Virus record (IMG/VR): IMGVR_UViG_3300017971_000185 | Coordinates: 124,001-188,000 of that record | Reading direction: 5' to 3' (one strand) | Length of the DNA stretch: 64,000 nt | Part shown: positions 1 to 64,000 of the stretch, piece after piece | Layout: every line of letters starts with the position of its first letter | Position numbering within the stretch: the first letter of the stretch is position 1 | Position numbers and translations under genes: made by a program | The notes under the pieces: model-generated | What the model was told of the DNA's origin: nothing | Seen by the model: only the letters and a program-made list of their open reading frames with translations | Databases searched by the model: none

Positions 1-1
1 C

Positions 2-2569
2 TTGGCCGATCCCGCAATCAACGCCGAGACGGCGCGTAGGGTCCAGGTCCAGTATCGCATTCGCGTAACGGGCATTCCCGAAGGCATCAACTACAAACTC
101 CAGCCAGACGGCTTCAGCAACCCAGCCATCATGGCACAGGGAGCGCAGACGGCTCCGGTAGCTTTGTATCCGTTTGTTCCTGCCGATCTGACGACGGTCA
201 TCAACAACTCAGACGCGCGAGACGAGGTTGGAGGTCCGGGGATTGGCTACGGCATTCGGGACAACGGTCTCTACATCGCAGGCAACGGAACCTCGGCATC
301 GTCGGTTGCTCTCGGGACGGTGGATGGCTACTGCTATGCGATTCCAATCGGTTTTGTCTTTCGCCGGAACGATGCATACAACGGCGGTCTGGGCGGTGGC
401 TGGACACCAGCTACGAACACCAACGGGGCATTGACGCACGACCATGCCTTGTTCACGAATCCGAATCTCTACGATCCAGTAGACGTAGCCGAGTCTGATC
501 GCCCGGACAAGTACTTCGCGGACGCCATTGTCGAGACGGACTTGCTCGACCTTCGCCGCCACGTCAATCTCATGGGTGTTGATCTCGCGGCAGAGCTACA
601 GTTTCAGATGAAGGCTCTGCTGGACGGAAACTTCCGCACGTGGGCGATCGATACGGCTGACAAGCAAGTGATGGGAGCCGGGACGGGGGACGTTTCGACA
701 CAATTCCTCGTTTGTGACCAGATCGGCCGCACGGAGACCAATCCTCCGGGGCTCAACGGAACGCCGCCTCTGTCTGGCGACACCACAAACGGTGAGACGA
801 TCCGAAACTTCGATCATGTCTGTCGGAGGTTTGGCGATCAGTCCGTGGTCGAGCACTTCGTGCTGGAATTGTCTCCCACGGACGACATTGGCTCGAATGC
901 AGGCAAGTACGTCGCACGAGCCGCGTATGCTGGCGCGTATCTCGGGTGGGCCGAAGAGGACACTATCCATATCGACTTGGCTGCTCTCAACGGATCGACG
1001 CTGGGCAACTTCAATCCAGCAGACGCGACGTTGCCCACGGGAGACATCTTCGACTTCATGCCCGCAGGGACGCAGATCACGGACATCCTGTCCGTTTTCC
1101 ACGATGACGGAAACTTCGATGTGGTCGTGGCTCAGGAGGCCCAGGTATCGGTGATCACCGGGCTGGGAACGGAGCATGTGACGGTCCAGATCGATGCGAA
1201 CACCACTCAGGTCAATGGCGGCTTGCCTGGAGCTACGCATGACATGGTGGGAACCCAAGCATCGGGCGACGTTGGATCTCAGCGCCGCATCTTCGTGGAG
1301 TTGGAGATCACGTATCCGCCCGGTGGCGGCTCGACCTGCACGCCAGACGTGGAGTTGACGGACCAAGACACCGATCCGTTCCCGTTTGGGCCGTATGTCG
1401 AAAACGACATTACGTTGACGCAGCGCCCGAGGGACATGGAAAACCCCATCGCTCCAGCGTTCCGCTCGGGGTTCCGTGAGATCAACCTGGAGTACATTGC
1501 CAACGATCCCTCTGGCGGTGGTGGGAATGCTGGGGCTCCCATCGGCTCGATCACGCCCGAATTGCTCGTGAGCCGAGACAATCTCACCTTCGTGCTTCCA
1601 CGTCGAGCCTGGGGATCGTTTGTCACGTCCATGAGCCTGACGGACCAGAACGACTTGGGCGGCCGAGTGATCGATGACGGGAACACCGACTACGGTAGCT
1701 CGTCTCGCTTCGTGCAGCTTGCCAATACGGGAATCATCCCTGCGGTTCCGCTCTCGGGAGCCGGGCAGACGTTGGTAGCCGTGGCCTGGTTTGGGCAAGA
1801 TGCGATTCCGCAGGCCGGACCGGCGGGTGCGGGCTATCAGGTCGGTGTGTACTATCGCTCCAATGCGCCGCAGACGGCGGGAGTGAAAGAAGGCACGATT
1901 CACACGACGATCACCAGTTTCCCATGGACCGGAGCGGGTGGTCCGATGCCCGCGGAAGTCGTTGTCGAGCCTCTGGCGATCTCTCCCGAGCTTTGGACAG
2001 GGACCGTGGGAATGGGAGGAGTCCAGCTACCGTATCCGTATGTAGCTCCGCTCGATCAGATTCCGGTCAACGACGGAAGCTCTAGCTCGCAACCGCCTCC
2101 TCCGGGCGATGAGTTTCCGGGCGAGTGGTACTTTGTGGCGACGGCAAACATCAGCATTGATGACTTCGATGCGGACACCGGGCTTCTGTCGCTGCATCCG
2201 ATGGTTCCGGCGGATGGAACGCAAGCCTACACGGTAGGCGGCGTTGGAGCGGATCAGCTTCCGGTCAAGGACATCGAATTCCGGTCCTGCTACCCGATCA
2301 TCAACCCAGACACCTACCGCCCTTCGGCGTTCTCACAGCCTTTGAGCGGTGTGAATCGGCACAAGGTGTTTTTACCGCTCCTGGCGAGGTCCACACAAGA
2401 CACGATGTTGTTCCGCAAGGATGAGATGCTGTTGGTTGTGATCACTCGTTGGGCAGAGCTAGATGAAGACAACACGATCAAGTTTCTCGACGTTACGAAC
2501 GACAACCGCTCCTGCGCCGGTATCTACCGAACCAAAGGTCTCTTGCTGACGGTTGGAAATGGAGAGTAG
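2..2569 (+). CDS. Large virion structural protein (tail/baseplate-like), 5'-partial
   Basis: 855+ aa ORF open at the window edge, G/P/T/D-rich. Shares motifs RVQ.QYRIRV, GT.DGY.YAIPI..FRRN and YxDxIxExDxLDxRRxV with 10039..15657. Confidence 0.7.
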   Translation: MADPAINAETARRVQVQYRIRVTGIPEGINYKLQPDGFSNPAIMAQGAQTAPVALYPFVPADLTTVINNSDARDEVGGPGIGYGIRDNGLYIAGNGTSASSVALGTVDGYCYAIPIGFVFRRNDAYNGGLGGGWTPATNTNGALTHDHALFTNPNLYDPVDVAESDRPDKYFADAIVETDLLDLRRHVNLMGVDLAAELQFQMKALLDGNFRTWAIDTADKQVMGAGTGDVSTQFLVCDQIGRTETNPPGLNGTPPLSGDTTNGETIRNFDHVCRRFGDQSVVEHFVLELSPTDDIGSNAGKYVARAAYAGAYLGWAEEDTIHIDLAALNGSTLGNFNPADATLPTGDIFDFMPAGTQITDILSVFHDDGNFDVVVAQEAQVSVITGLGTEHVTVQIDANTTQVNGGLPGATHDMVGTQASGDVGSQRRIFVELEITYPPGGGSTCTPDVELTDQDTDPFPFGPYVENDITLTQRPRDMENPIAPAFRSGFREINLEYIANDPSGGGGNAGAPIGSITPELLVSRDNLTFVLPRRAWGSFVTSMSLTDQNDLGGRVIDDGNTDYGSSSRFVQLANTGIIPAVPLSGAGQTLVAVAWFGQDAIPQAGPAGAGYQVGVYYRSNAPQTAGVKEGTIHTTITSFPWTGAGGPMPAEVVVEPLAISPELWTGTVGMGGVQLPYPYVAPLDQIPVNDGSSSSQPPPPGDEFPGEWYFVATANISIDDFDADTGLLSLHPMVPADGTQAYTVGGVGADQLPVKDIEFRSCYPIINPDTYRPSAFSQPLSGVNRHKVFLPLLARSTQDTMLFRKDEMLLVVITRWAELDEDNTIKFLDVTNDNRSCAGIYRTKGLLLTVGNGE

Positions 2570-2571
2570 CC

Positions 2572-5500
2572 ATGCCTCGCAGCGGAGATCCCAACGACAT
2601 CAAGACGGGCACTGGTAAGGCCAACCAGAACAGTGTCGATGCAAATTCGTTTACCAACGATCTCGCCACGGGCGCTGGAGGCTTGCCTGGGCTCCGAGCC
2701 CACGTTAACGATCCGCAGGCTGCCCATCCCGCGTCAGCGATCTCGACAACGACTACGGACGGTTTCTACGACAACGATGACGTGCAGGGTGATCTGGACG
2801 AGATCGCTGCTCTGATTCCTCCGCGTCCAGGCACGGTTGGCAACTGGCAGACCAATCTTGAGACGGTCTCGATCATCTCCGGTGTGCCCGATTGGGGCGT
2901 GCTCAAACTCAACGATGCGGGTCACATCGCGCGAGGAACCGTCACGCCGCCAGATCCGAATGACCCCAACGACGATCTGGCGGTCTACCCCTACTACAAC
3001 TACATCCCCGAGGTCGCTTCCGATAATCCTCCATTCGATCCGGGTGGGAACGATCCAGAGACAGACCCCACGTTCAACATCGATCCGGCCGGAACGCCAG
3101 ATCCCACCTACACTGGTGGAGGCGTGGGTTGGTGCCATCAGGGTGGTTTCACACGACCGCAAATGGGCGGTAGTCCGATCATCGAGACTACACGGATCTT
3201 CCCCACTGCGGGTGGTGCTTTCCAGCCGGTGGTCGTTTCGGGAATGCTCTATCCTGCCGATCGGGGTGTTCTGGCTCTGTTGCATTGGCCCGCTGGGGGC
3301 TCGATCGGTGACTTCCTGGCGCAACCTCTGACCAATCGCGTTGTCGCAGCCGTTCTGTGCGGACAAGGCATCTTGGACGATTGCGATGGAGCGCCCGGAG
3401 GGATCTTCACAGAGGGCGATCCCAACATCTTCGCCTATCCGGGCCGCGCGGCGGGTCAGTATCAGCTTCGTGAGCTACACACGGGCTTGGTGCAAGGCTC
3501 TGGGGCTCCTTTGCCCGCTCCCTACAACGTGCCCGACCCCGGAGCCGGACAGGTTCGCTTGGGCACAGATCCCAACGCGGGTGTCCCGGTGGTGGTCGGT
3601 GGAATCCCCATCTTGGGAGGCACGACTGCGGCGACCGGCGGAGGCAACGACAACAACTTCTTCCGCTACAGGCTTCCGTATCTGAGTGACTACAGCGATA
3701 CGGCTGATGGCTTTGGTGGCGTCACCGGGCTTCCCTACACGCCCGCGACTGAGAAGTTTCGCTACTTCGACAAGCCAGACGTGTCAGCCGACTTCGCGAC
3801 GCTCTTGATACAAGCGGGAGACTACGCGGACTTGCCAGACGACTATTGGCAATTCCAGCTTGCTCGCTATCGCCACCGGTTCACGTTCCAGCACAACGTC
3901 TGGCCCGCGCCGACCGATCACGGATCCTGGTTGCTCGTTCATTTCCAGAAGGAGGGGGACTTTGAGAAGTGGGCACGAGACGGCATCTTGCCGGACGATG
4001 TGACGGACGGATACGAGATCTATAGCTCCAGCTTGCTCGACTACTCGTCTCCCGAGAGCACAGACAATCTGGCTGAGCCCGCTCCTCCGTTTGACGTGTC
4101 GCCGGGATACCACGTGGTGCGTGGTGCCATCTACGAAGATCCAGACGACTTCACGACGTTCACCATCGATGCCATTGGTTACGACGTGTTCGTGACTGTG
4201 GACGAAGTGATGGCGGTTTCGGGGATCAAGTATTGGGTTCCTGGGACGGTGGGTTCCAAGTGGACGATTCCCAACATGAATCTCACGCTCAGCGATGTGT
4301 GGGAGAACAGCTACAGATTAGGGAATAATCCAATAACATCCGTTGAGGTCTCTTGGGGGATATGGCATCAAGATCCTCTGTTCGTGTTTCAGGGTATCTT
4401 CGGTGCCGAGCCCGGTAGCACGAACGCACCGAGTGCCACGGCTACTTTTGCTGGCACGGTGAGTGGTGGTCCGGGTGGTGAGCGTATCGAATTCCGCTAC
4501 GATCAGCTAGATAGCGCAAGCGGTCACGGTCCTTGGAGCGTTCTTAATGGTCCTCTTCCGGCGGATACGGCCGACCTTCTCTTGGTTCCGGCTGATCCAA
4601 TGACGTTCAACGGGGACCAGAATCTTCCGCACTTCTCGACGGATGCTCGCATTCGAGCTTTCTTCCGAAAGCCTCTTGGGCATCAGCTTCCTGCGGACAC
4701 GGTTCTTGAGGCTCTGTTCCCCCGTCCTGGCGGCACTCTCTTTCTGTTCCACAGCACGAGCCAGAACCCAACCGATGACATCGGCGTGTATGGCAACTTC
4801 CAAACAGGCGGCTCAGGTAGTCCCGCACGCGCGAGCCTGGAGACTTCTCTCAAGGACACCGAAGAGAGGTTCTTGGATGAGGTCTATCGCTACGCAATTA
4901 ACACATTTGATGCCGGAGCCTTTGACCCGACTTGGGATGGGTCGAAGGGTAACTTGGCTGGGCCTGGATTACCGTTTGGTCCGAGCGGTTTCATCGATGT
5001 TCCTGTTCGTGTAGGAGCAAACGGTACTGCCACGATACTTTCGTTCATTCAGCAAGACCACTACACGAAAGATTTGGCTACAGCGCCGACCGTTGCATCA
5101 GAAGCTCAAGTAGCAGGGTTGCCCGATCGCAACCCGCCAATCTCGGATGGGGTGATAGCGCCGCTACCTTCCCGTGGGATTGTCCTTTACCCGCATATTG
5201 ACTACACGGTTGGCTATCGTCCCGCCAGTCCGGGCGATGTCACGCCAACGCAGTTTGACTACAGCGGAGTCGCTGACGCACAGCGAGAGTACCTACGTGC
5301 TTTCGATCTCGGTTTCTCCAGGGACGCGAGCCCGATCGTAGGGCAGGTTGCTGGGCAATCGTTTTTCCGTGTTCGCGTTCACGGGTTGAATCTTTCCGAC
5401 TACGAGTATGCTGCGCCGGGGCCCGGATCGGTTTTCATGGCCATCATGGTCAAGGTGCCAGGGCTCACGACTTGGATGGACCTTGGGCGGCGGGATGGTT

Positions 5501-5793
5501 TTGGGCCGTCGAAGCAAGATCCCTTACTCGACGGAGCTGGATGCAAGGTCATCGGAACGCAAACGGTCGATAGCCGCGACGCACAGTACGGACACCGGAT
5601 AAGCGATGTGCTCGTCAACGTAGGGCCCGCGATCAACTTGGCCGTGAACAGCGATGGTGAGGTCCCCATTCTCGTTCGTGTCATCATCAAACAGGCTGCG
5701 GCAACCGTTTTGGATTGGGTGTCGGGCGGTCCAGATGACAGCACGGCTAACATGGTGGGTCTGGTAGGCATCGAGATTCTCCGGCCGGAGTAG
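2572..5793 (+). CDS. Large virion structural protein
   Basis: 1073 aa, G/P/D-rich. N-terminal AHVNDPQAAHPASAIS segment is of a type seen in phage tail/baseplate proteins. Tightly packed in the structural operon. Confidence 0.65.
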   Translation: MPRSGDPNDIKTGTGKANQNSVDANSFTNDLATGAGGLPGLRAHVNDPQAAHPASAISTTTTDGFYDNDDVQGDLDEIAALIPPRPGTVGNWQTNLETVSIISGVPDWGVLKLNDAGHIARGTVTPPDPNDPNDDLAVYPYYNYIPEVASDNPPFDPGGNDPETDPTFNIDPAGTPDPTYTGGGVGWCHQGGFTRPQMGGSPIIETTRIFPTAGGAFQPVVVSGMLYPADRGVLALLHWPAGGSIGDFLAQPLTNRVVAAVLCGQGILDDCDGAPGGIFTEGDPNIFAYPGRAAGQYQLRELHTGLVQGSGAPLPAPYNVPDPGAGQVRLGTDPNAGVPVVVGGIPILGGTTAATGGGNDNNFFRYRLPYLSDYSDTADGFGGVTGLPYTPATEKFRYFDKPDVSADFATLLIQAGDYADLPDDYWQFQLARYRHRFTFQHNVWPAPTDHGSWLLVHFQKEGDFEKWARDGILPDDVTDGYEIYSSSLLDYSSPESTDNLAEPAPPFDVSPGYHVVRGAIYEDPDDFTTFTIDAIGYDVFVTVDEVMAVSGIKYWVPGTVGSKWTIPNMNLTLSDVWENSYRLGNNPITSVEVSWGIWHQDPLFVFQGIFGAEPGSTNAPSATATFAGTVSGGPGGERIEFRYDQLDSASGHGPWSVLNGPLPADTADLLLVPADPMTFNGDQNLPHFSTDARIRAFFRKPLGHQLPADTVLEALFPRPGGTLFLFHSTSQNPTDDIGVYGNFQTGGSGSPARASLETSLKDTEERFLDEVYRYAINTFDAGAFDPTWDGSKGNLAGPGLPFGPSGFIDVPVRVGANGTATILSFIQQDHYTKDLATAPTVASEAQVAGLPDRNPPISDGVIAPLPSRGIVLYPHIDYTVGYRPASPGDVTPTQFDYSGVADAQREYLRAFDLGFSRDASPIVGQVAGQSFFRVRVHGLNLSDYEYAAPGPGSVFMAIMVKVPGLTTWMDLGRRDGFGPSKQDPLLDGAGCKVIGTQTVDSRDAQYGHRISDVLVNVGPAINLAVNSDGEVPILVRVIIKQAAATVLDWVSGGPDDSTANMVGLVGIEILRPE

Positions 5794-5797
5794 AGAC

Positions 5798-8700
5798 ATG
5801 GTTGACTTCACCGATCTCGATGAAGAGAAACTCGAAGAGCTACGCAAGGCGCTGGCGAAAGCTGCGGCCACGACTACTTCACGTCAGCCTTGGCAGGAGC
5901 ACTTTGAGCGCGAAACCTCCAGTACGGCGGCTAGATCGGTACTTGCGGCCGACATTATCCGTGGGTTTTCGGGTTCGTGGGCGGCTTCGTACAACTACGG
6001 ATACGGTGCTGGGATCACGGCGAATGCGACCAACGAGGCCAGGGCTGACACGAGTGAGGTTCCGATTCCGATCCGTGCCAAGACGACCAAACTCGGTCGT
6101 CGGGGCGTGCCAGACATTGACTTTGTGCCCTTCAATTGGCGAACCAATCGGTTTGGGTACAAAGGTCCGGCTCTAGTCGGTCATCCGATCAGCTACGAAG
6201 TTGTAGGCCCTACGCTCAAATCGCCTTTCTGTGACTGGACCTGGCAAGTCAATCTCGCTACGGGTCCGAATGGTGGCGATGAGCTTACGATGTTCACGCG
6301 ACCGGATGGAAACCCCGCAGTCGCCTCTACGTTGGCGGACGGCTACGGTGCAGACATTCCAGTGTTCACGATCGGAGATTCGGCTGAGCCGAACGGTGGC
6401 TTGTATGTCATTATCACAGATGACGGAGCCAATGCAGGCTCGATTCCAGCCGGCGAAACCGCAATGGGAGCGCGGCCGGAGTTTATCGACACGGCACGCT
6501 ACGAGATCTTCCGTGTTGCCAGCGCGACAACAGACACGCTTGAGCTACATCCGAACAAGTCGCTCGCGCCCTACTTCGATCTGACGGGCCCATTTCCGCG
6601 AACGATTCGTGCGATCACGGTCATCAAGCCCTACGTGACACGGCTTGCAGCCATTCCCGACTCGGGTCCTGGGCCAGGGCAAGAACGTGTGTTTGCTGTA
6701 GTGTCGCCCGAGGTCTCAGCATCGTCCGATCTGTACCCTCCGTACGATGGGGGCTCTGGAGCATGGCGGCAGGGAGGTTTTGACGCCAACCCAGGCGAGA
6801 CGCCTTCGGGTGTTCTAGGGAGCGCGGATAGGTATCTGGGTCGGATGACGATGCCGATTCCGATTCCCTTGCGCAAGGGACTGGCTCAAGTAGACACCAC
6901 GGCTGCGGCGACGCCCACGAATGAGATTGGTCTGACGTTCATCTCCGACCATCCTTCGACGCCGATTGCATCGAGCGGCGCGGATGTTGGCCGCATTCTT
7001 CGGGTCTACGACATCCAGTCTGAGGATGACACGGATCTGACGTTTGGTACTCCGGCCGCGACGCTTGGATGGTTCCCTTGCTACGACGTGGAGGTAGGGC
7101 CTCCGACTGGTTTCGTGTTGGGTCGTACCGCAGAGGTTGCGCCCGAGACAGGCCACACGTACTTCGGCCCTGGGCCGTTCTTGCAGGATGCCGTAGGCCC
7201 CAAGCATGACTTGGTGTACACGGTTCACGATCCGGTTTCCGATCTCTGGCAAGGGCCGTTCAATGTTGACAAGGTGGAAGCCTGTCGGCTCCAGAACCTC
7301 ATCGATCCCCACGAAGTTGCTCGTTTCGAGAAGCAGATTTCTCAGGGCGTAGCGGGTACATCACAACCTGGCGGGTCGAGTTTCTCTGGGCCGGACAAGG
7401 CGATCTGGGACACGTCCAAACGGGTCGTTCCCGCAGCGCTTGATGAAGCCCCGAATCCGGGCAGCTTGCTCGATCTGGGCTTCCGCATGGTCTTGTATCC
7501 GGCGAAGAATGACGGCTCGGACAATCCGATTCCCGACTTTGACAAACCTATCGAGACGCGCGGCAATCTCGTGATCAGTCCTGCGGTCACCGAGGACCAG
7601 TACCTTGAAGTTGACTATTCTGCGGGTCTCGTTCGGCTGAGCCATGAGCCGCCTGTTGTTTCCAATGGTGGCGTGGGCGACATCATTCCCAACGGGATCA
7701 TCGGAGGAGCCGGGACGACAAATCCTCGGCTGGAGGTTGTTCTGTTTGCTGCTTGCGTGCCCTTCTCGATGGAAGAAAGCCAGCTTGGTACGGGTGCGCG
7801 AGTAGTTGGTCGCCCTGGAACAGACGACATCGATCTCTACAGCGGTCGTGTCCGCGCGGGCATCGATCTCGCCAACACGAACGCCGCTGGTACGCCTACG
7901 CCTCCATACGTTGGGGCGAGTGGTGTTGCTCCGAACCCTGTAGAGATCGTGCTCGATCAGATCTGGACCGGACCGAGCACTGGCGTCTTTGAGATCCTCG
8001 ATGACACCGACACCGGAGCTAGCTTCGGTCTCTGGGGTTACTCGGAGACGCGCGATGTTTCGGTTCTGGGTCGGCAAGTGACGGCTCTTGGGGGAATCAC
8101 GAGCCTTCCAACTACGATCAGCGATCCTGGTCTCGGAGGCTCGACTCCGCGAGTGGTTGTGCTTCGGCGTGAAGTGTTCTTCGCGGAGAAGTCAGGCTCA
8201 AAAGACTTTGGCGTTGACAACGCGACCAACGACACTGCTTACGGGTCAGCGGCTCGTGCCAAGACGGTTCGTTTCGACAACGCCACGCTGCTTCCCGAGC
8301 TAGATGGTTCTGTCACCGTGCGGCAGAATCAGGCTCCGCGGTTTGCCGACTGGATTGGTCTACTGACCGCATCGACCATCGTTGATATTGTGGGGCCGCC
8401 AGCGACGTATAAGTTGTCTCAGAATGGCGTGTTTGAGGACACCATCTACGAGGATACGGGTAATCCGACCGGCGGCCCTTCACAAGCTATCCTCTGGCCT
8501 ACCCTAGGACATCAAGAAGGACCTATTCTAGTTTTCCCTGCGACCAACCCGGCAGGTGATTATAGCGGTTTTCTGACCAAAGCGAGCCGTATCCGCTTGG
8601 ATCAGGTTTGTCGTTTGGTGTTCAAATTTGGTCTTGTACATGAAGTGGTAGCTGGTGAGATGGTTGCCTATATTGGATTGGGGGAGGGAGAGCTTTTCAA

Positions 8701-9148
8701 CACTGTTGGAATCACTCCCGCATTGGTGAATATCCTGACGCCAGGTTTTCCTCCTCCTGTTCCTGGTAACTATGTTGGAATCCGTGTTGATGGTAATGTC
8801 GGGCCGCCAGCTCCAGCCCAATTCCGATGGATTACTGGTCGTTTGGCACCCTCGTCATGGCAAGCTGTGGATACGGGAATTATTCCAGAAGACAATGGCG
8901 ATGTCTTCTATCTGGTCATCGAAACATCACGGACAGGTCTGGTTGTCAAGATGGCATTGTTCAATGCAGACATGGATCGTTTAAGTGATATTTCGTTTCC
9001 AGCTTCCAATCCTGGGATCCCTCTCTTGACTGCGCCCATGGAAGTTGTGGCTGGTGTGTACAACACAATTGGAGGCGGGATGCACGGAGTTGCGCCTTGG
9101 TGGATCTCGTATCTGAACCGGATTGACCTTCCGTACCCCGTTTTCTAG
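5798..9148 (+). CDS. Large virion structural protein; possible receptor-binding protein with a swapped C-terminal module
   Basis: 1116 aa, beta-rich composition. Codon usage shifts toward T/A endings after about 8330. Confidence 0.6.
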   Translation: MVDFTDLDEEKLEELRKALAKAAATTTSRQPWQEHFERETSSTAARSVLAADIIRGFSGSWAASYNYGYGAGITANATNEARADTSEVPIPIRAKTTKLGRRGVPDIDFVPFNWRTNRFGYKGPALVGHPISYEVVGPTLKSPFCDWTWQVNLATGPNGGDELTMFTRPDGNPAVASTLADGYGADIPVFTIGDSAEPNGGLYVIITDDGANAGSIPAGETAMGARPEFIDTARYEIFRVASATTDTLELHPNKSLAPYFDLTGPFPRTIRAITVIKPYVTRLAAIPDSGPGPGQERVFAVVSPEVSASSDLYPPYDGGSGAWRQGGFDANPGETPSGVLGSADRYLGRMTMPIPIPLRKGLAQVDTTAAATPTNEIGLTFISDHPSTPIASSGADVGRILRVYDIQSEDDTDLTFGTPAATLGWFPCYDVEVGPPTGFVLGRTAEVAPETGHTYFGPGPFLQDAVGPKHDLVYTVHDPVSDLWQGPFNVDKVEACRLQNLIDPHEVARFEKQISQGVAGTSQPGGSSFSGPDKAIWDTSKRVVPAALDEAPNPGSLLDLGFRMVLYPAKNDGSDNPIPDFDKPIETRGNLVISPAVTEDQYLEVDYSAGLVRLSHEPPVVSNGGVGDIIPNGIIGGAGTTNPRLEVVLFAACVPFSMEESQLGTGARVVGRPGTDDIDLYSGRVRAGIDLANTNAAGTPTPPYVGASGVAPNPVEIVLDQIWTGPSTGVFEILDDTDTGASFGLWGYSETRDVSVLGRQVTALGGITSLPTTISDPGLGGSTPRVVVLRREVFFAEKSGSKDFGVDNATNDTAYGSAARAKTVRFDNATLLPELDGSVTVRQNQAPRFADWIGLLTASTIVDIVGPPATYKLSQNGVFEDTIYEDTGNPTGGPSQAILWPTLGHQEGPILVFPATNPAGDYSGFLTKASRIRLDQVCRLVFKFGLVHEVVAGEMVAYIGLGEGELFNTVGITPALVNILTPGFPPPVPGNYVGIRVDGNVGPPAPAQFRWITGRLAPSSWQAVDTGIIPEDNGDVFYLVIETSRTGLVVKMALFNADMDRLSDISFPASNPGIPLLTAPMEVVAGVYNTIGGGMHGVAPWWISYLNRIDLPYPVF

Positions 9149-9170
9149 GCTCCCAGGGCCCATTTTCCAT

Positions 9171-9177
9171 CCTATAG
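9171..9177 (+). promoter_or_regulatory. CCTATAG intergenic motif (candidate late promoter); related copies at 25913, 50400, 53588, 54861, 58257
   Basis: Recurs in short intergenic gaps, 26-57 nt upstream of a start codon in five of six cases. The motif is short, so it also occurs by chance. Confidence 0.35.
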
Positions 9178-9227
9178 GAGCGCACTTGTAGGACAGCTTG
9201 CGCTCTGGCGCAGGTATCGTGATTTCG

Positions 9228-10019
9228 ATGCGCATCCTAGTCGATCGGGCAACAAACGAGATCCTTCAAGTCGAGAAGGTTCCTTCCGAGGGCGAGACGG
9301 TTCCGCTCAATGGGAAGTACATTCTTCCGACGCCCGAGGGAGTCACGGTTCACGTCGATTCGGATTCGTTCGTTTTGCCTTCCTCCGATCCTGGGTCGGT
9401 TGTTGCGCAAGCCTACGCAGGACTACTTGCTCAATTTCCGCAGTACGAGAACGTCTTGTATAATCCTCTCTTGCTGGATACGGATGTTGACGATCTGGAT
9501 CTGACCGGGTTGTTCATCGATCCAGACACGAGCGACGAATTCACGACGCGCGCACAGATGGGCCGTGGAACGGGAGGCCCTTGGACTTCTGGGCAAGCGC
9601 CGATCAATACGGCGATGCTGGAAGCCAACGGGGTCACGTCTCCAACGCGGCCGGGGCTCTTGATCACGGACACCATCGACATCAGCCCCTTCACTCTGGA
9701 CCCTTTCGGGATTCCGGTAGGCACCGATGAGTTTGTCGTCTACTGGTACATCTACGAATGTGAAACCACTGAAGACATTCACTCCGACTTTGGCGCACAA
9801 GCAGGAGTGAACAATCCGGCGTTTCGCAACGTGATCGAGACGGACCAGGAGCCGGCCGATCTCCAGGTCTACATCAGCATCAACGACGGCACGACTTGGG
9901 TCGAAGTCCAGCGGCTTCTTCCCGTGGCGTTCTGCAACAAAGGGAAACTGATACGTCTCGCGTTTCGCAACAACGGCACCACGAAGGTCTATCTAGCTGC
10001 GTATGCCATCCTTTTCTGA
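9228..10019 (+). CDS. Virion structural protein (hypothetical)
   Basis: ATG at 9228 (MRILVDR) preferred over TTG 9198; lies inside the structural module. Confidence 0.6.
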   Translation: MRILVDRATNEILQVEKVPSEGETVPLNGKYILPTPEGVTVHVDSDSFVLPSSDPGSVVAQAYAGLLAQFPQYENVLYNPLLLDTDVDDLDLTGLFIDPDTSDEFTTRAQMGRGTGGPWTSGQAPINTAMLEANGVTSPTRPGLLITDTIDISPFTLDPFGIPVGTDEFVVYWYIYECETTEDIHSDFGAQAGVNNPAFRNVIETDQEPADLQVYISINDGTTWVEVQRLLPVAFCNKGKLIRLAFRNNGTTKVYLAAYAILF

Positions 10020-10038
10020 TGGGCCGCGGAGTTGAGCC

Positions 10039-13000
10039 ATGACAACAGATTTCGGACCCGGAGTTTCTCGCACCCTTGAGGCGTTGGCGCGTCAGTTTCA
10101 GATCACTGTTTTCCAGGCTGGAAAACCGCCGCTGGACTCAGAGATTAATCTGCTCCAGCAGGCTGACTCTGAGGCATTTCAGCAGTTTGTCCGCAGCCAG
10201 ATCCACTCAGGGTTTTTCCTCGATCCAACGCGTCCTCAGGATGACTTCGTAACCGATCCTCTCAACAGCAATCAGTTTCGTTTCGGTCAGCAGAAGCGCG
10301 ATGACAATGGTGCGGTAGAGGAGCTAGCTCCGATCGTCTGGGCGAACGTCAACGGGATGATCATTCCGGTGGTGGGGACGGCCAACACCGAGGCCGGGGC
10401 CACGGACAACATCGTTACCCTCAATCCGCCGCCCGACTCCGATACTCGGATCGATTTCATCTTCCTAGAGGCGTGGCGCGTCCTGGTTGCTCCCAACCCT
10501 TCGCCTGACAACAAGCCCGCGGCAGACAAGATCTGGAAGTACGGCAACGTCGAGTACGGACAGACCAACATCGATGATGATCTGATCGATCCCGCGATTG
10601 GGTTTGAGACGACGGAGCGCGTCCAGATTCAGTATCGCATTCGCGTCGTTGGAGAGGGCTCGGGAGCTGGTGTGAGCCCGGCGCTGGATGTGTACCCGGA
10701 TGGTCTGGATGACCCCAATGTCCGCGCTCAGGGGCCTTTGAGCACCCCGAGCACGCAGGCATACGCCGTCTGGACCAACATGCGTGAGGAGCTAGGAGAT
10801 CCTAGCTTGTGGCGTGCGGGGAACGGAAATCCGACCAACGACTTCGGGACGATAGACGGCTACATCTATGCGATCCCCATCTGCGCGATCTTCCGGCGCA
10901 ACAATCAGCCGTTCGTGGCGGTCAACCTATCGGGAAATCCGAACCAAAACGGAGCTTTCAATCGGAATCCATCTGCTGCGCTTCTGACGAATCCGCGGGA
11001 AGGGGCCAAGCTGCTCACGCAGATGACTTTGGTCAACGACATGGCGGCGGCGCAATTCACCCTGGATACGGACATCGAAGTAGACAATCTCATCGGTTCT
11101 GGGTTCGATGACTCCAACCACACACTTTCACAGGTGTTCATGGTCATCGACAATGAGGTCATCGGGATCTCTTCCATCGACACGACCGTATCTCCTGCTA
11201 CTGTTCGTGTTCCTGCCGGTGGTCGTGGTCGTTGGGGGACTGACCCGTTGTTCCACGGTGGCCGTGAGCTACCTGGCAATGTCGTGGGGTCGGGAACGCC
11301 GGTCTACTTCTTCAACACGAGACCTGGAAGCATCGGGAAGTACGCTGACGAGATTCACGAAGACGATTTCCTCGACATGCGACGGGGCGTCAACCTGGGC
11401 GATTGGGATTACGAGCGCCTGATCTTGCACAACGTGTCGGCTCTCATGCGCAACCGACTGCGCTCTACGTGGAAGCAGTCGGGTGTTCCTGGCGGAGATA
11501 CGGAGGGAGTCTTGGTTCAAGAGGTTGACTATCTCGACCAAGACGGCGCTACTCCCAACCCGAACGGGACGGAAGCCCTGGACGGCCCGGATGGTATCCG
11601 TGAGATCTGGAGCGATGCCGCTACCATCCAGACACGTGTCACGTCGTTGCTGGACAACGATGGCACGATGAGCAGTGGTTTCATCCAGACCTTCGACGAC
11701 TTGACTTTCTGGGGTGCCGGTGCGGACTTCAAGCCAGCGGGCTTCATGAACAACTTGAACAACACGACGCCCGGCTTCATGAACGGGACGACTATCTTCA
11801 TGTACATCGGTGGAGATAGCGGCAGTGTTGGCGCACGAAAGACGTTCCGTGACGGCACGACTCGTGCGGTTCGCTTCATCAATCCCAAGGAATTCTGGAA
11901 GGCTGCGGACGCCTCGACTTCCGAAGTGGGAATGCAGCATCCCGTGACGCTTCTGTGGACGAGCACGGATCAAGCGAACGCGGGCGTGCAGACGGCCGGT
12001 GCCGGGCTCCAGGCTCTCATTCCAGCAGGACCGGGTGAGACGCCCTCCGAGCATCCAGGGGCCATGTATCCTCTTCGCTCGTTGGATTTCGAGAAGCCCT
12101 TTATCGTTCTCGGAGGGGTCGTCAACAGCGTTCTCAATCTCACGGGCATCGATCCGACCGCCGACTTGCACGATAACAGCACCGATCCGGGCACGATTCC
12201 GGCAGGCGAGGGAGAGATCGAGCTTACGGGCTTTGACTTCGACGCGGCAGGGGACTGGTACAGCCTGACAAGCAGCGGCGACTTTGCCAACGATCCGAGC
12301 TTGGTCGTGTATCCGTTGGTCCGTGGCTCGCGAACCTTGTACGACATGCTCACTGCGGGCGGCAAGGATGAAACGGGATCGTCCTCTGAGCTTTACCTCA
12401 TCATGTATGGGGATGATCAGAGCACGCAGAACAATGGAGCCTTCCAGGTCATCGGCGCTGGAACGGTTGGCTACACGACCAAGACCACGGGCGCGGTCAA
12501 TCGTTTGCGTGTACGATTCTTGAGCGAAGGGGTCACGCTGTTCGATGTGACTTCGACCGGCACCCTGTCGGCCGAGGGGCGCTCCATGGAGCACAACGCT
12601 GAGGATGGCGAGGGCTCTGCTTCTGGTCCGGCGGCGATGACCATTACGTTGACGGACATCGAAGCGGTTGCTGGCGGCGGCGCAAATCCGTGGAATGCGG
12701 CCAACATCAACCCGTTGACCGCTCCCGGCAAGACTCTGGAGGAACCGTACAACTACAAGTGTCTCGTCAACATGACGTTGCTCTATCACCCTGGGCGTGG
12801 AGGAATGGCGCGGGTTGCTGACAAGATCGAACGGGTGACGATGCAGAGCCCTCCGGCTCAGATCCTACAGCAGACAGGGGTTGCTCTGGATTCGACATTC
12901 CCGGCTGCTACGGGAGCGCCAGGGAATCCACCCGAGGCAAACTTCACGAAGGTTCACATCCAAACGTGGAATCGCCTTCCGAGCCTCGGGCTCGATGCCC

Positions 13001-15657
13001 CGACAGCACCAGCTTACGGTGGCAACGTCGTTCTGAATTCCGAGATTACGCGTGACACGGAGGCTTTCTTCGATCGTGGCTCCAAATCGTTGCTGTTCCG
13101 TCCGTTCCAAGATCTGAGCATGACCATGCAGGGTGTCACGACGGATGTTCCGCAGACACTCTTTGGTCCCAGCGGCTACCCGAACCCGGCTCTCATCCCG
13201 AACGGATGGGATGGTCCAAAGGACGATGCTCAGATCTTCACTGCGGGTCTCAAGATGGGCTACGCGGTGCCGCATCAGTGGATGCCACGATTCGGTCGGC
13301 AAGACATTCCCTACTACCAGGACAAAGGCCCGGCATACGGGATTGGAAGGTTCTTGGATGGAATCAGCCATCTGTTCACGGATGGAACGGATGTCACCAA
13401 TCCGGTCTTCTACGTCATCGGTGGAGCGGACAACCAGTCTGGCGGTAACTTGGTCACACGAATGTTGCTCCAGACGGGCACGACTTCAGGTTTCAAGTAC
13501 GGTCAGTATGGAACGATCACGGGACCGACGACTCCAGCGTACCAGGGTCGTTTGACCAGCACGATTGGTACGGGAACGCCCGAAGCGGCTGAGGTCACGA
13601 GCTATCTCGCGAGTGTCACGTCGAGCGACTTCGGCAAGGGATTGACCGGCATCCAATTCCCGCCCTACCTTGGGATGGCTCGCCTCTACGGTGTCTACGA
13701 TCGACGTGACTTCGTGGCAAAGGGTGGCGTCACTTACGACACGGATCGGGTGACTCCTCTAGCGAGCAACGCGGTCAACCTGTTGCGTCGTGACGCACGC
13801 AAGCAGACTCTCTTCTTGTGTGAGGATGGTGCCTACGATCTCACGGGTGTCCGGGGCGATCACACGTACATCATTCCGTTCGATGCCATTGACATCAACA
13901 AGTCTCCGTCGTACATCGCTGGCGAAACGCCCGAGGATCTGGAGTACGTGGTCGAGTTTACGTGCTTCGGTTTCGCCCGCGGTTGGGTCACTGAGAACAA
14001 CTTTGTCATGGCTCGACGCCACAACGGCGAAGGAACGCTCGTCTCCGACACGGACAATCCCGAGCTAGAGAATCTCCGCATGACCATTCCTCATGCGGCT
14101 CCTGAGTCGAGCGTGTACGTCGCCTATGAGCGGACTGTCTACCAGGGTGACCCATACATGACTCGTGCGGGTGCGACTCGGACGACTTCGGACTACGAAC
14201 ACACCTACGGGCAGATCGCTCAGTCGGATGCCTATGGGCTCAATACGAGCATCCAGCAATTTGATGCCGCTGGAGTGCAGATTCCCGAGCGGCCCAATGC
14301 ACGTTCGTTCCAGGTACTCGCGTCCCTGGACTTCTACACGACGCTGGGAAGCGGGAACATCGGTGGAGCGCTCTATCCGGGCACCGAGACGGACGTGTGC
14401 TACACGGAGGACACCCCGATCGCTTCGACGCGGACTCCTCCGTTGGTAGATACGCCTGCGTTCCGTGTGCTTCCCAGGGCGTTCTCGGAGGGACAGAAAG
14501 AGAACGTCAGCCGGGCAAGACTCGATCTGCGCATCGATGGCAACAACGCTACGTTCAACTTCGGCACATCACACGTCGAGATCAGAAAGCTCGACGGGTC
14601 ACTGATTCTTTTCACGGCATTCAACGGTGTCACGGTTCAGCCTGATGAGTTTGATGCGTCTTCGCCGGATGAGGTGGTCATTGCAAAGGAGTTGACGGCC
14701 AAGATCAACGCACGGACGGAGCTACTCGATACGCTGGTAGCTCAGAACGATCGCGATTCACAGGTCATTCATCTGATTGCACGCCCGGTGGGTGAAGAGG
14801 GCAACGGCATCCGGGTGTCCATCAACGACACCACGAATTTCACGTTGCTCGTGCCCACGACGGGTGAAGAGACCGTCGATGCCGTGATCACTTCCGACTT
14901 CATGTCGGGCGGCATGGATTTGAGGATGAACGCGGGCAACGGCGGCACTAAGCTGGACTTGTCGGGCATGATCGAACGATTCCCTCTGGGGATTCTGGCG
15001 AGAGACCAGGACTTCATCGGAGAGAATCCTCTGGGAGACACGGCGAGTGCTGTCCAGACGACTCTGGGCGGCATCCGGCCCAATCAGCAGTTGCTACCCC
15101 TGACGGAGAGCGGTGGAGAGGAATTCACACCGTTCACGGGTGGACCGGGAGAGCTAGCCGGACAAGGCGACGGTGGAATCCTTCAATACGAAGCGTACAC
15201 GGACACGACTCCGGGCGGATCGAGGAAGTATCGTATCTTCCGTGGCGGTGGTTCGGTGTTCGTGCTCAGTGGCAAGAACCCCGGTGGTCCGATCGATTGG
15301 GTGAGCGGGGATCTGGCGGGAGCGTTGCAGCCTGTTCTCAAGGGAGGGTTGCTCGCCTGCAAGGCACTCCTTGTTCGGAATTTCGAGGAGGTTGCTTTTG
15401 CTACGGAGGACCAGACGACAACGGGCGATGAGATCCAGATGGTGGTTCTGACGCACGGCATCTTGGGTGACGGCAACGTGACGCAAGAAGGTGTCGAGAT
15501 AGACGGCATCATTTCGCCCACGGGATATGGAGAGGGGCTCACGGCGTCCGATCGCTACAGGCTCAGCGGAAAGCCGATGTATACGGGTAGGGTGCGTGTG
15601 ACTCCAGACCCGGCAACGATTCCTCTGGCTGTGTATCCTGGAAGAGATAGCGAGTAG
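10039..15657 (+). CDS. Very large virion structural protein (1872 aa), paralog of 2..2569
   Basis: Shared motifs TTERVQIQYRIRV, GTIDGYIYAIPICAIFRRN, YADEIHEDDFLDMRR; identical 17-nt stretch at 50-66 and 10630-10646. Confidence 0.7.
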   Translation: MTTDFGPGVSRTLEALARQFQITVFQAGKPPLDSEINLLQQADSEAFQQFVRSQIHSGFFLDPTRPQDDFVTDPLNSNQFRFGQQKRDDNGAVEELAPIVWANVNGMIIPVVGTANTEAGATDNIVTLNPPPDSDTRIDFIFLEAWRVLVAPNPSPDNKPAADKIWKYGNVEYGQTNIDDDLIDPAIGFETTERVQIQYRIRVVGEGSGAGVSPALDVYPDGLDDPNVRAQGPLSTPSTQAYAVWTNMREELGDPSLWRAGNGNPTNDFGTIDGYIYAIPICAIFRRNNQPFVAVNLSGNPNQNGAFNRNPSAALLTNPREGAKLLTQMTLVNDMAAAQFTLDTDIEVDNLIGSGFDDSNHTLSQVFMVIDNEVIGISSIDTTVSPATVRVPAGGRGRWGTDPLFHGGRELPGNVVGSGTPVYFFNTRPGSIGKYADEIHEDDFLDMRRGVNLGDWDYERLILHNVSALMRNRLRSTWKQSGVPGGDTEGVLVQEVDYLDQDGATPNPNGTEALDGPDGIREIWSDAATIQTRVTSLLDNDGTMSSGFIQTFDDLTFWGAGADFKPAGFMNNLNNTTPGFMNGTTIFMYIGGDSGSVGARKTFRDGTTRAVRFINPKEFWKAADASTSEVGMQHPVTLLWTSTDQANAGVQTAGAGLQALIPAGPGETPSEHPGAMYPLRSLDFEKPFIVLGGVVNSVLNLTGIDPTADLHDNSTDPGTIPAGEGEIELTGFDFDAAGDWYSLTSSGDFANDPSLVVYPLVRGSRTLYDMLTAGGKDETGSSSELYLIMYGDDQSTQNNGAFQVIGAGTVGYTTKTTGAVNRLRVRFLSEGVTLFDVTSTGTLSAEGRSMEHNAEDGEGSASGPAAMTITLTDIEAVAGGGANPWNAANINPLTAPGKTLEEPYNYKCLVNMTLLYHPGRGGMARVADKIERVTMQSPPAQILQQTGVALDSTFPAATGAPGNPPEANFTKVHIQTWNRLPSLGLDAPTAPAYGGNVVLNSEITRDTEAFFDRGSKSLLFRPFQDLSMTMQGVTTDVPQTLFGPSGYPNPALIPNGWDGPKDDAQIFTAGLKMGYAVPHQWMPRFGRQDIPYYQDKGPAYGIGRFLDGISHLFTDGTDVTNPVFYVIGGADNQSGGNLVTRMLLQTGTTSGFKYGQYGTITGPTTPAYQGRLTSTIGTGTPEAAEVTSYLASVTSSDFGKGLTGIQFPPYLGMARLYGVYDRRDFVAKGGVTYDTDRVTPLASNAVNLLRRDARKQTLFLCEDGAYDLTGVRGDHTYIIPFDAIDINKSPSYIAGETPEDLEYVVEFTCFGFARGWVTENNFVMARRHNGEGTLVSDTDNPELENLRMTIPHAAPESSVYVAYERTVYQGDPYMTRAGATRTTSDYEHTYGQIAQSDAYGLNTSIQQFDAAGVQIPERPNARSFQVLASLDFYTTLGSGNIGGALYPGTETDVCYTEDTPIASTRTPPLVDTPAFRVLPRAFSEGQKENVSRARLDLRIDGNNATFNFGTSHVEIRKLDGSLILFTAFNGVTVQPDEFDASSPDEVVIAKELTAKINARTELLDTLVAQNDRDSQVIHLIARPVGEEGNGIRVSINDTTNFTLLVPTTGEETVDAVITSDFMSGGMDLRMNAGNGGTKLDLSGMIERFPLGILARDQDFIGENPLGDTASAVQTTLGGIRPNQQLLPLTESGGEEFTPFTGGPGELAGQGDGGILQYEAYTDTTPGGSRKYRIFRGGGSVFVLSGKNPGGPIDWVSGDLAGALQPVLKGGLLACKALLVRNFEEVAFATEDQTTTGDEIQMVVLTHGILGDGNVTQEGVEIDGIISPTGYGEGLTASDRYRLSGKPMYTGRVRVTPDPATIPLAVYPGRDSE

Positions 15658-15659
15658 CG

Positions 15660-16079
15660 GTGAAGCATATTGCTCAACAGAGCATCGATTCCAAGATCCG
15701 TCGTCCTTGTCTCCAGCGATGGCGACAAGAGCTTAGGACCGCGCTCCAGAATCCTGCACTTCCTCCAGAGCAACGGAAGTTGCTAGAGGAACGACTCGCA
15801 CGTGCGGGGCAGCCCAGGATCTATCGTGCGGACGATCCGGCTCCGCCAGGAGCCATTGACTCTGGGCCGATGCCCACCAAACCGAGGACTCCGAAGCCAG
15901 TCGAGCTAGTGGAGTTTTCCTACGAATCTCTAGCACAGAAGCCCAAGGTCATGTTGCTCGCGTATGCGGCAGCGAATGACATCGAGCTTGAGCCAGCTTG
16001 CACGAAGGCTCAAGTCATTCAGGCCATTTTGGCCTGCTGCTACAACGATTACAACCAAACCAAGGAGATGGATGCATGA
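15660..16079 (+). CDS. Hypothetical protein with C-terminal Rho-N/HeH-like helical motif
   Basis: GTG start just after the upstream stop; C-terminal KVMLLAYAAANDIELEPACTKAQVIQAILA. Confidence 0.5.
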   Translation: MKHIAQQSIDSKIRRPCLQRWRQELRTALQNPALPPEQRKLLEERLARAGQPRIYRADDPAPPGAIDSGPMPTKPRTPKPVELVEFSYESLAQKPKVMLLAYAAANDIELEPACTKAQVIQAILACCYNDYNQTKEMDA

Positions 16080-16651
16080 GTCGCCTGATGTTGAGTGCGC
16101 TGTTGGCTTTCTTCCTGATGCCTGTGGCGACTTTGGCCGCAGGTCCCGAGGCTGAGGCCAAAGCTGCGGTCGAGACCAAAGAGGATGCCAAGGCCGATGC
16201 CAAGGCGGACGTGAAGGAGGACGCCAAGGCTGAGGAAGGCGAGGCAGAGAAGCCCGAAGCAGAGGAACCAAAAGAGGATGCCGAGGGTGACGTTGCGCCG
16301 ACTGAGGAGCCCGAGCCAACGGCGGAGGAGATGGTCGAGATGGGTAAGGGCATCGTCGCAGCCGCTCGGTCACACGAGTGGGCTTTGATGCTCGCGGGCA
16401 TCATCATGTTGATCCTGAGTTTGGCTCGCCGGTTCAAGCTGCTCGCGAAGCTGCCGACCAAGGCAGTGCCGTGGGTCTCTGCGGCGCTGGGTGTGCTCGC
16501 TGTTCTAGGGGATGACCTGGCAACGGGCGGGGCGATCACGGTCTCACGGCTCGTACAAGGGCTGCTCGCCGGGCTTGCGGCCTCTGGGGCATGGGGATTG
16601 ATCGGCAGGCATCTGCCGATGATTGGAGCCCAGAAAGCCGAAGAAAGCTAA
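16076..16651 (+). CDS. Membrane protein (signal peptide, acidic linker, about 3 TM helices); possible holin-like protein
   Basis: ATGA overlap with the previous stop; MSRLMLSALLAFFLMPVATLA signal-like N-terminus; E/A/K-rich linker; hydrophobic C-terminal helices. Confidence 0.6.
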   Translation: MSRLMLSALLAFFLMPVATLAAGPEAEAKAAVETKEDAKADAKADVKEDAKAEEGEAEKPEAEEPKEDAEGDVAPTEEPEPTAEEMVEMGKGIVAAARSHEWALMLAGIIMLILSLARRFKLLAKLPTKAVPWVSAALGVLAVLGDDLATGGAITVSRLVQGLLAGLAASGAWGLIGRHLPMIGAQKAEES

Positions 16652-16669
16652 GGATCCTTGTACGTTGGA

Positions 16670-16704
16670 GGCCGGGTTCCTTCGGGAGCCCGGCCTTTGT
16701 TTTG
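16670..16704 (+). terminator. Rho-independent terminator closing the structural module
   Basis: GGCCGGGTTCC-TTCG-GGAGCCCGGCC 11-bp stem (one G-U) with a UUCG tetraloop, followed by TTTGTTTT. Confidence 0.9.
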
Positions 16705-16730
16705 GTTGCGTGCGGTTTTCGCGCCGAAAT

Positions 16731-16759
16731 GTAAACTTCTGAGGGAATGTCGCGTAGAG
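16731..16759 (+). promoter_or_regulatory. ECF-sigma-like phage promoter
   Basis: GTAAAC-N15-GCGTAGAG, intergenic; same spacing as five other copies. Confidence 0.8.
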
Positions 16760-16767
16760 GGGTCAAG

Positions 16768-16926
16768 ATGATCACCTACGCAGCCCTCATGCTCATCCCC
16801 GCTGTTTCCTCACTTTTGGTGTTTGTGGTGGCGCGTGAGGTCATTCCTCTCTTTGTCGAGCCCCACGAGCCCGCGCCCAAGCGGCGGAAGCGTCGCAGGA
16901 TTCGGCTTTCAGCGAAGGCGGCATGA
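16768..16926 (+). CDS. Small membrane protein (52 aa; not in ORF track)
   Basis: MITYAALMLIPAVSSLLVFVVAREVIPLFVEPHEPAPKRRKRRRIRLSAKAA*; TM helix plus basic tail; stop overlaps the next ATG; directly after the promoter motif. Confidence 0.6.
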   Translation: MITYAALMLIPAVSSLLVFVVAREVIPLFVEPHEPAPKRRKRRRIRLSAKAA

Positions 16927-17174
16927 CGATGGCTTGCGAGAATCTGGCCGAGCGTCGTGAAGCCGCGAAGGCCAAGGCCCGTCGAGCCCGAGCGATGAGG
17001 AGTCTCAACCCGCGAATCATTCCTTCTGGGTCGCGAGTGTGTCAGATCGGGCACTGTCGCCTCGATGCGGTTGTTGAGATCGACTCCACCGTGGGGCGAG
17101 GCCGCTTGCACGTGTGCCAGCATCACGCATACAAGTCGGCCCGGTGGGTCGAGATAGGCGAGGGGACACCATGA
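16923..17174 (+). CDS. Hypothetical protein, possible Cys/His Zn-binding
   Basis: CQIGHC...VCQHH; ATGA overlaps on both sides. Confidence 0.55.
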   Translation: MTMACENLAERREAAKAKARRARAMRSLNPRIIPSGSRVCQIGHCRLDAVVEIDSTVGRGRLHVCQHHAYKSARWVEIGEGTP

Positions 17175-17527
17175 AGCCTCTGGTCAGATTCAAGCGCGGC
17201 GAGCGTGAGAAACGAACCAAGTCTGGCGAGCCTTGCGGAGATCTGGTGCGTCGGTCCCACTGTGGGCTGTGGAAGATCGTTCGGAGGGAGTACGTCCTTC
17301 CAGTTGCTTGTACGTCCTACGAGCTTTACTTGCTCGACGCCGATGGCAGCGTCCTCTGGAGCGAGAAGAACGCGGATTCCTTAAAGGAGGCTCGCGAGGA
17401 AGCCGAGGACATCACCCGCAATCCTTGCGAGCACTTTGGTGAGGGCAGCATCGAGGCTACGCGCATCGCGACGGTGTTAGGAGAGAAGCTGGATGAGGCT
17501 CTCGATGGTTGGGAGGGGTCACGATGA
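17171..17527 (+). CDS. Hypothetical protein
   Basis: ATG 17171 after GGGGA; overlaps neighbours on both sides. Confidence 0.55.
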   Translation: MKPLVRFKRGEREKRTKSGEPCGDLVRRSHCGLWKIVRREYVLPVACTSYELYLLDADGSVLWSEKNADSLKEAREEAEDITRNPCEHFGEGSIEATRIATVLGEKLDEALDGWEGSR

Positions 17528-17961
17528 GAATCGATCCAGATCCAGACCCTCATTTTGAGTACCAGATTCAGGCGCTCGTCAGATTCACGGCCGGGGAGTT
17601 GCGACTACTTCGGCATTTCGCTGAGCAGCACTACGATCTCAAGTGCCGGTCGTTCTTTCAGCCTGGCAGTTGGGGCAACGCTTGGCGTACCTACTTCGTG
17701 AAGGATGGCGATTTTCTGGATCCCTTCGATGAGTCGTGTCCGGCAGATCTTGAGAGCGAGAGCGTGACGGCAACAGCTTCCGTGCATCATCTCGATACGT
17801 GCCTGAAGATTCTGGAAGGGATCGCGTTTGAGCGCGACAGGACTTTCATCGAGGCTGCGCTCAAACTCCGTCAAGACATTCTGAAGATCGTTGATGCGAT
17901 CTATGCCGAACACAAGCGCATCCGTGGGGAGGCTGTGGCCGTTTGCCTGGGCGCTGAGTGA
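17524..17961 (+). CDS. Hypothetical protein
   Basis: ATG 17524 overlapping the previous stop, preceded by GGAGGG. Confidence 0.6.
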   Translation: MRIDPDPDPHFEYQIQALVRFTAGELRLLRHFAEQHYDLKCRSFFQPGSWGNAWRTYFVKDGDFLDPFDESCPADLESESVTATASVHHLDTCLKILEGIAFERDRTFIEAALKLRQDILKIVDAIYAEHKRIRGEAVAVCLGAE

Positions 17962-17977
17962 AAATTTGCCCAGCGAA

Positions 17978-18006
17978 GTTAACTTTTCCGCCGATTTGGC
18001 GTAGAG
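17978..18006 (+). promoter_or_regulatory. ECF-sigma-like phage promoter (drives the PARP gene)
   Basis: GTTAAC-N15-GCGTAGAG in the intergenic gap. Confidence 0.75.
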
Positions 18007-18024
18007 CACCACACGAGAGGAACC

Positions 18025-19722
18025 ATGCCACGAAAGCTCGGACGTAAGGAATTTCCCTCTGCCCACAGCGCCGACGACTTCACCTACCAGGGTCGTCCCG
18101 CGAAGGACCAGGACGACTTCGGCAGCGACGTTGGGCTCGCTGACATGAAGTGCGTCAACCAGTTTGGCAGCAACAACAACAAGTACTACCACGCTGGAGT
18201 GGTGAAGGCGTCGGACGGTTCGTGGTGGGTCTACTTGGAGTGGGGTCGCGTCAAGTCAGGCAAGTCATGGAACGGAGGGTTCACGGGACAGGACTTCCAG
18301 TTTTGGGCGTGTACGTCGGAGAGCGAAGCTCGCGAGGCTTTCGAGAAGCAGTGCCGCAGCAAGAACATCAAGCGGCTGGAGCAGAAGGACGGCATCTGGG
18401 TTGGTCGGAAGGGCAAGGATGGTTACGTCGTCCAGAAACTCGCCACTCGTGAGAACGGGCTGCCCGATGCCTACACGATCAAGGATGCAAGCGGCGTTTC
18501 TGGCGAGAAGAAAGCCGCCAAGAAGAAGGCCACCAAGAAGACCGCGAAAGCGAGACCAACGCAGAGCTACCATCCGCAGGAAGTCAAGCTCGTACAGGAT
18601 CTCGTTGGCGGTACTCAGACATACGTGCAGCGAGCCGTCACCGAATCCGGTGGCGTGACTCCGACGCTCGATGCCATCGAGGAGGTTCGGGATACGCTCA
18701 TTCCGAAGGCGATGAAGCACATCGCTCGCGTGTCCAAGAACACGCCGCAGGGCGCGATGGCTCAGGCAGCCTACGATCACAGGCTGGCCGTTGCTTGCAC
18801 GAAGGACAAGAAGCTACAGGAGCTTTCCAACTACGTGGCGTCTTTGGTACCGCGACCAGACCCAGGGCGGTCGGCGGACGCAGAAACGCGAGCACTGGCT
18901 ACGGTGTTGTCGTCGGGCAACATTCTCACTCTACAGCAGGATCTCGATACGTTCGTGTCTGCGCTGGAGAATGAGGATTTCGACGTGGCCGATCAGAGGC
19001 AAGTCGTGGGCGTCGATGTGGACGCTCGCCTGAATGCGCAGGTTCGTTGGCTCGATCCCAAGGGCAAGATGGGCAAGTGGGTCGAGGCTACCTTCTGTGC
19101 GATGAGCAACAATCGCCACAGCCATCTGCGTGGGCGGCTGGTGATCAAGAACATCTTTTCGGTGGTACGGCCAGACCGCGATGCCAAGTTTGTGGCCGCG
19201 GTCAAGAAGGTGGCGAAGGCACGGAAGGGCAACTTCAGTCACTTCGCGCGCATGCAGCCGAGGCGGCGGCAAGACCTGTCGGATCTCTCAGATTTGGCGG
19301 CGCAAGCCAATGTGTTTTTGGGCATCCATGGAACGCGCGCAGTCAACGTGGCTCCCATCGTCCAGACTGACTTGCGGTTGCCTCGATCACTGCCGGGTGC
19401 TCTGCTCACGGGAGCGGCTTTCGGCCACGGGATCTACGAAGCGACGGACTGGCGCAAGAGCCATGGCTACACGGGCCACTCTTCCTCCTATTGGGCGAGC
19501 GGCGGCACGATTCGAGGCCGGGGATGGTTCATGTTCCTTCAGGACGTGATCATGGGGCAGGCGTACATGTGTCGCTCGACGGGTTCGTGGTCCACGCCGC
19601 CGAACAAGTGCGACTCGGTTGCGGCCTATCCCGAGTTTTCCAGTGTCGTCAACGATGAGCACATCGTGTTCGATCCCCACTATCAGAGGATCAGGTACAT
19701 CATCGAGGGCGACATCAAGTGA
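18025..19722 (+). CDS. PARP1/2/3-like ADP-ribosyltransferase: WGR domain, helical regulatory-like domain, ART catalytic domain
   Basis: WGR: NNNKYY...VYLEWGRV. Catalytic: LGIHGT (His 19327), TGAAFGHGIY (Tyr 19435), NDEHIVFD..Q.RIRYII (Glu 19657). These match the PARP1 HGS / TGYMFGKGIY / NEYIVYD...LKYLL pattern. Confidence 0.9.
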   Translation: MPRKLGRKEFPSAHSADDFTYQGRPAKDQDDFGSDVGLADMKCVNQFGSNNNKYYHAGVVKASDGSWWVYLEWGRVKSGKSWNGGFTGQDFQFWACTSESEAREAFEKQCRSKNIKRLEQKDGIWVGRKGKDGYVVQKLATRENGLPDAYTIKDASGVSGEKKAAKKKATKKTAKARPTQSYHPQEVKLVQDLVGGTQTYVQRAVTESGGVTPTLDAIEEVRDTLIPKAMKHIARVSKNTPQGAMAQAAYDHRLAVACTKDKKLQELSNYVASLVPRPDPGRSADAETRALATVLSSGNILTLQQDLDTFVSALENEDFDVADQRQVVGVDVDARLNAQVRWLDPKGKMGKWVEATFCAMSNNRHSHLRGRLVIKNIFSVVRPDRDAKFVAAVKKVAKARKGNFSHFARMQPRRRQDLSDLSDLAAQANVFLGIHGTRAVNVAPIVQTDLRLPRSLPGALLTGAAFGHGIYEATDWRKSHGYTGHSSSYWASGGTIRGRGWFMFLQDVIMGQAYMCRSTGSWSTPPNKCDSVAAYPEFSSVVNDEHIVFDPHYQRIRYIIEGDIK

Positions 19723-20948
19723 TGCGCACGCACTCTGGCAGCCCAGCCAAGAAACTCTGCCAGGCTGAGGGTGTTCTTGGCGCGATTGCACGACGCACAG
19801 GATGGTACGACGTTATCGGGAACGTATCCTCGTGTGTTGTCTATGCGGTCGACTCCCAAAGCTGGGTTGTCTCCACAGTAGGCACAAGGAGAACGAAACA
19901 GAGCCACGCAAAAAGCGCTGTCGAGAGCGAATTCGTAGCCACGGTTGCTTGCGCTCCACTTGCATTTTCTGAGTCGCTTTCGCTCCGCAGGCGTGGGTGC
20001 AGAGGTCGAGGGCGAGACAACGGGGCTCCAGTCATTCAATGGTACAATTCGAGATATCCACTGAAGGAATTCTTTGACCGACTTGGTTCCTTTTGCGAGA
20101 TTGCAGGTTTTGCAGCAGGGTACGATGTTGTTTTTGACGTAGCCCAGACGATTGTCCAATCGGTCGATTCCGTTGCAGCGGTAGAAACCGTAGAGCGACG
20201 TTCTGCTCACAATTCGAGGTTTCGCCCCGCAGTAGTGGCACGTTTGTTTGAACAGGGTCTCAGCTTCAATGAGCGAGATCTCGAATGGCAGGTTCCGTTT
20301 GCGTGCGTTTTTGAGGTAACCGTAGAATACATTGTTGCGGACGGAGACTCCGAAAGGTTTGCGGGCAGTTTCATCGCGGAGGCAGCCACAACTGCGCGTT
20401 GTTCCTTTGTACAAGGTCGAAGACCCCACCAAAGTCTCTCTGCCGCAGTCGCACCGACAACGATAGGCCCAACCAGGGCCGGATTTGGGCCGGATTTTCT
20501 CAAGAACAGTGAGTCGCCCAAATCGGGTGCCGGACGGGATCGTCGGCGATCGAACACAGCCACAGCTTTTGACCGATCCCGAGCGAAGGCTCCCTGGGAG
20601 CACGACGGTTTCATTCCCACAGTCGCATCGGCAACGAAACGCCGTCTGGTGTTTTCCCGAAGCCGAGGTTTGGGTGACGGGCTTCAGAACTATGAGGTTT
20701 GCAAATCTTTTGCCAACGAGATCTGCTTTGCGGCTACAGCCGCAGCTTCGGGTTCGGGGAAGGTTGCCTCGTGTAACCCAGTGCTCTTTGCCACAATCGC
20801 ACCTGCACAAACACTGGGCAGGAAACGAACCTTTCTTTCCTTGAAACTCAGCAATGACTACGAGGTTTCCGTGACGTTGCCCAACCAATGTTCCCGGTCG
20901 GTCCTTCGGCAGTTGGCGCCCTCGGGTCTTTGCAACGCTGGGTTTCAT
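19683..20948 (-). mobile_element. Free-standing HNH homing endonuclease (MobE-like; 3x CxCDCG..SCGC repeats plus two CxYC..DRxDN..PCC..CN domains)
   Basis: Repeated G.RFG.L.V..CRCDCG..L..G..SCGC units and two GIDR(L/I)DN.GY...N(I/V)VP(C/S)C..CN units. Antisense to its neighbours; lower GC than flanks. Confidence 0.85.
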
Positions 20949-21070
20949 TCCGTTGTTGCAGATTATACCAGGGGAGACACTGATGAGCATTTTCCGGGTA
21001 GGCGGCGAAGCACGTGTGAACGAAGGGCGGAACGAATCGCCGGGGTGACGGGCGAGGAGATCAAGTGATG
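19714..21070. repeat. 11-bp direct repeat ATCAAGTGATG flanking the HNH insertion (19714-19724 and 21060-21070)
   Basis: Exact match read from the sequence at both ends. Confidence 0.8.
20962..20970 (-). promoter_or_regulatory. Extended -10 (TGnTATAAT) promoter of the HNH gene
   Basis: Minus strand TGGTATAAT, 13 nt upstream of ATG 20948. Confidence 0.65.
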
Positions 21071-21277
21071 TATCTCGACAAGAAAACGAGCGACAAGGAT
21101 CAGATGAAGAACCCGGCTCCCTTTGGGCCGGGCTTCTCGGAGGATCAGATCAAGGAGGCGGCGACGATGGAAGTGTGGGCAACGGGTTTCTCTGATCCTG
21201 GTCCCGATTACTGCGAGTTTCGGCTGTTCGATGCCGATGGCAAGCGTATTGCGACCCGGCGAGTAGACGGGTACTAG
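21068..21277 (+). CDS. Hypothetical protein (69 aa)
   Basis: GAGGAG RBS, TGATG start. Confidence 0.65.
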   Translation: MYLDKKTSDKDQMKNPAPFGPGFSEDQIKEAATMEVWATGFSDPGPDYCEFRLFDADGKRIATRRVDGY

Positions 21278-21348
21278 AAGGTTTGATTTTTGGCGTATTA
21301 TCCTCACAGACAACAACCAACTTGGGCCACGATCCAAGGAGAAAGAAA

Positions 21349-22158
21349 ATGACAAACGCAACCTCCACGAAGGAAGCAGTCAAGGACAGCGGAAACTGGC
21401 GCGATGCAGTGGTCGATATCGTCGGCTACTACACGTCCAACAACTTGTGCTTTTCGTCAGGCGAGATCGCCGCGGAGTTGAGAACGCATCGGACGGATCT
21501 CAGGTTTTCGGTCCTCAATCTGGGCGAGTACGTGCGCGACCTGTTCTACAACGGTGCGATCAACTACACCGACGATGACGGCGACAGTCAGCAGGCTGTC
21601 CAGGCATCAAGGACAACCTCGGGAACCGGCCGCACTCCGGCTGGGAGGCTCGTATTCGTGTACGGCCCAGAGGCGGCCGAAGCGAACGCTCACGACTTCG
21701 AGGTTGACATTCCCAATCCTGGGGCTCCGGCAACCGCTGCCGCCAGCCCGATCAAGCCGAAGGGCGGCTACCCGACCGCTGTCGATGGCGACGATGATGA
21801 GGATGACGACGGCACGGCCATGACGGCCAGCGACAAGCTGGGGTCAGGCGAGTTTCAGGCGACGGTGCATGTGGACAAGCGCCTGTGCATCACACGGCCG
21901 ATCTTCGACAAATTCATTCAGGCGTCGGGCAAGACGCTTCGTGGCGGCGACTCGGTGTACATCGTGCTGAGCGACGATGAAGCTCGTATCACTATCGATG
22001 ACCCGAACGATGATGACGCTGTGACCTACGATCTCAGCAAGGAGAGGGGTCGGGTGCTGTTCCGCCGCAAGAGCAATGAGTTTGCTCCCGGCGATCACTA
22101 CAAGGTCACAGTGGCGGCAGCGGCTTTGGTCGTTGATCTCAGCGCTCCGCTCGACTAG
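21349..22158 (+). CDS. Putative transcription regulator: N-terminal HTH-like region plus C-terminal tandem AbrB/MraZ-like swapped hairpins
   Basis: AAGGAG RBS; FSSGEIAAEL helix; VHVDKRLCITRPIF...LRGGDSVYIV and ERGRVLF...FAPGDHYKVTV resemble AbrB repeats. Confidence 0.45.
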   Translation: MTNATSTKEAVKDSGNWRDAVVDIVGYYTSNNLCFSSGEIAAELRTHRTDLRFSVLNLGEYVRDLFYNGAINYTDDDGDSQQAVQASRTTSGTGRTPAGRLVFVYGPEAAEANAHDFEVDIPNPGAPATAAASPIKPKGGYPTAVDGDDDEDDDGTAMTASDKLGSGEFQATVHVDKRLCITRPIFDKFIQASGKTLRGGDSVYIVLSDDEARITIDDPNDDDAVTYDLSKERGRVLFRRKSNEFAPGDHYKVTVAAAALVVDLSAPLD

Positions 22159-22200
22159 GCTGTCACGAAGGACCAGCGGGCGGTGTCCCTGGCAATGGAA

Positions 22201-22318
22201 CACCTGACAAGCCGAACAACACCCGCAGCCGCGCCACGTGAAACGGGAGTCCTCGGCCCCTTGCCTTCCAGGGGGATTCCAGCGAGCCCGAGGAAGCGGG
22301 GGCGCGGGCTTTCAGGTG
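22201..22318 (+). ncRNA. Candidate structured non-coding RNA
   Basis: Nested stems: CACCTGA-C-AAGCC/GGCTT-TCAGGTG, CGCGCC/GGCGCG, TCCTCGG/CCGAGGA, CCCCT/AGGGG, plus crossing CCCGC/GCGGG, in a 193-nt intergenic gap. Confidence 0.45.
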
Positions 22319-22346
22319 TAAACTCCTCGGCTGATTTCGCGTAGAG
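22318..22346 (+). promoter_or_regulatory. ECF-sigma-like phage promoter
   Basis: GTAAAC-N15-GCGTAGAG, 5 nt before ATG 22352. Confidence 0.8.
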
Positions 22347-22351
22347 AGGTC

Positions 22352-22606
22352 ATGGGCAAACTATCTCCCATAGACCAAGCAACACAGCAGGAACGTCTGC
22401 GGTGTGCGGCTCAGATCTGCGAAGGCTGTCGTCAGCACGGCAAGCCGTTCTGGCGTGAAGGAGACGGCGGAGACAAGTACGCGCAACACCCACCCTACGA
22501 GGTATTCGTGTACGGGGATACGGGCTACCAAGTAACTTGTCTTGCTGAGAGGATCTGGGAGGTAGAGCTAGAGGAGGGAGAGAACGATGGCAGTCCTCAG
22601 TCGTGA
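22352..22606 (+). CDS. Hypothetical protein (CxxC..CxxH)
   Basis: 84 aa directly after the promoter motif. Confidence 0.6.
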   Translation: MGKLSPIDQATQQERLRCAAQICEGCRQHGKPFWREGDGGDKYAQHPPYEVFVYGDTGYQVTCLAERIWEVELEEGENDGSPQS

Positions 22607-22894
22607 CAAGGCGCGTAAGGCAAGGGCACGAAAGCACGCGAAGCGTGTGTGGTGTTGACTCTCATGGATGAAGACCAACTGGTGGTGATCGATGAGAAGC
22701 CGTTTGTTGTCACCAAGAACGAAGACGGCGATGACATCGCGATTCCGGTGGACGACAACTACGCTCTTGTTCGCATTCGTGAGGCAGAGAGCAACGCTGA
22801 AATTGCCAAGACAAAACGAACCAAACACCGAGCAGACGCTCTGGTGTGGGTTGTGTTCTTTGCTGGTCTTTTCTCGTGGTGCGTACTGACGTGA
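22587..22894 (+). pseudogene. Small C-terminally anchored membrane protein, frameshifted at about 22619
   Basis: Strong RBS plus ATG 22587 reads MAVLSRDKARK. Adding one G at 22619-22620 joins it to GKGTKAREACVVLTLMDEDQ... (track ORF 22649..22894). Confidence 0.45.
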
Positions 22895-22922
22895 AGAATC
22901 CAGCCGCGGGTAGAGTAGCAGT

Positions 22923-24497
22923 GTGCGGCACGCTGCTCCCGTTCGTGTAGAACAGAGACGCGACAATCTCGTCAAGGGGGCGCTTCATCTCGCTCGCGCA
23001 GTGAAGGTCGCCTATGGCCCTCGCGGCGGCACGGTTCTGATCGCACGTCGGTCGCCGCACGATATCCTGACGACCCGCGATGGCATGACGATTGCCTGTG
23101 AAGTCATCCCTCCGCATCGGGTTGAGCGTCTCGGAGCTTCCGCTCTCCGACAAGCTGCGATTCGCGTCAACGAGGAAGTGGGGGACGGGACGAGCACGGC
23201 GATTCTGATCGCCGCCAGGCTCATCGAGATCGGACACAAGCACATTACGGCTGGGCACGATGCTGCCCTTTTCGTCCAGTCTCTTCGCCGCATGGCTTCT
23301 TGCACGCGTTCTCTCGATGCCTTGAAGATCGAAGTCACGGACAAGAAGATGCTGGAGCATCTGGCGCTGCACACGACGCGAGGCGACAAAGAGATCGCCT
23401 GGGCATTGGCTGAGGCTTCCATGCTCGTTGGGAAGACGGGGATGGTCGTGGTGGAGGATGGAAAGGGCGTCGAGGTAGAGATCGTTCCCAAGCAAGGGAT
23501 GGAGCTAGACAAGGGCTGGGAGTCGTCTGACTTCTCCTCGGACGGACCATGGCAACAAGACGTGTGCCTCGTAGCCGTGGTCAATGGGACGGTGACGGAG
23601 TTTGGTGACATCGCTCCCATGATGGAGGCTGCTTCCCAGGTCGGTCCCGGCAACCTGCCTCTACTCGTCATCAGCCGCGGCATCTACGGTGAGGCGCTTC
23701 AAACGATGGTCACGAACCATCGCAAGGATGTGCTCCACTGCTGCGCAGTGCGATGCCCAGGGTACGGCCCGAAGCAACGGGCCTGGATGGACGACTTGGC
23801 TGCGCTGACCCAGGCGACGGTGGTCGAGCCGAAGATGAACATGAGGCTCAAGGACTTCGACTCCGGCTGGCTTGGCTCCGTTCAACAGGTGACGGCTACT
23901 GCCGACGACGCAACGCTCGTGTGTTTTGATGACGCCTACGAAAGCATCGAAAACCGAGTCAACGTTTTGCGCGGGGAACGTGAACGTTCGGAGTCGGCCC
24001 ACGATCGCGAAAAGCTCACCGAACGTATCGCCAAACTCACGGATGGCTTCTGTCTGCTCCGGGTCGGAGGGGTCACGGAAGCTGCGGCGAAGGAGCGTCG
24101 AGGCCGCATCGAGGACGCGCTTCACGCGGTGCGGGCAGCGCTCACAAGTGGGGTCGTGCCGGGTGCGGGAATGGCGTATTTGTGGCTAGCGGAGAAGGTG
24201 AAGGAAGGCAGCCCAGGTCTGGCCGCTCAGGCGCTCTACGAGGCTCTCAGAGAGCCTGTGAGGGCGTTGGCGCATAACACGGGGGGCGAACCCTCGGTGA
24301 TTCTCCAGGGGCTCCAGGCGGCCCAGAAGCCCTGGTACGGATGGGATGCACAGACGCGCAAATACCGCGATTTGGCAGCCGAACCTGCATTGGTCGATCC
24401 TCTCGGGCTCGTGCGGGTGGTGGTGGAAGCGGCCGTGTCCGTGGCGTCAACTCTCTTGACGGCAGACGTGGCAATCACGAAGGTTGGTGACCCATGA
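22923..24497 (+). CDS. groEL: Phage-encoded GroEL-like chaperonin
   Basis: VKVAYGPRGGTVLI, LTTRDG, VGDGTSTA, ERIAKLTDG..LRVGGVTE...ER..RIEDAL.A.RAAL..GVVPG.G, LVDP..V...A.SVA..LLT. No GGM tail. Confidence 0.95.
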   Translation: MRHAAPVRVEQRRDNLVKGALHLARAVKVAYGPRGGTVLIARRSPHDILTTRDGMTIACEVIPPHRVERLGASALRQAAIRVNEEVGDGTSTAILIAARLIEIGHKHITAGHDAALFVQSLRRMASCTRSLDALKIEVTDKKMLEHLALHTTRGDKEIAWALAEASMLVGKTGMVVVEDGKGVEVEIVPKQGMELDKGWESSDFSSDGPWQQDVCLVAVVNGTVTEFGDIAPMMEAASQVGPGNLPLLVISRGIYGEALQTMVTNHRKDVLHCCAVRCPGYGPKQRAWMDDLAALTQATVVEPKMNMRLKDFDSGWLGSVQQVTATADDATLVCFDDAYESIENRVNVLRGERERSESAHDREKLTERIAKLTDGFCLLRVGGVTEAAAKERRGRIEDALHAVRAALTSGVVPGAGMAYLWLAEKVKEGSPGLAAQALYEALREPVRALAHNTGGEPSVILQGLQAAQKPWYGWDAQTRKYRDLAAEPALVDPLGLVRVVVEAAVSVASTLLTADVAITKVGDP

Positions 24498-25315
24498 CCC
24501 TCGCGCGAACCAAGCTCGTACAGTATCGCACGGCGAGCATCACACCCGACTTGACCGAGATCCTGCGCAAGCTGGAAACGCGCGCTGCCGAACACGGCAA
24601 CTTGAAGATCCAGTTTTCCAGCACGAGCAAGAATTCGCATGGTTGGGATGTGCTGCGTGTGACTCCAGGCCCGACAGGATGCGCACCCGAATGGTCGATG
24701 GTTCCTGGCGGTCGAGAGGTCTATCTTCGCTGCGAATTTATCGAGGATGACGGTGAAGAAGAGACCCGTCGAAACCGTGAGCTAAACGTGCTCTGGGGGT
24801 TCGCTGTTCCTCTTGGGCTCACACCTTGGCTCCGGTATCCGCTTCCGGGCAAAGGCGATGACGTGTTTCACTATCTGGGGCCGTGGCAGATCCTTTACGA
24901 CCATCTGCTCAGCGTTGGTCGTGGTGAGGAAGCGTGGCCTTCGGTGGCTTGCGCGGCTCAGGTTGATGTTGGCGCATGGACTGGGAATCACCCATTGGAG
25001 CGCTTTGTCCAGTCCCAGCTACATCGGATGGGCGTCAATTGTGGTCCCGTAGACGGCATCGTGGGACCGGTGACTTCGACGGCGATTCAACGTGTTGGCT
25101 TGCACGCGCGGCCCTTGACGGAAGTGGCCCAAAAGCTCCTCGCCATGCAGCGCCCGCAACCTCCCGAGACGGGTGAGGAGTGCGTGGGGCATATCATCGT
25201 ACCTGGGAAGAATCTGTCTATAGTTTGCTCTGGTCAAGTGGCAGCGACACGGACAGCAACAGGCGCGGCTTTGGGGATTGAAGGCCCTGGCCGAGTCATC
25301 GTGGACATCCCATGA
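24494..25315 (+). CDS. Peptidoglycan-binding-domain protein; possibly a degenerate M15-like peptidase
   Basis: VQSQLHRMGVNCGPVDGIVGPVTSTAIQ is a PG_binding_1 signature; DDVFHYLGPW resembles the M15 C-terminal His motif. Confidence 0.55.
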   Translation: MTLARTKLVQYRTASITPDLTEILRKLETRAAEHGNLKIQFSSTSKNSHGWDVLRVTPGPTGCAPEWSMVPGGREVYLRCEFIEDDGEEETRRNRELNVLWGFAVPLGLTPWLRYPLPGKGDDVFHYLGPWQILYDHLLSVGRGEEAWPSVACAAQVDVGAWTGNHPLERFVQSQLHRMGVNCGPVDGIVGPVTSTAIQRVGLHARPLTEVAQKLLAMQRPQPPETGEECVGHIIVPGKNLSIVCSGQVAATRTATGAALGIEGPGRVIVDIP

Positions 25316-25908
25316 CCAGATCAGCGGCATGGTTTCAGAAGGAGCCGATGCAGGTCTCTCAAAAGGAGATTCGCACGGCTCTGGAGAAAGCCTCAAACAC
25401 AGTCTCTCGGAAGTTTCAGAAGCTACTCTTGAGCCAGGCACCGGCTATTGTCAAGCAGATTCAAAAGCTGGCAGCCCGGCACAAGATCGATCCGCTCTAC
25501 GTGGGGTTCACGTTCGTTCGGCCAACGCGCTATTGGCCCTCCATGACGCCGAAGCAGAAGGAGGCGCTGGAGATCGCACAGGCGATTTTGACGGAATCGA
25601 ATTCGATTCCTTCGTTCGGGCGAATGGAGATTCCGCCGATCGAGATGGAGGCAGCGACGGACGCTGCCATGAGGGGCGTCGCTGATTGGGTGCTCAAGAC
25701 GCTCATCCCCCATCTGCGCAAGGACTACTACAAGATCATAGATGGGGTGGCAAAGCCTCTCATACGCATGTTGCGCTCCGACCCCTCGATGACGCCGCTC
25801 GTTGATGCGGGCTCCCAGGTAGCAGGCCACTTCCGTGAGCGAGTCGAGAGTGGGCGTGAAATGTCGCCGCTGCGGTTTCTCATGCTACAAGTGCTGTCTG
25901 CGATTTGA
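25312..25908 (+). CDS. Hypothetical protein
   Basis: 198 aa, ATGA overlap with the previous gene. Confidence 0.6.
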   Translation: MTRSAAWFQKEPMQVSQKEIRTALEKASNTVSRKFQKLLLSQAPAIVKQIQKLAARHKIDPLYVGFTFVRPTRYWPSMTPKQKEALEIAQAILTESNSIPSFGRMEIPPIEMEAATDAAMRGVADWVLKTLIPHLRKDYYKIIDGVAKPLIRMLRSDPSMTPLVDAGSQVAGHFRERVESGREMSPLRFLMLQVLSAI

Positions 25909-25956
25909 CCCACCTATAGCTGACAGCGAGCCGCCTAGCGGCGTAGGGTGTTTCTA

Positions 25957-27609
25957 ATGGCGCTGGACCAGACGACCAAGGATGCCTACATGCGCCTGCG
26001 GCCTCTGCGTGAGCGGACGGATCTCAAGCTGCGCAAGCTGAAGATGCTCAAGGACACCTTTACGGGGTTCGATGAGCAAGAGCATCCGCTCGACATTCGC
26101 TACTACCAAGTCCAAGGCATCTTGCATCTGGTCACGATGCTCCGGTTTGTGCTTGGCGATGATTGCGGTTTGGGCAAGTCGATCATGGCAATCGCGGGTC
26201 TTTGCTTTCTGTGGGAGAAAGATCCTGATCGCAAGGTCATTGTCGTCACCAACAAGACTCCCGTGGGTCAGTGGTGCAACGAGTTTGCGAAATTCTGCAA
26301 GCCAGGATCCATCAAGGTCATCCGTAACGACGGCAAGCCGAAGGAAAGGTTGGAAGCATACCGGGAGTGGGAGAGGAGCGAAGGCCCAACCGTCATGGTC
26401 ATGGGCTACGCCACGTGTCGGGTTGACTTCTCGCACATTCAGGAGTGGAAGGATTACATCGTAGTCTTCGATGAGGCGCAGGCATTCAAGTCACCGAAGA
26501 CGCAGATCCATCAGGTGTGCAAACACTTGTCTGCGCAAGCGGTGCGGTGCTGGTGCCTGACGGCTACTCTCATACGAAACAACCTCTCCGAAGGCTACGG
26601 TATCTACACGGTGCTTCTCGCTGGCACCGGGATTCAACTGTTCCCTGGCTCACTCACGGCGTTTCTGCACGAATACTACGTGATGCGGCTCCAGAAGGTC
26701 GGCAAGAAGGGACGCCAGATTCCGCTTCCTGTCTACCTCAAACGCGGCTCCGTAGAGAAGTTTCGTCTGCTCATCGATCCGTTCTATCTGGGGCGTCCAA
26801 AGCACGAGGTTGCGAAAGAGCTACCTCCGTTGACTATCCGCATCGAGAAGGTCGGTCTTTCGGCGGCCCAGACCACGAAGTACAACGAAGCGCTTGCTGG
26901 ATTGCTGGAGATCGATGCGACTGGTGAGGTCAAGGAGACGACGGTTCTCACGGCTCTCATCTACTGCCAGGAGATCGTTGACCACCCCGATCTGATCGAC
27001 TGCGAAGGAGATAGCAAGAAGCTAGAGCGCTTGCTCGACATCCTGACGACCGGAGCGTTCGCGGACGAGAATGTGATTGTCTACTCGCGTTTCGAGAAGA
27101 TGGCGACGGTACTGGCGAAGGCTCTGACGAAAGCCAAGGTCCCCTACGTTCGGATTACGGGTAAGGAGATCAAGAAGCTCACGTACAAGGGCAAGAAGGT
27201 CAGCGAACGAGATCGCGCGATGGGGAAATTCAACGACCCCGAGGATGAGACGCGCGTCTGTCTGATCACCGACGCGGGCTCGGAGGCGATCAATCTCCAG
27301 TCGGCCAAGCTCATCATCTTCTACGACACGCCTTGGTCTGGCGGAAATTATATTCAGACAATTGGTCGGATGATCCGCATCGGTTCGTTGCACGACCGTG
27401 TGTACGCGATGCACTTGGTTGCGGAGGGTACTATTGACGAGAAAGTGCTGGGCGTCCTCAAGCGGAAGATGAAGCTGATCGAAGCCGTCATGGGGAAACG
27501 TATCAAGGGCGAGGACGACAGCGATATCGAGGTCGATAGCCGGAACGACATCACCGAGTTGTTCCGCATCATGGCGAAGGACGCGCGGAAGAAACTCAAG
27601 GCGTCGTGA
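25957..27609 (+). CDS. SNF2-family (SF2) helicase/ATPase
   Basis: LGDDCGLGKS, VVFDEAQ, CLTATLIRNN, ITDAGSEAINLQSA..IIFYDTPW....Q.IGRM.RIG. Confidence 0.9.
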   Translation: MALDQTTKDAYMRLRPLRERTDLKLRKLKMLKDTFTGFDEQEHPLDIRYYQVQGILHLVTMLRFVLGDDCGLGKSIMAIAGLCFLWEKDPDRKVIVVTNKTPVGQWCNEFAKFCKPGSIKVIRNDGKPKERLEAYREWERSEGPTVMVMGYATCRVDFSHIQEWKDYIVVFDEAQAFKSPKTQIHQVCKHLSAQAVRCWCLTATLIRNNLSEGYGIYTVLLAGTGIQLFPGSLTAFLHEYYVMRLQKVGKKGRQIPLPVYLKRGSVEKFRLLIDPFYLGRPKHEVAKELPPLTIRIEKVGLSAAQTTKYNEALAGLLEIDATGEVKETTVLTALIYCQEIVDHPDLIDCEGDSKKLERLLDILTTGAFADENVIVYSRFEKMATVLAKALTKAKVPYVRITGKEIKKLTYKGKKVSERDRAMGKFNDPEDETRVCLITDAGSEAINLQSAKLIIFYDTPWSGGNYIQTIGRMIRIGSLHDRVYAMHLVAEGTIDEKVLGVLKRKMKLIEAVMGKRIKGEDDSDIEVDSRNDITELFRIMAKDARKKLKAS

Positions 27610-28559
27610 AGGTTCGCAACACAGGTAGTCGGCCTGTGAAGGTCAAATTCGGCGGGGATCCTGTCACGGTTGTGGAGATCGGCCCCAACCAGATGACCGA
27701 GATCCCTGACGTGCATTGGGATGAGCTACGCACGAGAAAACCGTACTCGGGGCATCTGGAGACCGGAAGGCTCGTTGAAGAAGGTTCGGGGCCAGACATC
27801 ATTCCTGGCGATGGCGATACCGACTGTCCGTTTTGCCATGGACGTGGGTTTGTCTCTGCGGACGGACGACGGGGGAAGCGATGCGATTGCGTGTACAAGC
27901 GTGACGTGTTGGCAAATGTGCGTCGTGTCTGGCCTGGCTACGATCTGATGAAAGCGGCTGTGCTCAAGAAGCCGTCTGTGCTCAGGAAGTACGTCAAGGA
28001 AAGTGCCTGGATCACTGGCGACACGGACAGCTACCGTGCTCATTTGCGTCATGTTGTCACGCGACAGGGGCCGAATTGGTTTGGCCGTGTGCGCACCGAT
28101 TCAGAGATGATGTCTGGCTGGTTCGCGCAAGCCAAGGCCAAGGCTATCGAGATCTATGACATCGACGTGATCGAGACGGAGGCACGCGACCTGGACTTGC
28201 AGGACTTGGCTGAGCCGCCTGAGCTACTGATCATGGTCCTCGGCGCCAAGAGAGCGAGGAACGTGGCTACGCCCGAGGTTCTGGAGGAGACGATCTCCAT
28301 CCGAGAGATTCTGGACAAGCCCACGTGGATCATAGATCAGCCGACCTACAGCCTCGAAGATGAGGCGCACAGGTGCAACTCTCCCGAAGTGCTCGGGATG
28401 CTCGAAAGGTTCAAGCGGGTTCACCTGGAGCCCCTCAAGAGCATGAAGGGCATTCGGCGTCGTGACGGGAACGGCGACGCGGCAACAGGAGCCGCGCCAA
28501 GGGTGACGCGTCCGGCAAAGGGCAGCACGAGTCGGATCGTAGAGGAGAAAAAGGAGTGA
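27606..28559 (+). CDS. DnaC/IstB-like helicase loader with degenerate P-loop
   Basis: Zn-binding CPFCHGRG...CDC followed by an AAA-like layout (DLAEPPELLIMVLG, KPTWII) with no GxxGxGKT; directly upstream of DnaB. Confidence 0.5.
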   Translation: MKVRNTGSRPVKVKFGGDPVTVVEIGPNQMTEIPDVHWDELRTRKPYSGHLETGRLVEEGSGPDIIPGDGDTDCPFCHGRGFVSADGRRGKRCDCVYKRDVLANVRRVWPGYDLMKAAVLKKPSVLRKYVKESAWITGDTDSYRAHLRHVVTRQGPNWFGRVRTDSEMMSGWFAQAKAKAIEIYDIDVIETEARDLDLQDLAEPPELLIMVLGAKRARNVATPEVLEETISIREILDKPTWIIDQPTYSLEDEAHRCNSPEVLGMLERFKRVHLEPLKSMKGIRRRDGNGDAATGAAPRVTRPAKGSTSRIVEEKKE

Positions 28560-30100
28560 AGATTCTCCTCCGGTCGTGTTTCCTGGTTTCCCCGTCCGAT
28601 GACGAGGAGTTGTTCCAGCGAAACTACCTCGCGCTCCTGGCTTCCGATCTGGGATTCGAAACTCCAGAGGATGATCTGCTGTGGATGTTCATCAAGGACT
28701 TCTTCCAGCAGCACATGCATGTGCCGTCATTGGCAACGATTCGAGCCCACTTCGAACGCATCAAAGAGATGGAAGTGGTCGACCGGGTGGAGACGGTTGC
28801 CAATTTCAACCCGCTCACACGCGGTGACTTCGTTCGCCATCTGGAGGAGAAGGCAGAGGACCGTCGTAGTCGTCTGATTCTCGAATACGCCAAGACGATG
28901 GTGAAGATTGTCGAGACCGGGATAGAGGTCCGCGACGGGAAGAACAAGACGTTTCTCAAGGGTGCTGTCGATGCCTGCCGCTATTTCTCGGACCTGAGTC
29001 ATGGAATCCTCGCACCTACGCTTGGCGCGAGGATGTCTGGTGATCTGCTGGCCGACACGGTGGGTTTCAAGGAGCACTACGAGCGCGTGGAAGCCGACCC
29101 GGAGTATGGCATCGGGCTGTTCTCTGGGCTGGAGCAGATGGACAAGGTTATCGCCGGGGCAAAGAAGGGCGAGCTTTGGATCCACGCTGGCTTCACGGGC
29201 GCAATGAAAAGCTCACTTGCCTTGCATTGGGCCTACGTCCAAGCGATCTACTTCAAGCACACGGTCTTCTACTGCTCGCTGGAGATGCCTCTCATCCAGT
29301 GCCGCAACATTGTCCACACGATGCACTCGTTTCACGAGAAATTCCGTGAGGACCGCATCCGTCTGGGCATTCAGGCTCCGAGCAAGAAGCAGACCGATGG
29401 CACCGTGTTCCACTACGATCGGGGGCTCGACTACGAGAAGATCAAGAACGGCAAGCTGTCTCCGAATGAGAAAGTGTTTCTGATGGAGGTGGTCGAGCCG
29501 GACCTGGAGGATGCCTCCAACGTGTACGGAGACATCCACCTAGAAGGAGCCGACCCAGACAAGATCGACTACACCATCGTTGATCTGCGCACGAAGGCAG
29601 AGATTCAGTACGCGAAGCAGCCGTTCGATCTCATATTCATCGACCACATGGGGTTGATGGCTCCCCGGAAGCGGATGGGATCAACGACGGAGAATCTCAA
29701 TGAGGTCGTTCGCGATGTCAAGAAGATGGCTCTCGGTTTCAACCGCGGGATGGGCATTCCCATTGTTGCCTTGTGGCAGATTAGCCGACAAGGATGGCGA
29801 GAGGCAGCGAAGGCCGAGGGCAAGTACAATCTTACAACTTTAGCCTACGCGAACGAAACCGAGAGGAGCGCTGATGTTGTGACCGCTTCGTGGATTGATG
29901 ATGAGTTGAAGGCGCAGGGTCGGTTCTACATGCAGTGTCTCAAGAGCCGTGACACGGCACCGTTCGAACGATTTCCTGTGCGTGTGGAGTTTCACTGTCG
30001 TCGCTTGCTCACGGATCACGAAGGCATCGAGGACAGTGAGGAGGCCAAGCAGAAGCGCAACGAGGAAGTGGCCAACGAGCTAGACGAGTTGTTCGCATGA
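28556..30100 (+). CDS. dnaB: DnaB-like replicative helicase
   Basis: HAGFTGAMKS (Walker A variant), YCSLEM, IFIDHMGLM, LWQISR, ETERSADVV, CLKSRD. Confidence 0.88.
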   Translation: MKILLRSCFLVSPSDDEELFQRNYLALLASDLGFETPEDDLLWMFIKDFFQQHMHVPSLATIRAHFERIKEMEVVDRVETVANFNPLTRGDFVRHLEEKAEDRRSRLILEYAKTMVKIVETGIEVRDGKNKTFLKGAVDACRYFSDLSHGILAPTLGARMSGDLLADTVGFKEHYERVEADPEYGIGLFSGLEQMDKVIAGAKKGELWIHAGFTGAMKSSLALHWAYVQAIYFKHTVFYCSLEMPLIQCRNIVHTMHSFHEKFREDRIRLGIQAPSKKQTDGTVFHYDRGLDYEKIKNGKLSPNEKVFLMEVVEPDLEDASNVYGDIHLEGADPDKIDYTIVDLRTKAEIQYAKQPFDLIFIDHMGLMAPRKRMGSTTENLNEVVRDVKKMALGFNRGMGIPIVALWQISRQGWREAAKAEGKYNLTTLAYANETERSADVVTASWIDDELKAQGRFYMQCLKSRDTAPFERFPVRVEFHCRRLLTDHEGIEDSEEAKQKRNEEVANELDELFA

Positions 30101-30585
30101 CCGACACACTACGAATCAACCTCTGGCATGGCGATTGCCGGGAGAGAATCAAGACCCTCGAATCTGATTCGGTGGATCTTGTCTTGACCGATCCCCCTTA
30201 CGACTTGACATCGGGTTCGGGGAAGGGCGGTTTCATGGGCAAAACTTGGGACGCGACCGGGATTGCTTTCGATCCTGATGTTTGGCGTGAGGTCTTTCGC
30301 GTTCTCAAGCCAGGTTGTTGGGCCAAGGTGTTCTCGGCGACGCGGACGTTTCATCGCGTCTGCGTCGCGATGGAAGAAGCCGGATTCGAAGGCGTGAAGG
30401 ACAACTTGGAGGCGTGGACCTACGGATCTGGCTTCCCAAAGAGCCTCAACATCAGTAAAGCCTTGGCCAAGGCCAAGGAAGATCCCCGCATCACACCTGA
30501 GTTGATCGAGAAGTGGAAGGGGTATGGAACAGCGTTGAAGCCTGCACACGAGATCATTGTTTGTGGAATGAAACCGACTGCTTAG
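30097..30585 (+). CDS. Beta-class N4/N6 DNA methyltransferase, N-terminal catalytic module only
   Basis: VDLVLTDPPY, FRVLKPG, WTYGSGFPKS, GYGTALKPAHE; stops before the variable region and lacks FxGxG. Confidence 0.85.
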   Translation: MTDTLRINLWHGDCRERIKTLESDSVDLVLTDPPYDLTSGSGKGGFMGKTWDATGIAFDPDVWREVFRVLKPGCWAKVFSATRTFHRVCVAMEEAGFEGVKDNLEAWTYGSGFPKSLNISKALAKAKEDPRITPELIEKWKGYGTALKPAHEIIVCGMKPTA

Positions 30586-30625
30586 GTGGGTTTACCGTGG
30601 GAGGCTTCCGTGCTACAACATTCCC

Positions 30626-31255
30626 ATGCCAAAGGAGCGTCGGATTTGTGAGGGTTGTCGTCAGGCTTTCTGGGTCTATCCAGCGCAAATACGCAAAGGT
30701 GGGGGGAAGTTTTGCTCACGTGAGTGTAGTAAGAAAGGGGAACAACGGACGTGCCCGGTTTGCAGAAAGAGTTTCTATGCTCAACGATCACGGATTAAGC
30801 GTGGCGAAGCACGCTATTGTTCTCGGGAATGTGGTAACCCGGCGCGAGGTAAGAAAGGATCGGACAATCCAAACTGGAAAGGTGGCCGGTTCAAACGAAG
30901 CGATGGTTACATCGCAGTGTGGGTGGGAGACGGAAAGTATCGGTTGGAACATGATCTCATCATGGAAAGCCATGTCGGTCGGAGGCTTCGGCGTGGCGAA
31001 AATGTCCACCATGAAAGTGAGATTCGTGACGACAATCGGTTGGAGAACCTGGAGCTTACTGACTGGTCAAGCCACATCCGAGACCACCATGCTCAAAAAC
31101 CAGATCTCACTAAATGGGAGATGGTTGTGTGTATGAATTGTCGCAAGCCCTTCGCCAAGCGCTCATGTCAAGTTCGGAAAACAGCGCACCACTATTGCAC
31201 AAGAGTTTGTTATCTCGATGCTTGTGCGAAAGGGTCTCGGCCGGGAGGCAGGTAG
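30626..31255 (+). mobile_element. Free-standing HNH endonuclease with CxxC Zn-finger repeats
   Basis: CEGC..FCSREC, CPVC..YCSREC, NPNWKGG, VHHESEIRDDNRLENLEL; lower GC than flanks. Confidence 0.85.
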
Positions 31256-31518
31256 TGACGATTCTCAAAGCAGACGGCACTGCGTACCGTGAGCCGGGAG
31301 AACCGTGCGATCATGGCATCACGTTCGATGAGGAAGAGGCGGAACGGATACTTGGAAACTGGGAGCCGCGCGACAGTACTGATTTCGTCATGGGCAATCC
31401 GGCCGCTGCGGAGGTTCGCAGACGATGGCCACGTCTGAATGGCCGGTGCCCTCTGGGCTGTGGTTACGTGGGCATCTACTACGCGAGTCCCGAGCACTAC
31501 ACCCTGGGAGACTGGTGA
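31255..31518 (+). CDS. Hypothetical protein
   Basis: GTG 31255 overlapping the HNH stop; CPLGCGY. Confidence 0.55.
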   Translation: MTILKADGTAYREPGEPCDHGITFDEEEAERILGNWEPRDSTDFVMGNPAAAEVRRRWPRLNGRCPLGCGYVGIYYASPEHYTLGDW

Positions 31519-32180
31519 CGTTCTATCCCATAGTTGATGACCAGGGTGCCATTGCCGAGACGCAGATCTACACGATCTGTTTGGCGGACTGTCCATGGTT
31601 CTACTATGGCTCGGAAACGAAAGATGCTGCGGCTGGGAAGCACTACGGGCTCATGTCGCAAGAGGAGCTAGCTGCGCTTCCCGTGCGTGAGCTACTGGCC
31701 CAAGATGCCGCCTTGTTCTTGTGGGCGACCTGTCCTCGGCTCGACTACGCAATTGACCTGATTCGTGCGTGGGGTTTTCACTACCGTGGTGTCGCGTGGG
31801 TGTGGGCCAAGACACGCAAGGACGGAACGCTCATCCACGGGCAAGGTGTGCCTCCAACGTTCACAAAACCGACGACCGAGATGGTCCTGGCGGCGAGCAC
31901 GAAGCCTCGGGGGCGTCCGTTCAAGATCCAGACGAGCAAGATGGCGCAGTTGGTCGGGGCTCCCATGGAGGGAGAGGTCGTTCCTGCGCCACGTGAGCAA
32001 CACAGCGTCAAGCCCACGAAGTTTCATAGGCTGATCGAGGAGCTAGCCGGCCCAGAACCGAGCAAGATCGAGCTTTTCTGTCGGGGGCGTCCAGAGCCGG
32101 GGTGGCACGGATGGGGTAACGAGTGTAAACCAGCGGAGCCCGTGTCCTTCCATGACTTCGTGCGTGGGGAGTTGAGGTAA
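31515..32180 (+). CDS. MT-A70-family adenine methyltransferase
   Basis: CLADCPWFY (DPPW variant), AALFLWAT, AWGFHY..WVWAK, TTEMVL, HSVKP, KIELFCR, GWHGWGNE. Confidence 0.85.
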   Translation: MTFYPIVDDQGAIAETQIYTICLADCPWFYYGSETKDAAAGKHYGLMSQEELAALPVRELLAQDAALFLWATCPRLDYAIDLIRAWGFHYRGVAWVWAKTRKDGTLIHGQGVPPTFTKPTTEMVLAASTKPRGRPFKIQTSKMAQLVGAPMEGEVVPAPREQHSVKPTKFHRLIEELAGPEPSKIELFCRGRPEPGWHGWGNECKPAEPVSFHDFVRGELR

Positions 32181-32189
32181 GGAGACAAC

Positions 32190-33155
32190 ATGTCTGAAAT
32201 CGGTAGACGACGGTTCTTGCAGTTTCTCGGGTTGGGAGGCGCTACGGCAGCGACGCTCACGACCCCGATCCCTGTGTTTGGGAGCGATGATGGGCCGAAG
32301 CTGTGGACGCCAGACCAGAAGATCGTGGGCGGGCATCTCGTGCTCGTGCCGCCGAAGGACTGGAGCACTCAGAGATGGAAGCATCCGAGTGGGGGCCGGA
32401 TCGAGCTTTCGACAGACGATCCCGAGAGTGGCGAGGCGATCGTGGGACAGGTTGGGCGAGCTTGGCCTACGGTAAGAGACAGGATCTACTGGGATTCGCG
32501 TAGAGAGCCGCTCATAACCGTGGGTCCGCAGCCGCTTCGGCTCAGCCTCGAACCCTCGACAACTCAGACCGTGGGGCAAGGTGTACAGGACAGGCCCCAT
32601 ACGCCTCATGCTGAGCACGCAATCGCGGTTCCGTTGTCCGAGAAGCACACGTCTGAGGAAGCGCATGCGGCGTTCTACAAAGGTGCGCAGGAGCTACGAA
32701 AGCGGTTCAAGGCAGAGTCCTTGAAGATTCTGGAGCGGGTGCCTGTTTCTTTGCGGCAAGATGCTCAGATCGTCACACTCGTGAACAACGCGGTCTACGC
32801 CGACGCGCTGTATGCTCCCGCGCTGTATGAGCAACAGGTTGCTGATCACGTACAACAACCGGGGTTCACGCTGCGTGCTGAGTGGTCGCAGTATGTGGTT
32901 GTGGGCGAAGTCGAGAGAAACGGCTGGCAAGTCTACAGCGAGACGGGTGAGTATCCCATCGAGATCCCGAGCGATCTCGACATGGAATTCTTGCTTCACA
33001 TGGACAAGATGATGCTAACTAGCGTCACGTACAACATCAGCAACAACGATAGCTGGACGGTCGTCACCACTCCGGGCGGCAAGTGGACTATTCCTGGCGT
33101 CGAGCCGCAGACGCTCGGTAAGCCTATCAAGAGACCGAAGATCCTCAAGCCGTGA
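32190..33155 (+). CDS. Hypothetical protein with twin-arginine (Tat)-like signal peptide
   Basis: MSEIGRRRFLQFLGLGGATAATL; AAGGAG RBS. Confidence 0.6.
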   Translation: MSEIGRRRFLQFLGLGGATAATLTTPIPVFGSDDGPKLWTPDQKIVGGHLVLVPPKDWSTQRWKHPSGGRIELSTDDPESGEAIVGQVGRAWPTVRDRIYWDSRREPLITVGPQPLRLSLEPSTTQTVGQGVQDRPHTPHAEHAIAVPLSEKHTSEEAHAAFYKGAQELRKRFKAESLKILERVPVSLRQDAQIVTLVNNAVYADALYAPALYEQQVADHVQQPGFTLRAEWSQYVVVGEVERNGWQVYSETGEYPIEIPSDLDMEFLLHMDKMMLTSVTYNISNNDSWTVVTTPGGKWTIPGVEPQTLGKPIKRPKILKP

Positions 33156-33736
33156 AAGTAGTCACGCTAGCACGCAAGCCGTTTCCTGCGTCGGCGGCCG
33201 AGTGTGCCGTCGAGTGGGGAACAGCGAGTGTGAACATCGGGGCGAGTCGTGTGGGCGGTAAGCCGAGAACAACACACAAACATGGGAACAGGCGGACGCG
33301 GAATCGAGGTCCCACGATGAAAGAGGGCTTCAAGGTCGGAGACTATGCGTCTCCGGGGCGTCGTTACCCCGCCAACCTCATCCTCCAGCACCGGTCTTCT
33401 TGCGAGATCGTGGGGGAGCGCGAGGTTGCGAGTGGGGTTGCTGTACGGGAGCGGAGCGGCGGCAAGACGATCTTCTCCGAGACAGCCAAGCCTCCCATGG
33501 AGAACATGACTTACGGGGAGGGAGGCAAGGAGTCGATCCCAGATTGGCGATGCGCTGAGAGTTGTCCTGTTTCCGATCTCGATGCGCAGAGCGGAATCTC
33601 TACGAGCAAGGGACACGTCCGGCACAATGCGGGATCGTGGAAGGTCCGCAAGGTGGGCAATGTGGTCGCAGCGGTCGAGACTCCGCACACGGACACGGGT
33701 GGCGCATCGAGGTTTTTCAAACAGGTGAAGCCGTGA
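33152..33736 (+). CDS. Stand-alone methyltransferase middle (variable/TRD-like) module
   Basis: VVTLARKP...EWGT..VNI...RV, GRRYPANLILQH, WRCAESCPV..LDAQSG, DTGGASRFF; no catalytic or SAM-binding motif. Confidence 0.75.
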   Translation: MKVVTLARKPFPASAAECAVEWGTASVNIGASRVGGKPRTTHKHGNRRTRNRGPTMKEGFKVGDYASPGRRYPANLILQHRSSCEIVGEREVASGVAVRERSGGKTIFSETAKPPMENMTYGEGGKESIPDWRCAESCPVSDLDAQSGISTSKGHVRHNAGSWKVRKVGNVVAAVETPHTDTGGASRFFKQVKP

Positions 33737-35196
33737 AGGTGATTACCCTCGCCCGAGCGCCGTTGCGCGGGGCGGTTGCTCAGTCTTGCATCGAGTGGAG
33801 CACGGGAGCGATCAACATCGACGGAACACGCATTGCTGGACCAACATGGACGCGAAGCACGGAGTCGTTGGAGGACATTCGTGGCGGAAGGTACGGGTCT
33901 GCGTCGAAGGATCGCATCCCGGTTCCGCCACAAGCGATGCCGTCTGGGGGACGGTGGCCGTCCAACATGGTGCTCCAACACAAGCCGAGTTGCCGCCAGA
34001 CGGGAACGACCACGGCTCCCGGCTACATGATCAACCGCTGGACGGACGGAGCTAAGCCCTTCGGAGGCGGAGCCGGTCATCCTTACGAGGGTGAGAAGCA
34101 GCCAGATGAGAGCGTGACCGTGTGGGAGTGTGAAGAGGGGTGTGGGGTGGCGGGAGTTGATCAACAAGGTGGTCTTCTTACGAGCGGAAAACCTGTAGGC
34201 GCTCGTCATACGGGAGGGACTTTGTTGGCGGGCGGGGGTAACGAATACATGCTGACCGGCTACGGAGACACCGGAACTGCGTCTCGTTTCTTCAAGCAGG
34301 TACAGGAGACAGACATGCATGAGTTACCACAGGAGTTGATCGACTACCTGGAGACGATGATCACTCCGCCAGATGGTGAAGTTTTGATCGTGTCCGACAT
34401 GTCTGCTGTCAACTGGTCCGAGTACGAGGACAACCAGCTACACGGCCTTTTGATCGTCGGGAAGCGGGCGGACGAATTCTCAGGCAACGACTACATGGAG
34501 CAGATCTGGCGAGTGCTCCGTCCGGGTGCTCACGTCATGTTGATCGCATCCGATGAGGAGCCCACGGGACACACCGGGGCGTGTGCTCTGGAGGACAAGG
34601 GATTCGAGATCCGCGACTCTATCTTGCTCGTGCAAGAGCCCGGACGCATCCACTACGTTGCCAAGGCGGCAACGAAGGAGCGCAACGCGGGCATTGTTCC
34701 GTTTGAGCGCAAGGTCAAGGAGAAGCGCTTGTTCCCTAAGCCTGAGCATATGGATGATATCGAGCTGGAGTTTGCAGAGGTCAAGACGGAGGAAGAGATC
34801 GCCGCGTGGGTTGAGGAAGGTGCTTCGCGAATGGAGATCCCGAAGGACCATCGGCAGTGGTTTGACGAGCGCGAGGTCGAGATCGTCAAGAAGAAACAGA
34901 ATGACCATCCAACCATAAAGGCCAAGGATCTCCTCCGTCGTTTGCTTGGCGACTTGCCGGAAGGTTCACTTGTGGTCGATCCGTTCATGGGCTCGGGCTC
35001 GACGGGCATCGCGTGTGTCGAGGCCGGGATGGCCTTCACGGGGATCGAGCTTGAGATGGAAAGCCTCCAAATTGCCGATGCTCGTGTCCGGCATTGGGAT
35101 TCTGCCGAGCTACGTCCTTGGGCCGCAGAGGTAGTTAGCGAGGCAGAACAGCCAAAGCGCAAAAAGCGCAGTTTCTTGCAGTTGCGCGAAAAGTAA
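33733..35196 (+). CDS. Permuted methyltransferase: middle module, degenerate catalytic-like module and SAM-binding module (probable internal start at 34315)
   Basis: VITLARAP...GGRWPSNMVLQH...ASRFF; DYLETMITPPDGEVL; WRVLRPG...ALEDKGFEIRD without DPPY; HYVAKA, NDHPTIK, VVDPFMGSGSTG. AGGAG RBS at 34304 before ATG 34315. Confidence 0.8.
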   Translation: MKVITLARAPLRGAVAQSCIEWSTGAINIDGTRIAGPTWTRSTESLEDIRGGRYGSASKDRIPVPPQAMPSGGRWPSNMVLQHKPSCRQTGTTTAPGYMINRWTDGAKPFGGGAGHPYEGEKQPDESVTVWECEEGCGVAGVDQQGGLLTSGKPVGARHTGGTLLAGGGNEYMLTGYGDTGTASRFFKQVQETDMHELPQELIDYLETMITPPDGEVLIVSDMSAVNWSEYEDNQLHGLLIVGKRADEFSGNDYMEQIWRVLRPGAHVMLIASDEEPTGHTGACALEDKGFEIRDSILLVQEPGRIHYVAKAATKERNAGIVPFERKVKEKRLFPKPEHMDDIELEFAEVKTEEEIAAWVEEGASRMEIPKDHRQWFDEREVEIVKKKQNDHPTIKAKDLLRRLLGDLPEGSLVVDPFMGSGSTGIACVEAGMAFTGIELEMESLQIADARVRHWDSAELRPWAAEVVSEAEQPKRKKRSFLQLREK

Positions 35197-35221
35197 ACTT
35201 CCGCCCGGATTCGGCGTAGAG
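35193..35221 (+). promoter_or_regulatory. ECF-sigma-like phage promoter
   Basis: GTAAAC-N15-GCGTAGAG overlapping the upstream stop codon. Confidence 0.8.
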
Positions 35222-35240
35222 ATGGTAAGGAGACAAGTCT

Positions 35241-35432
35241 ATGAATTTCCTGACCATCGAGCTTCCCATCCCCGAGGCTCCCGAACCGGCCGAGGTTTGT
35301 GAGGTTTGTGGCGGCCCTGGTGTTTCGCTGGGCTCTCTGGGGTCGCGGGAGTATTTTCGTTGCCGTCACTGTGGCAATCAGTGGTCGGCCGGGGAAGAGG
35401 ATCACAGCTACGAAGTTAGCTTCAAGGTGTAG
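35241..35432 (+). CDS. Small Zn-ribbon protein
   Basis: CEVC...CRHC; AAGGAG RBS. Confidence 0.65.
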   Translation: MNFLTIELPIPEAPEPAEVCEVCGGPGVSLGSLGSREYFRCRHCGNQWSAGEEDHSYEVSFKV

Positions 35433-35441
35433 ACTCCTGGT

Positions 35442-35759
35442 ATGAAGACCAAAGCGGACACCATCTTCACAATTCTCAACTTCGTTGTTGCTCTCGCTCT
35501 GACGGGAGTCGTGGCGAAGGTCGTGTTTGCTGACCTTCCGGTTTTGACCGAGTTGGCTCAGGCCAGGACTGAGTTGATACGGGTCGGGACTGAGCTACCA
35601 AAGTACGAGTACGCGATCGAGTCAATTCCAGATCTGGAGTGGGGCACGAAGGCTCAGGAGATGGGTCAAGCAGGCTGGACGCTTGTCTTTGCTCGCCGTG
35701 CCTCCGACAGTGCGGGCGACTTTCTGTACGAGTGCATCTGGCAGCGTCAGGTTCGTTGA
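35442..35759 (+). CDS. Membrane-anchored DUF4177-like protein
   Basis: N-terminal TM; YEYAIES...EMGQAGWTLV. Confidence 0.5.
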   Translation: MKTKADTIFTILNFVVALALTGVVAKVVFADLPVLTELAQARTELIRVGTELPKYEYAIESIPDLEWGTKAQEMGQAGWTLVFARRASDSAGDFLYECIWQRQVR

Positions 35760-36052
35760 TGGCAGAGATCATTCCCTTCGACGCTCTGATCAGCAAGGTC
35801 GATAGCGGCCGACTTCAGAGATCGTCGTGTCTCACGACGCGGATCGTTTATGCGGACGTGGAGAAGGGGATGTTTCGCGGCCTTGTTGATGCCTCCAAAC
35901 CAGAGAATCCTCCCTACGAAGTCAAGATTGATGCCAAGGCTCGGGTATGTCGCTGTACCTGTGAGGACTTCAAACGGAAGGCGGCTCCCTGCAAGCATCT
36001 AGTGGCTTTCGCAAGGGTAGCGCGAGCGATGACGAACGGGATGAGTTTGTAA
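35759..36052 (+). CDS. SWIM zinc-finger protein
   Basis: CRCTCEDF...PCKHLVA. Confidence 0.75.
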   Translation: MAEIIPFDALISKVDSGRLQRSSCLTTRIVYADVEKGMFRGLVDASKPENPPYEVKIDAKARVCRCTCEDFKRKAAPCKHLVAFARVARAMTNGMSL

Positions 36053-36077
36053 ACTTCTTGCCGAATCTCGCGTAGAG
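36049..36077 (+). promoter_or_regulatory. ECF-sigma-like phage promoter (drives the ligase)
   Basis: GTAAAC-N15-GCGTAGAG. Confidence 0.8.
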
Positions 36078-36095
36078 AGAACACGGGACCAGACC

Positions 36096-37271
36096 ATGGC
36101 TATCAGAGACATCGAGGAATTGGTCGCTACGCTGGAGGCTGCCAGCGAAGCCTACTACAACGGCGACCCCATCATGAGCGACGCGGAATTCGACGCGCTC
36201 GAAGATGAGCTTCGTAGTCTCGCGCCGAAGCACAAGTACTTCAAGCGCGTCGGAGCGAAGGCTTCCAAGACAAAGTGGGCCAAGGTCAAGCACGACGCTC
36301 CGATGGGCTCGCTGCTCAAGGTCAACACGGAGAAGGAGCTACACGCCTGGTACGACGCCTGCATCGGAGACCTGAAAGCCTACGCGAAGGGCTTGAAGGG
36401 TCAGGCGCGAAAGGACTTCTTGGCTCGGGTCGAGGAAGCCCAACTAGTCGTGAGTGAGAAGCTGGATGGCGCATCGGTCTCCCTCGTCTACAAGGACGGC
36501 AAGCTCATCCATGCATTGCTGCGAGGCGAGGGTGATGAGGGCGAGGACATTCTGTCCAATGTGATCAAGATGCTAGGTCTCCAGAAGGTTCAAAAGGGCT
36601 TCACGGGCTGGCAGCGTGGCGAGATCATCTTGGGCAAGAAGCTGCACACCAAGCATCTGGGCGAGTACAAGAGTCGTCGCAACGCTGCTGTTGGCATCTC
36701 GCGCCGAGAGTCGGATGCGTCAGCCTGCAAGTATCTGACGGTCAGCCACTACCAGGCGATTCGCAAGGGCGGCAAGGCGATCAAAGACAAGATCACCGAG
36801 TTTCTCATGCTGAAGAAGCGCATGTGTGCCACGCCGTTCTTCAAGCTAGTAGACGGTCCCGATGGTGTCGTGGAGATCTACGAGGAGTACGTCGAGGGCG
36901 CTCGCGCAGCGCTCGACTACGACATCGATGGGCTCGTTGTGGAATTCAATGACCCGGAGCTAATGGAGGTTCTGGGTGATTCGAGCGGTCGGCCCAAGGG
37001 AGCGAGGGCGTTCAAGTTTCCGCATGTAAAGAAAATCACGCGGTTGAGAGATATTCGCTGGCAGGTTGGCTTGTCGGGTCGTGTGACGCCCGTGGCCGAG
37101 TTTGATCCGGTCGATCTAGCGGGAGCGACACTAGCCCGAGCCAGTCTTGCTACGGCTAGGCACGTTGCCAAGCTGAGACTTTTCCCAGGTTGTCGTGTTC
37201 TTGTGTCACGCAGGAACGAAGTTATCCCGCGAATTGAAAAGAACGTGGACGAAGGTATCGATAATGAGTGA
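36096..37271 (+). CDS. ligA: NAD-dependent DNA ligase, N-terminal part (domain Ia, adenylation, OB)
   Basis: YYNGDPIMSDAEFD, SEKLDG, YDIDGLVV, ARAFKFP, WQVG.SGR.TPVA.FDPV.L.G, EVIPRI, then stop. Confidence 0.92.
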   Translation: MAIRDIEELVATLEAASEAYYNGDPIMSDAEFDALEDELRSLAPKHKYFKRVGAKASKTKWAKVKHDAPMGSLLKVNTEKELHAWYDACIGDLKAYAKGLKGQARKDFLARVEEAQLVVSEKLDGASVSLVYKDGKLIHALLRGEGDEGEDILSNVIKMLGLQKVQKGFTGWQRGEIILGKKLHTKHLGEYKSRRNAAVGISRRESDASACKYLTVSHYQAIRKGGKAIKDKITEFLMLKKRMCATPFFKLVDGPDGVVEIYEEYVEGARAALDYDIDGLVVEFNDPELMEVLGDSSGRPKGARAFKFPHVKKITRLRDIRWQVGLSGRVTPVAEFDPVDLAGATLARASLATARHVAKLRLFPGCRVLVSRRNEVIPRIEKNVDEGIDNE

Positions 37272-38181
37272 GCGTAAGTGCCTACGATGCGGGTGCGCCA
37301 TCGCCCATCTTCATTTCAATGCTAAGCGCTGTCCTCCGTGCGCGCGCGAGGTAGCTGAAGCAAAGGAACGCCAGCGTAAGAAAATTGTCTTGGCACCAGA
37401 TGCCGTTACCTGTCCTGTGTGCAAGAGGCGAATGAATTGCATAACGGCAGGACATTTCCGCAAGCATGGCTATCCGACAGCACAAGTATTCAAAAGGACC
37501 TTTTCTCTAGACACTTTGAAAGCTCCTTCGCTCTGTCAAGATCACTCTCAGTACATGCGGAAAAATTCGCCCACAAAAGGTAAGACTCGTACTCTTTCGG
37601 AAAGACGGCGGATGCGTCAAAACCGCCGGGGGAAAGGGGTAGGTGTCTGCGGCAAGTATGAGCGAACGCCAGAAATCCGAGCCCGTATTTCAGCAGGAGT
37701 AACTAAGTATCTCTTATCAAGAGAGGGAGATTTTGCACGAGGGTGGTTTGTCTATTCGGAGAAACTGGACGATGCGGTCTACGTTCGCTCTTCTTGGGAA
37801 GAGCGTGTTGTGGCGGTGTTTGATCTTCATCCTTGTGTTGAGTGGTTTGAAACTGAGCCTTTCTCGATTCCATACTTCTTCGCGGGAGTTACAAGACGCT
37901 ACGTGCCTGATTTTCTCCTTTGGCTGGAGGGAGGGATAAAGGAAGTGTGGGAAGTAAAGCCTGAGGAGTTTTTGAAGTTGGCCAAGAACCAGGCCAAGAT
38001 TGCGGCTCTGAATGATTACACTCGTCAGAGGGGGTACAACGCAAGAGTTGTGAGGCTTGTGGATATAGAGGGGATGGAGATGCAGGTGGGTCTACGACCG
38101 TGGAGAGGTTGTGGCCAGCCTTGGGTGCGGCTTGACGATCCGAGTTATCGCCCAGGAGGAGAAGCAAATGCCAAACCATAG
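37264..38181 (+). mobile_element. Free-standing TnsA-like PD-(D/E)xK homing endonuclease inserted in ligA
   Basis: CxxC Zn motifs, MucR/NUMOD3-like segments, RSSWEER...EPFSIPY...YVPDF...WEVKP; lower GC than flanks. Confidence 0.8.
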
Positions 38182-39202
38182 CTATTTTAAGCCTCCGAAG
38201 CGCTGCCCCGTATGTCGGACGACACTGGAGAGAGACGGCGCGTACCTCAAGTGCCCGAACGATCTCACGTGTCCGGCCCAGGTAGAGGGGAACATCAAGC
38301 GGTGGGTCACGAAGCTGGGAATCAAGGATCTGGGTGACTCGCTGATCAAGGCTTTGGTCGAGCACGGCAACATGAGGGAGCCTGCCGATCTGTACCATCT
38401 GCGGCCGAAGGTACTGGCTAACTTCCGCACGAGCGGCAAGAAGGTTGGCTTCTCGTCAGCGAACCGGATCGTGGACAACATCCAGGCAACGCGGGAGCTA
38501 CCGCTGGCGCGGTTCGTGGGTTCGCTCGGAATCGACATGTGCTCGCGGTCTGTCTGTGAGACCATCTGCGAAGCGGGTTTCGACACGCTGGGCAAGATGG
38601 TGGACGCGACCGTGGCAGATCTCATGACGGTCCCCAAGATGGGCAAGAGCAAGGCTGAGGCTTTTGTGGAGGGTCTTCAGGCCCGCAAGACATTCATCAA
38701 CAACCTCCTCGACGCTGGTGTGCGCATCAAGAAGCCGATCGTGGGCAAGATGACCGGCAAGAGCTTCTGTTTCACGCAGGTTCGCGACAAGGATCTGGAG
38801 CGCAAGATCGAGGCTCAGGGCGGCATCGTGAAGGGCAACTTCAGCCGAAGCCTGTCCTACGTCGTGACGAGCAAGGCAGGGCTCACGAAGTCTGGAAGCA
38901 AGCTGGACAAGGCTCGGCAGCACGATATTCCCATCATCGATGTGGATGAGCTTGAGGACATGCTAGGATCTACGCGGAGGTTTGGCGGCTTGCCGCTGCT
39001 TCCTGATTCTGTACCGTGGGGCACAATCTACGGTCTGCCCTACGATTTGCCTGACGGTCGGCGGGTGTGGCTGTGCCGGGGCAAGTACAATCGTGTACGC
39101 TTCTACACAGACGACGGAGAACAGGTGGGCCCTGAGCAATCCAACGTGGTTCCTGCTGTGGCTTTTGCTATAGCGCAGGGATGGCGACAAGCTCATGGAT
39201 GA
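38168..39202 (+). CDS. ligA: NAD-dependent DNA ligase, C-terminal part (Zn finger, HhH, BRCT) plus an extra C-terminal segment
   Basis: Own GGAGGAG RBS and ATG; CPVC...CPN..C, LGIKDLG, SLGI..C, VPKMGKSKA, GKSFCFT...QGG...V...SKLDKA. Confidence 0.88.
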   Translation: MPNHSYFKPPKRCPVCRTTLERDGAYLKCPNDLTCPAQVEGNIKRWVTKLGIKDLGDSLIKALVEHGNMREPADLYHLRPKVLANFRTSGKKVGFSSANRIVDNIQATRELPLARFVGSLGIDMCSRSVCETICEAGFDTLGKMVDATVADLMTVPKMGKSKAEAFVEGLQARKTFINNLLDAGVRIKKPIVGKMTGKSFCFTQVRDKDLERKIEAQGGIVKGNFSRSLSYVVTSKAGLTKSGSKLDKARQHDIPIIDVDELEDMLGSTRRFGGLPLLPDSVPWGTIYGLPYDLPDGRRVWLCRGKYNRVRFYTDDGEQVGPEQSNVVPAVAFAIAQGWRQAHG

Positions 39203-39566
39203 TATATTCCCACAGGAGCGTTACGATCGAGCACGGCAATTGGCTGAGGAGTTGTACGGATCTCCTCTTGCCGTGAGTCGTCATCGAGTCGTTTTTCGCG
39301 ACGGCGATGAAGTCGTCAAGGTGCCGACGCGAGAAAGCGGCGTTGCTGCTTGCGACTGTGAGTTGACGCAGCAAGGTGAGCTTTTGGCGAAGACGCGACC
39401 TGATCGCGAGTTGTCAAAGGAAACTGGACTTCCCATCGTGAGGATGGAACATGTGGAACACGTGGGTTGGTCGGATGAGCTCGACTGGACCTGGAGCATC
39501 GACTGTGGGCAGGTGGGTCGGACCAAAGACGGCCGGTTAGTTGCCTATGATTGGGAACATTTCTAA
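39195..39566 (+). CDS. Minimal protein-kinase-like fold protein (123 aa)
   Basis: RHRVVF..EVVKVP..G...C.E..IVRMEHV..SIDCGQVG..GRLVAYDW parallels the beta3 Lys, alphaC Glu, catalytic-loop Asp and DFG-like Asp. Confidence 0.5.
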   Translation: MDDIFPQERYDRARQLAEELYGSPLAVSRHRVVFRDGDEVVKVPTRESGVAACDCELTQQGELLAKTRPDRELSKETGLPIVRMEHVEHVGWSDELDWTWSIDCGQVGRTKDGRLVAYDWEHF

Positions 39567-39576
39567 AGGCGGGAAG

Positions 39577-39831
39577 ATGCGTGAGGTTCTGAAGCAACGG
39601 CTGGCGGCTCTTTTGTGTGGTGCTTACGAGGCAGGGAGAGTTTCTGCGGAAGTTGGTCTGTCGGAGCAAGAGGCGATGGGCGCGGAGCGCGATGCGGCGT
39701 GGCTCGATGCTTTTGCTCAAGAGCATAGGGAGATCTACGAAGATCCGAACGAGGAGACAGAGCACGATTGGCCTGTTTGGGAGAAACAGGCAGAGCATGT
39801 TCTGCGGCTGCTGACGAACAACCCAGGCTGA
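39577..39831 (+). CDS. Hypothetical protein
   Basis: ATG 39577 after GGGA; 84 aa. Confidence 0.55.
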   Translation: MREVLKQRLAALLCGAYEAGRVSAEVGLSEQEAMGAERDAAWLDAFAQEHREIYEDPNEETEHDWPVWEKQAEHVLRLLTNNPG

Positions 39832-39850
39832 AGTTGGCGTAGTATAGAGT

Positions 39851-40441
39851 ATGCCCACTCGGGGCCAGAGACGGGCTGCTCGGCTGCGCGAGCGAGCCGA
39901 CATCGGCGTTCTTTTAGCCGAGTACGGCTACGGCATCTTGCCTGACGATACGCGCGAGCAGCAGTATCGCTGCGATCTTCACGGGATAGACAACAAGCCT
40001 TCGGCCCGTTACTACCCACGAACCAACAGCACCTATTGCTTCGCATGCGGGAAAGCCAGAGATCCGATCTCCTTGGTCATGGACAAGGAAGGACTCAGCT
40101 TTCGTGAGGCATGTGACAAGCTGGAGCAGAGGTTCAATCTTCCGCCGCTACCCTGGGAGGAAGAGGACACGGAAGAAGAGGCACCGAGTGTCGTTGGCGA
40201 GATCGATGAAATCGTCGCATCTGGCGTTTCCTTCGAGCGAGAGGCAAAACGGATGGATCGGTTTCTCGACAACATCGTTCACGATCGGTCTTTCGATATG
40301 CAGTTGACCCTAGGATTCGTGGAAGTCTACGATCGCATCATGTACGGGGTTCGCAAGCAAGAGTGGTCTGAGATGGAAGGGAAGGCTTCGCTTGCTCGCC
40401 TGCATCGCCGTCTTTTGGAGAAGCTCAGGGAAGTAACGTGA
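39851..40441 (+). CDS. Stand-alone primase-type CHC2 zinc-finger protein
   Basis: YRCDLHG.DNKPS....YCFACG...DPISLVM..EGLSF.EA..L; no TOPRIM domain follows. Confidence 0.75.
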   Translation: MPTRGQRRAARLRERADIGVLLAEYGYGILPDDTREQQYRCDLHGIDNKPSARYYPRTNSTYCFACGKARDPISLVMDKEGLSFREACDKLEQRFNLPPLPWEEEDTEEEAPSVVGEIDEIVASGVSFEREAKRMDRFLDNIVHDRSFDMQLTLGFVEVYDRIMYGVRKQEWSEMEGKASLARLHRRLLEKLREVT

Positions 40442-40456
40442 TCGGTACAGTGAGAC

Positions 40457-40933
40457 GTGGCCGACCCTGCGGATGTGCCGCCGCGTCTTTCCAAAACGCG
40501 TCATGTGACTCTGGCCGATGCGATCTTCGGTGATCTTCGGCTCATGTTTCCTGTTCCCTTGGAAGATCCGTGGGGAGTCCTCGCGCCGTTGAAGGGCACG
40601 TCGTGGGAACCGCGCATACCTGTGGTGTCTGGGAACGTGTTGTCTCACGCGATGCACGGCCACACCAAGATGCTGCGAGAGAAGCTGGGTCGGCCTCCGC
40701 GCATAGCTGCGCAGCGCGTGCCAGAGGAAGAGGCGTGGTGCATTCTCGGCCAGAACGGTAGCTGTGCTATGGCCGGGGCTAATTGCCGTCCAGGCGGTAA
40801 CGGGTCTCTGCCACAGTGCTACCTCCCACCCGAGTTGACGCCCGATCAAGCCTATGTGGCGTCTGCGGTCGCTCTTGCCTGGGATGAGGGTAGATACGTC
40901 ATTGTGGTCGAGGGTGAGGGATTCGTTTTGTAG
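40457..40933 (+). CDS. Hypothetical Cys-containing protein
   Basis: 158 aa; GTG start; WCIL...C...C...CY. Confidence 0.55.
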   Translation: MADPADVPPRLSKTRHVTLADAIFGDLRLMFPVPLEDPWGVLAPLKGTSWEPRIPVVSGNVLSHAMHGHTKMLREKLGRPPRIAAQRVPEEEAWCILGQNGSCAMAGANCRPGGNGSLPQCYLPPELTPDQAYVASAVALAWDEGRYVIVVEGEGFVL

Positions 40934-40954
40934 CGAGAGGGGGTAAAGGAGATC

Positions 40955-43900
40955 GTGGCTCAGTCGTTTCTCAAGCTAGCCCGAGAGAAGGCACGGCCAA
41001 CCGTCGAGCGTCGTGAGTGGATGGACGACGCGGTGATGGAATTGGTCACTGCCGAGATGCTTCCTGGTGTGATCGACAAGTGTATCGAGGCTGGCCTGTA
41101 TGCTGCCGACCTGGAGACGACGGGGCTCGACGTTCGGGTTTTCGAGGGACGTACCAGGGACCAGATCGTTGGCGCGTGTCTGAGCCACGATGGCGTTCAC
41201 GGCTACTATGCGCCGGTACGCCACAAGGGCGCAGGAGCCAAGCACAACATCCCCGTCAGCTTGTTTGAATCCGAGCTACGGCGGTTGTTCGCGTCGAAGG
41301 CGAAGCCGATCTTCCACAAGGGGAAATTCGATCACGAGTTGCTCCAATTCAGTGGCGGAGAGGCCCTCGCTGAATTCGATGATCCGAATGGCTGGGAAGA
41401 CTCGCTGATTCTGGCTTACCTGTACAACAACAAGCTGGAGCGGATTGGCCTCAAGTACCTGGCGGACCAATTCTTCAACCCACATGTCGAGGAGGATCGC
41501 AAGCGACGCAAGAACGGCGAGAAGGTCCCGTCGTACATGATCGAGCTATGGGAGTTGTTCCCAGACGGCAAGGAAGGAGAGCACTACGATTTCTCCGAGC
41601 TAGACCCCGGATGGGAGCCCGTTGTCTGGTACGGCAGTGGTGATGCGCTTTTCACGTATCGGCTGTTCAAGCTGTTTCATCCCAAAGTGGTCAAGCCCGA
41701 AGAAGGCGTCAGCCAGCGCACCATCTACAACATCGAGAAGATGTGCTGCACGGCGACGCGGTGGATGGAGCGATGTCGAGTCCACACCAATCAGGACCGG
41801 GTTGCTGAGCTTATCCGGCTTGGGCAGAAGGAGTTGTTCGATTCGATCAAGGCCATCTACGACTTCTGCGAGGAAGCCTGCGGGCGAGACATCGCTCCGG
41901 CGTGGTGGCATGTCTTGGCGAAGGGAGTGCCCTTCGAGGGGGACAAGGAGGATCTTCCTCCGTTGTTCAACTCCGAGGATGCGAAGCAGGACTACAGGAT
42001 TCAGATCGAGGAAGCCAAGAAGGTCGTAGAGCACAATCGCAAGCGTCCCACATGGGACCGGTCCGAAACATTGGCCGAGGTCGAGGAGAGACAGAACAAG
42101 AAGGTCACGAAGAGCCTGTCGGATGGAAAGACATATGAGTTTCCTTACCAGTGTGACGTGATGAGCGCGCGGCGGCTTGGGCCGTTGTTTGAGGAGATGG
42201 AGATTCCTGGCCTGAAGCGCACGGAGGAGTCCAAGCAGGTCATGACTTCGGCGGCCGAGTTGGATCGTTTGACCGACCTGCACGGGGAGACTTTCCCGTT
42301 CATGGCACGGATCAAGCGCTTTCGTGAGGTCCAAACAGCCTTGTCGCGTTTCCTGTTGCCGATGCGGGATAACGTATGTCCCGAGGACGGGACGCTCAAG
42401 ATCGACTTTGAGGGATGGCGCACGGACACGGGTCGGTTCTCTACACCATCGGACAAGAACCCGAAGCGCAACGGCGGCACGAGCTATATGATGCACGCGA
42501 CGCCAGCGACGTATGATCCGAAGCGTCCTGAGTGCCTCCGTCGTTTACGTGAATGCATTACGGCTCGACCTGGCCGCATCTTGTGCTCAATCGACTACTC
42601 TGGCGAAGAGATCAGGATCATCACGAACCTCAGTCGTGAGCCCAAGTGGATCATCGAGCATTTCCGTTGCAGCGAATGTGGCAGGACGTTCGATCAAGGC
42701 GATGGGAAGAACACACCGGAGGCTCCTCCACACTTCTGTCCGCGCTGCGGTTCGGACAAGATTGGAGACATCCACACGCTGTCCACGATCGCGTTTTACG
42801 GAGAGGATTCGCAGAAGGACAAAAAGCAATTCAAGCAACTGAGGAAGCAGGCCAAAGCATGCAATTTTGCTTTATGTTACGGCGGTGCTGGGAGTGCCGT
42901 ACAGCGCTCGACGGGTGTTGACGAGAACGAAGGTTGGCGCATCTATCGACAATTCACGGCGACGTATACCCAGCTTCAGAGTTGGATCAAGGGGCAGCAC
43001 GAATTCGTCAAGCAGAATGGATACGTGCTCACGGCATTTGGGCGGCGTTGTCCACTTCCCGACATCCACATGCCGAAGAGGGATCCGAGGACGGGACGCG
43101 ATAACGGATTCTTCATCTCCAAGGCAAAACGGAACGCAGTGAATGCGCCGATCCAGGGGTGTTTGAATTCGGATACGCGGATTCCTACGTCTCTTGGTCT
43201 TAGGCGCATCGCAGACCTACAAGATCAGACTTTTCAGGTGTGGACAGGTACGGCTTGGCAAGACGCTAGAGCTTTCGCTTCGGGGAAAAAGCGACTTTGC
43301 ATGACTGTGTTTGACTCTGGGCGTGTCTTGAAAACAAGCCCGGATCATCGATTTCGTGTCTGGACTGAAGAAGGGTTTGAGTGGGTGAGGCAGGAGGATT
43401 TGACGCCAGAGTGTTGGGTCGCCTGCAATGCGGAAGCTATCGAGTTGCCAGAACCAACCTACGAGTCACACAATTGGAAAGGATTTGGCATCCAGGGAAA
43501 CAGCCCAGTGTTGTGGGAATTTCTGGGGATGGTTTATGGGGATGGTTCTCTTTACCACGATGGGTTGAAGGTCTATGTGGGCGAAGCTAACGAGAGTATC
43601 GCGACTGATTTTTTGGCGGAGGAGTATGCACGAGCGTGGGTGAACAAGCTCAACGATGCCCTTGGTGTGGGAGCGACGTGTCGGAAAAAGAAACGCCCTG
43701 AGAATGAGAAGCATAAACGGCCCACGTGGGAGATCTGCATCTACAACACGGCTTTTCGTAGGTTTTGTTGTGAGGTCTTGGGGGTAGAAGATCAGAACAC
43801 GTGGACGAAGCGTTTTCCCTCAGCGGTTTGGAGCGAGTCAATCAGCAACAGAGCAGCTTTCCTGCGTGGATACTTCAGCGCGGACGGGGGCATGAGTCCA

Positions 43901-45153
43901 TCAGGGGACGCAGCGTCGGTGAGGAGTGTATATCTAGCGCTTCTGCAAGATGCCCAAGCGTTGCTGCACTCTATCGGAATTCGGGCGTCCTATCGGTCGA
44001 GATGTCTGCGTGTGTTTCAAGCCGGCCAAACGTTCGATTTTGGAAAACCCCACCAGCTCACGAAAGCGCAGGCGATCGAGAACAGAGAGATCCCATGGAT
44101 GGGGCAGTGGTATCGTCTGCCCACGGATCTCGTTTGCCAGATAGGCGCCTGCGTGCGGCAATCGTCTGTGTATAAGGCGCTCCCACGTGAGCAAAAATCG
44201 GCTGTGTTGAGGCTATGTGTTGGGTCTGGTAGCAAGCCTCAGTGCCTCAGGTATCTCAAAAGGTTGCCCCCTGACGAGGTCCCTGTTTCCATTTGGGAAG
44301 CGTTAAAGTACGACTATGAGACTCCGGTCGTGACGGAAGACTCCACCACGATGGTGGATATGTACGACATTGAGGTGTTTGACGATGAGCACGCTTTTGT
44401 AGCGGATGGGGTCGTAGTCCATAACAGCGGGGCTGACATCCTGAAGCTGGCGATGTCTCTGATCTACAAGGAGTGCAAGAAACGCGACTGGCTGGAGAAG
44501 GTCTACATGGTCGCGTGCATGCATGACGAGATCGTTTTCGAGATCGTGACGGACATCGTGGAGGAAGCGCTCAACGTCATCATGCCGTTGATGATTCGCA
44601 ACTCGGCAATCCTCAAGTTGAAGTGGCCGATTCCGTTGATGCTCGACTGCGAGATGGGGTACGACTGGATGGTTCCCTGGAACCTTGTGGAGTACACTTC
44701 AGGTAAAGCGGAATGGCCGGAGGAGATCAAGTCGTTCTTTCCCAAGGCCGTTGCCGGATCGGCAGCGGTTACGCCAGATGCCGGAGATCCAGATCCGATC
44801 GCTCCGGTTCAACTCACCAACCGTGCTGAATCTGCAAATGTTCGTCTGGGTGTCGTGGAGCCGCCTCCAGATTCAGTCCCAGATTCGGCCCCGCCAGACC
44901 CGGCCCCGCCAGATTCGGTCCCGGTCAGTGTTCCTGATTTCAAGGCAGGCGATGTCTACGTCCACAGACTACGAAAGCCATTGCGGCAGGGTACAGTAGA
45001 GAGTCTGGCAGAGGTTCTCTACAAGTGCCGAAACAGAGGTTCTCATCCCATCGAGATTCGTTCGTCAGATGGGGAACACGTGCTTTGGAAGAGTACGGAC
45101 TTCACGATCAATCCCGTGCAGTTTGCCGTACTCGCCGACTATAAGGGTATCTG

Positions 45154-45154
<1 letters not shown>
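40955..45154 (+). CDS. polA: Family A DNA polymerase with 3'-5' exonuclease; intein-containing
   Basis: [46 protein letters not shown]...YG, TAFGRR, NAPIQG|[13 protein letters not shown]. Confidence 0.95.
43160..44425 (+). mobile_element. Intein (422 aa) with LAGLIDADG endonuclease in polA
   Basis: NAPIQG|CLNSDT ... TSPDHRF ... FLGMVYGDG ... [10 protein letters not shown] ... [10 protein letters not shown]|SGAD. Confidence 0.95.
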
Positions 45155-45804
<650 letters not shown>

Positions 45805-45826
45805 TCCGATAGTGCTCCTTTAGAGG

Positions 45827-46654
45827 ATGTCTCGGCAACCGACAGACCTGTTGATGGATTGTGTCCAATCGCTGGAGGAGAAACTTCACGAACGAGTCGA
45901 TCCGTCCAGCGTCACAGATCAGGTCTGTGGCATGTGTCGCAATCCTACGTGTAGGCGAGCCGGGTGGGCAGAGTCGCAGTGGCAACATCGGATGGATACG
46001 CAGGTAGAGCGGTTGCTCAACAACCCTCGGTTCTCAGATCTGGCGTTGCCTCGGCATCTGATGATCCACCAAGAGGAGTGGAAGGACTTGTCTCGCAAGG
46101 CGATGAAACTCGACATCGCTGCGCGGCGTGGCGACTGGACGCCAGTGACGGATGACGACTTGCCTTCCGATGGACGGTTGGAGGTTAGCTCTGAGGAGAG
46201 CGCCAACGCAGTCGATATCGCGCTGGAAGCCCTGGCCAAGAAGAAAGGCAAGACACGTCCGCAGGTTCCTCGGCTCGTAGGTGGTGTGGAAGACCCAACG
46301 ACAGAGGGCACGCCGGAGCCTTCCACGGGGCCACCAACGCAGGCTCAAAAGAAGGTCGAGAAGATGACGGAAGATCTCGGGCTTTCGGTTGAGCAAGACG
46401 AGCCCTTTGCCGAAGAACCAGTCCCTGATCCTGAGCCCAAGCCCAAGCCCAAGCCCAAGCCAGTAGCCAAGCCGAGACCGTCTCCACAACCGGTGCCAGG
46501 AAACACACCGGTTCCGCGCGAGGGCATCATGGTCGATGGTGGTCCGCCGCCATCGTCACAACCTGCCGCAGATCCGTGGGCTCCGAAGAAGGAACGTGTC
46601 GTCAAGCCGCATTCGACGGTTCGAATGGGCGTCAAGGATGAGAAGGATGAGTGA
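45827..46654 (+). CDS. Hypothetical protein with CxxC..C motif and Pro-rich C-terminus
   Basis: CGMCRNPTCRRAG; (PK)n tract. Confidence 0.65.
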   Translation: MSRQPTDLLMDCVQSLEEKLHERVDPSSVTDQVCGMCRNPTCRRAGWAESQWQHRMDTQVERLLNNPRFSDLALPRHLMIHQEEWKDLSRKAMKLDIAARRGDWTPVTDDDLPSDGRLEVSSEESANAVDIALEALAKKKGKTRPQVPRLVGGVEDPTTEGTPEPSTGPPTQAQKKVEKMTEDLGLSVEQDEPFAEEPVPDPEPKPKPKPKPVAKPRPSPQPVPGNTPVPREGIMVDGGPPPSSQPAADPWAPKKERVVKPHSTVRMGVKDEKDE

Positions 46655-47756
46655 GGTCGATCCCAAGCTATGGGCTGCCATCGGCCGACTCTCGGCGTCT
46701 GTGAAAGATCTCGATCCTCGGATCGCCGCGTTGTTGGAGCAGCTAGAGCAGGGTGTCCACGAAGAACAAGTGCTTGCCGATCTGGTCAAGCTGGTTGCAG
46801 AAGATCCCGAGCTTGGTCGTCGCATCGAGGAAGCTGCGCGTACCGAGTTTCAGCCGTTGCAAAACGAGACGGCCGAGGATATCGAAGAGTCTATTACAGC
46901 ACTTCGCAACCTCAAGGACCGACAACAAGCCCTACGGGATCTGAATTTCGAGGAAGAGGATTTGGTGTTCCATCCCGAGGGCACCGGCCTTCCGCAACTT
47001 CACCCTCTGGTGATGGGCTACATCATCGAACGACTGCAATTCGATGATGACATTCCCGAGCTACGCACGGGGAGCTTGCCTGTGGGTGCTCCTCCGGCTG
47101 TTCCCGTCGAAAGTGCTGTCCGAGATCCCGCAGTGTTGGGAGCCCAGCTTGAGAAGGCTTCTCAGGAGGTCCGAGAAGAGCTAGACGGTGCGCAACGCGA
47201 GAAGATGAAGGAACTAGAGGCCCTGGAGCCGGAGCTACAGGAAGCTGCGCTGGTCCCGCAGGGAAAGGAGAAATTCCTCGCGGTGGCCGAGGGCAGGGTC
47301 GGCGTGCCAGGATACCGAGCGGGACATAGGGCGGCTTTGCGGAAGGTCGAGCTAGACGACCAAGCCATCGTCCACATGACCGAGGATCTGCGGCAGAAGT
47401 ACGCCCACAAGGCTCTCACGTCCACCCAGGGACGCCGGAGCGCTGTCCCGGTCATCGGAGCCCTGGTCCAGAGGGAGCTAGTCCAGAAGGGCTACAAGGT
47501 CACGTTAGACGGCCCGGAGACGCTGCTGGAGGAGCCCATCGCGGAGGCTTCCTGGGCTCTTTCCATGGAAGCCGCGGTGGCGGAAACCCAAGGTCACTTC
47601 TCATTCATCGACAACGCCGCCAAGGTGCTTTCGATGCATCTCGATCGGACTCTGGCCGAGGAAGGTGTGTTGCAGATTTTGCTGCACATCGAGCCGATCA
47701 ACGAGATCGCGAAACGCCGGGTGGGGTGGGAAGCGAAGGCCGTTGCTTGTCAGTGA
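46647..47756 (+). CDS. Hypothetical protein
   Basis: ATG 46647 after AAGGA, overlapping the previous stop; typical codon usage. Confidence 0.65.
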   Translation: MSEVDPKLWAAIGRLSASVKDLDPRIAALLEQLEQGVHEEQVLADLVKLVAEDPELGRRIEEAARTEFQPLQNETAEDIEESITALRNLKDRQQALRDLNFEEEDLVFHPEGTGLPQLHPLVMGYIIERLQFDDDIPELRTGSLPVGAPPAVPVESAVRDPAVLGAQLEKASQEVREELDGAQREKMKELEALEPELQEAALVPQGKEKFLAVAEGRVGVPGYRAGHRAALRKVELDDQAIVHMTEDLRQKYAHKALTSTQGRRSAVPVIGALVQRELVQKGYKVTLDGPETLLEEPIAEASWALSMEAAVAETQGHFSFIDNAAKVLSMHLDRTLAEEGVLQILLHIEPINEIAKRRVGWEAKAVACQ

Positions 47757-48187
47757 GCGTCAAGGACAAGCGATTGTGGACTTTCATCGTTCGCGGTGGG
47801 GAGCAAATCGTGCTCCAGCCGAAGGGCAACATCCCCGAGGAACACGAGGGTGGCCGTTCCGTCATGCGTTTCGTGCTCACGGATGAGGATGCAGAGGCGA
47901 CCGAGACGCTGCTCAAAAATCACGGCTGCGAGGTCGAGAAGTCCACGGTCCGGCAAACGGATGAGCAGGAGAAAGAGCGGCAGGAGCTAGCTGGGGTCAT
48001 GCGCGATGAGATGGTGTTTCCGAGCACCGCATGTCTCGCGTGTACGTTCTTCGATCCTCACATCGAGGGTAACTGTGGCGTGACTGGATGGGCGCCCGAG
48101 AGTGTCGAGTCGTTGCTGGAGCATCGCGACAAGGCAAAGACCGATCTGGCCGAGTGTCCTTTGGAGAAGTATCTGGAGGTCCAGTGA
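47753..48187 (+). CDS. Hypothetical protein (CxxC)
   Basis: GTGA overlap; CLACTFFDP...C. Confidence 0.6.
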   Translation: MSVKDKRLWTFIVRGGEQIVLQPKGNIPEEHEGGRSVMRFVLTDEDAEATETLLKNHGCEVEKSTVRQTDEQEKERQELAGVMRDEMVFPSTACLACTFFDPHIEGNCGVTGWAPESVESLLEHRDKAKTDLAECPLEKYLEVQ

Positions 48188-48987
48188 GTCACGAGATCAA
48201 GCTCATGGACGCCATGGAGGGGCTGAAGTTGTTGGCCTCGGGCTCTGTGGACATGATCGTCACGGATCCTCCGTATGAGTCGCTCGAAAAGTGGAGGGCA
48301 ATGGGCACGACCACTCGACTCAAGAAGTCCAAGCAGTCGAGCAACGAGTGGTTCCCGACCGTCCCCAACTCCTACTTCCCACCGTTTTTCGCTGAATGTC
48401 ATCGAGTGCTTCGCTCGGGCACGGACATGTACATCATGTGCGATGAGGAGACGGGCGACATTCTGAAGCCGATGTTGCGGGAGGTTGGTTTCGAGCTACG
48501 GAAATCGCTTGTCTGGCACAAGGTCGGCAAAGAGGTTGACCAGATCTGTCCTCATTGCAAGCGCGTTTGCGGTCAGGAGTTTTCGCCTGGTGTGCCGGGC
48601 ATGGGCTATCCGTTCCGCAGCCAGTGGGAGATGATCTTGCTCGCGCGCAAGGGCAAGCGTCCAATGCCCAAGGACAAGAGCGTGCGCAACGTTCTTCCCG
48701 TTCCGTGGATCAAGCGTAAAGACGCATTCCCCACCGAGAAACCAGTGGAGTTGTGCGAAGTTTTGATCAGGCAGTCGAGTGAAGAAGGAGAGCTAGTGCT
48801 CGACCCGTTCGCGGGCTCGGGGTCGGCTGGGGAGGCTGCCTACCGGCTCAAGCGAAACTTTCTCGGTTTCGATGTCGAGCAGAAAGCTCTCGACTACTTC
48901 AATGCACGCAAGCAGACGTGGAATGGTGTTGGTTCGGCGGTTTCCGCCGAGCCGTTGGTTTTCAAGTTTTTCGGGAGAAAGCCATGA
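48184..48987 (+). CDS. Complete beta-class N4/N6 DNA methyltransferase
   Basis: VDMIVTDPPY, HRVLRSG, LVWHK, FPTEKP, VLDPFAGSGSAG; CPHCKRVC insertion. Confidence 0.9.
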   Translation: MSHEIKLMDAMEGLKLLASGSVDMIVTDPPYESLEKWRAMGTTTRLKKSKQSSNEWFPTVPNSYFPPFFAECHRVLRSGTDMYIMCDEETGDILKPMLREVGFELRKSLVWHKVGKEVDQICPHCKRVCGQEFSPGVPGMGYPFRSQWEMILLARKGKRPMPKDKSVRNVLPVPWIKRKDAFPTEKPVELCEVLIRQSSEEGELVLDPFAGSGSAGEAAYRLKRNFLGFDVEQKALDYFNARKQTWNGVGSAVSAEPLVFKFFGRKP

Positions 48988-49412
48988 GTTTGACGAGGAA
49001 CCCAGCGGGAGCAATCGCAGGTCGCGGAGCTTCATGGACGCAGTGTAGCACGGTCGGGCCGTATGGTCGGTGCGTAGAACAAGAGGGACATGAAGGCAAA
49101 TGCACAACCTTCATCAGTGGTCGTACAGTGCCCGAATCTCCGTTGCCAGGCGCGTTGAAGGGTGTTGCCAATGCGCTCAGGGATGCGCAACTGGATTCGT
49201 ACTACGAGCCGTTTCTCTTCGATGCGCTCAGCGATCTCATGCGTGCAATAGGACGGCCGGACGCTGCCAGTGCTGCTGATCGGTTGAAGGCCGACCCGAG
49301 CTACGACAGAGGCTACGAGGATGGTCGTGAGGCAGCCTACTATGAAGGCTACGATGAAGGATATGATGAAGGAGAGCAAAAAGGATATGATGAAGGAGAG
49401 CAAAACACGTAA
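48984..49412 (+). CDS. Hypothetical protein with GYxxG repeats; paralog of the next gene
   Basis: DSYYEPFLFDALSDLM...AASAADR...GYEDG..GYDEG. Confidence 0.6.
   Translation: MSLTRNPAGAIAGRGASWTQCSTVGPYGRCVEQEGHEGKCTTFISGRTVPESPLPGALKGVANALRDAQLDSYYEPFLFDALSDLMRAIGRPDAASAADRLKADPSYDRGYEDGREAAYYEGYDEGYDEGEQKGYDEGEQNT
49357..49404 (+). repeat. Perfect 2x24-nt tandem repeat AAGGATATGATGAAGGAGAGCAAA
   Basis: 49357-49380 and 49381-49404. Confidence 0.9.
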
Positions 49413-49713
49413 GGTTGCTCAGCCTACTGCCCAGGCTACTGCTTTGGCATCGTTGGCATCGAAGGACGGACGCATTGCTAGGATGGTGAGAAAGCTAGCT
49501 AGTGCGACTAAGTATGCGGCTTGGGATTCGTGCTACGAGCCGTTTCTCTATGACGCCCTGCAAGATCTCATGGAGGTTGCCGGATGCACGGAAGCAGCCA
49601 GCGCAGTGGACAGAATTAAGCAGCGATACAATGCCGTCTACGAGAAGGGCTATAGAGCTGGGATAAGAGCTACAAGGACGTTGACTCAAACTTATGATTG
49701 CGTAGACGAATAA
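49387..49713 (+). CDS. Hypothetical protein; paralog of the previous gene
   Basis: DSCYEPFLYDALQDLM...AASAVDR...YEKGYRAG; start uncertain (49363 or 49387). Confidence 0.55.
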   Translation: MMKESKTRKVAQPTAQATALASLASKDGRIARMVRKLASATKYAAWDSCYEPFLYDALQDLMEVAGCTEAASAVDRIKQRYNAVYEKGYRAGIRATRTLTQTYDCVDE

Positions 49714-49925
49714 GGAGTCCTTTCCTCACGGAGAAGCGTAGCGATCATCTCTTCCAGCTTCGCCAAATCCAGAGGATGTACATTTACCGGGGAAGGGACG
49801 CCTGAGCTAATCCACTCGCGGCGCTTCCACCGCTCGACCAAGCGAGCCGCCTCTTTCTCGTGCCAATCCACGCAACCAATGGAGCACGAAATATGGGCAG
49901 CGGCTAGTGGCGCCTCAGCCGCCAC
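49692..49925 (-). CDS. Hypothetical protein
   Basis: Fills the gap downstream of 49946..50284 on the same strand; GTG start uncertain. Confidence 0.4.
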   Translation of the reverse strand: MAAEAPLAAAHISCSIGCVDWHEKEAARLVERWKRREWISSGVPSPVNVHPLDLAKLEEMIATLLREERTPYSSTQS

Positions 49926-49945
49926 CTGATGTTCGCGAACCCCGC

Positions 49946-50284
49946 TCAGTCGGTGGTTTCGAGGCTTGGTCCCTCTTCCGAAGCCGTTTCGGAATTCTTG
50001 GGGACCACTAGCTTTCGGATAGCGTCGATGTCGGTCTCACCCGGAGGCGATTCCAGGCAGATCTGCCCGCCGCCTTCGCGGATAGCGCAGCAGATGTGAC
50101 GGGTGGTGGCCAGGCCAATGCGGTTCGGTCCGCGGTAGTCAAAGACGACTTTTCCTCTCTCCTGAGATTCACCAATGATGACTTGGTAACTGTAGAGAGT
50201 GTTGCCGTCTGTTCGCAGAGCACCTGTGCCACTACGACCTTTCTTTCCGCGAAGCCATGCCTGGATGACCTTGGGATTGCGCAT
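49946..50284 (-). CDS. Hypothetical protein
   Basis: AGGAG RBS; MRNPKVIQAWLRG...TDGNTLYSY. Confidence 0.65.
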   Translation of the reverse strand: MRNPKVIQAWLRGKKGRSGTGALRTDGNTLYSYQVIIGESQERGKVVFDYRGPNRIGLATTRHICCAIREGGGQICLESPPGETDIDAIRKLVVPKNSETASEEGPSLETTD

Positions 50285-50331
50285 TCTCTGTGACTCCTAC
50301 TTGTCCGCTGTCGTGTGCGTCCGACACTTCT

Positions 50332-50359
50332 CTCTACGCCTGTTCGCAGCGGCGTGAAC
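50332..50359 (-). promoter_or_regulatory. Variant ECF-like promoter
   Basis: Minus strand GTTCAC-N14-GCGTAGAG upstream of 50284. Confidence 0.5.
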
Positions 50360-50435
50360 ACGCAAGGAGACGCCATCTGAGCCCGTTTTCGTCGGACCCC
50401 CTATAGATGGGGCGGGGCAGATCTGCACGAGCGTG

Positions 50436-51032
50436 TCACGCGAGTAGGTCGCGCACACGGTCGAGGTCTGCGAGCGCGGTCTGCTCAGCACGACTGCCTG
50501 CGCCGCCTTGGTACAGGACGTAGGCAGGGTGGTAGATCGGCACCACAGGCACGGAGACGCCGGACTTCTCATCGACCCACTTGGCAGTCGTCATCTCACG
50601 CAGGGCCTTCATGGGCGCTCCTCGTTCGCCTGAGAGGAAGCCGCCAGCGAACCGGCCGAGAGCTACGAGCACTTTGGGCTGGATGACCGCGATCTGCACA
50701 CGGAGATAGGGCGTGCAGGCTTGGATCTCCCACTCCCAGGGATCACGGTTCTGGGGCGGTCTACATTTGAGGATGTTCGCGATGAACACGTCTTCGCGTT
50801 TGAGCCCGAGATGCAAGATCCATCGGTCGAGTAGCTGTCCCGCACGACCAACGAATGGACGCCCTAGCTCATCTTCTGTGCGGCCCGGCCCCTCGCCCAC
50901 GAACATGAGCTGGGCTTCGGGGCTGCCTTCACCGAACACGATCGTGTTGCGAGTCTTGCCTAGCTCGCAGCGCTGGCAGTCTCCGATCTTGCGTTGGTGT
51001 AGGTAGGCCAGCTTGGTTGCGGCGTCGTTCAT
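50436..51032 (-). CDS. udg: Uracil-DNA glycosylase family 4 (Fe-S type)
   Basis: CQRCEL, VGEGPG..ED..GRPFVGRAG, NILKCRPP.NRDP, C, YHPA. Confidence 0.93.
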   Translation of the reverse strand: MNDAATKLAYLHQRKIGDCQRCELGKTRNTIVFGEGSPEAQLMFVGEGPGRTEDELGRPFVGRAGQLLDRWILHLGLKREDVFIANILKCRPPQNRDPWEWEIQACTPYLRVQIAVIQPKVLVALGRFAGGFLSGERGAPMKALREMTTAKWVDEKSGVSVPVVPIYHPAYVLYQGGAGSRAEQTALADLDRVRDLLA

Positions 51033-51042
51033 CGCAGCAACT

Positions 51043-52158
51043 CTACCTGATTACCGGTCGCTCGTAACAGATGCGATGCAGTCGGTTCAACGCTTCTGGA
51101 TCTGTGTGGGTCCACGTCATCCGATTCCATCGTCCTGCCTGACCACCGAAGCAACGCTTGTACTCTTTCCACGTGGCGAAGGTGGTTTTGGTCATGTGAC
51201 CCACGCGAAGGATGTCCCAGAGCTTGGAGGGGTACTGGATGGGCGGATACCAGAGGAACCAAGTCGCGGCTGTGTGTCCGGCGAGCCCGTGGATCTTCTG
51301 TGACTGCTTTGTGGAGAAACTCGACACGAGATTCAAGTCGTCTAGTACGAGAGTCGTGTTCTCACAGGCGACTCTGGATTCGGGCCGCAGGTTGACAGCC
51401 TTGATCTCCCTGCCTTCGGGGTCTGTTCCGAGAACGAGGGGAGCGAGAGCGTTCGGAAGGCGGCCGATGGTCGTGAGGAGAATCTGTCCAGCTTCGGGCC
51501 ACACCCAATCCTTCTTGCGCTTTAGCTCGATGAGCGTGAGATCCTCGCGCAGAGTTTCGTGACCCTTTCTCCAGCCGGCGATCTCTCTTGGATCGGTCAC
51601 GAGGATCGTTCCGCGAGTCCCGTCCAAGGCGCACATGGTAGCTGGAATAATGTGGTCTGAGTTGGATGGGTTGACGATCGCTTGTGTTCGGATGGAGAGC
51701 CATCGCGCACAGTCGGCAATCGTTTCTCCGAGTTGCGCGTGGAGGGCTCGCTTCTCTGCTGCCAGGGCGATCTCCGAAGTGGTGTCGTTCCAAAGCTCCG
51801 ACTCGATCTCAAGGCCAAGCTCTTGAGCACCTTCGATCAGCCGTTTTCGATCTTGAGGTTCCATGGAAACGGACCAGCGTTTAGACTTCGCATCCCACCA
51901 CGCTCCAGGGAGCGCTCGCAGTTTGACGAGCGCCTCTTCATCGTAGGGATGGATGACGTAGCCACTCTTGGTCAGAAGTTTCTTGTCGAGGTTCTGACCC
52001 TCGCGTTGAAGATGATCAGGAGCGCATTCGGGGTGGTAGACGATCCACTGCCCCATGTCGTGGAGTCGATCGCTTTGAACGACCCAGCCTTCTTGGGGCG
52101 CGACCATCTTGGCGCACTTAGCGCATTCCTGTGCCCATCGATTCGATCGTAGAGACAT
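51043..52158 (-). CDS. HARP-like domain plus degenerate SNF2-like N-terminal lobe
   Basis: CAKC..YHPEC; LRALPGAWWDAKSKRWSV (HARP-like); SF2-like spacing without GKT or DExx. Confidence 0.45.
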   Translation of the reverse strand: MSLRSNRWAQECAKCAKMVAPQEGWVVQSDRLHDMGQWIVYHPECAPDHLQREGQNLDKKLLTKSGYVIHPYDEEALVKLRALPGAWWDAKSKRWSVSMEPQDRKRLIEGAQELGLEIESELWNDTTSEIALAAEKRALHAQLGETIADCARWLSIRTQAIVNPSNSDHIIPATMCALDGTRGTILVTDPREIAGWRKGHETLREDLTLIELKRKKDWVWPEAGQILLTTIGRLPNALAPLVLGTDPEGREIKAVNLRPESRVACENTTLVLDDLNLVSSFSTKQSQKIHGLAGHTAATWFLWYPPIQYPSKLWDILRVGHMTKTTFATWKEYKRCFGGQAGRWNRMTWTHTDPEALNRLHRICYERPVIR

Positions 52159-52168
52159 CTCTACGGAT

Positions 52169-52197
52169 ATCTACGCGAGATCACTTGAAAAGTATAA
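52169..52197 (-). promoter_or_regulatory. ECF-like promoter, leftward member of a divergent pair
   Basis: Minus strand TTATAC-N15-GCGTAGAT. Confidence 0.6.
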
Positions 52198-52198
52198 A

Positions 52199-52227
52199 GT
52201 AAACTTCCGGGAAAAATCCGCGTAGAA
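52199..52227 (+). promoter_or_regulatory. ECF-like promoter, rightward member of a divergent pair
   Basis: GTAAAC-N15-GCGTAGAA, 3 nt before ATG 52231. Confidence 0.8.
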
Positions 52228-52230
52228 GGG

Positions 52231-52588
52231 ATGAGCAGGGACCTGATGTCTGACTCACGAACCATCACGGAGATCTTCCAAGAAGTCAGCAGTGCCGCGG
52301 AGACGTTTCTCGCGGTGGTCGAGCGCGCGACCAAGGAGAGCTACGATCTGTACGGCCAAGCTGATGATGACGTGAGAGCCTATACGGATGCCCACGGCGA
52401 CATCGAGGACGGCGACGCAGAGGGCGTCGATCTCATGTGGAGGCTTGAAGGCTCTGCATGGTCTTGCTTCGGAGCTAGAGAAGCAGGCACGGCATTCCAT
52501 GCGGTTGGATGACACTCTGACCATCGAGAATTCCCAGAAGGCTGACGCGATCAAGGCTGTGAAGCATGACATACTGAGGACCCCATGA
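52231..52588 (+). pseudogene. Hypothetical protein frameshifted at about 52423
   Basis: Removing one G from GGG at 52422-52424 joins ...DGDAE to ASISCGGLKALHGLASELEKQ...RTP*, whose stop overlaps the next start. Confidence 0.45.
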
Positions 52589-52896
52589 CAGTCGAGCGAG
52601 ATATCGATGTGATTGTTGCTGGCCTTCCACTGCCTCCGGGCCGAAACCCAGAGCACGACCTTGCGCAGCTTGCCCGAGCCTTTCTGAGGAAGGCACAGAA
52701 CGGTGAGCCGTGGATTGCCAACGGAGGCGCCACGTTTTCCAACGACATGGGAGCAACCAACGAAGCCTATGTGAATGCTCTTTGGGAGGCGCTTCCTGAT
52801 TTTGTGGAGTGGGCTTTGGATGCAGCAGCTCAATATCGGACGATACAGCTTTGTGCTCCAGAGATGTGGGGGGAAGCGACGGAGAAACAGACATGA
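52585..52896 (+). CDS. Hypothetical protein
   Basis: GAGGA RBS; ATGA overlaps. Confidence 0.6.
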   Translation: MTVERDIDVIVAGLPLPPGRNPEHDLAQLARAFLRKAQNGEPWIANGGATFSNDMGATNEAYVNALWEALPDFVEWALDAAAQYRTIQLCAPEMWGEATEKQT

Positions 52897-53345
52897 CGAC
52901 TACTGCATTCGACTCTGATACGGAGATGTGGGACGAGCTTAGAGCCGACATGGCTGCGGCTGACGCTCAGGTTGGGCCAGATGCGGTCCAGTACAAACCT
53001 GGAGTCTACTTCGTTCGTTTCGTCCCCGAATACTCTCTGCTTCTCTACGGGCAGATTCTCGATTCAGTCGAGCACCTACGGGCGAACGGTGGTGATGAGG
53101 AAGACCTGGAGTACGAGAGGGAAGTGCGTTCGGATCCCGCCATGCGGCACTATCGGTTCACGAAGATGTACTCGGTCCATAACCCAGACGGATTGCTTGG
53201 TGATCAACACGTCTCGACGCTGACCAGTGTATTGACTCCAGAGGAATTTGAGCGAGCGAAGCGTCTGGGTTGGCCAACGAGTCCGCTGGAGTTTTTCAAC
53301 AAGGTCTTGAGGGTTCGCATCCCCGCGGAAATCGGTCAAGCGTGA
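52893..53345 (+). CDS. Hypothetical protein
   Basis: GGAG RBS; ATG 52893. Confidence 0.6.
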   Translation: MTTTAFDSDTEMWDELRADMAAADAQVGPDAVQYKPGVYFVRFVPEYSLLLYGQILDSVEHLRANGGDEEDLEYEREVRSDPAMRHYRFTKMYSVHNPDGLLGDQHVSTLTSVLTPEEFERAKRLGWPTSPLEFFNKVLRVRIPAEIGQA

Positions 53346-53587
53346 AGCCGATCGCAGAGGAAGATCTCGACGCGATCGAGAAGACCATGACCGGTCGCAT
53401 GAGATGGGCGTTGCTCAAGGCGGCCGATGGAGAGGAGTTGTGGGGATTGATCCATTCCGGGTACGCGCTGGAGCGGCGCAAGCTGGCTGAGTACGTTCAC
53501 CGGGAAGGCAAGTACAACCTCTGGAAACCAACAGATCTTGGGTGGAGGATGGTGGAGAGGCTGAGACGAAAGCGAGCCGGTCGCTAG
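53342..53587 (+). CDS. Hypothetical protein (possible wHTH)
   Basis: GTGA overlap; ALERRKL..Y......WKPTDLG. Confidence 0.5.
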   Translation: MKPIAEEDLDAIEKTMTGRMRWALLKAADGEELWGLIHSGYALERRKLAEYVHREGKYNLWKPTDLGWRMVERLRRKRAGR

Positions 53588-53621
53588 CCTATACTTTTTG
53601 CACGTGCAGGAGGCCCTCCTT

Positions 53622-53858
53622 ATGGTCGCACGCGCAACGAATTCTGAGTACTATCCATCCCCGCCCGGAAAGGTTCTCGCGAGGGTGGGTTTGTACCGCA
53701 ATGTCGCTGTCTACGCGATGATCAACGCGGCCAGCAGCAGAGCGAACGCCAAGCGGCGCAACATGAGCACCGCTCCCTTCGGTCGCACAGGCACCGAGTT
53801 GACAGGGTACACAGGCACGCTCTCTGGCCCTGGCATCGTGCCCACGGTCATGGGCTAG
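53622..53858 (+). CDS. Small hypothetical protein
   Basis: AGGAGG RBS (inside a short hairpin 53608-53620) after CCTATAC; followed by a terminator. Confidence 0.6.
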   Translation: MVARATNSEYYPSPPGKVLARVGLYRNVAVYAMINAASSRANAKRRNMSTAPFGRTGTELTGYTGTLSGPGIVPTVMG

Positions 53859-53899
53859 CTCAGATTCCGAGGCCAGACTTCTGGTCCCGCTAGAGTTGC

Positions 53900-53934
53900 G
53901 CGTCGCGCGGTTATTCATCGCGCGACGCTTTTTT
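53900..53934 (+). terminator. Rho-independent terminator
   Basis: GCGTCGCGCG-N9-CGCGCGACGC perfect 10-bp stem followed by TTTTTT. Confidence 0.9.
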
Positions 53935-54070
53935 GTGCCCTGATCGGTAAGTGGCGGCGGCGGTGGGTATTCTGAAAGTAGAAAAAGCCGCCATGTTGGG
54001 GAATTTTTGTGCCGAGCGAAGAATCTCAAACTTCCTTTTGGGAAGTTTTGCGGCTTGGACCGGAGGTTAG

Positions 54071-54832
54071 ATGGCTAAAACGGCGCCGAAGAATTTTCGT
54101 ACCGCCTTGGACGAGAAACTTGCGCGCGAGTTGCTGAATGTGGCTCCTCGGCCGTCTGCGGTACCCACCGACACGCCAGACGGTCCTTCTCCTGATCCAT
54201 CCGATTCAGTCCCACGGGAGATTCTTCCCTTGGGAGAGCGTCTCCGGTGGGCTGTCGAGCACCTGGCCTCTGTCGTGAAGGAAGCCAATGCTCACCTGGA
54301 GGACAGTGAGCTTAGTCGGCATCTGGCCGAGGCTCTTTGTGCTCGCAAGAGCCGGCGAGGGTTTCCTTACATCCATGTGGATGACGCCGGACAGGTCATG
54401 CTGGAGGTTTCCTACGACGGAAAGCAACAGGTTCGGAGCAGCAAGAAGAAACGCAAATACAAGCGTGAGCTACCTTTGCTTGAGGATTTGCGCAAGGAGG
54501 CTGGGCAGCTTGGGATCTCGGTTTCCCATCTAGGCCAGAAGCGGCGAGCAATCTACGACTACCTGCAAGAGATCAAGTCCAGGCACGCTTCGAAGCCTTC
54601 TGAAGAGGAAACCGAGGCGCAGATGGCGGCAGGGCACGATGAGGTAACGGTCACAGAGCCCAAGGACGGCCCCAAGCCACCGAAGAAGAGACGCCAGATC
54701 AAGCTCGTGACGCCCGGAACGCAGCCGGCGGAGCCCAAGGAGCCGGAAGCGAAACCGTCGCCGAACCTCACAAGGCTCTTGGAGCAGGGTGCCGATCTGG
54801 ACATCGAGGATATCCTCAGCGACGAGACGTAG
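54071..54832 (+). CDS. Hypothetical basic/Pro-rich protein
   Basis: GGAGG RBS; 253 aa. Confidence 0.65.
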   Translation: MAKTAPKNFRTALDEKLARELLNVAPRPSAVPTDTPDGPSPDPSDSVPREILPLGERLRWAVEHLASVVKEANAHLEDSELSRHLAEALCARKSRRGFPYIHVDDAGQVMLEVSYDGKQQVRSSKKKRKYKRELPLLEDLRKEAGQLGISVSHLGQKRRAIYDYLQEIKSRHASKPSEEETEAQMAAGHDEVTVTEPKDGPKPPKKRRQIKLVTPGTQPAEPKEPEAKPSPNLTRLLEQGADLDIEDILSDET

Positions 54833-54886
54833 CACTGGCGCGGTTGGCGCTGGTGCTCTGTCTATAGAGGCAACGTAGGTAGGCCG

Positions 54887-55273
54887 ATGGCATCGCACCC
54901 AGATCTGGGAGAGCGCATCTTTCCTCCGTTGGATTCGGAGAATTTCTGGATCAACAACAACGGTGTGAACACGCTCAAAGGCGTCCCAGACGATCCAGAC
55001 AACCTTCCTCGTTTGCCGGACAAGTACATCGTTGATGCGTTCTCTCGGACGCAGCAAGCCCACGATGACTATCAGAAGTTGAAGCCTTCTCTCTTGCCAG
55101 AGGAGCAAGAGCGGATAGAGGCCCTTCTAACTGAGAATCCGTTGCTGACGGAAGTGATCCCTGCCGTGGGTGAGGGAGACGCGGTGCAGTCCCGATTCAA
55201 TCAGATTCCCGTGTACCAGGCGGGTCGGTTTCGTGGCGCAGGCTATCGGCACAACAGGTTGAAGAACACCTGA
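54887..55273 (+). CDS. Hypothetical protein
   Basis: 128 aa after TCTATAG. Confidence 0.6.
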   Translation: MASHPDLGERIFPPLDSENFWINNNGVNTLKGVPDDPDNLPRLPDKYIVDAFSRTQQAHDDYQKLKPSLLPEEQERIEALLTENPLLTEVIPAVGEGDAVQSRFNQIPVYQAGRFRGAGYRHNRLKNT

Positions 55274-55282
55274 GGAGGAACG

Positions 55283-55584
55283 ATGGCTGCATCCCCGAAC
55301 GACAACCGGCTCTCCAGAGCAAGAAATTCATCGGCTTCCTGTTGGTCGAGGTTGGGTTCTTCGTGCTCATGGGCATGATGGTCTACCTTCAGGAGATCGA
55401 CACGCTGGCCGAGAATACAGCGTTCATTACGGTAGCCATCTGTGCGTCGTTCTTGGCAGTGGGTTTCATTCTCGGGCAGGCCAGTCTGGATCGGTTCGTT
55501 CGTGTTGCAGAGATCACCACGGGTCGTAAGGCTCCGGCTTCGCCTGCGCCCGACCCCGAGCCTGAAGATGACGAGGAAGCATGA
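55283..55584 (+). pseudogene. Two-TM membrane protein (holin-like), frameshifted at about 55305
   Basis: GAGGAGG RBS plus ATG 55283 reads MAASPND. Adding one base after AA at 55304-55305 gives KPALQSKKFIGFLLVEVGFF... in the frame of track ORF 55342..55584. Confidence 0.5.
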
Positions 55585-56033
55585 TCAACGAACGTCAGTT
55601 AGTCGAGCAGATCCGTAAGCTCCGTAAGCCCGCGACACGGGACGCTGGGCTTGCCTCTCTTCTCGATATGTTGGCAGACATCATGGCTCGGAGTGGGTGG
55701 CGTTCGCAGGCTGAGAGGGTTCGCCGCATCGGACAAGACATTCACGACGTAGCTGGCTTCGAGGAGCAAGACATCTCTGGCCTGGGCCATGGTTCTAGGC
55801 CGAAGCCAAGAGTCGGGAGTGTAGCCAATCAATTCTTGCAGCGAGAGGCTGGCGAAGGCGATCTTTCCAAGACTGTGCCCGCCGCCCTCAAGTGGATTGA
55901 TCGGCTGCAAAGGCATGCCCAGAAAGCCAAGCGTGAGTTGGCGCGTGGCGAGCCTGGCAGAGAGATGAATTGGTTTGTGGGCTTTCTGAAGGGTTATCGC
56001 GATACGGAGTGGTACGACCACTTCTTTGGATGA
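55581..56033 (+). CDS. Hypothetical protein carrying the VAxxFLxxxA motif
   Basis: GSVANQFLQREA; ATGA overlap. Confidence 0.6.
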   Translation: MINERQLVEQIRKLRKPATRDAGLASLLDMLADIMARSGWRSQAERVRRIGQDIHDVAGFEEQDISGLGHGSRPKPRVGSVANQFLQREAGEGDLSKTVPAALKWIDRLQRHAQKAKRELARGEPGREMNWFVGFLKGYRDTEWYDHFFG

Positions 56034-56045
56034 GAAGGAGATGCG

Positions 56046-56483
56046 ATGAAGAAGCTGTTTGTGCTGTTGGCAATCGCGGTCGCTCTGCCCGCGTGCAAGA
56101 AACCGATTGCGTCGATTCGCAATCCCGATGTGTACGCGAACGAGATCGACTTCAACAACATGGTGCAGGACCAAGCGGTTGCGCACCTACGCTACTGGAT
56201 CGAGGTCAACTGCTCCTGCAACGATGTGCCCGAATGGACTGGCGATCACGCTGAGCAGTGTGAGAAGACGGCCAAGCACATCGCCGTGGTCGAGGCCCGG
56301 CAGGAATATCACTCGCATCTCATGGAATTTAACGGGTCGCTACGGGAGGACAGGCCCCCAAAGGAGCCCCCAGAGGTCCCAGAAAGCACCACATTGTGTC
56401 CTGAGAAGGTTGCGCCCGAGCCTGAAAAAGAGCCTGAGAAGCCCACTGAGGAGACTCCAGAGGGCTCGGAAGGAGGTAGCTGA
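56046..56483 (+). CDS. Lipoprotein
   Basis: MKKLFVLLAIAVALPAC signal with lipobox Cys; AAGGAG RBS; Pro/Glu-rich tail. Confidence 0.75.
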   Translation: MKKLFVLLAIAVALPACKKPIASIRNPDVYANEIDFNNMVQDQAVAHLRYWIEVNCSCNDVPEWTGDHAEQCEKTAKHIAVVEARQEYHSHLMEFNGSLREDRPPKEPPEVPESTTLCPEKVAPEPEKEPEKPTEETPEGSEGGS

Positions 56484-56878
56484 TGTCAGTCGAAAAGTAC
56501 GCCAAGAAGCTGGCCGGGATGCTTCCAGCCCTGGGAGACAAGGGCGTGGAGGCGGTGGCCGCGGAGCTAGACAAACAAGCCGAGAATGCTGACGAGTCGT
56601 GGAAGAAATCGCTGCTCAATCTGGCGGCGGATTCTCTCGATCAGCATGGTCCCGAGGGCGTGAGGATGGCGTCAAAGGCCATCGAGGATCTGTTCGCCCA
56701 TAAGCAGGCGGGAACCAAACTTTCGGATCTCACGGATGACTTGGAAACCGCGAGCAACTTGCTTGCCGCGCTTCAGAACGCGGAGGCTGATCGCAAGACG
56801 GCGGCTCGGAGTTTTCTCAAAGCGCTCGGGCAAACGCTCGGGCAGATTACCAAGGGGTTCATCAAGGGCCTGTTGTAA
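56483..56878 (+). CDS. Hypothetical helical protein
   Basis: TGATG overlap; amphipathic helices. Confidence 0.65.
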   Translation: MSVEKYAKKLAGMLPALGDKGVEAVAAELDKQAENADESWKKSLLNLAADSLDQHGPEGVRMASKAIEDLFAHKQAGTKLSDLTDDLETASNLLAALQNAEADRKTAARSFLKALGQTLGQITKGFIKGLL

Positions 56879-56890
56879 GGAGGAAAGACG

Positions 56891-57256
56891 ATGGCAAGCA
56901 CCTTCCGTCCGCCCATGTATCGGGCCAAGAAGGGGAGGAAACTTCCCAAGTCGGCATACGAGGAACAGCCGGAGACCACAGTCGAAAAGCCAGCCGAGAA
57001 GCCAGCCGAGAAGCCAGCCGAGAAAAGCGCAAAGAAGCCTGGGGCGAAGGCTGAGAAGAAACCAGCCAAAAAGCCAGCCGAGAAGGCAGACAAGCCCAAG
57101 GCCAAGCGAAAGGTCAAGTGGGCGGCTGACTACACCAAGGAAGATCTCTACTGGATCGCCAAGAAGCTGGAGATTGACAAGATCAAGTCCCGCACTCCCA
57201 AGAGCGAGATGATCAAGATCCTTCGACGGCATCCGGGCGCAGAAGAGAAGAAGTAG
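56891..57256 (+). CDS. Lys/Ala/Pro-rich protein with C-terminal Rho-N/HeH-like motif
   Basis: (KPAE)n repeats, including a perfect 3x12-nt repeat at 56987-57022; YTKEDLYWIAKKLEI...KSEMIKIL. Confidence 0.65.
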   Translation: MASTFRPPMYRAKKGRKLPKSAYEEQPETTVEKPAEKPAEKPAEKSAKKPGAKAEKKPAKKPAEKADKPKAKRKVKWAADYTKEDLYWIAKKLEIDKIKSRTPKSEMIKILRRHPGAEEKK

Positions 57257-57266
57257 CGTTTGTGCT

Positions 57267-57695
57267 GTGCGCTCGCGGCTGACGGTAGCGAAGTACTTTC
57301 CTGATCGGCTGTACGGGTTTCTTCGCCAGGCCGATGGGTCTGAGGCGTTTTTCCATCTAGGGGACTTCAGTGTCGGAGCCGTGGACGAGCCTCCGCCGGT
57401 AATAGGGGAGGAAGTCGAGGCGGAGATAGAAGCTCGTGACGGCGAACGAGCCCCCAAGGCTGTGAAAGTCTCCAGGTTGCTCCCTCCAAAGCTGATTCAG
57501 GGCAAGGTGGACACCTTCAGTGAGCAAAAGGGGTGGGGTTTTGCCCTGTCAAACGAAGGCAAGTCCTACTACCTCCATCGCAGCGAAGTGCTGGGGGGGA
57601 AGCTTCCGATGGCGGGACAGCGGGTACGGTTCTATGGAGGGTTCAAGAACGGTCGCCTGCGGGCCTGCTACGTCACGATCGAGGACAGACGATGA
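57267..57695 (+). CDS. Tandem cold-shock-domain (OB-fold) protein
   Basis: YFPDRLYGFL..EAFFH and FSEQKGWGFA..YYLH (RNP1/RNP2 pairs), each followed by P..G..V. Confidence 0.85.
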   Translation: MRSRLTVAKYFPDRLYGFLRQADGSEAFFHLGDFSVGAVDEPPPVIGEEVEAEIEARDGERAPKAVKVSRLLPPKLIQGKVDTFSEQKGWGFALSNEGKSYYLHRSEVLGGKLPMAGQRVRFYGGFKNGRLRACYVTIEDRR

Positions 57696-58252
57696 GCGAC
57701 GATACCAACATCTTCGGAGGCAAGAACAAGAACGCTCTTTACACGCCGCTCAGCGAGGATGAGCAAGAAGTCCTTGAACGGTTGGCTACTGCGGGGTTTT
57801 ACAAGATCGTTGTCAAGGATTGGGGCTACATCGACAGGCCGAAGGTACGGTACGGAGATGCCCGGCTCGAATTCACGTGGAAGCTGCGGTTCGCGAAACC
57901 GGAACCGCCCGGTGTGCCTCTCCACTACCTCGATCTGGAGCTTTGGACCCACTCCGGCATCTTCTTGCTCGCGAATCGCCTGACGACGCAGATCAACGGA
58001 CAGCCGATGATTGCTGCTCGGGGCCTGGAGTACGACCTTGTCTGGGATATTCAACTTAAGCAGATCGATCCCGAGATCGTGAAGGCGATCAAGCCGGGGG
58101 CGGTAGGGCTCACGAGTCGATTGGGGAACATGCGTCTTTCGCAGGCTCAGAAGCAGCAACTTCACAATCTGCGCACGGGAGAGGCCAAGGTTCGGCAGAT
58201 GGATGCAGTTGCAGCCGCCGCAGCGGCCAGGAAAGCCTCTGAAGGGCGGTAA
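57692..58252 (+). CDS. Hypothetical protein
   Basis: GAGGA RBS; ATG 57692. Confidence 0.65.
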   Translation: MSDDTNIFGGKNKNALYTPLSEDEQEVLERLATAGFYKIVVKDWGYIDRPKVRYGDARLEFTWKLRFAKPEPPGVPLHYLDLELWTHSGIFLLANRLTTQINGQPMIAARGLEYDLVWDIQLKQIDPEIVKAIKPGAVGLTSRLGNMRLSQAQKQQLHNLRTGEAKVRQMDAVAAAAAARKASEGR

Positions 58253-58283
58253 GACCCCTATATATCGGCACAGGTGAGAGAGT

Positions 58284-58520
58284 ATGCCTCCCTCTGCCAA
58301 ACGGCTCGCAGAACGCTTCTTGCAGCGCAGCGCGGGCCTTGCCACCGATGAGCCCAATGGAAGGTTCGCTTCCATGGCTTGGGTGGCGGGCGTGAGGGCC
58401 GGGAAGCTCACTCGCGGTTGTGGGCTGATGCCCAATCCCCCCGAGGCTCGTCCCGAGGATTTCTACGAGGGCTACACGTGGGGATACATCAATGCTCCGA
58501 AGATTCGGGAGGTTGACTAA
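58284..58520 (+). CDS. Small hypothetical protein with N-terminal LAxRFLxxxA motif
   Basis: MPPSAKRLAERFLQRSA; after CCTATAT. Confidence 0.6.
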   Translation: MPPSAKRLAERFLQRSAGLATDEPNGRFASMAWVAGVRAGKLTRGCGLMPNPPEARPEDFYEGYTWGYINAPKIREVD

Positions 58521-59050
58521 TGGACCTTCGCTCCATGGCTCGTAAGGTAGCTTCGCGCTATCGGACTTCAGCTCTCATCAACAAGACAGTGAATGTTCCC
58601 GAGGTAGGCGATCAGGTTATTGATGTGTCTTTTGACCCTGAATTTGGAGTCGCCGATATCACCTTCAACTCGGCAAGAAAGATTGCTGTCCACATCGATT
58701 GGAATTGGGGACCCAAGACATCTGATGAAGTCTCGCCTGCGCCTCCCAAAACAGCCCAGATGACTCTGGGTATGATTGTTGCGGTCACGCCGACTGGAGT
58801 CATGCTCGGGGCTCATGACCGGATGGATCGCAGGTTTCTCGATCCGCGCCGATGGTTGCCTGTAGTTCGGAAAGCAGTGGGTCGTGAGGTTCCGTTCTTG
58901 CTTTACAAGCTGCGGAACGTACCCATCGAGTTGGCTGAACGCTATGCCGATGTTGGAACACCAGCGTCCACGTTTCCCAACGGTCGCGTCGCCTGGCAGA
59001 CGGCGAAGCGATATGCCGAGCCCAAGCCGTTTGCGGACTCCGAGGAGTAG
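58520..59050 (+). CDS. Hypothetical protein with N-terminal VAxRYxxxA motif
   Basis: MDLRSMARKVASRYRTSA; TAATG overlap. Confidence 0.65.
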   Translation: MDLRSMARKVASRYRTSALINKTVNVPEVGDQVIDVSFDPEFGVADITFNSARKIAVHIDWNWGPKTSDEVSPAPPKTAQMTLGMIVAVTPTGVMLGAHDRMDRRFLDPRRWLPVVRKAVGREVPFLLYKLRNVPIELAERYADVGTPASTFPNGRVAWQTAKRYAEPKPFADSEE

Positions 59051-59052
59051 GC

Positions 59053-62000
59053 ATGCCCAAGCTAGATCGAGGCTACACGCTGGGCGAGTTTCCGATCCCA
59101 CTGGAGCGCGATTACGTTCTCGGTCGCTTTGGAGATCGTACGGCAGCCAAGGATGATGACGATGAAGCTGTATCCGCCCAGCGACTTGCGGATCTCCTGA
59201 TTCTCTATACTGGCTATCGTATCCTCGGGCTAGCTCTGGAAGCTGAGCAACTACAGGAGACGAAAGCAAAGGACCACTTCAGAAAAGGAACACAGCTAGC
59301 AAGACGGTTCTTCAAGCAGTTTGCTCAGGGGTTTGACAACTACCTGGAGTCTCCTTCCGAAACGCTCCGTCTCAAGACGAAATTCAAGATGGCGGTTCGG
59401 AACAAGAGCTTTCTCAAGGGAGCCCCGGCTCGCGTCCGATACCTAGACATCCTTCTACCGCGCATGAGCGCTCGGATGCCGCTTCTGCGAAGCACGTTTG
59501 CTGGTCGCGCTTCCCTTGCGATCATGCGAATGGCACGGCTCGATCTCAAAGCGGAAGATCTGGCGACACGTGCCATCAATCTCAAGAATCTGGCCGCTAT
59601 TCCGCCGGTCTCGGGACTCCAGATGGGCCGCAAGTGGCTCATGGAGGCGGCCCGCATTGCAGGCGTCGAGCCTTCTGAGATGGAAGACACCGTCGCCGAT
59701 GCGGCGGTAGCTCGTGATCTTTCGGTACGGATCCGAGAGATCGACAACGAGCTTGCAGGATCGCGCAAAGGTACGAAGAAAGCGAAGGAGTTGGAGGCGG
59801 AGAGAGCTACGCTTCAAGAGACGCTCGATCTCGCCGTTGCATCTTCCTCCGATCCGCAGACCACGAAGGCAGCCGCAGTAGTCGAGCAGACGGAGCGCCT
59901 TGCTGGGAATGCCACTCCGCAAGGGCAGAAGGTCCAGTTGTCTCCCGATCAGGAGGCAGCGATGGTCGCTCGGGGGAAGGTTGTCGTGGCTGCTGGCGCG
60001 GGGAGCGGAAAATGCGTTCGAACAGATACTCTGATACAGACCAATGGGGGATTGATTGAGATTGGTTCTTTGTGCGAGGGCATGGATAAGGATTCCGATC
60101 AGTTTTGTGTCAAGCGCATCCATGGTCCTAAAGGCCCTGAGGACACATCTCATGTCTACTACAACGGCTTCAGCGCCACTCTTATCTTACGAACGAGTGC
60201 GGGCTTTGAGTTAGAGGCGACACCAAATCATCGTGTTTTCGCAATTCGAGATGGCGCGATTGTCTGGGTTCGTTTGGACGAGCTAACGGTAGACGACTAT
60301 GTGGCGATTGATCGTCGCCCTGGTTTGTTTGCATCGGACCCGTTCGTAAGAAAGGATGTAGAATTTCAGAGAGGGGGATTCCAAGGCACGCAAGGCGGTG
60401 GAGAGAACATTCCTGCGATGCTTACGCCTCAGGTGGCTCGTCTTTTGGGTTATCTGATTTCAGAGGGCTATGTGCGGCAAGATCAGTGGTCGTTTAGTTT
60501 CTCTACTTCTGATCCAGAGCAGGCAGAGCTGTATCGAGATTCCATGCGGGATCTCTTTGACTGGCAAGAGCATTTCGATGAGGGACGCTCAGAGACCCAA
60601 GAGGTTCAGGTTGTCTGTGAGGTTTGTCGTAGGGAGATTGTGGAAACTTTGATGGCCTTTGGTCTGAGGCGGGTAGGGGCGCATGAAAAGGAAATTCCGT
60701 TTGGTATTCTGAGGTCTCCCAAGCCGATCGTGCGAGATTTTTTGAGGGCCTTGTGGGACGGAGATGGCGGAGTCGAGAACAACGTCTTATCCTATTGCAC
60801 AGTAAGCGACAAGCTAGCGAGACAACTTCATGTTCTGATGTTGTCCTTTGGTGTTGTTGGCCGACTTCGGCCGAAGAAGACATCATCAGGCCATGCCTGG
60901 GTTCTTACTGTTTCTGGCGAGGCTGTGCCTGTCTTTGTCGAGGAAATTGGTTTCAACCTGACCCATAAGCAAGAAGCAGCCCTTGCTCTCGCAGACCGAG
61001 AATCGAACACGAATGTTGATGTTGTCCCTACTGTAGCGCAGAAATGCGATGCTGTGTTTCAAGCCTACAAAAGCGCGACTGGAATGGCCTTGGTTGATCA
61101 TCCGTCTTATGGCGCCTTCAAAGATTATCGAAAGGGACGCAGACGGCCATCTCACGATGCTCTATTGCGTTTCTTGCATGTGTATTCTCTCCCCGAAGAT
61201 CCCAACTGGCAAAGTCTTCATGGCTTGGTAAGAGAATGGTTCTACGATCCCGTTATTGCTATTGAGGACTCTGTTTCCTATACGGCTGACTTTGTTGTTC
61301 CCCAAAGCCAGGCTTTCAGCGGTGGCGGTTTCATCAATCACAACACGCGCGTGCTCGCGGCCAAAGTCGCCTACCACATGGAACAGGGACTTGGGCCACA
61401 GAACATCATCGCATGTTCGTTCACTCGCAAGTCCGCGGCTGAGCTAAAGGAGCGCATCAAGAAGTACGGCGGCGACCTGACGGGCAACGTCACAGCCGAG
61501 GCTGGCTTTGGGACTACGCACTACGTTGCTGGCGTCCTGGTTCTCGGCCAGTACGGCGGTAACAGACAACGGCCAGACGGGAAGTCGATCGAGGGATGGG
61601 TGCAGAACGACTTACTGCGTCTCGCGGTCGAGCAAGTCAAGATGAGCCCCGAGGGCGAACCGCCGCCGTTCGATCCCGAAGAGTCCTTCTTCCCCAAGAT
61701 GCTTCCCGAGCGGGAGAAGGATCTGGCCACTCCCGAGCCGCCCGAGGGTGCGCCTCCGCCAGTGGATGTTGGCGATCCCTTTGAGATGGCTATACGCGAT
61801 GCGTTGACCTACCACGAACGCATCCCTCGACGGCAGTTGCGGAATACGGGTTGGCTCGATTGGACCATCAACTTTCTGGAGGACATCCTTCGCCGCGGGG
61901 CAGATCCCACACGGCTCTCGCCCAAACAACGTGCTTCGGTGGAAAAGGCTCTCAATCGAGCCAAGGTAGAGTACGAGTTTCCAACGAGGACCGCGGGCTT

Positions 62001-64000
62001 CGACAAGTCTGCCGTCAACACCCAGAAGCAGATCAAGAAGCTGCGCGAGAAGTATCCGATTTGGTCAAATCGCCCGGCGAACATGTGGTTCAACATCGGA
62101 GCCACTGACCGGGATTTCCAAGACGGTGAGGCTCCCATTGCGCTTGGCCAACTCGGTCTCTACGTCAGCAACAACAAGGGCAGGCTCATTGCGCCGGGGA
62201 AAGCATACGGTACTGCACAAGCTGCACCGAAAGATCTGGCTGAAGATTTCGAGCAGGAGATGGAGGGTGAGCCCCAGGTAAACACCCGAACACTGGCAGC
62301 CGTGTATGGCGGCTACGAGTGGCTCAAGAACAACGAGGAGGAATTCAAGGGCGCGTTGGACATGGACGACGTGCTCATCTCCGCGAGTCGCTTGCTCATT
62401 GAGGATCCTCGTGCGTTGGCCCAGCTACAAGACCGAATCAAGTGTCTTTTAATCGACGAAGCACAAGACCTGAACGCTGCGCAGCATCTCTTGTTCGGCC
62501 TGATTGCTGGCTATGTCGATCCTGCTACGCAAGCGCCTCGCAAAGACGGGCAGATGACGGCGGATACGTTTGCCTTCATAGGCGACGACCGCCAGGCGAT
62601 TTACGCCTTTCGCGGAGCGTTGCCCGATCTCTTCATCGAGAAGTCAGATCTGGTCGAAGGCGGCGAAGGGTTCAACACCAAGACGTTGGATCTGAATTAC
62701 CGATCTGGTTCGGCCATTGTCGAGGCTGCCAACAACCTCATCAAGCACAACGAGAAGCAGATCCCGATGGTCTGCAAGGCCAACGTAGAGCGCAAAGGCA
62801 CAGGTGCCATCCAGCAGGTGACTCTGAAGACGCTAGAGGATTGTGCTGTCTACGCGGCAGAGCAGATCAAGGCGGCTACACAAGAGCTAGAGGATGTGAA
62901 GGACCCCGTCACCCAAGCGGCGAGCCCGTCAGACTTCGGTGTTGCGGTGCGCACGAACAAGGAAGCGTACCAGTACGGCATCGAGATGATCAAACGAGGG
63001 ATTCCGTTCAAGTCGAAGTACAACTTCTTCAAGGGTCCCGCAGTCAAGGCTCTGCTCAACCTGATGACGCTTGCCTCGACTGGCAAGAAGGATGTGCGGC
63101 GCATCAACCGGGCCGTGGTCGAGGGAGTCCGCGCACCTGATTGGGGACTTAGCGAAAAGACTCTCAAGACGCGTCTCACCGAGAAGGCAGGACGCGGGGC
63201 GGACTGGTTTGATTGGCTCAGCAAGGGCGGTTGGAAGGAGATCTATCGAGATCGCGAGATGCAGGAACGGCTGCACAAGTATGTGGGATTCTTGAAGGAG
63301 GTCTTTGATCTCAAGGAGACCGACAGCGACGGGGTTCTCAACTTCCTGACCAACTATCCCGGTCCCGAGGGCAACTTGATCGATGCGTTGGTCGAGAGAG
63401 TCAAGCAGTCGAAAGACGACATGGAGGACTTCGGGAAGCAGTACGAGGACACATCCGAGGAGAACCTACGCGAGTACGCCTCGGCTCCAATCCAGGTGCT
63501 TTTTGAGATCACCAAGACCTATCCCAAGCTGGACGATGCCGTTGCGTATCTCAACGAGCTTTACGAGATGAACGAGCGGCTTTCGAGCACGGACGATCCG
63601 ACTCGTAAGGACTACAAGGAAGATCTCGAAGCCGTGCAGATTGACACGGTGCATGGCTGGAAGGGTCTGGAGTGCAAGAATCTCTTTGTTCCGATGTGGG
63701 AGGGTCGCAGAGGCGGTTTCCCACACGGCAAAGCCGAGGACATGACTTCGGAGCGTCGCCTGGCCTACGTCGCCATCACGCGCGGTGAGGATAGCGTCAC
63801 TATCCTGCGTCCCGAGTTTGATGGCGCTGTCGATCGTGAGGGTCGGCCGATTCCCACTCGCCAGTCTCGTTTCGTGACCGAGGCGTGCATTCAGGACGTG
63901 CCGGCCTATGGGGAGTCGGTTGTCGTGGAAGATCCCGAGGAGCAGGGGCGGACGGCGCAGGAGAAGGAAGCGAAATTCCGTTTCACGGATGACGAGCTAG
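59053..64000 (+). CDS. uvrD: UvrD/PcrA-like SF1 helicase with long N-terminal extension; intein-containing; 3'-partial (not in ORF track)
   Basis: Read in frame from ATG 59053: LSPDQEAA..VVAAGAGSGK|intein|TRVL, CSFTRKSA.EL, LIDEAQD, IGDDRQAIYAFRGA, NYRS, VRTN, DTVHGWKGLE, ERRLAYVAITRG. The frame is open at 64000. Confidence 0.92.
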   Translation, partial: MPKLDRGYTLGEFPIPLERDYVLGRFGDRTAAKDDDDEAVSAQRLADLLILYTGYRILGLALEAEQLQETKAKDHFRKGTQLARRFFKQFAQGFDNYLESPSETLRLKTKFKMAVRNKSFLKGAPARVRYLDILLPRMSARMPLLRSTFAGRASLAIMRMARLDLKAEDLATRAINLKNLAAIPPVSGLQMGRKWLMEAARIAGVEPSEMEDTVADAAVARDLSVRIREIDNELAGSRKGTKKAKELEAERATLQETLDLAVASSSDPQTTKAAAVVEQTERLAGNATPQGQKVQLSPDQEAAMVARGKVVVAAGAGSGKCVRTDTLIQTNGGLIEIGSLCEGMDKDSDQFCVKRIHGPKGPEDTSHVYYNGFSATLILRTSAGFELEATPNHRVFAIRDGAIVWVRLDELTVDDYVAIDRRPGLFASDPFVRKDVEFQRGGFQGTQGGGENIPAMLTPQVARLLGYLISEGYVRQDQWSFSFSTSDPEQAELYRDSMRDLFDWQEHFDEGRSETQEVQVVCEVCRREIVETLMAFGLRRVGAHEKEIPFGILRSPKPIVRDFLRALWDGDGGVENNVLSYCTVSDKLARQLHVLMLSFGVVGRLRPKKTSSGHAWVLTVSGEAVPVFVEEIGFNLTHKQEAALALADRESNTNVDVVPTVAQKCDAVFQAYKSATGMALVDHPSYGAFKDYRKGRRRPSHDALLRFLHVYSLPEDPNWQSLHGLVREWFYDPVIAIEDSVSYTADFVVPQSQAFSGGGFINHNTRVLAAKVAYHMEQGLGPQNIIACSFTRKSAAELKERIKKYGGDLTGNVTAEAGFGTTHYVAGVLVLGQYGGNRQRPDGKSIEGWVQNDLLRLAVEQVKMSPEGEPPPFDPEESFFPKMLPEREKDLATPEPPEGAPPPVDVGDPFEMAIRDALTYHERIPRRQLRNTGWLDWTINFLEDILRRGADPTRLSPKQRASVEKALNRAKVEYEFPTRTAGFDKSAVNTQKQIKKLREKYPIWSNRPANMWFNIGATDRDFQDGEAPIALGQLGLYVSNNKGRLIAPGKAYGTAQAAPKDLAEDFEQEMEGEPQVNTRTLAAVYGGYEWLKNNEEEFKGALDMDDVLISASRLLIEDPRALAQLQDRIKCLLIDEAQDLNAAQHLLFGLIAGYVDPATQAPRKDGQMTADTFAFIGDDRQAIYAFRGALPDLFIEKSDLVEGGEGFNTKTLDLNYRSGSAIVEAANNLIKHNEKQIPMVCKANVERKGTGAIQQVTLKTLEDCAVYAAEQIKAATQELEDVKDPVTQAASPSDFGVAVRTNKEAYQYGIEMIKRGIPFKSKYNFFKGPAVKALLNLMTLASTGKKDVRRINRAVVEGVRAPDWGLSEKTLKTRLTEKAGRGADWFDWLSKGGWKEIYRDREMQERLHKYVGFLKEVFDLKETDSDGVLNFLTNYPGPEGNLIDALVERVKQSKDDMEDFGKQYEDTSEENLREYASAPIQVLFEITKTYPKLDDAVAYLNELYEMNERLSSTDDPTRKDYKEDLEAVQIDTVHGWKGLECKNLFVPMWEGRRGGFPHGKAEDMTSERRLAYVAITRGEDSVTILRPEFDGAVDREGRPIPTRQSRFVTEACIQDVPAYGESVVVEDPEEQGRTAQEKEAKFRFTDDEL
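60013..61344 (+). mobile_element. Intein (444 aa) with LAGLIDADG endonuclease in the helicase Walker A motif
   Basis: GAGSGK|CVRTDT ... ATPNHRV ... LLGYLISEG ... FLRALWDGDG ... FSGGGFINHN|TRVL. Confidence 0.93.

What the first reader, a model, noticed from the sequence alone, without database searches (positions are those of the whole stretch)
18025..19722. Phage-encoded PARP with full eukaryote-like WGR-helical-catalytic architecture
Seen: WGR domain, Lys-rich linker, a helical region resembling the PARP regulatory domain (QEVKLVQDL...LQELSNYVASLVP) and an ART domain with an intact H-Y-E triad. Residues matching PARP1 acceptor-site positions differ (TGAAFG vs TGYMFG; VNDE vs LYNE; GIYEA vs GIYFA). 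Established: WGR senses DNA breaks in PARP1/2/3, PARP3 keeps H-Y-E but is a mono-transferase that can modify DNA ends, and PARP1-like genes are rare in bacteria. Inference: a DNA-break-activated ADP-ribosyltransferase that shields or marks phage DNA ends, modifies host proteins, or drains NAD+. It has its own ECF-type promoter. No eraser (PARG/macrodomain) is visible in this window.
Basis: partly seen in the sequence, partly recalled or inferred. Interest (0 to 1): 0.8.

Follow-up and report, generated by a model that had tools for sequence, protein, structure and literature searches.

The report
Huge-phage PARP with DNA-binding partner gene
A roughly half-megabase phage carries an intact PARP1/2/3-style enzyme (DNA-break sensor domain, helical brake, ADP-ribosyltransferase); that architecture is already annotated in other phages, but here it is inherited together with an undescribed DNA-binding-type partner gene that occupies the place a modification-removing enzyme holds in related lineages.

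Summary
ORF 18025-19722 (+, 565 aa) is intact, and a confident AlphaFold model superposes on human PARP1/PARP2 WGR-HD-ART chains (HD+ART Z about 27). W-G-R, H435, Y471, K478, Y482 and E545 are conserved across the family. The claimed promoter motif recurs at six plus-strand sites just upstream of start codons. No eraser domain was found in the window.

Two corrections lower the novelty. Phage PARPs with all three domains are already annotated (Klebsiella phage vB_KpM_FBKp34 gp111, Xanthomonas phage XacN1). This lineage is also common: 53-58% identical full-length copies sit in Nannocystaceae chromosomes and in many 0.2-0.6 Mb phage contigs.

ORF 21349-22158 (269 aa) has a winged-helix domain plus a tandem AbrB/MraZ-like domain and no Pfam, PHROG or PADLOC hit. 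It follows the PARP gene in 16 of 16 bacterial loci and lies within about 3 kb in 11 of 12 IMG/VR phage loci. The two proteins co-diverge (Mantel r 0.96). In the window an antisense HNH homing endonuclease splits the pair. Sister lineages carry ARH or PARG instead of the partner.

Best reading: a DNA-break-activated ADP-ribosyltransferase working with a DNA-binding regulator or substrate in the phage replication/repair module. Activity, targets and mono versus poly are untested.

The parts
17978..18003 (+). Promoter-like motif GTTAAC-N16-CGTA (family consensus GTAAACTT-N14-CGCGTAGAG), 21 nt upstream of the PARP start codon
   Evidence: 7 matches in the window against 0.98 expected, 0 of 100 shuffles reach 7. 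The six + strand copies all sit 6-22 nt before a + strand start codon.
18015..18022 (+). Ribosome-binding site GAGAGGAA
   Evidence: Read directly from the sequence.
18025..19722 (+). PARP gene, 565 aa, intact
   Evidence: ORF; Pfam PARP above cutoff; AF2 pLDDT 88; PARP1/2 structural matches.
18025..18474 (+). N-terminal extension plus WGR domain (aa 1-150; W73-G74-R75, K53, Y55, Y134)
   Evidence: Pfam WGR 19.1 bits here, and 43 of 60 relatives hit WGR. Aligns with the PARP1/2 WGR in full-chain Foldseek hits. Conservation.
18490..18570 (+). Lys-rich disordered linker (aa 156-182, 8 K of 27)
   Evidence: pLDDT under 50 at residues 160-166; composition; variable in relatives.
18571..19035 (+). 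Helical (HD, PARP regulatory) domain, aa ~183-337
   Evidence: Model 177-565 superposes on PARP1 661-1008 at Z ~27. PARP_reg Pfam hits in 7 of 60 aligned relatives, best E 7.7e-23.
19036..19719 (+). ART catalytic domain, aa ~338-565; H435 (19327-19329), Y471 (19435-19437), E545 (19657-19659)
   Evidence: Pfam PF00644; invariant H, G, Y, K, Y and E in 60 relatives; HMMER alignment to PARP2.
19683..20990 (-). HNH homing endonuclease (435 aa) inserted antisense between the PARP and partner genes; its 3' end overlaps the PARP 3' end by 40 nt. The + strand ORF 19719-21068 is its shadow.
   Evidence: PHROG HNH endonuclease E 1e-43. A 54% identical copy sits at the same position in L027/L036. Sister phages L023 and L024 lack it.
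21065..21277 (+). Small ORF (70 aa) of unknown function upstream of the partner gene
   Evidence: ORF. Found only in the identical copies of this phage, with no Pfam or PADLOC hit.
21349..22158 (+). Partner gene (269 aa from the ATG at 21349, RBS AAGGAG). Winged helix aa ~13-108 (21385-21672), acidic disordered linker, tandem AbrB/MraZ-like domain aa ~160-269 (21826-22155).
   Evidence: 40% identical to the gene directly after bacterial PARP homologues. Present in 16 of 16 bacterial and 11 of 12 IMG/VR phage loci. Mantel r 0.96 with PARP. AF2 pLDDT 87. Folds. Start and RBS.

Best explanation
The gene encodes a PARP1/2/3-type ADP-ribosyltransferase.

Shown:
- The domain order is WGR, Lys-rich linker, helical HD domain, ART domain, with every NAD+-site and catalytic residue conserved.
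- It is one half of a two-gene module. The other half is a protein with a winged-helix domain and a tandem AbrB/MraZ-like domain. The two are co-inherited in huge phages and in Nannocystaceae chromosomes.
- The PARP gene is transcribed from a promoter class shared with other genes of the window's replication/repair block, including the NAD-dependent ligase.

Inferred from what is established for PARP1-3 and for the Herpetosiphon and C. difficile enzymes: the WGR domain binds a nick or DNA end, this releases the HD brake, and the ART domain then uses NAD+ to ADP-ribosylate itself and nearby acceptors.

Inferred from linkage and folds: the partner is a DNA-bound regulator and/or the main acceptor of the enzyme. 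It gives the control that ARH or PARG erasers give in sister lineages. In the phage the pair most likely reports or manages breaks in replicating DNA, for example breaks made by host nucleases or by the phage's many homing endonucleases.

Whether the product is mono- or poly-ADP-ribose, and whether the acceptor is protein or DNA, is not decided. Replacement of the PARP1/2 acceptor-site Tyr by a near-invariant Asn (N543), and of Tyr-Met by Ala-Ala, leans towards mono or short chains.
For: Architecture and catalytic residues.

Partner linkage: it lies 3-149 nt downstream in 16 of 16 bacterial loci and is present in 11 of 12 IMG/VR phage loci. It is also present next to a 47% identical member and in L036/L038. 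Co-divergence is Mantel r 0.96, 0 of 2000 permutations.

Partner folds: winged helix Z ~5 against Fur/PadR/MarR-type regulators. MraZ/SpoVT-AbrB/MazE matches.

Sister lineages have erasers instead: PARG in L032, ARH plus NUDIX in L034, ARH in LR756511.1. They have no partner.

Stable, partly syntenic chromosomal position in Nannocystaceae.

Position among helicases, DnaB, NAD ligase, polymerase, UDG and UvrD. Shared promoter class.

DNA-dependent activity of bacterial WGR-PARPs: PMC5966428, PMC8120803.
Against: - No biochemical data exist for any member of this lineage.
- The window copy has Glu at the position after the catalytic Tyr (GIYEA), where relatives have an aromatic or hydrophobic residue. 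This could weaken NAD+ binding.
- The winged-helix match is modest (Z ~5). Its recognition helix is not notably basic (my reading of alignment A2).
- The AbrB half is missing in one bacterial subclade. Two phage homologue loci lack the partner within 6-10 kb.
- The eraser-versus-partner contrast rests on only three eraser-linked loci. Two further outgroup contigs were too short to judge.
- An eraser may exist in the unseen 87% of the genome.
Confidence: 0.6

Rival explanations
1. Conflict module. The PARP is a toxin-like effector that is switched on by foreign or broken DNA. It then drains NAD+ or modifies essential targets, as in abortive infection or superinfection exclusion. The AbrB/MazE-type partner is its antitoxin and autoregulator, as DarG is for DarT.
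For: - Effector-first two-gene layout with a partner that has a MazE/AbrB antitoxin-type fold.
- The partner evolves faster than the enzyme, 46% against 59% mean identity.
- The pair is shared between phages and bacteria.
- No eraser is nearby.
- Some bacterial neighbours are conflict genes, such as VgrG/DUF2169 and Imm11.
- Phages are known to carry toxin-antitoxin-type ARTs (PMC9503650).
Against: - No PADLOC hit for either protein.
- The bacterial copies are vertically inherited with partial synteny rather than scattered in islands.
- The conserved core of the partner is the winged helix, not the AbrB half, which one subclade has lost.
- The enzyme already carries its own HD brake.
- In the phage it sits in the replication/repair block and shares its promoter class with the ligase gene.
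Confidence: 0.25
2. Host-takeover enzyme. Like T4 Alt/ModA/ModB, the phage PARP modifies host proteins such as RNA polymerase or the translation machinery to redirect the cell. The partner would be an unrelated phage transcription factor.
For: Jumbo-phage ARTs, PARPs included, have been proposed to act this way (PMC7824862). The gene has its own promoter in a class shared with other phage genes.
Against: - The same enzyme-partner pair is kept in bacterial chromosomes, where there is no host to take over.
- The WGR and HD domains point to DNA-dependent control.
- It belongs to the H-Y-E clade, not the R-S-E clade of Alt/Mod.
- The co-divergence with the partner argues that the two are functionally tied.
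Confidence: 0.1
3. Catalytically weakened copy. In this particular phage the Phe-to-Glu change next to the catalytic Tyr leaves mainly a DNA-break-binding or scaffold protein.
For: E472 is unique among 60 aligned relatives, where F, W, H and L account for 53. The 89% identical relative has F.
Against: All other NAD+-site residues are intact. The position tolerates several residues in the family, including A and L. The same sequence is found in four independent metagenome contigs, so it is not a sequencing error and the gene is maintained.
Confidence: 0.05

Closest known systems
Human PARP1, PARP2 and PARP3 (WGR-HD-ART core)
   Same: Same order of three domains. The AF2 model aligns over the whole chain to PARP1/2 WGR-CAT bound to DNA breaks, and HD+ART matches at Z ~27. 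It keeps H-Y-E, Gly after His, the K903/S904/Y907 equivalents and the W-G-R motif (PARP1 numbering from my own knowledge).
   Different: Only 16-19% identity. There are no zinc fingers or BRCT domain. It has a ~45-residue conserved N-terminal extension and a Lys-rich linker between WGR and HD. The acceptor-site positions differ: Ala-Ala for Tyr-Met, and Asn for the Tyr before Asn-Glu. It has no HPF1, and its partner is a wHTH-AbrB protein.
Bacterial PARPs (Herpetosiphon aurantiacus HaPARP, Clostridioides difficile CdPARP and the 72-sequence set of PMC5966428)
   Same: WGR, a helical domain often missed by Pfam, and PARP_cat. HaPARP is DNA-activated, and both are PARP-inhibitor-sensitive in vitro (PMC5966428, PMC8120803).
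   Different: Those enzymes are ~430-450 aa and go with PARG, MacroD or ARH erasers. This lineage is 540-600 aa. It matches the shorter ~415-475-aa PARP proteins found, which I take to be those classical PARPs, only in the catalytic domain. It goes with the wHTH-AbrB partner, with no eraser within 6-10 kb.
Annotated phage PARPs: Klebsiella phage vB_KpM_FBKp34 gp111 (QQV91759.1) and Xanthomonas phage XacN1 ORF414 (BBA65562.1)
   Same: Phage-encoded, with WGR + PARP_reg + PARP confirmed by Pfam.
   Different: They are 423-428 aa, and only the last ~130 residues align with the window protein (36-39% identity). There is no partner homologue beside them.
DarT-DarG toxin-antitoxin system
   Same: A two-gene module with the ADP-ribosyltransferase first, acting in a DNA context and shared with mobile elements (PMC9503650, PMC9967889).
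   Different: DarT is a small ART without WGR or HD. DarG is a macrodomain eraser. The partner here has no hydrolase fold.
MraZ, AbrB/SpoVT and MazE swapped-hairpin DNA binders; Fur/PadR/MarR winged-helix regulators
   Same: The partner's C-terminal half matches MraZ/MazE-type tandem AbrB domains (prob 0.97-1.0, TM 0.50-0.55 by target). Its N-terminal half matches winged helices.
   Different: There is no sequence-level family membership (no Pfam hit). This domain combination and the invariant CFSSGE and RTPAG motifs are specific to this family.

Membership tests
PARP / ARTD family, PARP1-3-like (Pfam PF00644, H-Y-E clade) | ART fold with a Pfam PARP catalytic-domain score above the gathering threshold | tested here: met
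   39.5 bits against 26.7; 60 of 60 relatives hit; Z ~27 to PARP1/2/4 catalytic domains.
PARP / ARTD family, PARP1-3-like (Pfam PF00644, H-Y-E clade) | H-Y-E catalytic triad plus NAD+-site Gly, Ser/Lys and second Tyr | tested here: met
   H435, G436, Y471, K478, Y482 and E545 are invariant, and S479 is present in 56 of 60. Aligned to the PARP2 H, Y and E.
PARP / ARTD family, PARP1-3-like (Pfam PF00644, H-Y-E clade) | WGR domain N-terminal to the catalytic region | tested here: met
   Pfam is below cutoff for this sequence (19.1 against 22), but 43 of 60 relatives hit, best E 2.4e-16. W73-G74-R75 is conserved. The full chain aligns to PARP1/2 WGR-CAT.
PARP / ARTD family, PARP1-3-like (Pfam PF00644, H-Y-E clade) | Helical regulatory (HD, PARP_reg) domain between WGR and ART | tested here: met
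   No Pfam hit for this sequence. 7 of 60 aligned relatives hit PARP_reg, best E 7.7e-23. Model 177-565 superposes on PARP1 661-1008.
PARP / ARTD family, PARP1-3-like (Pfam PF00644, H-Y-E clade) | DNA-break-dependent activation | not testable with these tools
   Inferred only from the WGR-HD-ART arrangement and from HaPARP and PARP1-3 (PMC5966428).
PARP / ARTD family, PARP1-3-like (Pfam PF00644, H-Y-E clade) | Polymer (PAR) synthesis rather than mono-ADP-ribosylation | not testable with these tools
   E545 permits either. Acceptor-site positions differ from PARP1/2: A464-A465 and N543. This is a lead, not a test.
Bacterial PAR metabolism (PARP with PARG, MacroD or ARH) | Eraser gene linked to, or present with, the PARP | tested here: not met
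   No Macro, PARG, ARH or NADAR in about 59 window ORFs. None in 10 kb either side of three bacterial loci. No tblastn hit with PARG, ARH or NUDIX queries in any in-group locus. The rest of the ~497-kb genome was not seen.
Type II toxin-antitoxin or DarTG-like module | Tightly linked, co-inherited effector and neutraliser genes | tested here: met
   Adjacent in 16 of 16 bacterial loci, present in 11 of 12 phage loci, Mantel r 0.96.
Type II toxin-antitoxin or DarTG-like module | Partner with an antitoxin-type DNA-binding fold (AbrB/MazE) | tested here: inconclusive
   The fold is present, but the AbrB half is absent in L005, L007 and L017. The conserved core is the winged helix.
Type II toxin-antitoxin or DarTG-like module | Toxicity of the effector and its neutralisation by the partner; recognised defence family | tested here: inconclusive
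   No PADLOC match. Toxicity and neutralisation cannot be tested here.
T4 Alt/Mod-type host-takeover ARTs | R-S-E catalytic motif; head-packaged or MuF-fused | tested here: not met
   The enzyme is H-Y-E, and the gene lies in the replication block, not the head module.
ECF-sigma-type promoter | AAC at -35, about 16 nt spacer, CGT at -10, recurring upstream of genes | tested here: met
   The pattern is enriched 7 against 0.98, with constant spacing to start codons. The consensus shape is from my own knowledge of ECF promoters.
ECF-sigma-type promoter | A cognate ECF sigma factor that reads it | tested here: inconclusive
   No Sigma70_r2 or r4 hit among the window ORFs scanned. The rest of the genome and the host are unknown.

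The most novel reading that the evidence does not exclude
The PARP and its wHTH-AbrB partner form a self-contained DNA-break alarm. Break-activated ADP-ribosylation of the DNA-bound partner, or its release from DNA, switches gene expression or replication. This would be a viral and bacterial counterpart of eukaryotic PARP signalling in which a non-enzymatic DNA-binding protein, not an eraser, sets and resets the signal. The module would have been passed from huge phages to the ancestor of the marine Nannocystaceae.
Probability: 0.3. Interest if true: 0.75.

Novelty: new variant of a known kind. Interest (0 to 1): 0.5.

Why it matters
What bacterial and phage PARPs do in vivo is still open. The reviews note in-vitro activity for only two enzymes and no known physiological target (PMC8120803). 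A conserved, co-evolving partner of unknown family gives a concrete first candidate for the substrate or regulator. The contrast with ARH- or PARG-linked sister lineages gives a clear comparative experiment. The pair occurs in culturable Nannocystaceae (Enhygromyxa salina, Plesiocystis pacifica), so genetics is possible without the uncultured phage. The tree also bears on gene flow between huge phages and myxobacteria, and on the phage origin proposed for eukaryotic PARPs (PMC9503650).

Tried and rejected
1. The + strand ORF 19719-21068 (449 aa), and the '400-aa unknown' called between PARP and partner in L036/L027, were rejected as shadows of the antisense HNH endonuclease gene. The minus-strand ORF matches PHROG HNH at E 1e-43 and is 54% identical between phages.
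2. A third cassette gene. The 393-aa neighbour after the partner in L002 is conserved only among Nannocystaceae genomes, at varying distance, and is absent from phages. It is a synteny marker, not a component.
3. A weak tblastn hit of a partner sequence to the gene upstream of the Klebsiella phage PARP (E 6e-4) was rejected by hhalign (probability 2%) and by the partner HMM.
4. The small ORF 21065-21277 is not conserved outside identical copies of this phage.
5. PADLOC, NCBIfam and the ESM Atlas feature search gave nothing useful for the PARP or the partner.
6. The wide alignment A3 was too divergent for locus scanning. The closer alignment A4 worked.
7. Upstream regions of phage homologues do not align, so the promoter is not conserved across phages.
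9. Contexts of P0208 and P0212 were too short downstream to score for eraser or partner.
10. No tRNA genes in the window.
Full report
OBSERVATION.

The ORF at 18025-19722 (+) is real, intact and 565 aa long. An RBS, GAGAGGAA, lies at 18015-18022. Pfam finds the PARP catalytic domain above its curated cutoff (39.5 against 26.7 bits). It finds a WGR match just below cutoff (19.1 against 22) and no PARP_reg. NCBIfam finds nothing. Direct sequence comparison with solved structures gives only weak PARP2/PARP1 hits (E about 0.01). Those hits fall in three collinear pieces: the WGR strand NNKYY...WGR, the H-G to Y-x-A segment, and the catalytic Glu.

Family-level evidence settles the architecture.
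- I aligned 60 relatives spanning 22-89% identity (A3). Scanned one by one, 60 of 60 hit PARP, 43 of 60 hit WGR (best E 2.4e-16) and 7 of 60 hit PARP_reg (best E 7.7e-23).
- An AlphaFold2 model built on that alignment is confident (pLDDT 88.1, pTM 0.83).
- Foldseek's best matches are human PARP1 and PARP2 WGR-CAT chains bound to DNA breaks (E 1e-19 to 1e-17, about 575 aligned columns).
- A second aligner places model residues ~177-565 on PARP1 661-1008, the HD plus ART domains, at Z ~27.

So the helical region is the PARP regulatory domain, not merely something that resembles it.

H435, G436, Y471, K478, Y482 and E545 are invariant in all 60 sequences, and W73-G74-R75 is nearly so. The linker (aa 156-182) has 8 Lys in 27 residues and is disordered in the model. 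Against PARP2 they read TGAAFG versus TGYMFG, GIYEA versus GIYFA and NDE versus YNE. One correction: N-D/N-E is family-wide, but the Glu in GIYEA is peculiar to this phage. Relatives have F 37, W 11, H 3 and L 2 of 60, and the 89% identical relative has F.

IS IT A PHAGE?

Yes, as far as sequence can show.
- The identical PARP locus lies on IMG/VR contigs of 372 and 497 kb.
- The window carries GroEL, SF2 and DnaB helicases, a DnaG zinc ribbon, several DNA methyltransferases, an NAD-dependent ligase, a 1399-aa DNA polymerase, UDG, an intein-bearing UvrD helicase, a holin-like protein and several homing endonucleases.
- The 1872-aa ORF is 43% identical over its full length to a protein of a 485-kb uncultured phage. 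It also partly resembles Bacillus phage G gp420 and a jumbo-phage tail fibre.

THE PROMOTER CLAIM.

GTTAAC-N16-CGTA at 17978-18003 is one of 7 matches to that pattern (one mismatch allowed), against 0.98 expected. None of 100 shuffles reached 7. The six plus-strand copies share a longer consensus, GTAAACTT-N14-CGCGTAGAG. Each lies 6-22 nt upstream of a plus-strand start codon, and the distance is 21 nt for both the PARP gene and the NAD-dependent ligase gene. This is a real promoter class with the AAC-N16-CGT shape typical of ECF sigma factors (the shape is from my own knowledge). No sigma factor was seen in the window. A sigma-70-type scan found nothing near the gene.

Protein searches showed that this is not a rare gene. 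One search listed 120 full-length homologues. P0002 to P0008 are 73-89% identical. More than 100 others are 51-61% identical, including chromosomal genes of Pseudenhygromyxa, Enhygromyxa salina and a Nannocystaceae isolate. The exhaustive search found 631 representatives at E below 0.001.

In three bacterial loci the PARP gene is followed on the same strand, after 20-77 nt, by a 250-260-aa gene with no Pfam hit. The window ORF at 21283-22158 is 40% identical to these, with invariant motifs such as CFSSGE, RTPAG, VFVY and ERGRV. Its true start is the ATG at 21349 behind AAGGAG. That agrees with the ~270-aa length of its closest relatives.

Linkage across the fetched loci:
- The partner lies 3-149 nt downstream of the PARP gene in 16 of 16 bacterial loci with a complete PARP gene.
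- It is present in 11 of 12 IMG/VR phage loci, with gaps of 27-3203 nt.
- It is also present next to a 47% identical member and in further phage-like contigs.
- Pairwise identities of the two proteins across 23 loci correlate at r = 0.96 (Mantel test, 0 of 2000 permutations). The partner diverges faster, with mean identity 46% against 59%. This shows inheritance as a unit. It does not prove physical interaction.

WHAT THE PARTNER IS.

Its AF2 model is confident (pLDDT 87, pTM 0.80).
- Residues ~13-108 form a winged helix. The best matches are Fur, PadR and MarR-type regulators at Z ~5, which is modest but covers the whole domain.
- An acidic disordered linker follows.
- Residues ~160-269 match MraZ, SpoVT-AbrB and MazE-antitoxin-type tandem swapped-hairpin domains. 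Foldseek gives probability 0.97 against MraZ bound to its promoter, AFDB clusters give probability 1.0, and Atlas TM by target is 0.50-0.55.

Both are DNA-binding-type folds, and neither is a hydrolase fold. Pfam, PHROG-style context, PADLOC and the Atlas feature search give no family. One Myxococcota subclade (L005, L007, L017) keeps only the winged-helix half. The winged helix, with its conserved wing loop R-x-T-x-G-x-G-R-T-P-A-G, is therefore the core of the partner.

THE INTERRUPTION.

In the window the pair is split by a 435-aa HNH homing endonuclease on the minus strand (19683-20990, PHROG E 1e-43). Its 3' end overlaps the PARP 3' end by 40 nt. A 54% identical endonuclease sits at the same place and in the same orientation in another huge phage (L027/L036/L037), whose PARP is only 53% identical. 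The sister phages L023 and L024 lack it. The long plus-strand ORF over the same DNA (19719-21068) is a shadow ORF. Public gene calls picked that shadow in L036.

ERASERS.

I found no Macro, PARG, ARH or NADAR domain among about 59 window ORFs. None is recorded within 10 kb of three bacterial loci. PARG, ARH and NUDIX queries gave no tblastn hit in any in-group locus.

More distant relatives of the same family differ. A 42% identical member lies 2.4 kb from a microbial-type PARG. A 36% identical member on a phage-like contig lies near an ADP-ribosylglycohydrolase and a Nudt16-like NUDIX. The 595-kb phage LR756511.1, whose PARP is 33% identical over its full length, has an ARH about 4 kb downstream. 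None of these has the partner. So the family splits into eraser-linked lineages and a partner-linked clade. The eraser side rests on only three loci. Two further outgroup contigs were too short to judge. 87% of this phage's genome was not seen.

EVOLUTION.

In a maximum-likelihood tree the partner-linked clade has SH-aLRT 100. Within it the huge-phage sequences are deep and paraphyletic. The Myxococcota sequences form shallower groups nested among them. An AU test rejects a single in-group phage clade (p = 0.009) but not a single bacterial clade (p = 0.34). The groups were named after the tree had been seen, and backbone supports are 87-94, so I treat the direction (phage to an ancestor of the marine Nannocystaceae) as likely, not shown.

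The bacterial loci share partial synteny, including a 393-aa neighbour absent from phages. The bacterial copies therefore behave as stable chromosomal genes rather than island cargo.

MECHANISM.

Shown: a WGR-HD-ART enzyme with a complete NAD+ site; a co-inherited DNA-binding-type partner; a location and promoter class shared with replication/repair genes.

Inferred from established PARP1-3 biochemistry and from HaPARP (PMC5966428, PMC8120803): WGR binding to a nick or DNA end unfolds the HD brake and lets NAD+ in, and the enzyme then modifies itself and nearby acceptors.

Inferred from linkage, folds and the eraser contrast: the partner is the regulator and/or the main acceptor. It supplies the control that ARH or PARG supply elsewhere.

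My best reading (0.6) is a DNA-break sensing and signalling pair that acts on replicating phage DNA. The product type is open. The acceptor-site Tyr of PARP1/2 is replaced by a near-invariant Asn, and Tyr-Met by Ala-Ala. That leans towards mono or short chains but is only a lead.

Rivals:
- A toxin-antitoxin-like conflict module (0.25). It is favoured by the MazE/AbrB fold, the gene layout and the faster-evolving partner. It is disfavoured by vertical inheritance with synteny, the absence of a PADLOC match, loss of the AbrB half in one subclade, and the enzyme's own brake.
- A host-takeover ART (0.1). It is disfavoured because the same pair lives in bacterial chromosomes.
- A weakened enzyme because of E472 (0.05).

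COMPARISON WITH WHAT IS KNOWN, AND NOVELTY.

The title claim, a phage PARP with the full eukaryote-like architecture, is already known as an annotation. Klebsiella phage vB_KpM_FBKp34 gp111 is annotated with WGR, PARP_reg and PARP domains, and XacN1 ORF414 has them too. I confirmed both with Pfam. Phage PARPs are discussed in PMC7824862 and PMC9503650. Those proteins are 423-428 aa, align with the window protein only in the last ~130 residues and have no partner beside them.

What I did not find described in the library searched is this longer lineage of 540-600 aa. It is shared by huge phages and Nannocystaceae, and it is tied to a wHTH-AbrB protein. I therefore file it as a new variant of a known kind and score interest at 0.5. 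The enzyme is ordinary for its family. The partner linkage is a concrete, testable handle on the unresolved question of what prokaryotic and phage PARPs do.

Noticed in passing
window 16731-16758, 17978-18003, 22318-22343, 35193-35220, 36049-36076, 52199-52226 (+): A recurrent promoter-like motif, GTAAACTT-N14-CGCGTAGAG, lies 6-22 nt upstream of plus-strand start codons, including the PARP and NAD-dependent ligase genes. It is ECF-like in shape. No sigma factor was seen in the window.
   Followed up: partly
window 19683-20990 (-); L027 about 11641-12942 (-); L036/L037 about 6653-7954 (-): An HNH homing endonuclease is inserted antisense between the PARP and partner genes in two divergent huge phages (54% identical). 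It is absent from their sister phages L023 and L024. Public gene calls on L036 picked the plus-strand shadow ORF instead.
   Followed up: yes
window 36096-39199 (+): The NAD-dependent DNA ligase appears split. The adenylation/OB part is at 36096-37268 and the Zn-finger/HhH/BRCT part at 38111-39199. An ORF with a TnsA-like endonuclease domain (37195-38178) lies between them. This may be a mobile insertion, an intron or intein, or a true two-piece ligase.
   Followed up: no
window 59053-63999 (+): The UvrD-type helicase ORF, which runs off the window end, contains an intein with a LAGLIDADG endonuclease domain (aa ~376-764).
   Followed up: no
window 2-15654 (+): Five consecutive ORFs (855, 1073, 1116, 273 and 1872 aa) have no Pfam or PHROG hit. 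The 1872-aa one is 43% identical to a protein of the 485-kb uncultured phage LR745208.1 and partly resembles phage G gp420 and a jumbo-phage tail fibre. They are probably virion or tail proteins.
   Followed up: partly
L005 7594-7990, L007 7668-8060, L017 7791-8186: In one Myxococcota subclade the partner is only ~130 aa: the winged-helix half alone, with no AbrB half anywhere in the locus. It is followed by other unannotated genes of 321 and 401 aa.
   Followed up: partly
L038 3034-3939 and 8001-8822: A phage-like contig family (up to 536 kb) has a short 301-aa PARP-domain gene about 4 kb from a partner homologue, with PhoH and small ORFs between them. This may be a truncated or split PARP.
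   Followed up: no
L004 11807-12778; L034 11899-12885 and 1420-1977; L032 1995-2882 (-): Partner-less relatives of the PARP lie near classical erasers. There is an ARH in the 595-kb phage LR756511.1, an ARH plus a Nudt16-like NUDIX on another phage-like contig, and a microbial PARG on a third contig.
   Followed up: partly
window 19438-19440 (codon E472): Glu follows the catalytic Tyr (GIYEA) where 53 of 60 relatives have F, W, H or L. The same residue is found in four independent metagenome contigs, so it is not a sequencing error. Its effect on NAD+ binding is unknown.
   Followed up: partly
window 30097-35196 and 48088-48987 (+); 50439-51032 (-): The window is dense in DNA-modification and repair genes: MT-A70 and several N6/N4 methyltransferases, a further HNH_3 endonuclease (30626-31252), a SWIM zinc-finger protein (35639-36049) and a family-4-type UDG on the minus strand.
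   Followed up: no
L001 12847-19040: In Pseudenhygromyxa the cassette is followed by DUF2169 proteins and a VgrG-like (Phage_GPD/Gp5) gene, which is a type VI secretion-type neighbourhood. This neighbourhood is not conserved in other genera.
   Followed up: no

What the first reader, a model, noticed from the sequence alone, without database searches (positions are those of the whole stretch)
22160..22318. Candidate novel structured RNA with a possible pseudoknot or switch
Seen: in one of the few long intergenic gaps the sequence folds into nested stems: 22201-22213/22307-22318 (12 bp, one bulge), 22230-22235/22301-22306, 22250-22256/22288-22294 and 22257-22261/22270-22274. A crossing helix 22222-22226/22296-22300 and an alternative hairpin 22182-22204 compete with these. 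There is no U-tract, so it is not a simple terminator. I do not recognise it as tRNA, SRP, 6S, RNase P or hammerhead. The outer stem ends on the first base of the next promoter's -35 element.
Basis: partly seen in the sequence, partly recalled or inferred. Interest (0 to 1): 0.6.

Follow-up and report, generated by a model that had tools for sequence, protein, structure and literature searches.

The report
Widespread phage pseudoknot RNA, unnamed family
The flagged gap holds a real structured RNA with a pseudoknot, one copy of a family found in well over a hundred unrelated phage contigs and absent from Rfam 15; its function is still unknown.

Summary
The window is part of a 497-kb uncultivated megaphage. 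Folding energy is no better than shuffles, and the 13-bp outer stem is absent from the two sister lineages.

H1 is 22170-22173/22185-22188 with the loop CAGCGGGCGGU.

- **H1 stem:** it covaries strongly across 81 distinct sequences (97% of cells paired against 80% shuffled, 0 of 500 shuffles as high).
- **Pseudoknot:** loop GCGGG (22176-22180) pairs with CCCGC (22222-22226). Natural loop variants always carry the compensating change (G-C 65, A-U 14, U-A 2).
- **P2:**
- **Membership:** a model built without the window scores it at 41.8 bits (E 1.5e-9), one copy per genome.

No Rfam 15 family matches. Members lie between co-oriented genes, often replication or recombination genes. I infer a cis-acting element at gene boundaries; a riboswitch or a ribozyme is not excluded.

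The parts
21343..22158 (+). Upstream gene: conserved hypothetical protein of about 271 aa, no Pfam or PHROG family. Its stop codon TAG is at 22156-22158. The RNA element is very probably co-transcribed with it.
   Evidence: ORF list. 79 homologues of about 270 aa cover 92% of the 291-aa ORF, so the true start is near 21343. No family found.
22170..22188 (+). Hairpin H1. Stem 22170-22173 with 22185-22188 (GGAC/GUCC). The 11-nt loop 22174-22184 (CAGCGGGCGGU) is invariant or nearly so across the family.
   Evidence: Sequence. Family stem pairs 2 and 3 are 99-100% paired with all four Watson-Crick types, against 0.53 when shuffled. Formal count. A-U in the window becomes G-C in L009/L029 and G-U in L031.
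22176..22180 (+). Pseudoknot 5' strand (GCGGG) inside the H1 loop. It pairs with 22222-22226.
   Evidence: Natural variants of the last G always carry the matching change in the partner: G-C 65, A-U 14, U-A 2, no exceptions.
22189..22218 (+). Linker (loop 3 of the pseudoknot). At 30 nt it is long; most members have 5-20 nt, some with an inserted hairpin have more. Its 3' end is A-rich (GAACA). It holds the 5' strand (22201-22213) of the window-specific outer helix.
   Evidence: Linker lengths across the family. The outer helix is not kept in L009/L029.
22219..22228 (+). Motif ACACCCGCAG, invariant in all collected members except the covarying position. It includes the pseudoknot 3' strand CCCGC (22222-22226).
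22229..22307 (+). P2 domain. The closing stem 22229-22235 with 22301-22307 (CCGCGCC/GGCGCGG) starts directly after the invariant CAG, as in the family. The 65-nt interior is large for the family.
   Evidence: 77% of members have a perfect complement of at least 5 nt downstream of the anchored 5' strand, against 20% in the swap control; 59 distinct heptamers. Invariant in the window, L009 and L029.
22250..22294 (+). Inner hairpin of P2: 22250-56 with 22288-94, then 22257-63 with 22269-75. It has a pyrimidine-rich apical loop and a 12-nt bulge on the 3' side. An alternative register exists.
   Evidence: Folds. In three lineages the changes and indels fall in the loop and the bulge, with one G-U change and one C-G to U-A change. 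Not statistically testable with three sequences.
22307..22318 (+). 3' strand of the window-specific outer helix. It overlaps the upstream edge of the promoter-like motif.
   Evidence: Absent in L009/L029.
22318..22347 (+). Copy of the genome's repeated promoter-like motif (GTAAAC, 16 nt, CGTAGAGAGG), directly before the next start codon.
   Evidence: About 30 copies before genes, against 12 loose matches in a reversed-sequence control.
22352..22606 (+). Downstream gene: 84-aa Cys-rich hypothetical protein. It is replaced by other genes in L009 and L029.

Best explanation
SHOWN. Window 22170-22307 (+ strand) is one copy of a widespread phage RNA family that Rfam 15 does not hold. Its core is an H-type pseudoknot.
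- Hairpin H1 has a variable, covarying stem and an invariant 11-nt loop.
- Five loop bases (GCGGG) pair with CCCGC, which lies after a linker that ends A-rich.
- A stem of variable sequence (P2) follows at once. It closes a variable insert whose apical loops are pyrimidine-rich.
- The element lies on the sense strand, just after the stop codon of the upstream gene, so it is transcribed as an intercistronic or 3'-UTR part of that mRNA.

INFERRED (about 0.35-0.4 for this mechanism). It acts in cis on its own transcript at a gene boundary. The rigid pseudoknot plus hairpin is read by something common to many hosts, such as RNA polymerase, a ribonuclease or the ribosome. That sets whether the transcript ends, is cut or stabilised there, and so how far the upstream replication or early genes are coupled to what follows. 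In this megaphage the next gene has its own promoter. Here the element would mainly mark and protect the 3' end of the upstream message.
For: Structure:
- H1 and pseudoknot counted on 81 distinct sequences: 97.2% of cells paired against 80.3% shuffled; covariation score 0.360 against 0.097; 0 of 500 shuffles as high; slid controls 39-55% paired.
- Pseudoknot pair G-C 65, A-U 14, U-A 2. The variants were fetched with a pattern that left the partner free.
- P2: 77% against 20% in the control.
- G-U pairs fit the + strand only.

Membership: model R2, built without the window, hits 22167-22230 at 41.8 bits, E 1.5e-9, and L009/L029 at 50.7 bits. There is a single copy in the 497-kb genome.

Selection: in the three megaphage lineages the core has exact runs of 43 and 25 nt, while four-fold sites of the flanking genes are only 59-82% identical. 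Indels are not multiples of three.

Context:
- All real flanking genes are co-oriented with the motif.
- H1 often starts 0-12 nt after the stop codon.
- 78% of members have a Shine-Dalgarno site and a start codon within 120 nt after P2. 29% have a hairpin followed by a U-run.
- Some copies end operons, before a convergent gene or a strong terminator.
- Relatives that lack the element have a plain hairpin or terminator at the same spot.
Against: - There are no expression data. None of the runs that hold this DNA is RNA.
- The window copy has no U-tract and lacks the UGA bulge, the CCG and the 3' hairpin that many family members have.
- Folding energy is not better than shuffles.
- Most pseudoknot columns were fixed by my search patterns, so only one of its five pairs could be tested.
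- No partner protein is shared across the loci: at most 26 of 92 share any one protein. The factor that reads the RNA is therefore a guess.
- About 20 invariant bases are more than a protective hairpin needs, which favours a ligand pocket or a catalytic core.
Confidence: 0.7

Rival explanations
1. Riboswitch-type sensor. The invariant pseudoknot is an aptamer for a small molecule or ion. P2 and the 3' hairpin form the expression platform that controls the downstream gene.
For: The core is a compact H-type pseudoknot with about 20 invariant bases, variable stems and a linker that ends A-rich. In 29% of members a hairpin plus U-run follows, and in 78% a Shine-Dalgarno site and start codon follow closely. 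A few lineages have an upstream CUGCGG that could compete for CCCGCAG.
Against: Downstream genes are very diverse (67 clusters among 89) and not metabolic. Several copies sit at operon ends or, as in the window, before an independent promoter. No known riboswitch model matches.
Confidence: 0.17
2. Self-cleaving ribozyme that cuts polycistronic phage transcripts at gene boundaries.
For: The topology (a hairpin whose loop pairs with a downstream segment, then a second hairpin) recalls pistol ribozymes (from my own knowledge). The core is invariant and there is no consistent gene association. The element is common in phages and co-oriented with the genes.
Against: No ribozyme model in Rfam matches, even at E up to 10. 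No cleavage site can be inferred, and nothing here tests catalysis.
Confidence: 0.13
3. Trans-acting small RNA derived from a 3' UTR. Its conserved loop or its pyrimidine-rich loop pairs with a host or phage RNA.
For: It lies right after stop codons, and some copies end with an intrinsic terminator. The apical loops look like anti-Shine-Dalgarno sequences. The H1 loop has a 9-nt exact complement to 16S rRNA 1397-1405.
Against: Loop variants are compensated within the molecule, so the loop's partner is internal; about 20% of the aligned set (16 of 81) lose the rRNA match. Most members lack a terminator. The rRNA match has a 2% chance level and was noticed after the fact.
Confidence: 0.08
4. Nothing special: an ordinary GC-rich terminator or stabiliser hairpin cluster, or a DNA-level element (operator, origin, recombination site), or a chance fold.
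For: Relatives carry simple hairpins at the same site. Energy is not better than shuffles. All stems in the window are Watson-Crick, so they are also inverted repeats in DNA.
Against: Family-wide covariation, including G-U pairs and a pseudoknot. Strict co-orientation with the genes. Conservation well above that of synonymous sites.
Confidence: 0.04

Closest known systems
H-type pseudoknot riboswitch aptamers (preQ1-I, SAM-II, fluoride, guanidine-III)
   Same: A small hairpin whose loop pairs with a segment just downstream. The third loop ends A-rich. The core bases are invariant while the stems vary. A hairpin, terminator or ribosome-binding site often follows.
   Different: No Rfam model matches. 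The neighbouring genes are replication, recombination or unknown phage genes, not a metabolic pathway. Many copies lie after a gene rather than in a promoter-proximal leader. No ligand is known.
Pistol self-cleaving ribozyme
   Same: A hairpin loop forms a pseudoknot of 5-6 bp with a downstream strand next to a second hairpin. It is found mostly in metagenomic and phage DNA without a fixed gene partner (from my own knowledge).
   Different: No sequence or model match. Here the pseudoknot 3' strand precedes P2 instead of lying in an internal loop. Cleavage is untested.
Phage T4 gene 32 mRNA pseudoknot (translational operator)
   Same: A phage H-type pseudoknot on a replication-gene message. One family member (L046) lies next to a single-strand DNA-binding protein gene.
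   Different: The T4 element lies 5' of its gene and works with an adjacent unstructured tract bound by gp32. This family lies after many different genes and has its own invariant sequence.
HK022 put antiterminator RNA
   Same: A cis-acting RNA in phage early operons that needs no phage protein. The family also occurs in early operons of temperate Pseudomonas phages.
   Different: put is two stem-loops without a pseudoknot and is known from about ten sequences (PMC9378689). There is no sequence likeness.
Intrinsic terminators and 3' stabiliser hairpins
   Same: Same position after the upstream gene as the terminators of relatives. P2 is a GC-rich hairpin.
   Different: The window has no U-tract. 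An invariant pseudoknot core is not needed for termination.

Membership tests
Unnamed phage pseudoknot RNA family (CAGCGGGCGGU loop) | Hairpin H1 with a variable stem of 3-7 bp and the 11-nt loop CAGCGGGCGGU | tested here: met
   Window 22170-22188, GGAC/GUCC plus the exact loop. Model R2, built without the window, gives 41.8 bits, E 1.5e-9.
Unnamed phage pseudoknot RNA family (CAGCGGGCGGU loop) | Downstream ACACCCGCAG whose CCCGC pairs with the loop GCGGG (pseudoknot) | tested here: met
   Window 22219-22228, exact motif. The pairing is shown at family level by G-C, A-U and U-A covariation.
Unnamed phage pseudoknot RNA family (CAGCGGGCGGU loop) | Stem P2 of variable sequence starting right after the invariant CAG | tested here: met
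   22229-35 with 22301-07, 7 bp. Family test.
Unnamed phage pseudoknot RNA family (CAGCGGGCGGU loop) | Sense orientation between co-oriented phage genes | tested here: met
Unnamed phage pseudoknot RNA family (CAGCGGGCGGU loop) | Features of the long subclass: UGA bulge before the P2 3' strand, CCG after it, then a small 3' hairpin and U-run | tested here: not met
   The window has AGCGGG before and GCUUUC after P2. It belongs to the short subclass with the GGAC/GUCC stem (L038-L049).
Any Rfam 15 family (including riboswitches, ribozymes, C4, 6S, SRP, RNase P) | Covariance-model score at or near the gathering threshold | tested here: not met
   No hit in the window, in 14 family loci, or at E up to 10 on two members.
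tRNA / tmRNA | ARAGORN detection | tested here: not met
Intrinsic (Rho-independent) terminator | GC-rich hairpin directly followed by a U-tract | tested here: not met
   No U-tract after P2 in the window, L009 or L029.
Riboswitch (as a functional class) | Specific ligand binding that changes the expression platform | not testable with these tools
   Needs in-line probing and reporters.
Self-cleaving ribozyme (as a functional class) | Site-specific self-scission | not testable with these tools
   Needs an in-vitro cleavage assay.

The most novel reading that the evidence does not exclude
The family is a new class of functional RNA, either a riboswitch or a self-cleaving ribozyme. Its roughly 20 invariant bases would form the ligand pocket or the active site. 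Many unrelated phages would use it inside early and replication operons.
Probability: 0.3. Interest if true: 0.85.

Novelty: new variant of a known kind. Interest (0 to 1): 0.66.

Why it matters
Phage genomes are still poorly charted for functional RNA. It spans very different phages, from a 497-kb megaphage and phages with family-A DNA polymerase to temperate Pseudomonas aeruginosa phages such as PMG1. It is unannotated in deposited genomes and missing from Rfam 15.

An invariant core across such different phages and hosts implies that it binds something shared, or is itself catalytic. Cultivable carriers exist, so the function can be tested directly. Adding the family to annotation pipelines would also explain many 'long intergenic gaps' in phage replication modules.

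Tried and rejected
- **Energy test.** Not significant. Kept only as a caveat.
- **Repeat within the genome.** BLAST and two covariance models find a single copy. Weak BLAST hits to 22157-22186 were coding-region noise.
- **Protein-coding.** Indels of 10, 4, 3, 1 and 7 nt among the lineages break every frame. The frame behind the TAG stays open for 62 codons in the window but is not kept, so stop-codon read-through is rejected.
- **Origin in a bacterial chromosome.** The genome contigs pattern scan gave only chance hits in coding regions.
- **First metagenome scan with core anchors.** It found only the same phage, because I had anchored on the lineage-specific insert.
- **Pairing of the H1 loop with 16S rRNA 1397-1405.** The complement is real at 9 nt, but the chance level is 2% and natural loop variants are compensated within the molecule. 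Disfavoured.
- **put-like antiterminator.** Different architecture.
- **Shared partner protein.** None found.
- **Upstream CUGCGG as a universal competing strand.** It occurs in only 3-4 lineages.
- **RNA expression.** No RNA run holds the stretch.
- **Literature.** Sequence strings and keyword searches found no description. The IMG/VR catalogue of candidate structured RNAs (PMC10690425) may hold it under an anonymous number, but its tables are not available here.
- **Search of kin genomes.** The tool does not draw relatives for a virus record.

Full report
**Setting.**
The window is G000:C1:124001-188000 of a 497-kb IMG/VR virus record with 57.7% G+C. Nearly all genes in it lie on the + strand. 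The flagged gap (22159-22351) lies between two genes. Upstream is a conserved hypothetical gene of about 271 aa, with its stop codon at 22156-22158. Downstream is an 84-aa Cys-rich gene that starts at 22352. Nearby genes encode a protein with PARP catalytic and WGR domains, a GroEL-like chaperonin and an SNF2 helicase.

**Checking the observation.**
There is no U-tract, and no Rfam, tRNA or tmRNA match.

Folding energy is not better than dinucleotide shuffles. The whole gap has z = +0.54. The chosen 128 nt have z = -1.65 on the + strand and -1.51 on the - strand.

The sequence from 22318 on is one of about 30 copies of a promoter-like motif (GTAAAC, 16 nt, CGTAGAG), each shortly before a start codon.

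**Close relatives.**
Identical copies of the locus occur in other assemblies of the same phage. Homologues of the upstream protein gave a graded series.
- Two sister lineages, L009 and L029 (94% amino-acid identity in the upstream gene), keep the element.
- Their core, 22218-22307, has exact runs of 43 and 25 nt, while four-fold degenerate sites of the flanking genes are only 59-82% identical.
- The differences fall in one hairpin loop, which also changes in length, in a 3' bulge and in the flanks.
- Indel lengths exclude a coding frame.
- The 13-bp outer stem is not kept, because L009 and L029 lack ten bases of its 5' strand. In the window it is only mildly unusual (56 of 2000 shuffled flank pairs bind as well).
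- With three sequences, covariation cannot be judged (156-170 of 500 shuffles do as well).
- Relatives with 79% identity or less have a plain hairpin or a canonical terminator at this spot.

**The turning point.**
Laying contigs of public runs showed fragments that share 22168-22259, or 22169-88 plus 22284-306, in other sequence contexts. Twelve further contigs matched, all unrelated to the megaphage. All had the same order of parts: a variable hairpin, the H1 hairpin with loop CAGCGGGCGGU, a short linker, AACAACACCCGCAG, and then a GC-rich hairpin of different sequence in each.

**Evidence for structure.**
- *H1.* Its stem is anchored by the invariant loop, so the alignment is unambiguous. 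Pairs 2 and 3 are 99-100% paired with all four Watson-Crick types, against 0.53 after shuffling.
- *P2.* It starts right after the invariant CAG. A perfect complement of at least 5 nt lies downstream in 77% of members, against 20% when the 5' strand of another member is used. There are 59 different heptamers.
- *Pseudoknot.* I spent the last viral scan on a pattern that demanded a non-G at the last G of the loop's GCGGG and left two partner positions free. Every genuine hit with A had U at the first C of CCCGC (18 distinct sequences). Every hit with U had A (3 distinct sequences). Hits with C were coding-region noise without H1.
- *Formal count.* On an 81-sequence alignment 97.2% of cells pair against 80.3% shuffled. 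The covariation score is 0.360 against 0.097, with 0 of 500 shuffles as high. Slid controls pair at 39-55%. The pseudoknot pair is G-C 65, A-U 14, U-A 2.
- *Caveat.* The other four pseudoknot pairs were fixed by my search patterns and say nothing either way.
- *Strand.* G-U pairs occur on the + strand and would be mismatches on the other strand.

**Membership of the window copy.**
A covariance model built from those 81 sequences, without the window or its sisters, finds window 22167-22230 at 41.8 bits (E 1.5e-9) and L009/L029 at 50.7 bits. It finds nothing in the relatives that lack the element, and only this one copy in the 497-kb genome.

In window coordinates:
- H1 is 22170-73 with 22185-88.
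- The pseudoknot is 22176-80 with 22222-26.
- P2 is 22229-35 with 22301-07.

The window copy is unusual in its long linker (30 nt) and its large P2 insert. It also lacks the UGA bulge, the CCG and the 3' hairpin seen in the larger subclass. Its nearest look-alike is L046, a 24-kb contig from one of the metagenomes that also hold this phage, which has almost the same P2 base.

**Context and likely function.**
- Real genes near the motif are always on its strand.
- The commonest upstream gene is a family-A DNA polymerase (26 loci). Others are a DNA methyltransferase, a primase-helicase, a single-strand DNA-binding protein, Mu Gam, DUF968, an HNH nuclease and a portal protein. Downstream genes include an exonuclease and a DNA polymerase but are otherwise very diverse.
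- In temperate Pseudomonas aeruginosa phages (PMG1, YMC11/02/R656, PACT201 and others) the element lies unannotated in the early region. In PMG1 a DNA methyltransferase lies upstream and an exonuclease downstream.
- H1 often begins 0-12 nt after the stop codon, which leaves no room for a promoter. The RNA is therefore part of the upstream message.
- After P2, 78% of members have a Shine-Dalgarno site and a start codon within 120 nt (median 36 nt), and 29% have a hairpin with a U-run.
- Some copies precede a convergent gene or a strong terminator.
- In the window and its sisters an independent promoter motif follows.
- No protein is shared by more than 26 of 92 loci.

From this I infer a cis-acting element at gene boundaries that is read by a host component or a ligand. 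For the window copy I favour a role at the 3' end of the upstream message. This step is inference. A riboswitch, a ribozyme or a 3'-UTR-derived small RNA remain open.

**Comparison with what is known.**
No Rfam 15 model matches the window, 14 family loci, or two members searched at E up to 10. ARAGORN finds nothing. Sequence-string and keyword searches of the paper library found no description. The put RNA of HK022 has a different architecture. A catalogue of 10,006 candidate structured RNAs from IMG/VR may include the motif under an anonymous number, but I could not check this.

In architecture it is closest to H-type pseudoknot aptamers and, in topology, to pistol ribozymes. It is a member of neither.

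**A lead that weakened.**
The H1 loop has a 9-nt exact complement to E. coli 16S rRNA 1397-1405. Shuffled 12-mers do as well in 2% of trials. I noticed the match after the fact, and the natural loop variants are compensated inside the RNA. Pairing with rRNA is therefore unlikely to be the constraint.

**Verdict.**
It is a single-copy member of a large, apparently undescribed phage RNA family with a covariation-supported pseudoknot. Its function is open and can be tested in cultivable Pseudomonas phages.

Noticed in passing
window 22318-22347, also 16751, 32497, 36069, 45421, 52219 (CGCGTAGA sites); about 30 sites genome-wide: Repeated promoter-like motif GTAAACTTCT...GAATCNCGCGTAGAGAGG. Its AAC, 16 nt, CGT spacing recalls promoters of ECF-type sigma factors (from my own knowledge). 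It lies 10-30 nt before start codons, and some genes would be nearly leaderless. Short GC hairpins with U or A runs often lie just upstream.
   Followed up: partly
window 22352-22922 compared with L009:3990-5090 and L029:3990-4890: The genes between the RNA element and the chaperonin differ among three very close megaphage lineages. Homology breaks right after the promoter motif, which looks like cassette exchange at promoter copies.
   Followed up: partly
window 18025-19722: A 565-aa protein with a PARP catalytic domain (E 5.7e-10) and a weak WGR domain. It is syntenic in all relatives fetched.
   Followed up: no
window 22923-24497: Phage-encoded GroEL-like chaperonin (Cpn60_TCP1, E 4.5e-48), about 32% identical to chaperonins of Vibrio, Flavobacterium and other phages.
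   Followed up: no
L009:3991-4236: An open frame of about 80 aa, not called in the source record, starts right after the promoter motif. The apparent 418-nt gap in that relative is therefore mostly coding.
   Followed up: no
window 22174-22184 compared with L164 (E. coli rrsH) 1397-1405: The invariant H1 loop is exactly complementary over 9 nt to the universally conserved 1400 region of 16S rRNA. This is probably coincidence, because loop variants are compensated within the RNA.
   Followed up: yes
family loci, e.g. L040, L041, L065, L079, L081; window 22262-22269: The apical loops inside P2 are pyrimidine-rich (CUUCC, CCUUUC) across the family, which resembles an anti-Shine-Dalgarno sequence. 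The meaning is unknown.
   Followed up: no
family loci L094, L110, L122, L138, L060 and others: In the larger subclass P2 is followed by CCG, 3-4 nt and a small hairpin with the loop ACGNNAC. The CCG could extend the pseudoknot by pairing with CGG of the H1 loop. This cannot be tested because both are invariant.
   Followed up: partly
L013:3405-3445, L016:3800-3830, L025:~900-945: The plain hairpins that replace the element in more distant relatives share the loop sequence (C/U)CAGGCUC while their stems differ. They form a small covarying terminator family of their own.
   Followed up: no

Follow-up and report, generated by a model that had tools for sequence, protein, structure and literature searches.

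Separate, conserved genes for the modules of a beta-class DNA methyltransferase in a huge phage

Described methyltransferases with joined or divided modules

The closest known systems to the genes analyzed here are canonical single-chain beta-class phage methyltransferases (MTases; PF01555), such as the one encoded at LR745208.1 (locus L005, 5377-6978; L and P numbers are our designations of loci and of further retrieved sequences) and the mycobacteriophage "DNA methylase" genes. These carry, in one chain and in the order A-B-C, a catalytic half (A; DPPY, YGSGFPKS, ...EPIVxARKP), a recognition domain (B; GRWP, Cys pattern, SRFF), and a SAM-binding half (C; YVAKA..ER, HPTVKP, FxGSG), with a single ARKP strand. 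We confirmed this fused order in about 100-146 canonical ORFs of the fetched loci. In the 64-kb stretch examined (hereafter the window, i.e., the whole 64,000 nucleotides analyzed), A is instead a separate protein, the strand is duplicated (end of A and start of B), a DPPY-less pseudo-half related to A (A') sits between a recognition domain (B') and C, and an additional recognition domain is a separate gene.

Divided MTases are known in other forms. In the active/inactive paralog heterodimers of the beta-class superfamily, METTL3-METTL14 and ciliate MTA1-MTA9, one partner has an eroded motif IV, activity requires the complex, and, in ciliates, DNA binding is delegated to separate polypeptides (PMC7544214). 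However, those are two full MT-A70-type folds, whereas here the DPPY-bearing partner is only half a fold, the SAM-binding half is covalently attached to the dead half, and the recognition subunits are homologous to an internal TRD rather than to homeobox or zinc-finger proteins. In EcoP15I Mod2 and CcrM, one protomer recognizes the site and the other methylates it, but these are homodimers of identical complete chains (PMC7544214). Natural two-polypeptide MTases and fragment complementation provide a further precedent (PMC3404938), in which catalytic and other essential motifs lie on two polypeptides that must assemble; those are cytosine-5 enzymes with two fixed partners, without a pseudo-half or arrays of alternative recognition subunits. 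Finally, in Type I (HsdS, M2S1) and Type IIB (BcgI A2B1) systems, DNA recognition is carried by a separate, exchangeable polypeptide, which allows new specificities (PMC3874165, PMC3592466). The partners found here are beta-class rather than gamma-class, no restriction subunit is present, several B genes occur in tandem, and B shows no detectable sequence similarity to any Pfam family, HsdS-type domains included. We found no description of the present arrangement in annotated phage records or in the literature searched.

Anatomy of the split genes

The MTase parts are distributed over three intact ORFs (table 1), as the preliminary description had reported. The protein A (162 aa), whose ATG overlaps the DnaB stop as ATGA, has DPPY at residues 32-35, ends ...ALKPAHEIIVCGMKPTA, and matches only positions 1-102 of 221 of the Pfam N6_N4_Mtase profile, at 23.1 bits, which is below the 26.7 cut-off. 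B (194 aa), whose GTG overlaps the preceding stop, runs from MKVVTLARKP to ASRFFKQVKP and has no Pfam, PHROG, NCBIfam, or PADLOC hit. The third protein, B'-A'-C (487 aa, GTG start), matches positions 36-219 of N6_N4_Mtase with its residues 255-448 (56.5 bits), has FMGSG at residues 418-422, and has no DPPY. B and B' are 35% identical over 198 aa (E 2e-26). A and A' are homologous over helix D to strand 6, both in pairwise comparison (30% over 46 aa, E 2e-4) and in profile-profile comparison (probability 89%, E 2e-6). On the other hand, a "C-like stub" proposed in the preliminary description (YLETMITPPDGEVL) has no significant similarity to the C module or to the N-terminus of A, its scores being equal to those of shuffled sequence. 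No stand-alone C exists in the window, and no intron-like RNA lies between the parts.

Table 1. Coordinates of the MTase modules and of neighboring features in the window
Feature	Coordinates	Strand	Description
A	30097..30585	+	N-terminal, catalytic half of a beta-class MTase fold (strands 4-7); DPPY at 30190-30201; ends just after strand 7, without SAM-binding motif I
HNH gene	30626..31255	+	Homing-type endonuclease inserted just downstream of A; not part of the enzyme; Pfam HNH_3 and PHROG HNH families
MT-A70 gene	31425..32180	+	Separate, complete MT-A70-family MTase between A and B; Pfam MT-A70, E 1.5e-23
Neighbor gene	32190..33155	+	Unknown function; twin-arginine signal (TIGR01409 hit); stop overlaps the start of B
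B	33152..33736	+	Free-standing target-recognition domain; N-terminal VVTLARKP strand, GRYP/GRWP, His-Cys3 pattern
B'-A'-C	33733..35196	+	Fused gene made up of the parts listed below
B' module	33733..34308	+	Second, paralogous recognition domain (residues 1-192)
Internal start	34304..34317	+	Candidate start that would yield free A'-C; Shine-Dalgarno AGGAG (34304-34308) and ATG (34315-34317) at the B'/A' junction
A' module	34315..34698	+	Degenerate copy of the A half (residues 195-322); DPPY and YGSGFPKS loop lost; own motifs ELxDYLxTMI, RVLxPGAH, PTGHTGACAxEDxGFEIRD, HYVAKAxxERNAG
Insertion	34699..34887	+	Clade-specific, about 63 aa, between A' and C; absent from many family members
C module	34888..35196	+	SAM-binding half; motif X (NDHPTIKA), motif I (FMGSG, 34984-34998), motif II (GIE), basic C-terminal tail
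Compact MTase	48088..48987		Another complete MTase of the window

The AF2 model of A (pLDDT 87) shows a four-stranded half fold. In the model of B'-A'-C (pTM 0.75), the N-terminal strand of B' (residues 2-8) has a pLDDT of 97, whereas the variable loops 37-58 and 153-178 are below 50, and the insertion is modeled as strands plus helices (pLDDT 86-97). The C module superposes on the C-halves of M.BceJIV, RsrI, and CcrM at rmsd 1.3-2.9 A, but no solved beta-class chain superposes on A' and C together, 270-310 columns aligning only at rmsd 20-25 A.

Conservation and distribution of the split

The same split is conserved in related loci. L004, L006, L007, and L172 keep A, B, and B'-A'-C as separate intact genes at 46-65% identity. 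Comparison with L172 gave dN/dS values of 0.08 for A, 0.10 for B (whose L172 ortholog is 68% identical), 0.29 for B', 0.17 for A', and 0.16 for C, against 0.10 for DnaB in the same pair; these values are rough because dS is saturated (1.3-3), but they are far below 1 for every module. The MT-A70 gene (dN/dS 0.16) has orthologs in L172 and in the P0002 contig, and the neighbor gene preceding B has homologs at L004 7060-7776 and L172 6043-6879, whereas the HNH gene is absent from L172 and L004.

The modules define large metagenomic families, and hundreds of uncultured phages share the layout, which is phage-specific. A search with the A' profile among 1.84 billion representatives identified 218 clusters at 50% identity of B-A'-C/A'-C proteins (E<=1e-10). 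All 120 best homologs of B'-A'-C lack DPPY, and the full-length members (33 aligned) start at the ...ARKP strand and carry GRWP, SRFF, and FxGSG; only 1 of 150 family representatives has a DPPY-like tetrapeptide in A', and it is incidental. The stand-alone A family has 1909 hits, most ending at the same ...EPIVxGRKP boundary, including at least 61 of the 120 best, with DPPY near residue 30, and 22 of 27 stand-alone A modules form one clade (SH-aLRT 99). At least 160 clusters of stand-alone B proteins exist, all unnamed or named "hypothetical" by their sources and without Pfam domains. They start with the same strand as the fused B' modules, 107 of 112 end within 14 residues of the same SRFF motif, and they share a conserved frame with three hypervariable stretches. 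B and B' are old paralogs, each with its own orthologs in other genomes, and the fused B' modules form their own clade (SH-aLRT 95).

Each of 18 distinct loci has exactly one A'-C-bearing gene, but 0-6 A genes and 0-6 B genes; L011 has six of each and L173 five of each. A paralogs differ by inserts right after DPPY. A and the A'-C gene lie together in 15 of 18 loci and are immediately adjacent in L006, although L171 shows no A gene in the fetched stretch and L086 and L087 are too short to judge. Natural fusions exist in both orders, A-B-A'-C (L008, P0382, and P0396), which keeps both copies of the strand, and A'-C-A (P0411, P0423, P0435, and P0441). A cis tandem B-B variant was also found in L169.

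The internal ribosome-binding site and ATG noted in the preliminary description lie exactly where free-standing A'-C proteins start. A Met is found in the junction linker of 109 of 145 fused proteins (75%), against about 20% expected. An ATG or GTG with a Shine-Dalgarno-like site is present in the window, L004, L006, L007, L008, L088, L167, L171, and L172, while L173 has the ATG without a clear site. The start codon is present in 10/10 loci with stand-alone B and in 0/4 loci without (Fisher p=0.001). However, this association is not corrected for shared ancestry, stand-alone B genes could lie beyond the 10-kb flanks, and the conserved Met could be structural.

A possible multi-subunit enzyme and its alternatives

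Taken as an inference from comparative genomics, these data best support the main proposal of the preliminary description, namely a heteromeric enzyme with alternative recognition subunits; its other suggestion, a snapshot of circular permutation, is not supported, as the arrangement is old and stable rather than transitional. We favor a modular, multi-subunit beta-class MTase, inferred to be N6-adenine specific, with a probability of roughly 0.62. In this scenario, C, fused behind the dead pseudo-half A', binds SAM and is the single shared scaffold, A supplies the catalytic DPPY half, and B-type proteins are exchangeable recognition subunits, each beginning with the same short beta-strand, which would serve as the docking element, and carrying hypervariable loops. 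In the most likely geometry, which is inferred, A completes the C half in trans to form the only active fold, while A', together with the N-terminal strand of B or B', forms an inactive pseudo-protomer that holds the recognition domain. The A-C interface remains conjecture and, if A' did pack against C, A would be an orphan half without access to SAM. The proposed arrangement would hard-wire the division of labor known for beta-class dimers, although no structural evidence for this analogy was obtained.

The principal alternative, which we consider unlikely, is that A' and C form a complete but catalytically dead, SAM-binding, DNA-recognizing module, A being an orphan half with another role, such as a regulator, a base-flipping reader, or a partner of a different protein. 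Indeed, A' is homologous to A and directly precedes C in the same chain, in the canonical order, the AF2 monomer model is compact and confident, and dead paralog partners such as METTL14 and MTA9 exist in this superfamily (PMC7544214). However, DPPY in A and motifs X, I, and II in C are nearly invariant across hundreds of clusters, as expected for catalysis, whereas inactive partners such as METTL14 have eroded catalytic motifs (PMC7544214). In addition, inteins sit in strongly conserved motifs, HP^TVKP of C and YG^SGFPKS of A, A' and C do not superpose together on any solved beta-class fold, and loci hold many A genes but only one C-bearing gene.

Still more doubtful is the possibility that the parts act independently, for example with A completing or modulating the compact MTase or the MT-A70 enzyme, and B proteins binding DNA in their own right. 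The window does hold these two further complete MTases, and A lies 2.5 kb away from B and B'-A'-C. Yet the other MTases are complete and need no extra half, A co-localizes with the A'-C gene across loci whose other MTases differ, and the fusions and shared B boundaries described above argue against independence. Lastly, decay of a canonical gene broken by mobile elements and duplication, as might be suggested by the HNH gene 40 nt downstream of A and by a neighboring ligase gene also split around an endonuclease ORF, is refuted by conservation (the intact ORFs, the low dN/dS, and the identical boundaries recurring in hundreds of clusters); also against it are the single clade grouping most stand-alone A modules, the lack of intron-like RNA, and the absence of the HNH gene from relatives with the same split.

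Under the favored reading, huge phages would use this enzyme to methylate their own DNA, with one shared scaffold serving exchangeable recognition subunits. In the window, one recognition domain (B') is fused to the scaffold and a second (B) is free; initiation at the candidate internal start would make scaffold without B', to which free B could bind, giving two specificities.

Gene layout and conservation of the split

The genes between 27.6 and 39.2 kb of the window all lie on the + strand and many have overlapping stop and start codons. The window is identical to IMG/VR contigs of 46, 142 and 497 kb and so comes from a huge phage. In this region, an unknown gene lies between the SNF2 and DnaB-like helicase genes and small ORFs lie between B'-A'-C and the ligase genes. 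No promoter-like or terminator-like sites above chance were found between the methyltransferase (MTase) parts.

Coordinates of the features in the window and in related loci (L-numbers)
Source	Coordinates	Feature
Window	25948-27609	SNF2 helicase
Window	28556-30100	DnaB-like helicase
Window	30097-30585	A
Window	30626-31255	Free-standing HNH_3 endonuclease gene, 40 nt after the stop of A
Window	31114-31518	Small conserved ORF (homologue at L172 5753-6043)
Window	31425-32180	MT-A70 methyltransferase, complete
Window	32190-33155	Protein with a twin-arginine export signal, TIGR01409 (homologues at L004 7060-7776 and L172 6043-6879)
Window	33152-33736	B
Window	33733-35196	B'-A'-C
Window	35113-35196	C-terminal tail of B'-A'-C
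Window	36096-37271	NAD-dependent DNA ligase, first gene: Nlig-Ia, adenylation domain and OB fold
Window	37195-38181	TnsA-like endonuclease ORF
Window	38111-39202	NAD-dependent DNA ligase, second gene: zinc finger, HhH and BRCT
Window	40955-45154	Family A DNA polymerase with a LAGLIDADG intein
Window	48088-48987	Compact N6_N4 methyltransferase, complete, 299 aa
L007	9998-12556	MTase subunit interrupted by an intein
L008	6184-8103	MTase subunit interrupted by an intein
L167	13571-15424	MTase subunit interrupted by an intein
L168	12704-13858	A module fused to a domain matching Pfam RE_Eco29kI
L169	6489-8096	Scaffold protein with two B-type modules in tandem, one of them partial
L170	10001-11638	Scaffold protein with two B-type modules in tandem, one of them partial
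L130	9872-10699	A-B part of an apparently split canonical enzyme
L130	11221-11844	YVAKA-C part of the same enzyme

B'-A'-C scores 56.5 bits against the Pfam N6_N4_Mtase profile (PF01555; cut-off 26.7 bits), which it matches from position 36 to the end, whereas A alone scores 23.1 bits, below the cut-off, and matches only profile positions 1-102. B has no Pfam, NCBIfam, PHROG or PADLOC family and no sequence relative in the PDB. DPPY occurs only in A (residues 32-35) and FMGSG only in B'-A'-C (residues 418-422). B and B' are 35% identical, and A' is a homologue of A over helix D to strand 6. The preliminary description had also proposed that a C-like stub follows B', but hhalign and HMM scores for this homology equal those of shuffled sequence, and an alternative alignment of SVHGxI to strand 4 of A is equally insignificant.

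The module boundaries are meaningful because the canonical enzyme exists. A 485-kb uncultured phage (LR745208.1, locus L005) encodes a single chain with A, then one ...EPIVMARKP strand, the B-type domain, SRFF, YVAKAS..DR, HPTVKP and FLGSG, and about 100-146 such A-B-C ORFs are present in the loci fetched later. In these chains the end of the A profile and the start of the B profile overlap on one strand, while in the split system both A (C-terminus) and B (N-terminus) carry a copy of that strand. In another locus (L130), a canonical enzyme is apparently split in a different way, as A-B and then YVAKA-C about 500 nt later, with no A'.

The split is conserved in related loci. Locus L004 (46% identity) has DnaB, A, an unrelated gene, the twin-arginine protein, B'-A'-C, a phosphatase-like gene and B, all intact and with neither HNH nor MT-A70 gene. 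L006 has A, B'-A'-C and B back to back, and L007 has the same three genes, with an intein in B'-A'-C. L172 (61-65% identity) has A, MT-A70, three B genes between MT-A70 and B'-A'-C, including the orthologue of the window's B (68% identical), and B'-A'-C; a fourth B-like ORF lies at the locus start. Between the window and L172, dN/dS is 0.08 for A, 0.10 for B, 0.29 for B', 0.17 for A' and 0.16 for C, with control values of 0.10 for DnaB and 0.16 for MT-A70. These values are rough, as dS is saturated (1.3-3), but they are far from neutral. Together with the identical module boundaries, these data led us to reject decay or pseudogenization.

The HNH gene did not cause the split either, because it is absent from L172 and L004, relatives with the same split; it is probably a recent mobile insertion unrelated to the origin of the split. 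Joining of A to B by an intron or an intein was also rejected: there is no Rfam match in 29500-39500 at E<=0.1, A ends 5-6 residues after its Cys and has no room for an intein, A and B are not adjacent in the window, and in L006 the A gene stops 3 nt before the B'-A'-C start. Relatives do carry true inteins, but inside the modules and not at their boundaries: in P0423, P0435, L007, L008 and L167 they interrupt MTase subunits at the strongly conserved motifs NFHP^TVKP (in C) and YG^SGFPKS (in A), and none was seen in A'. Finally, a tblastn search of the window with the C module found only B'-A'-C and the complete compact MTase, and no C-only ORF appeared in the split loci.

Some neighbors are conserved as well. 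The MT-A70 enzyme is conserved in L172 and the P0002 contig. The twin-arginine protein is a conserved neighbor of the MTase parts without a family match, and its L172 homologue lacks the signal. The small ORF between the HNH and MT-A70 genes has C-terminal ~70 residues (…HGITFDEEEAERILG … YYASPEHYTLGDW) with a homologue in L172 and no family match. The three-gene layout of the ligase region is shared by relatives, whereas L004 has a single 648-aa ligase. Relatives also carry inteins in DnaB, which the window's DnaB lacks.

Distribution of the modules and a candidate internal start

All 120 best homologues of B'-A'-C (32-100% identity; 63% or less beyond the window's own and one near-identical cluster) lack DPPY, and full-length members begin M(K/R)VVT(L/V)ARKP and have GRWP, SRFF and FxGSG. 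Among proteins of 89-283 aa, 1909 match A at E<=1e-5, and most of the best 120 end at ...ALKPAWEPIVxGRKP plus 0-3 residues, with DPPY near residue 30. In addition, 160 clusters of about 190-220 aa match B end to end, every one of which is unnamed or named "hypothetical protein" by its source and none of which has a Pfam domain. A profile of A' alone finds 218 clusters at 50% identity at E<=1e-10 among 1.84 billion representatives, although these counts depend on word-filtered searches. The best 150 comprise 80 B-A'-C, 48 A'-C, 4 A'-C-A, 2 A-B-A'-C, 1 B-A'-C-A and 15 fragments. No [DNS]PP[YFWH] lies in the A' segment of the window protein or of 149 of 150 relatives, and the single DPPY-like tetrapeptide is incidental. 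Most family members end in an acidic tail with the motif SLxDFFG (or LxDLFGF), while the window clade has a basic RKKRSFLQLREK tail instead.

The distribution is narrow. In 185,579 species-representative genomes only one true locus was found, on a MAG contig (L173), and in 50,697 phage records no record covers 80% or more of B'-A'-C, the listed best matches lying in ordinary methyltransferase genes. No near relatives were found among cultured phages: DNA search finds only the MT-A70 gene in Brevundimonas jumbo phages, and protein searches find only canonical enzymes. Scans of viral, metagenome and genome contigs with degenerate patterns returned mostly canonical MTases and only about 12 true split loci, the other loci coming from exact-protein look-ups. 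Contigs carrying the system reach 435-619 kb and share the SNF2 - DnaB - ... - ligase neighborhood.

By annotating all fetched loci with HMMs of the four modules, we obtained 18 distinct split loci. Each has exactly one gene carrying A'-C, whereas the numbers of A and B vary, within the limits of the 10-kb flanks on which these counts depend. In L011 every A has DPPY and a different insert just after it (some are Cys-rich), every B starts MI(V/I)ITVARKPL, and five of the six B end in ..RFFK(Q/R).. within a few residues of the stop. In L168 the A module is fused to a domain that could be a nuclease or a homing endonuclease, and the tandem B-type modules of L169 and L170 are a cis version of multispecificity. 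A simple A | B-C split without A' was not seen, the "B-C" ORFs lying at contig ends.

Numbers of A and stand-alone B genes and type of scaffold gene in split loci
Locus	A genes	Stand-alone B genes	Scaffold gene
L166, L168, L169, L170	1	0	B-A'-C
Window, L004, L006, L007	1	1	B-A'-C
L088	1	5	B-A'-C
L090	1	4	A'-C
L086 (short contig)	none seen	5	A'-C
L011	6	6	A'-C
L173	5	5	B-A'-C

In phylogenetic trees, 22 of 27 stand-alone A modules form one clade (SH-aLRT 99). The fused B' of the window clade forms its own clade (SH-aLRT 95), and the window's B sits with L172's B (SH-aLRT 99) inside a group of stand-alone B proteins from L004, L007, L088 and L167. B and B' are therefore old paralogues, each kept separately.

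Across 113 stand-alone B proteins, the N-terminal strand, G.G.LNI..(C)RI, GRWP.N..L.H..C, W.C...CP, QSG and GGASRFFKQ are conserved, whereas residues 36-68, about 93-120 and 149-178 (window B numbering) are hypervariable in sequence, the last with variable length too. These correspond to the low-confidence loops of the predicted B' structure (37-58 and 153-178). Of 112 stand-alone B proteins, 107 end within 14 residues of SRFF. The conserved His and three Cys suggest a structural metal site.

The linker between SRFF and the first helix of A' is poorly conserved, yet 109 of 145 fused proteins have a Met there, against about 20% expected, which mostly lies 6-7 residues before the (D/E)L..YL motif, exactly where free A'-C proteins begin. 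At the DNA level, the window, L004, L006, L007, L008, L088, L167 and L172 have an ATG with AGGAG, GAGG or AAGG 6-8 nt upstream, L171 has a GTG with GGAG, and L173 has an ATG without a clear site, while L166, L168, L169 and L170 have no start codon there. The ten loci with the start all have at least one stand-alone B and the four without it have none (Fisher p=0.001, not corrected for relatedness), as expected if free A'-C is made in order to accept free B subunits.

Predicted structures and a possible assembly

The predicted structure of A (60-sequence alignment; pLDDT 87) consists of helix, strand 4, helix D, strand 5, helix E, strand 6 and strand 7, that is, half a methyltransferase fold. 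B'-A'-C (88 sequences) is predicted with pLDDT 83 and pTM 0.75, the N-terminal strand (residues 2-8) having pLDDT 97, and A' and C being above 90. C (307-470) superposes on the C-halves of M.BceJIV, RsrI, CcrM and M1.HpyAVI at rmsd 1.3-2.9 A, and A' (190-306) matches class-I MTase domains at Z about 5.5. Foldseek and VIA searches with the whole model gave only half-domain matches, because of the permuted layout, and no beta-class chain superposes on A' and C at once, although their order in the chain is canonical: Foldseek aligns 270-310 columns only at rmsd 20-25 A and TM 0.12-0.15. Without inspection of the coordinates, this is weak evidence that A' is not packed against C in the canonical way.

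Both indispensable elements of the chemistry are conserved, but on different chains: DPPY with the YGSGFPKS loop in A, and motifs X, I and II in C, while A' has lost both catalytic loops. The simplest functional model, whose geometry is inferred from comparative data without activity, complex or expression evidence, is that A completes C in trans to give the only active fold, and that A', plus the strand contributed by B or B', forms an inactive pseudo-protomer that carries the recognition domain. This parallels the recognition protomer of EcoP15I Mod2 and the dead partners METTL14 and MTA9 (PMC7544214). Fragment complementation and natural two-polypeptide enzymes show that MTase folds can assemble this way (PMC3404938). 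Physical association is supported, only indirectly, by synteny and by natural fusions in both orders, A-B-A'-C, which keeps both strands, and A'-C-A. On the other hand, A' and C may form a dead, SAM-binding fold and A may be an orphan; this would leave DPPY without SAM and we consider it less likely, but it is not excluded.

A more far-reaching scenario, which we regard as tentative, is that huge phages run a plug-and-play methylation machine, in which one shared SAM-binding scaffold (A'-C) serves a library of catalytic heads (A) and recognition subunits (B). The B subunits would dock by beta-strand complementation, so that a few short genes give many methylation specificities, and the conserved internal start would set the ratio of TRD-fused to free scaffold. 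This would be the first beta-class (Type II-like) counterpart of exchangeable HsdS subunits, and a natural case of an MTase active site assembled in trans next to a built-in pseudo-protomer.

Relation to known methyltransferases

The modules belong to the beta-class N6_N4 family, but no single chain carries the family's defining motif pair, motif IV (D/N/S)PP(Y/F/W) and motif I FxGxG in the order IV ... TRD ... X-I; only the set does so collectively. As in the naturally split MTases M.AquI and M.EcoHK31I, essential motifs are divided between separately encoded polypeptides, and this is conserved across loci. As in METTL3-METTL14, there is a paralogous partner with an eroded catalytic motif, since A' is homologous to A and lacks DPPY and the YGSGFPKS loop, but there are not two complete MTase folds, one per subunit: A is a predicted four-stranded half fold with no C half, and only one C module exists per locus. 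Unlike Type I and Type IIB specificity subunits, B shows no detectable sequence similarity to HsdS TRDs (Pfam Methylase_S), and is homologous to the internal TRD of canonical beta-class enzymes.

The layout combines four features known separately, namely split MTases (M.AquI, M.EcoHK31I), dead paralogue partners (METTL14, MTA9), separate specificity subunits (Type I, BcgI) and multispecific phage MTases. What is new is the form, with half-fold catalytic subunits, a scaffold made of a pseudo-half fused to the SAM half, and arrays of free TRD genes with a docking strand, of which our literature searches found no description. The proposed assembly would also assign a function to at least 160 protein clusters, and probably many more, that their sources leave unnamed or call "hypothetical protein".

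If the parts assemble as proposed, they would offer a naturally modular scaffold for programmable methylation tools, a use already made of engineered split MTases (PMC3404938), and a natural system for testing the open question of why beta-class MTases need dimers and how labor is divided between protomers (PMC7544214). This would be a widespread, undescribed way of building a DNA adenine methyltransferase, with an active site split over two polypeptides, a permanent pseudo-protomer, and free-standing recognition subunits encoded in arrays. It would also explain how huge phages can protect very large genomes against many host restriction systems with little coding cost.
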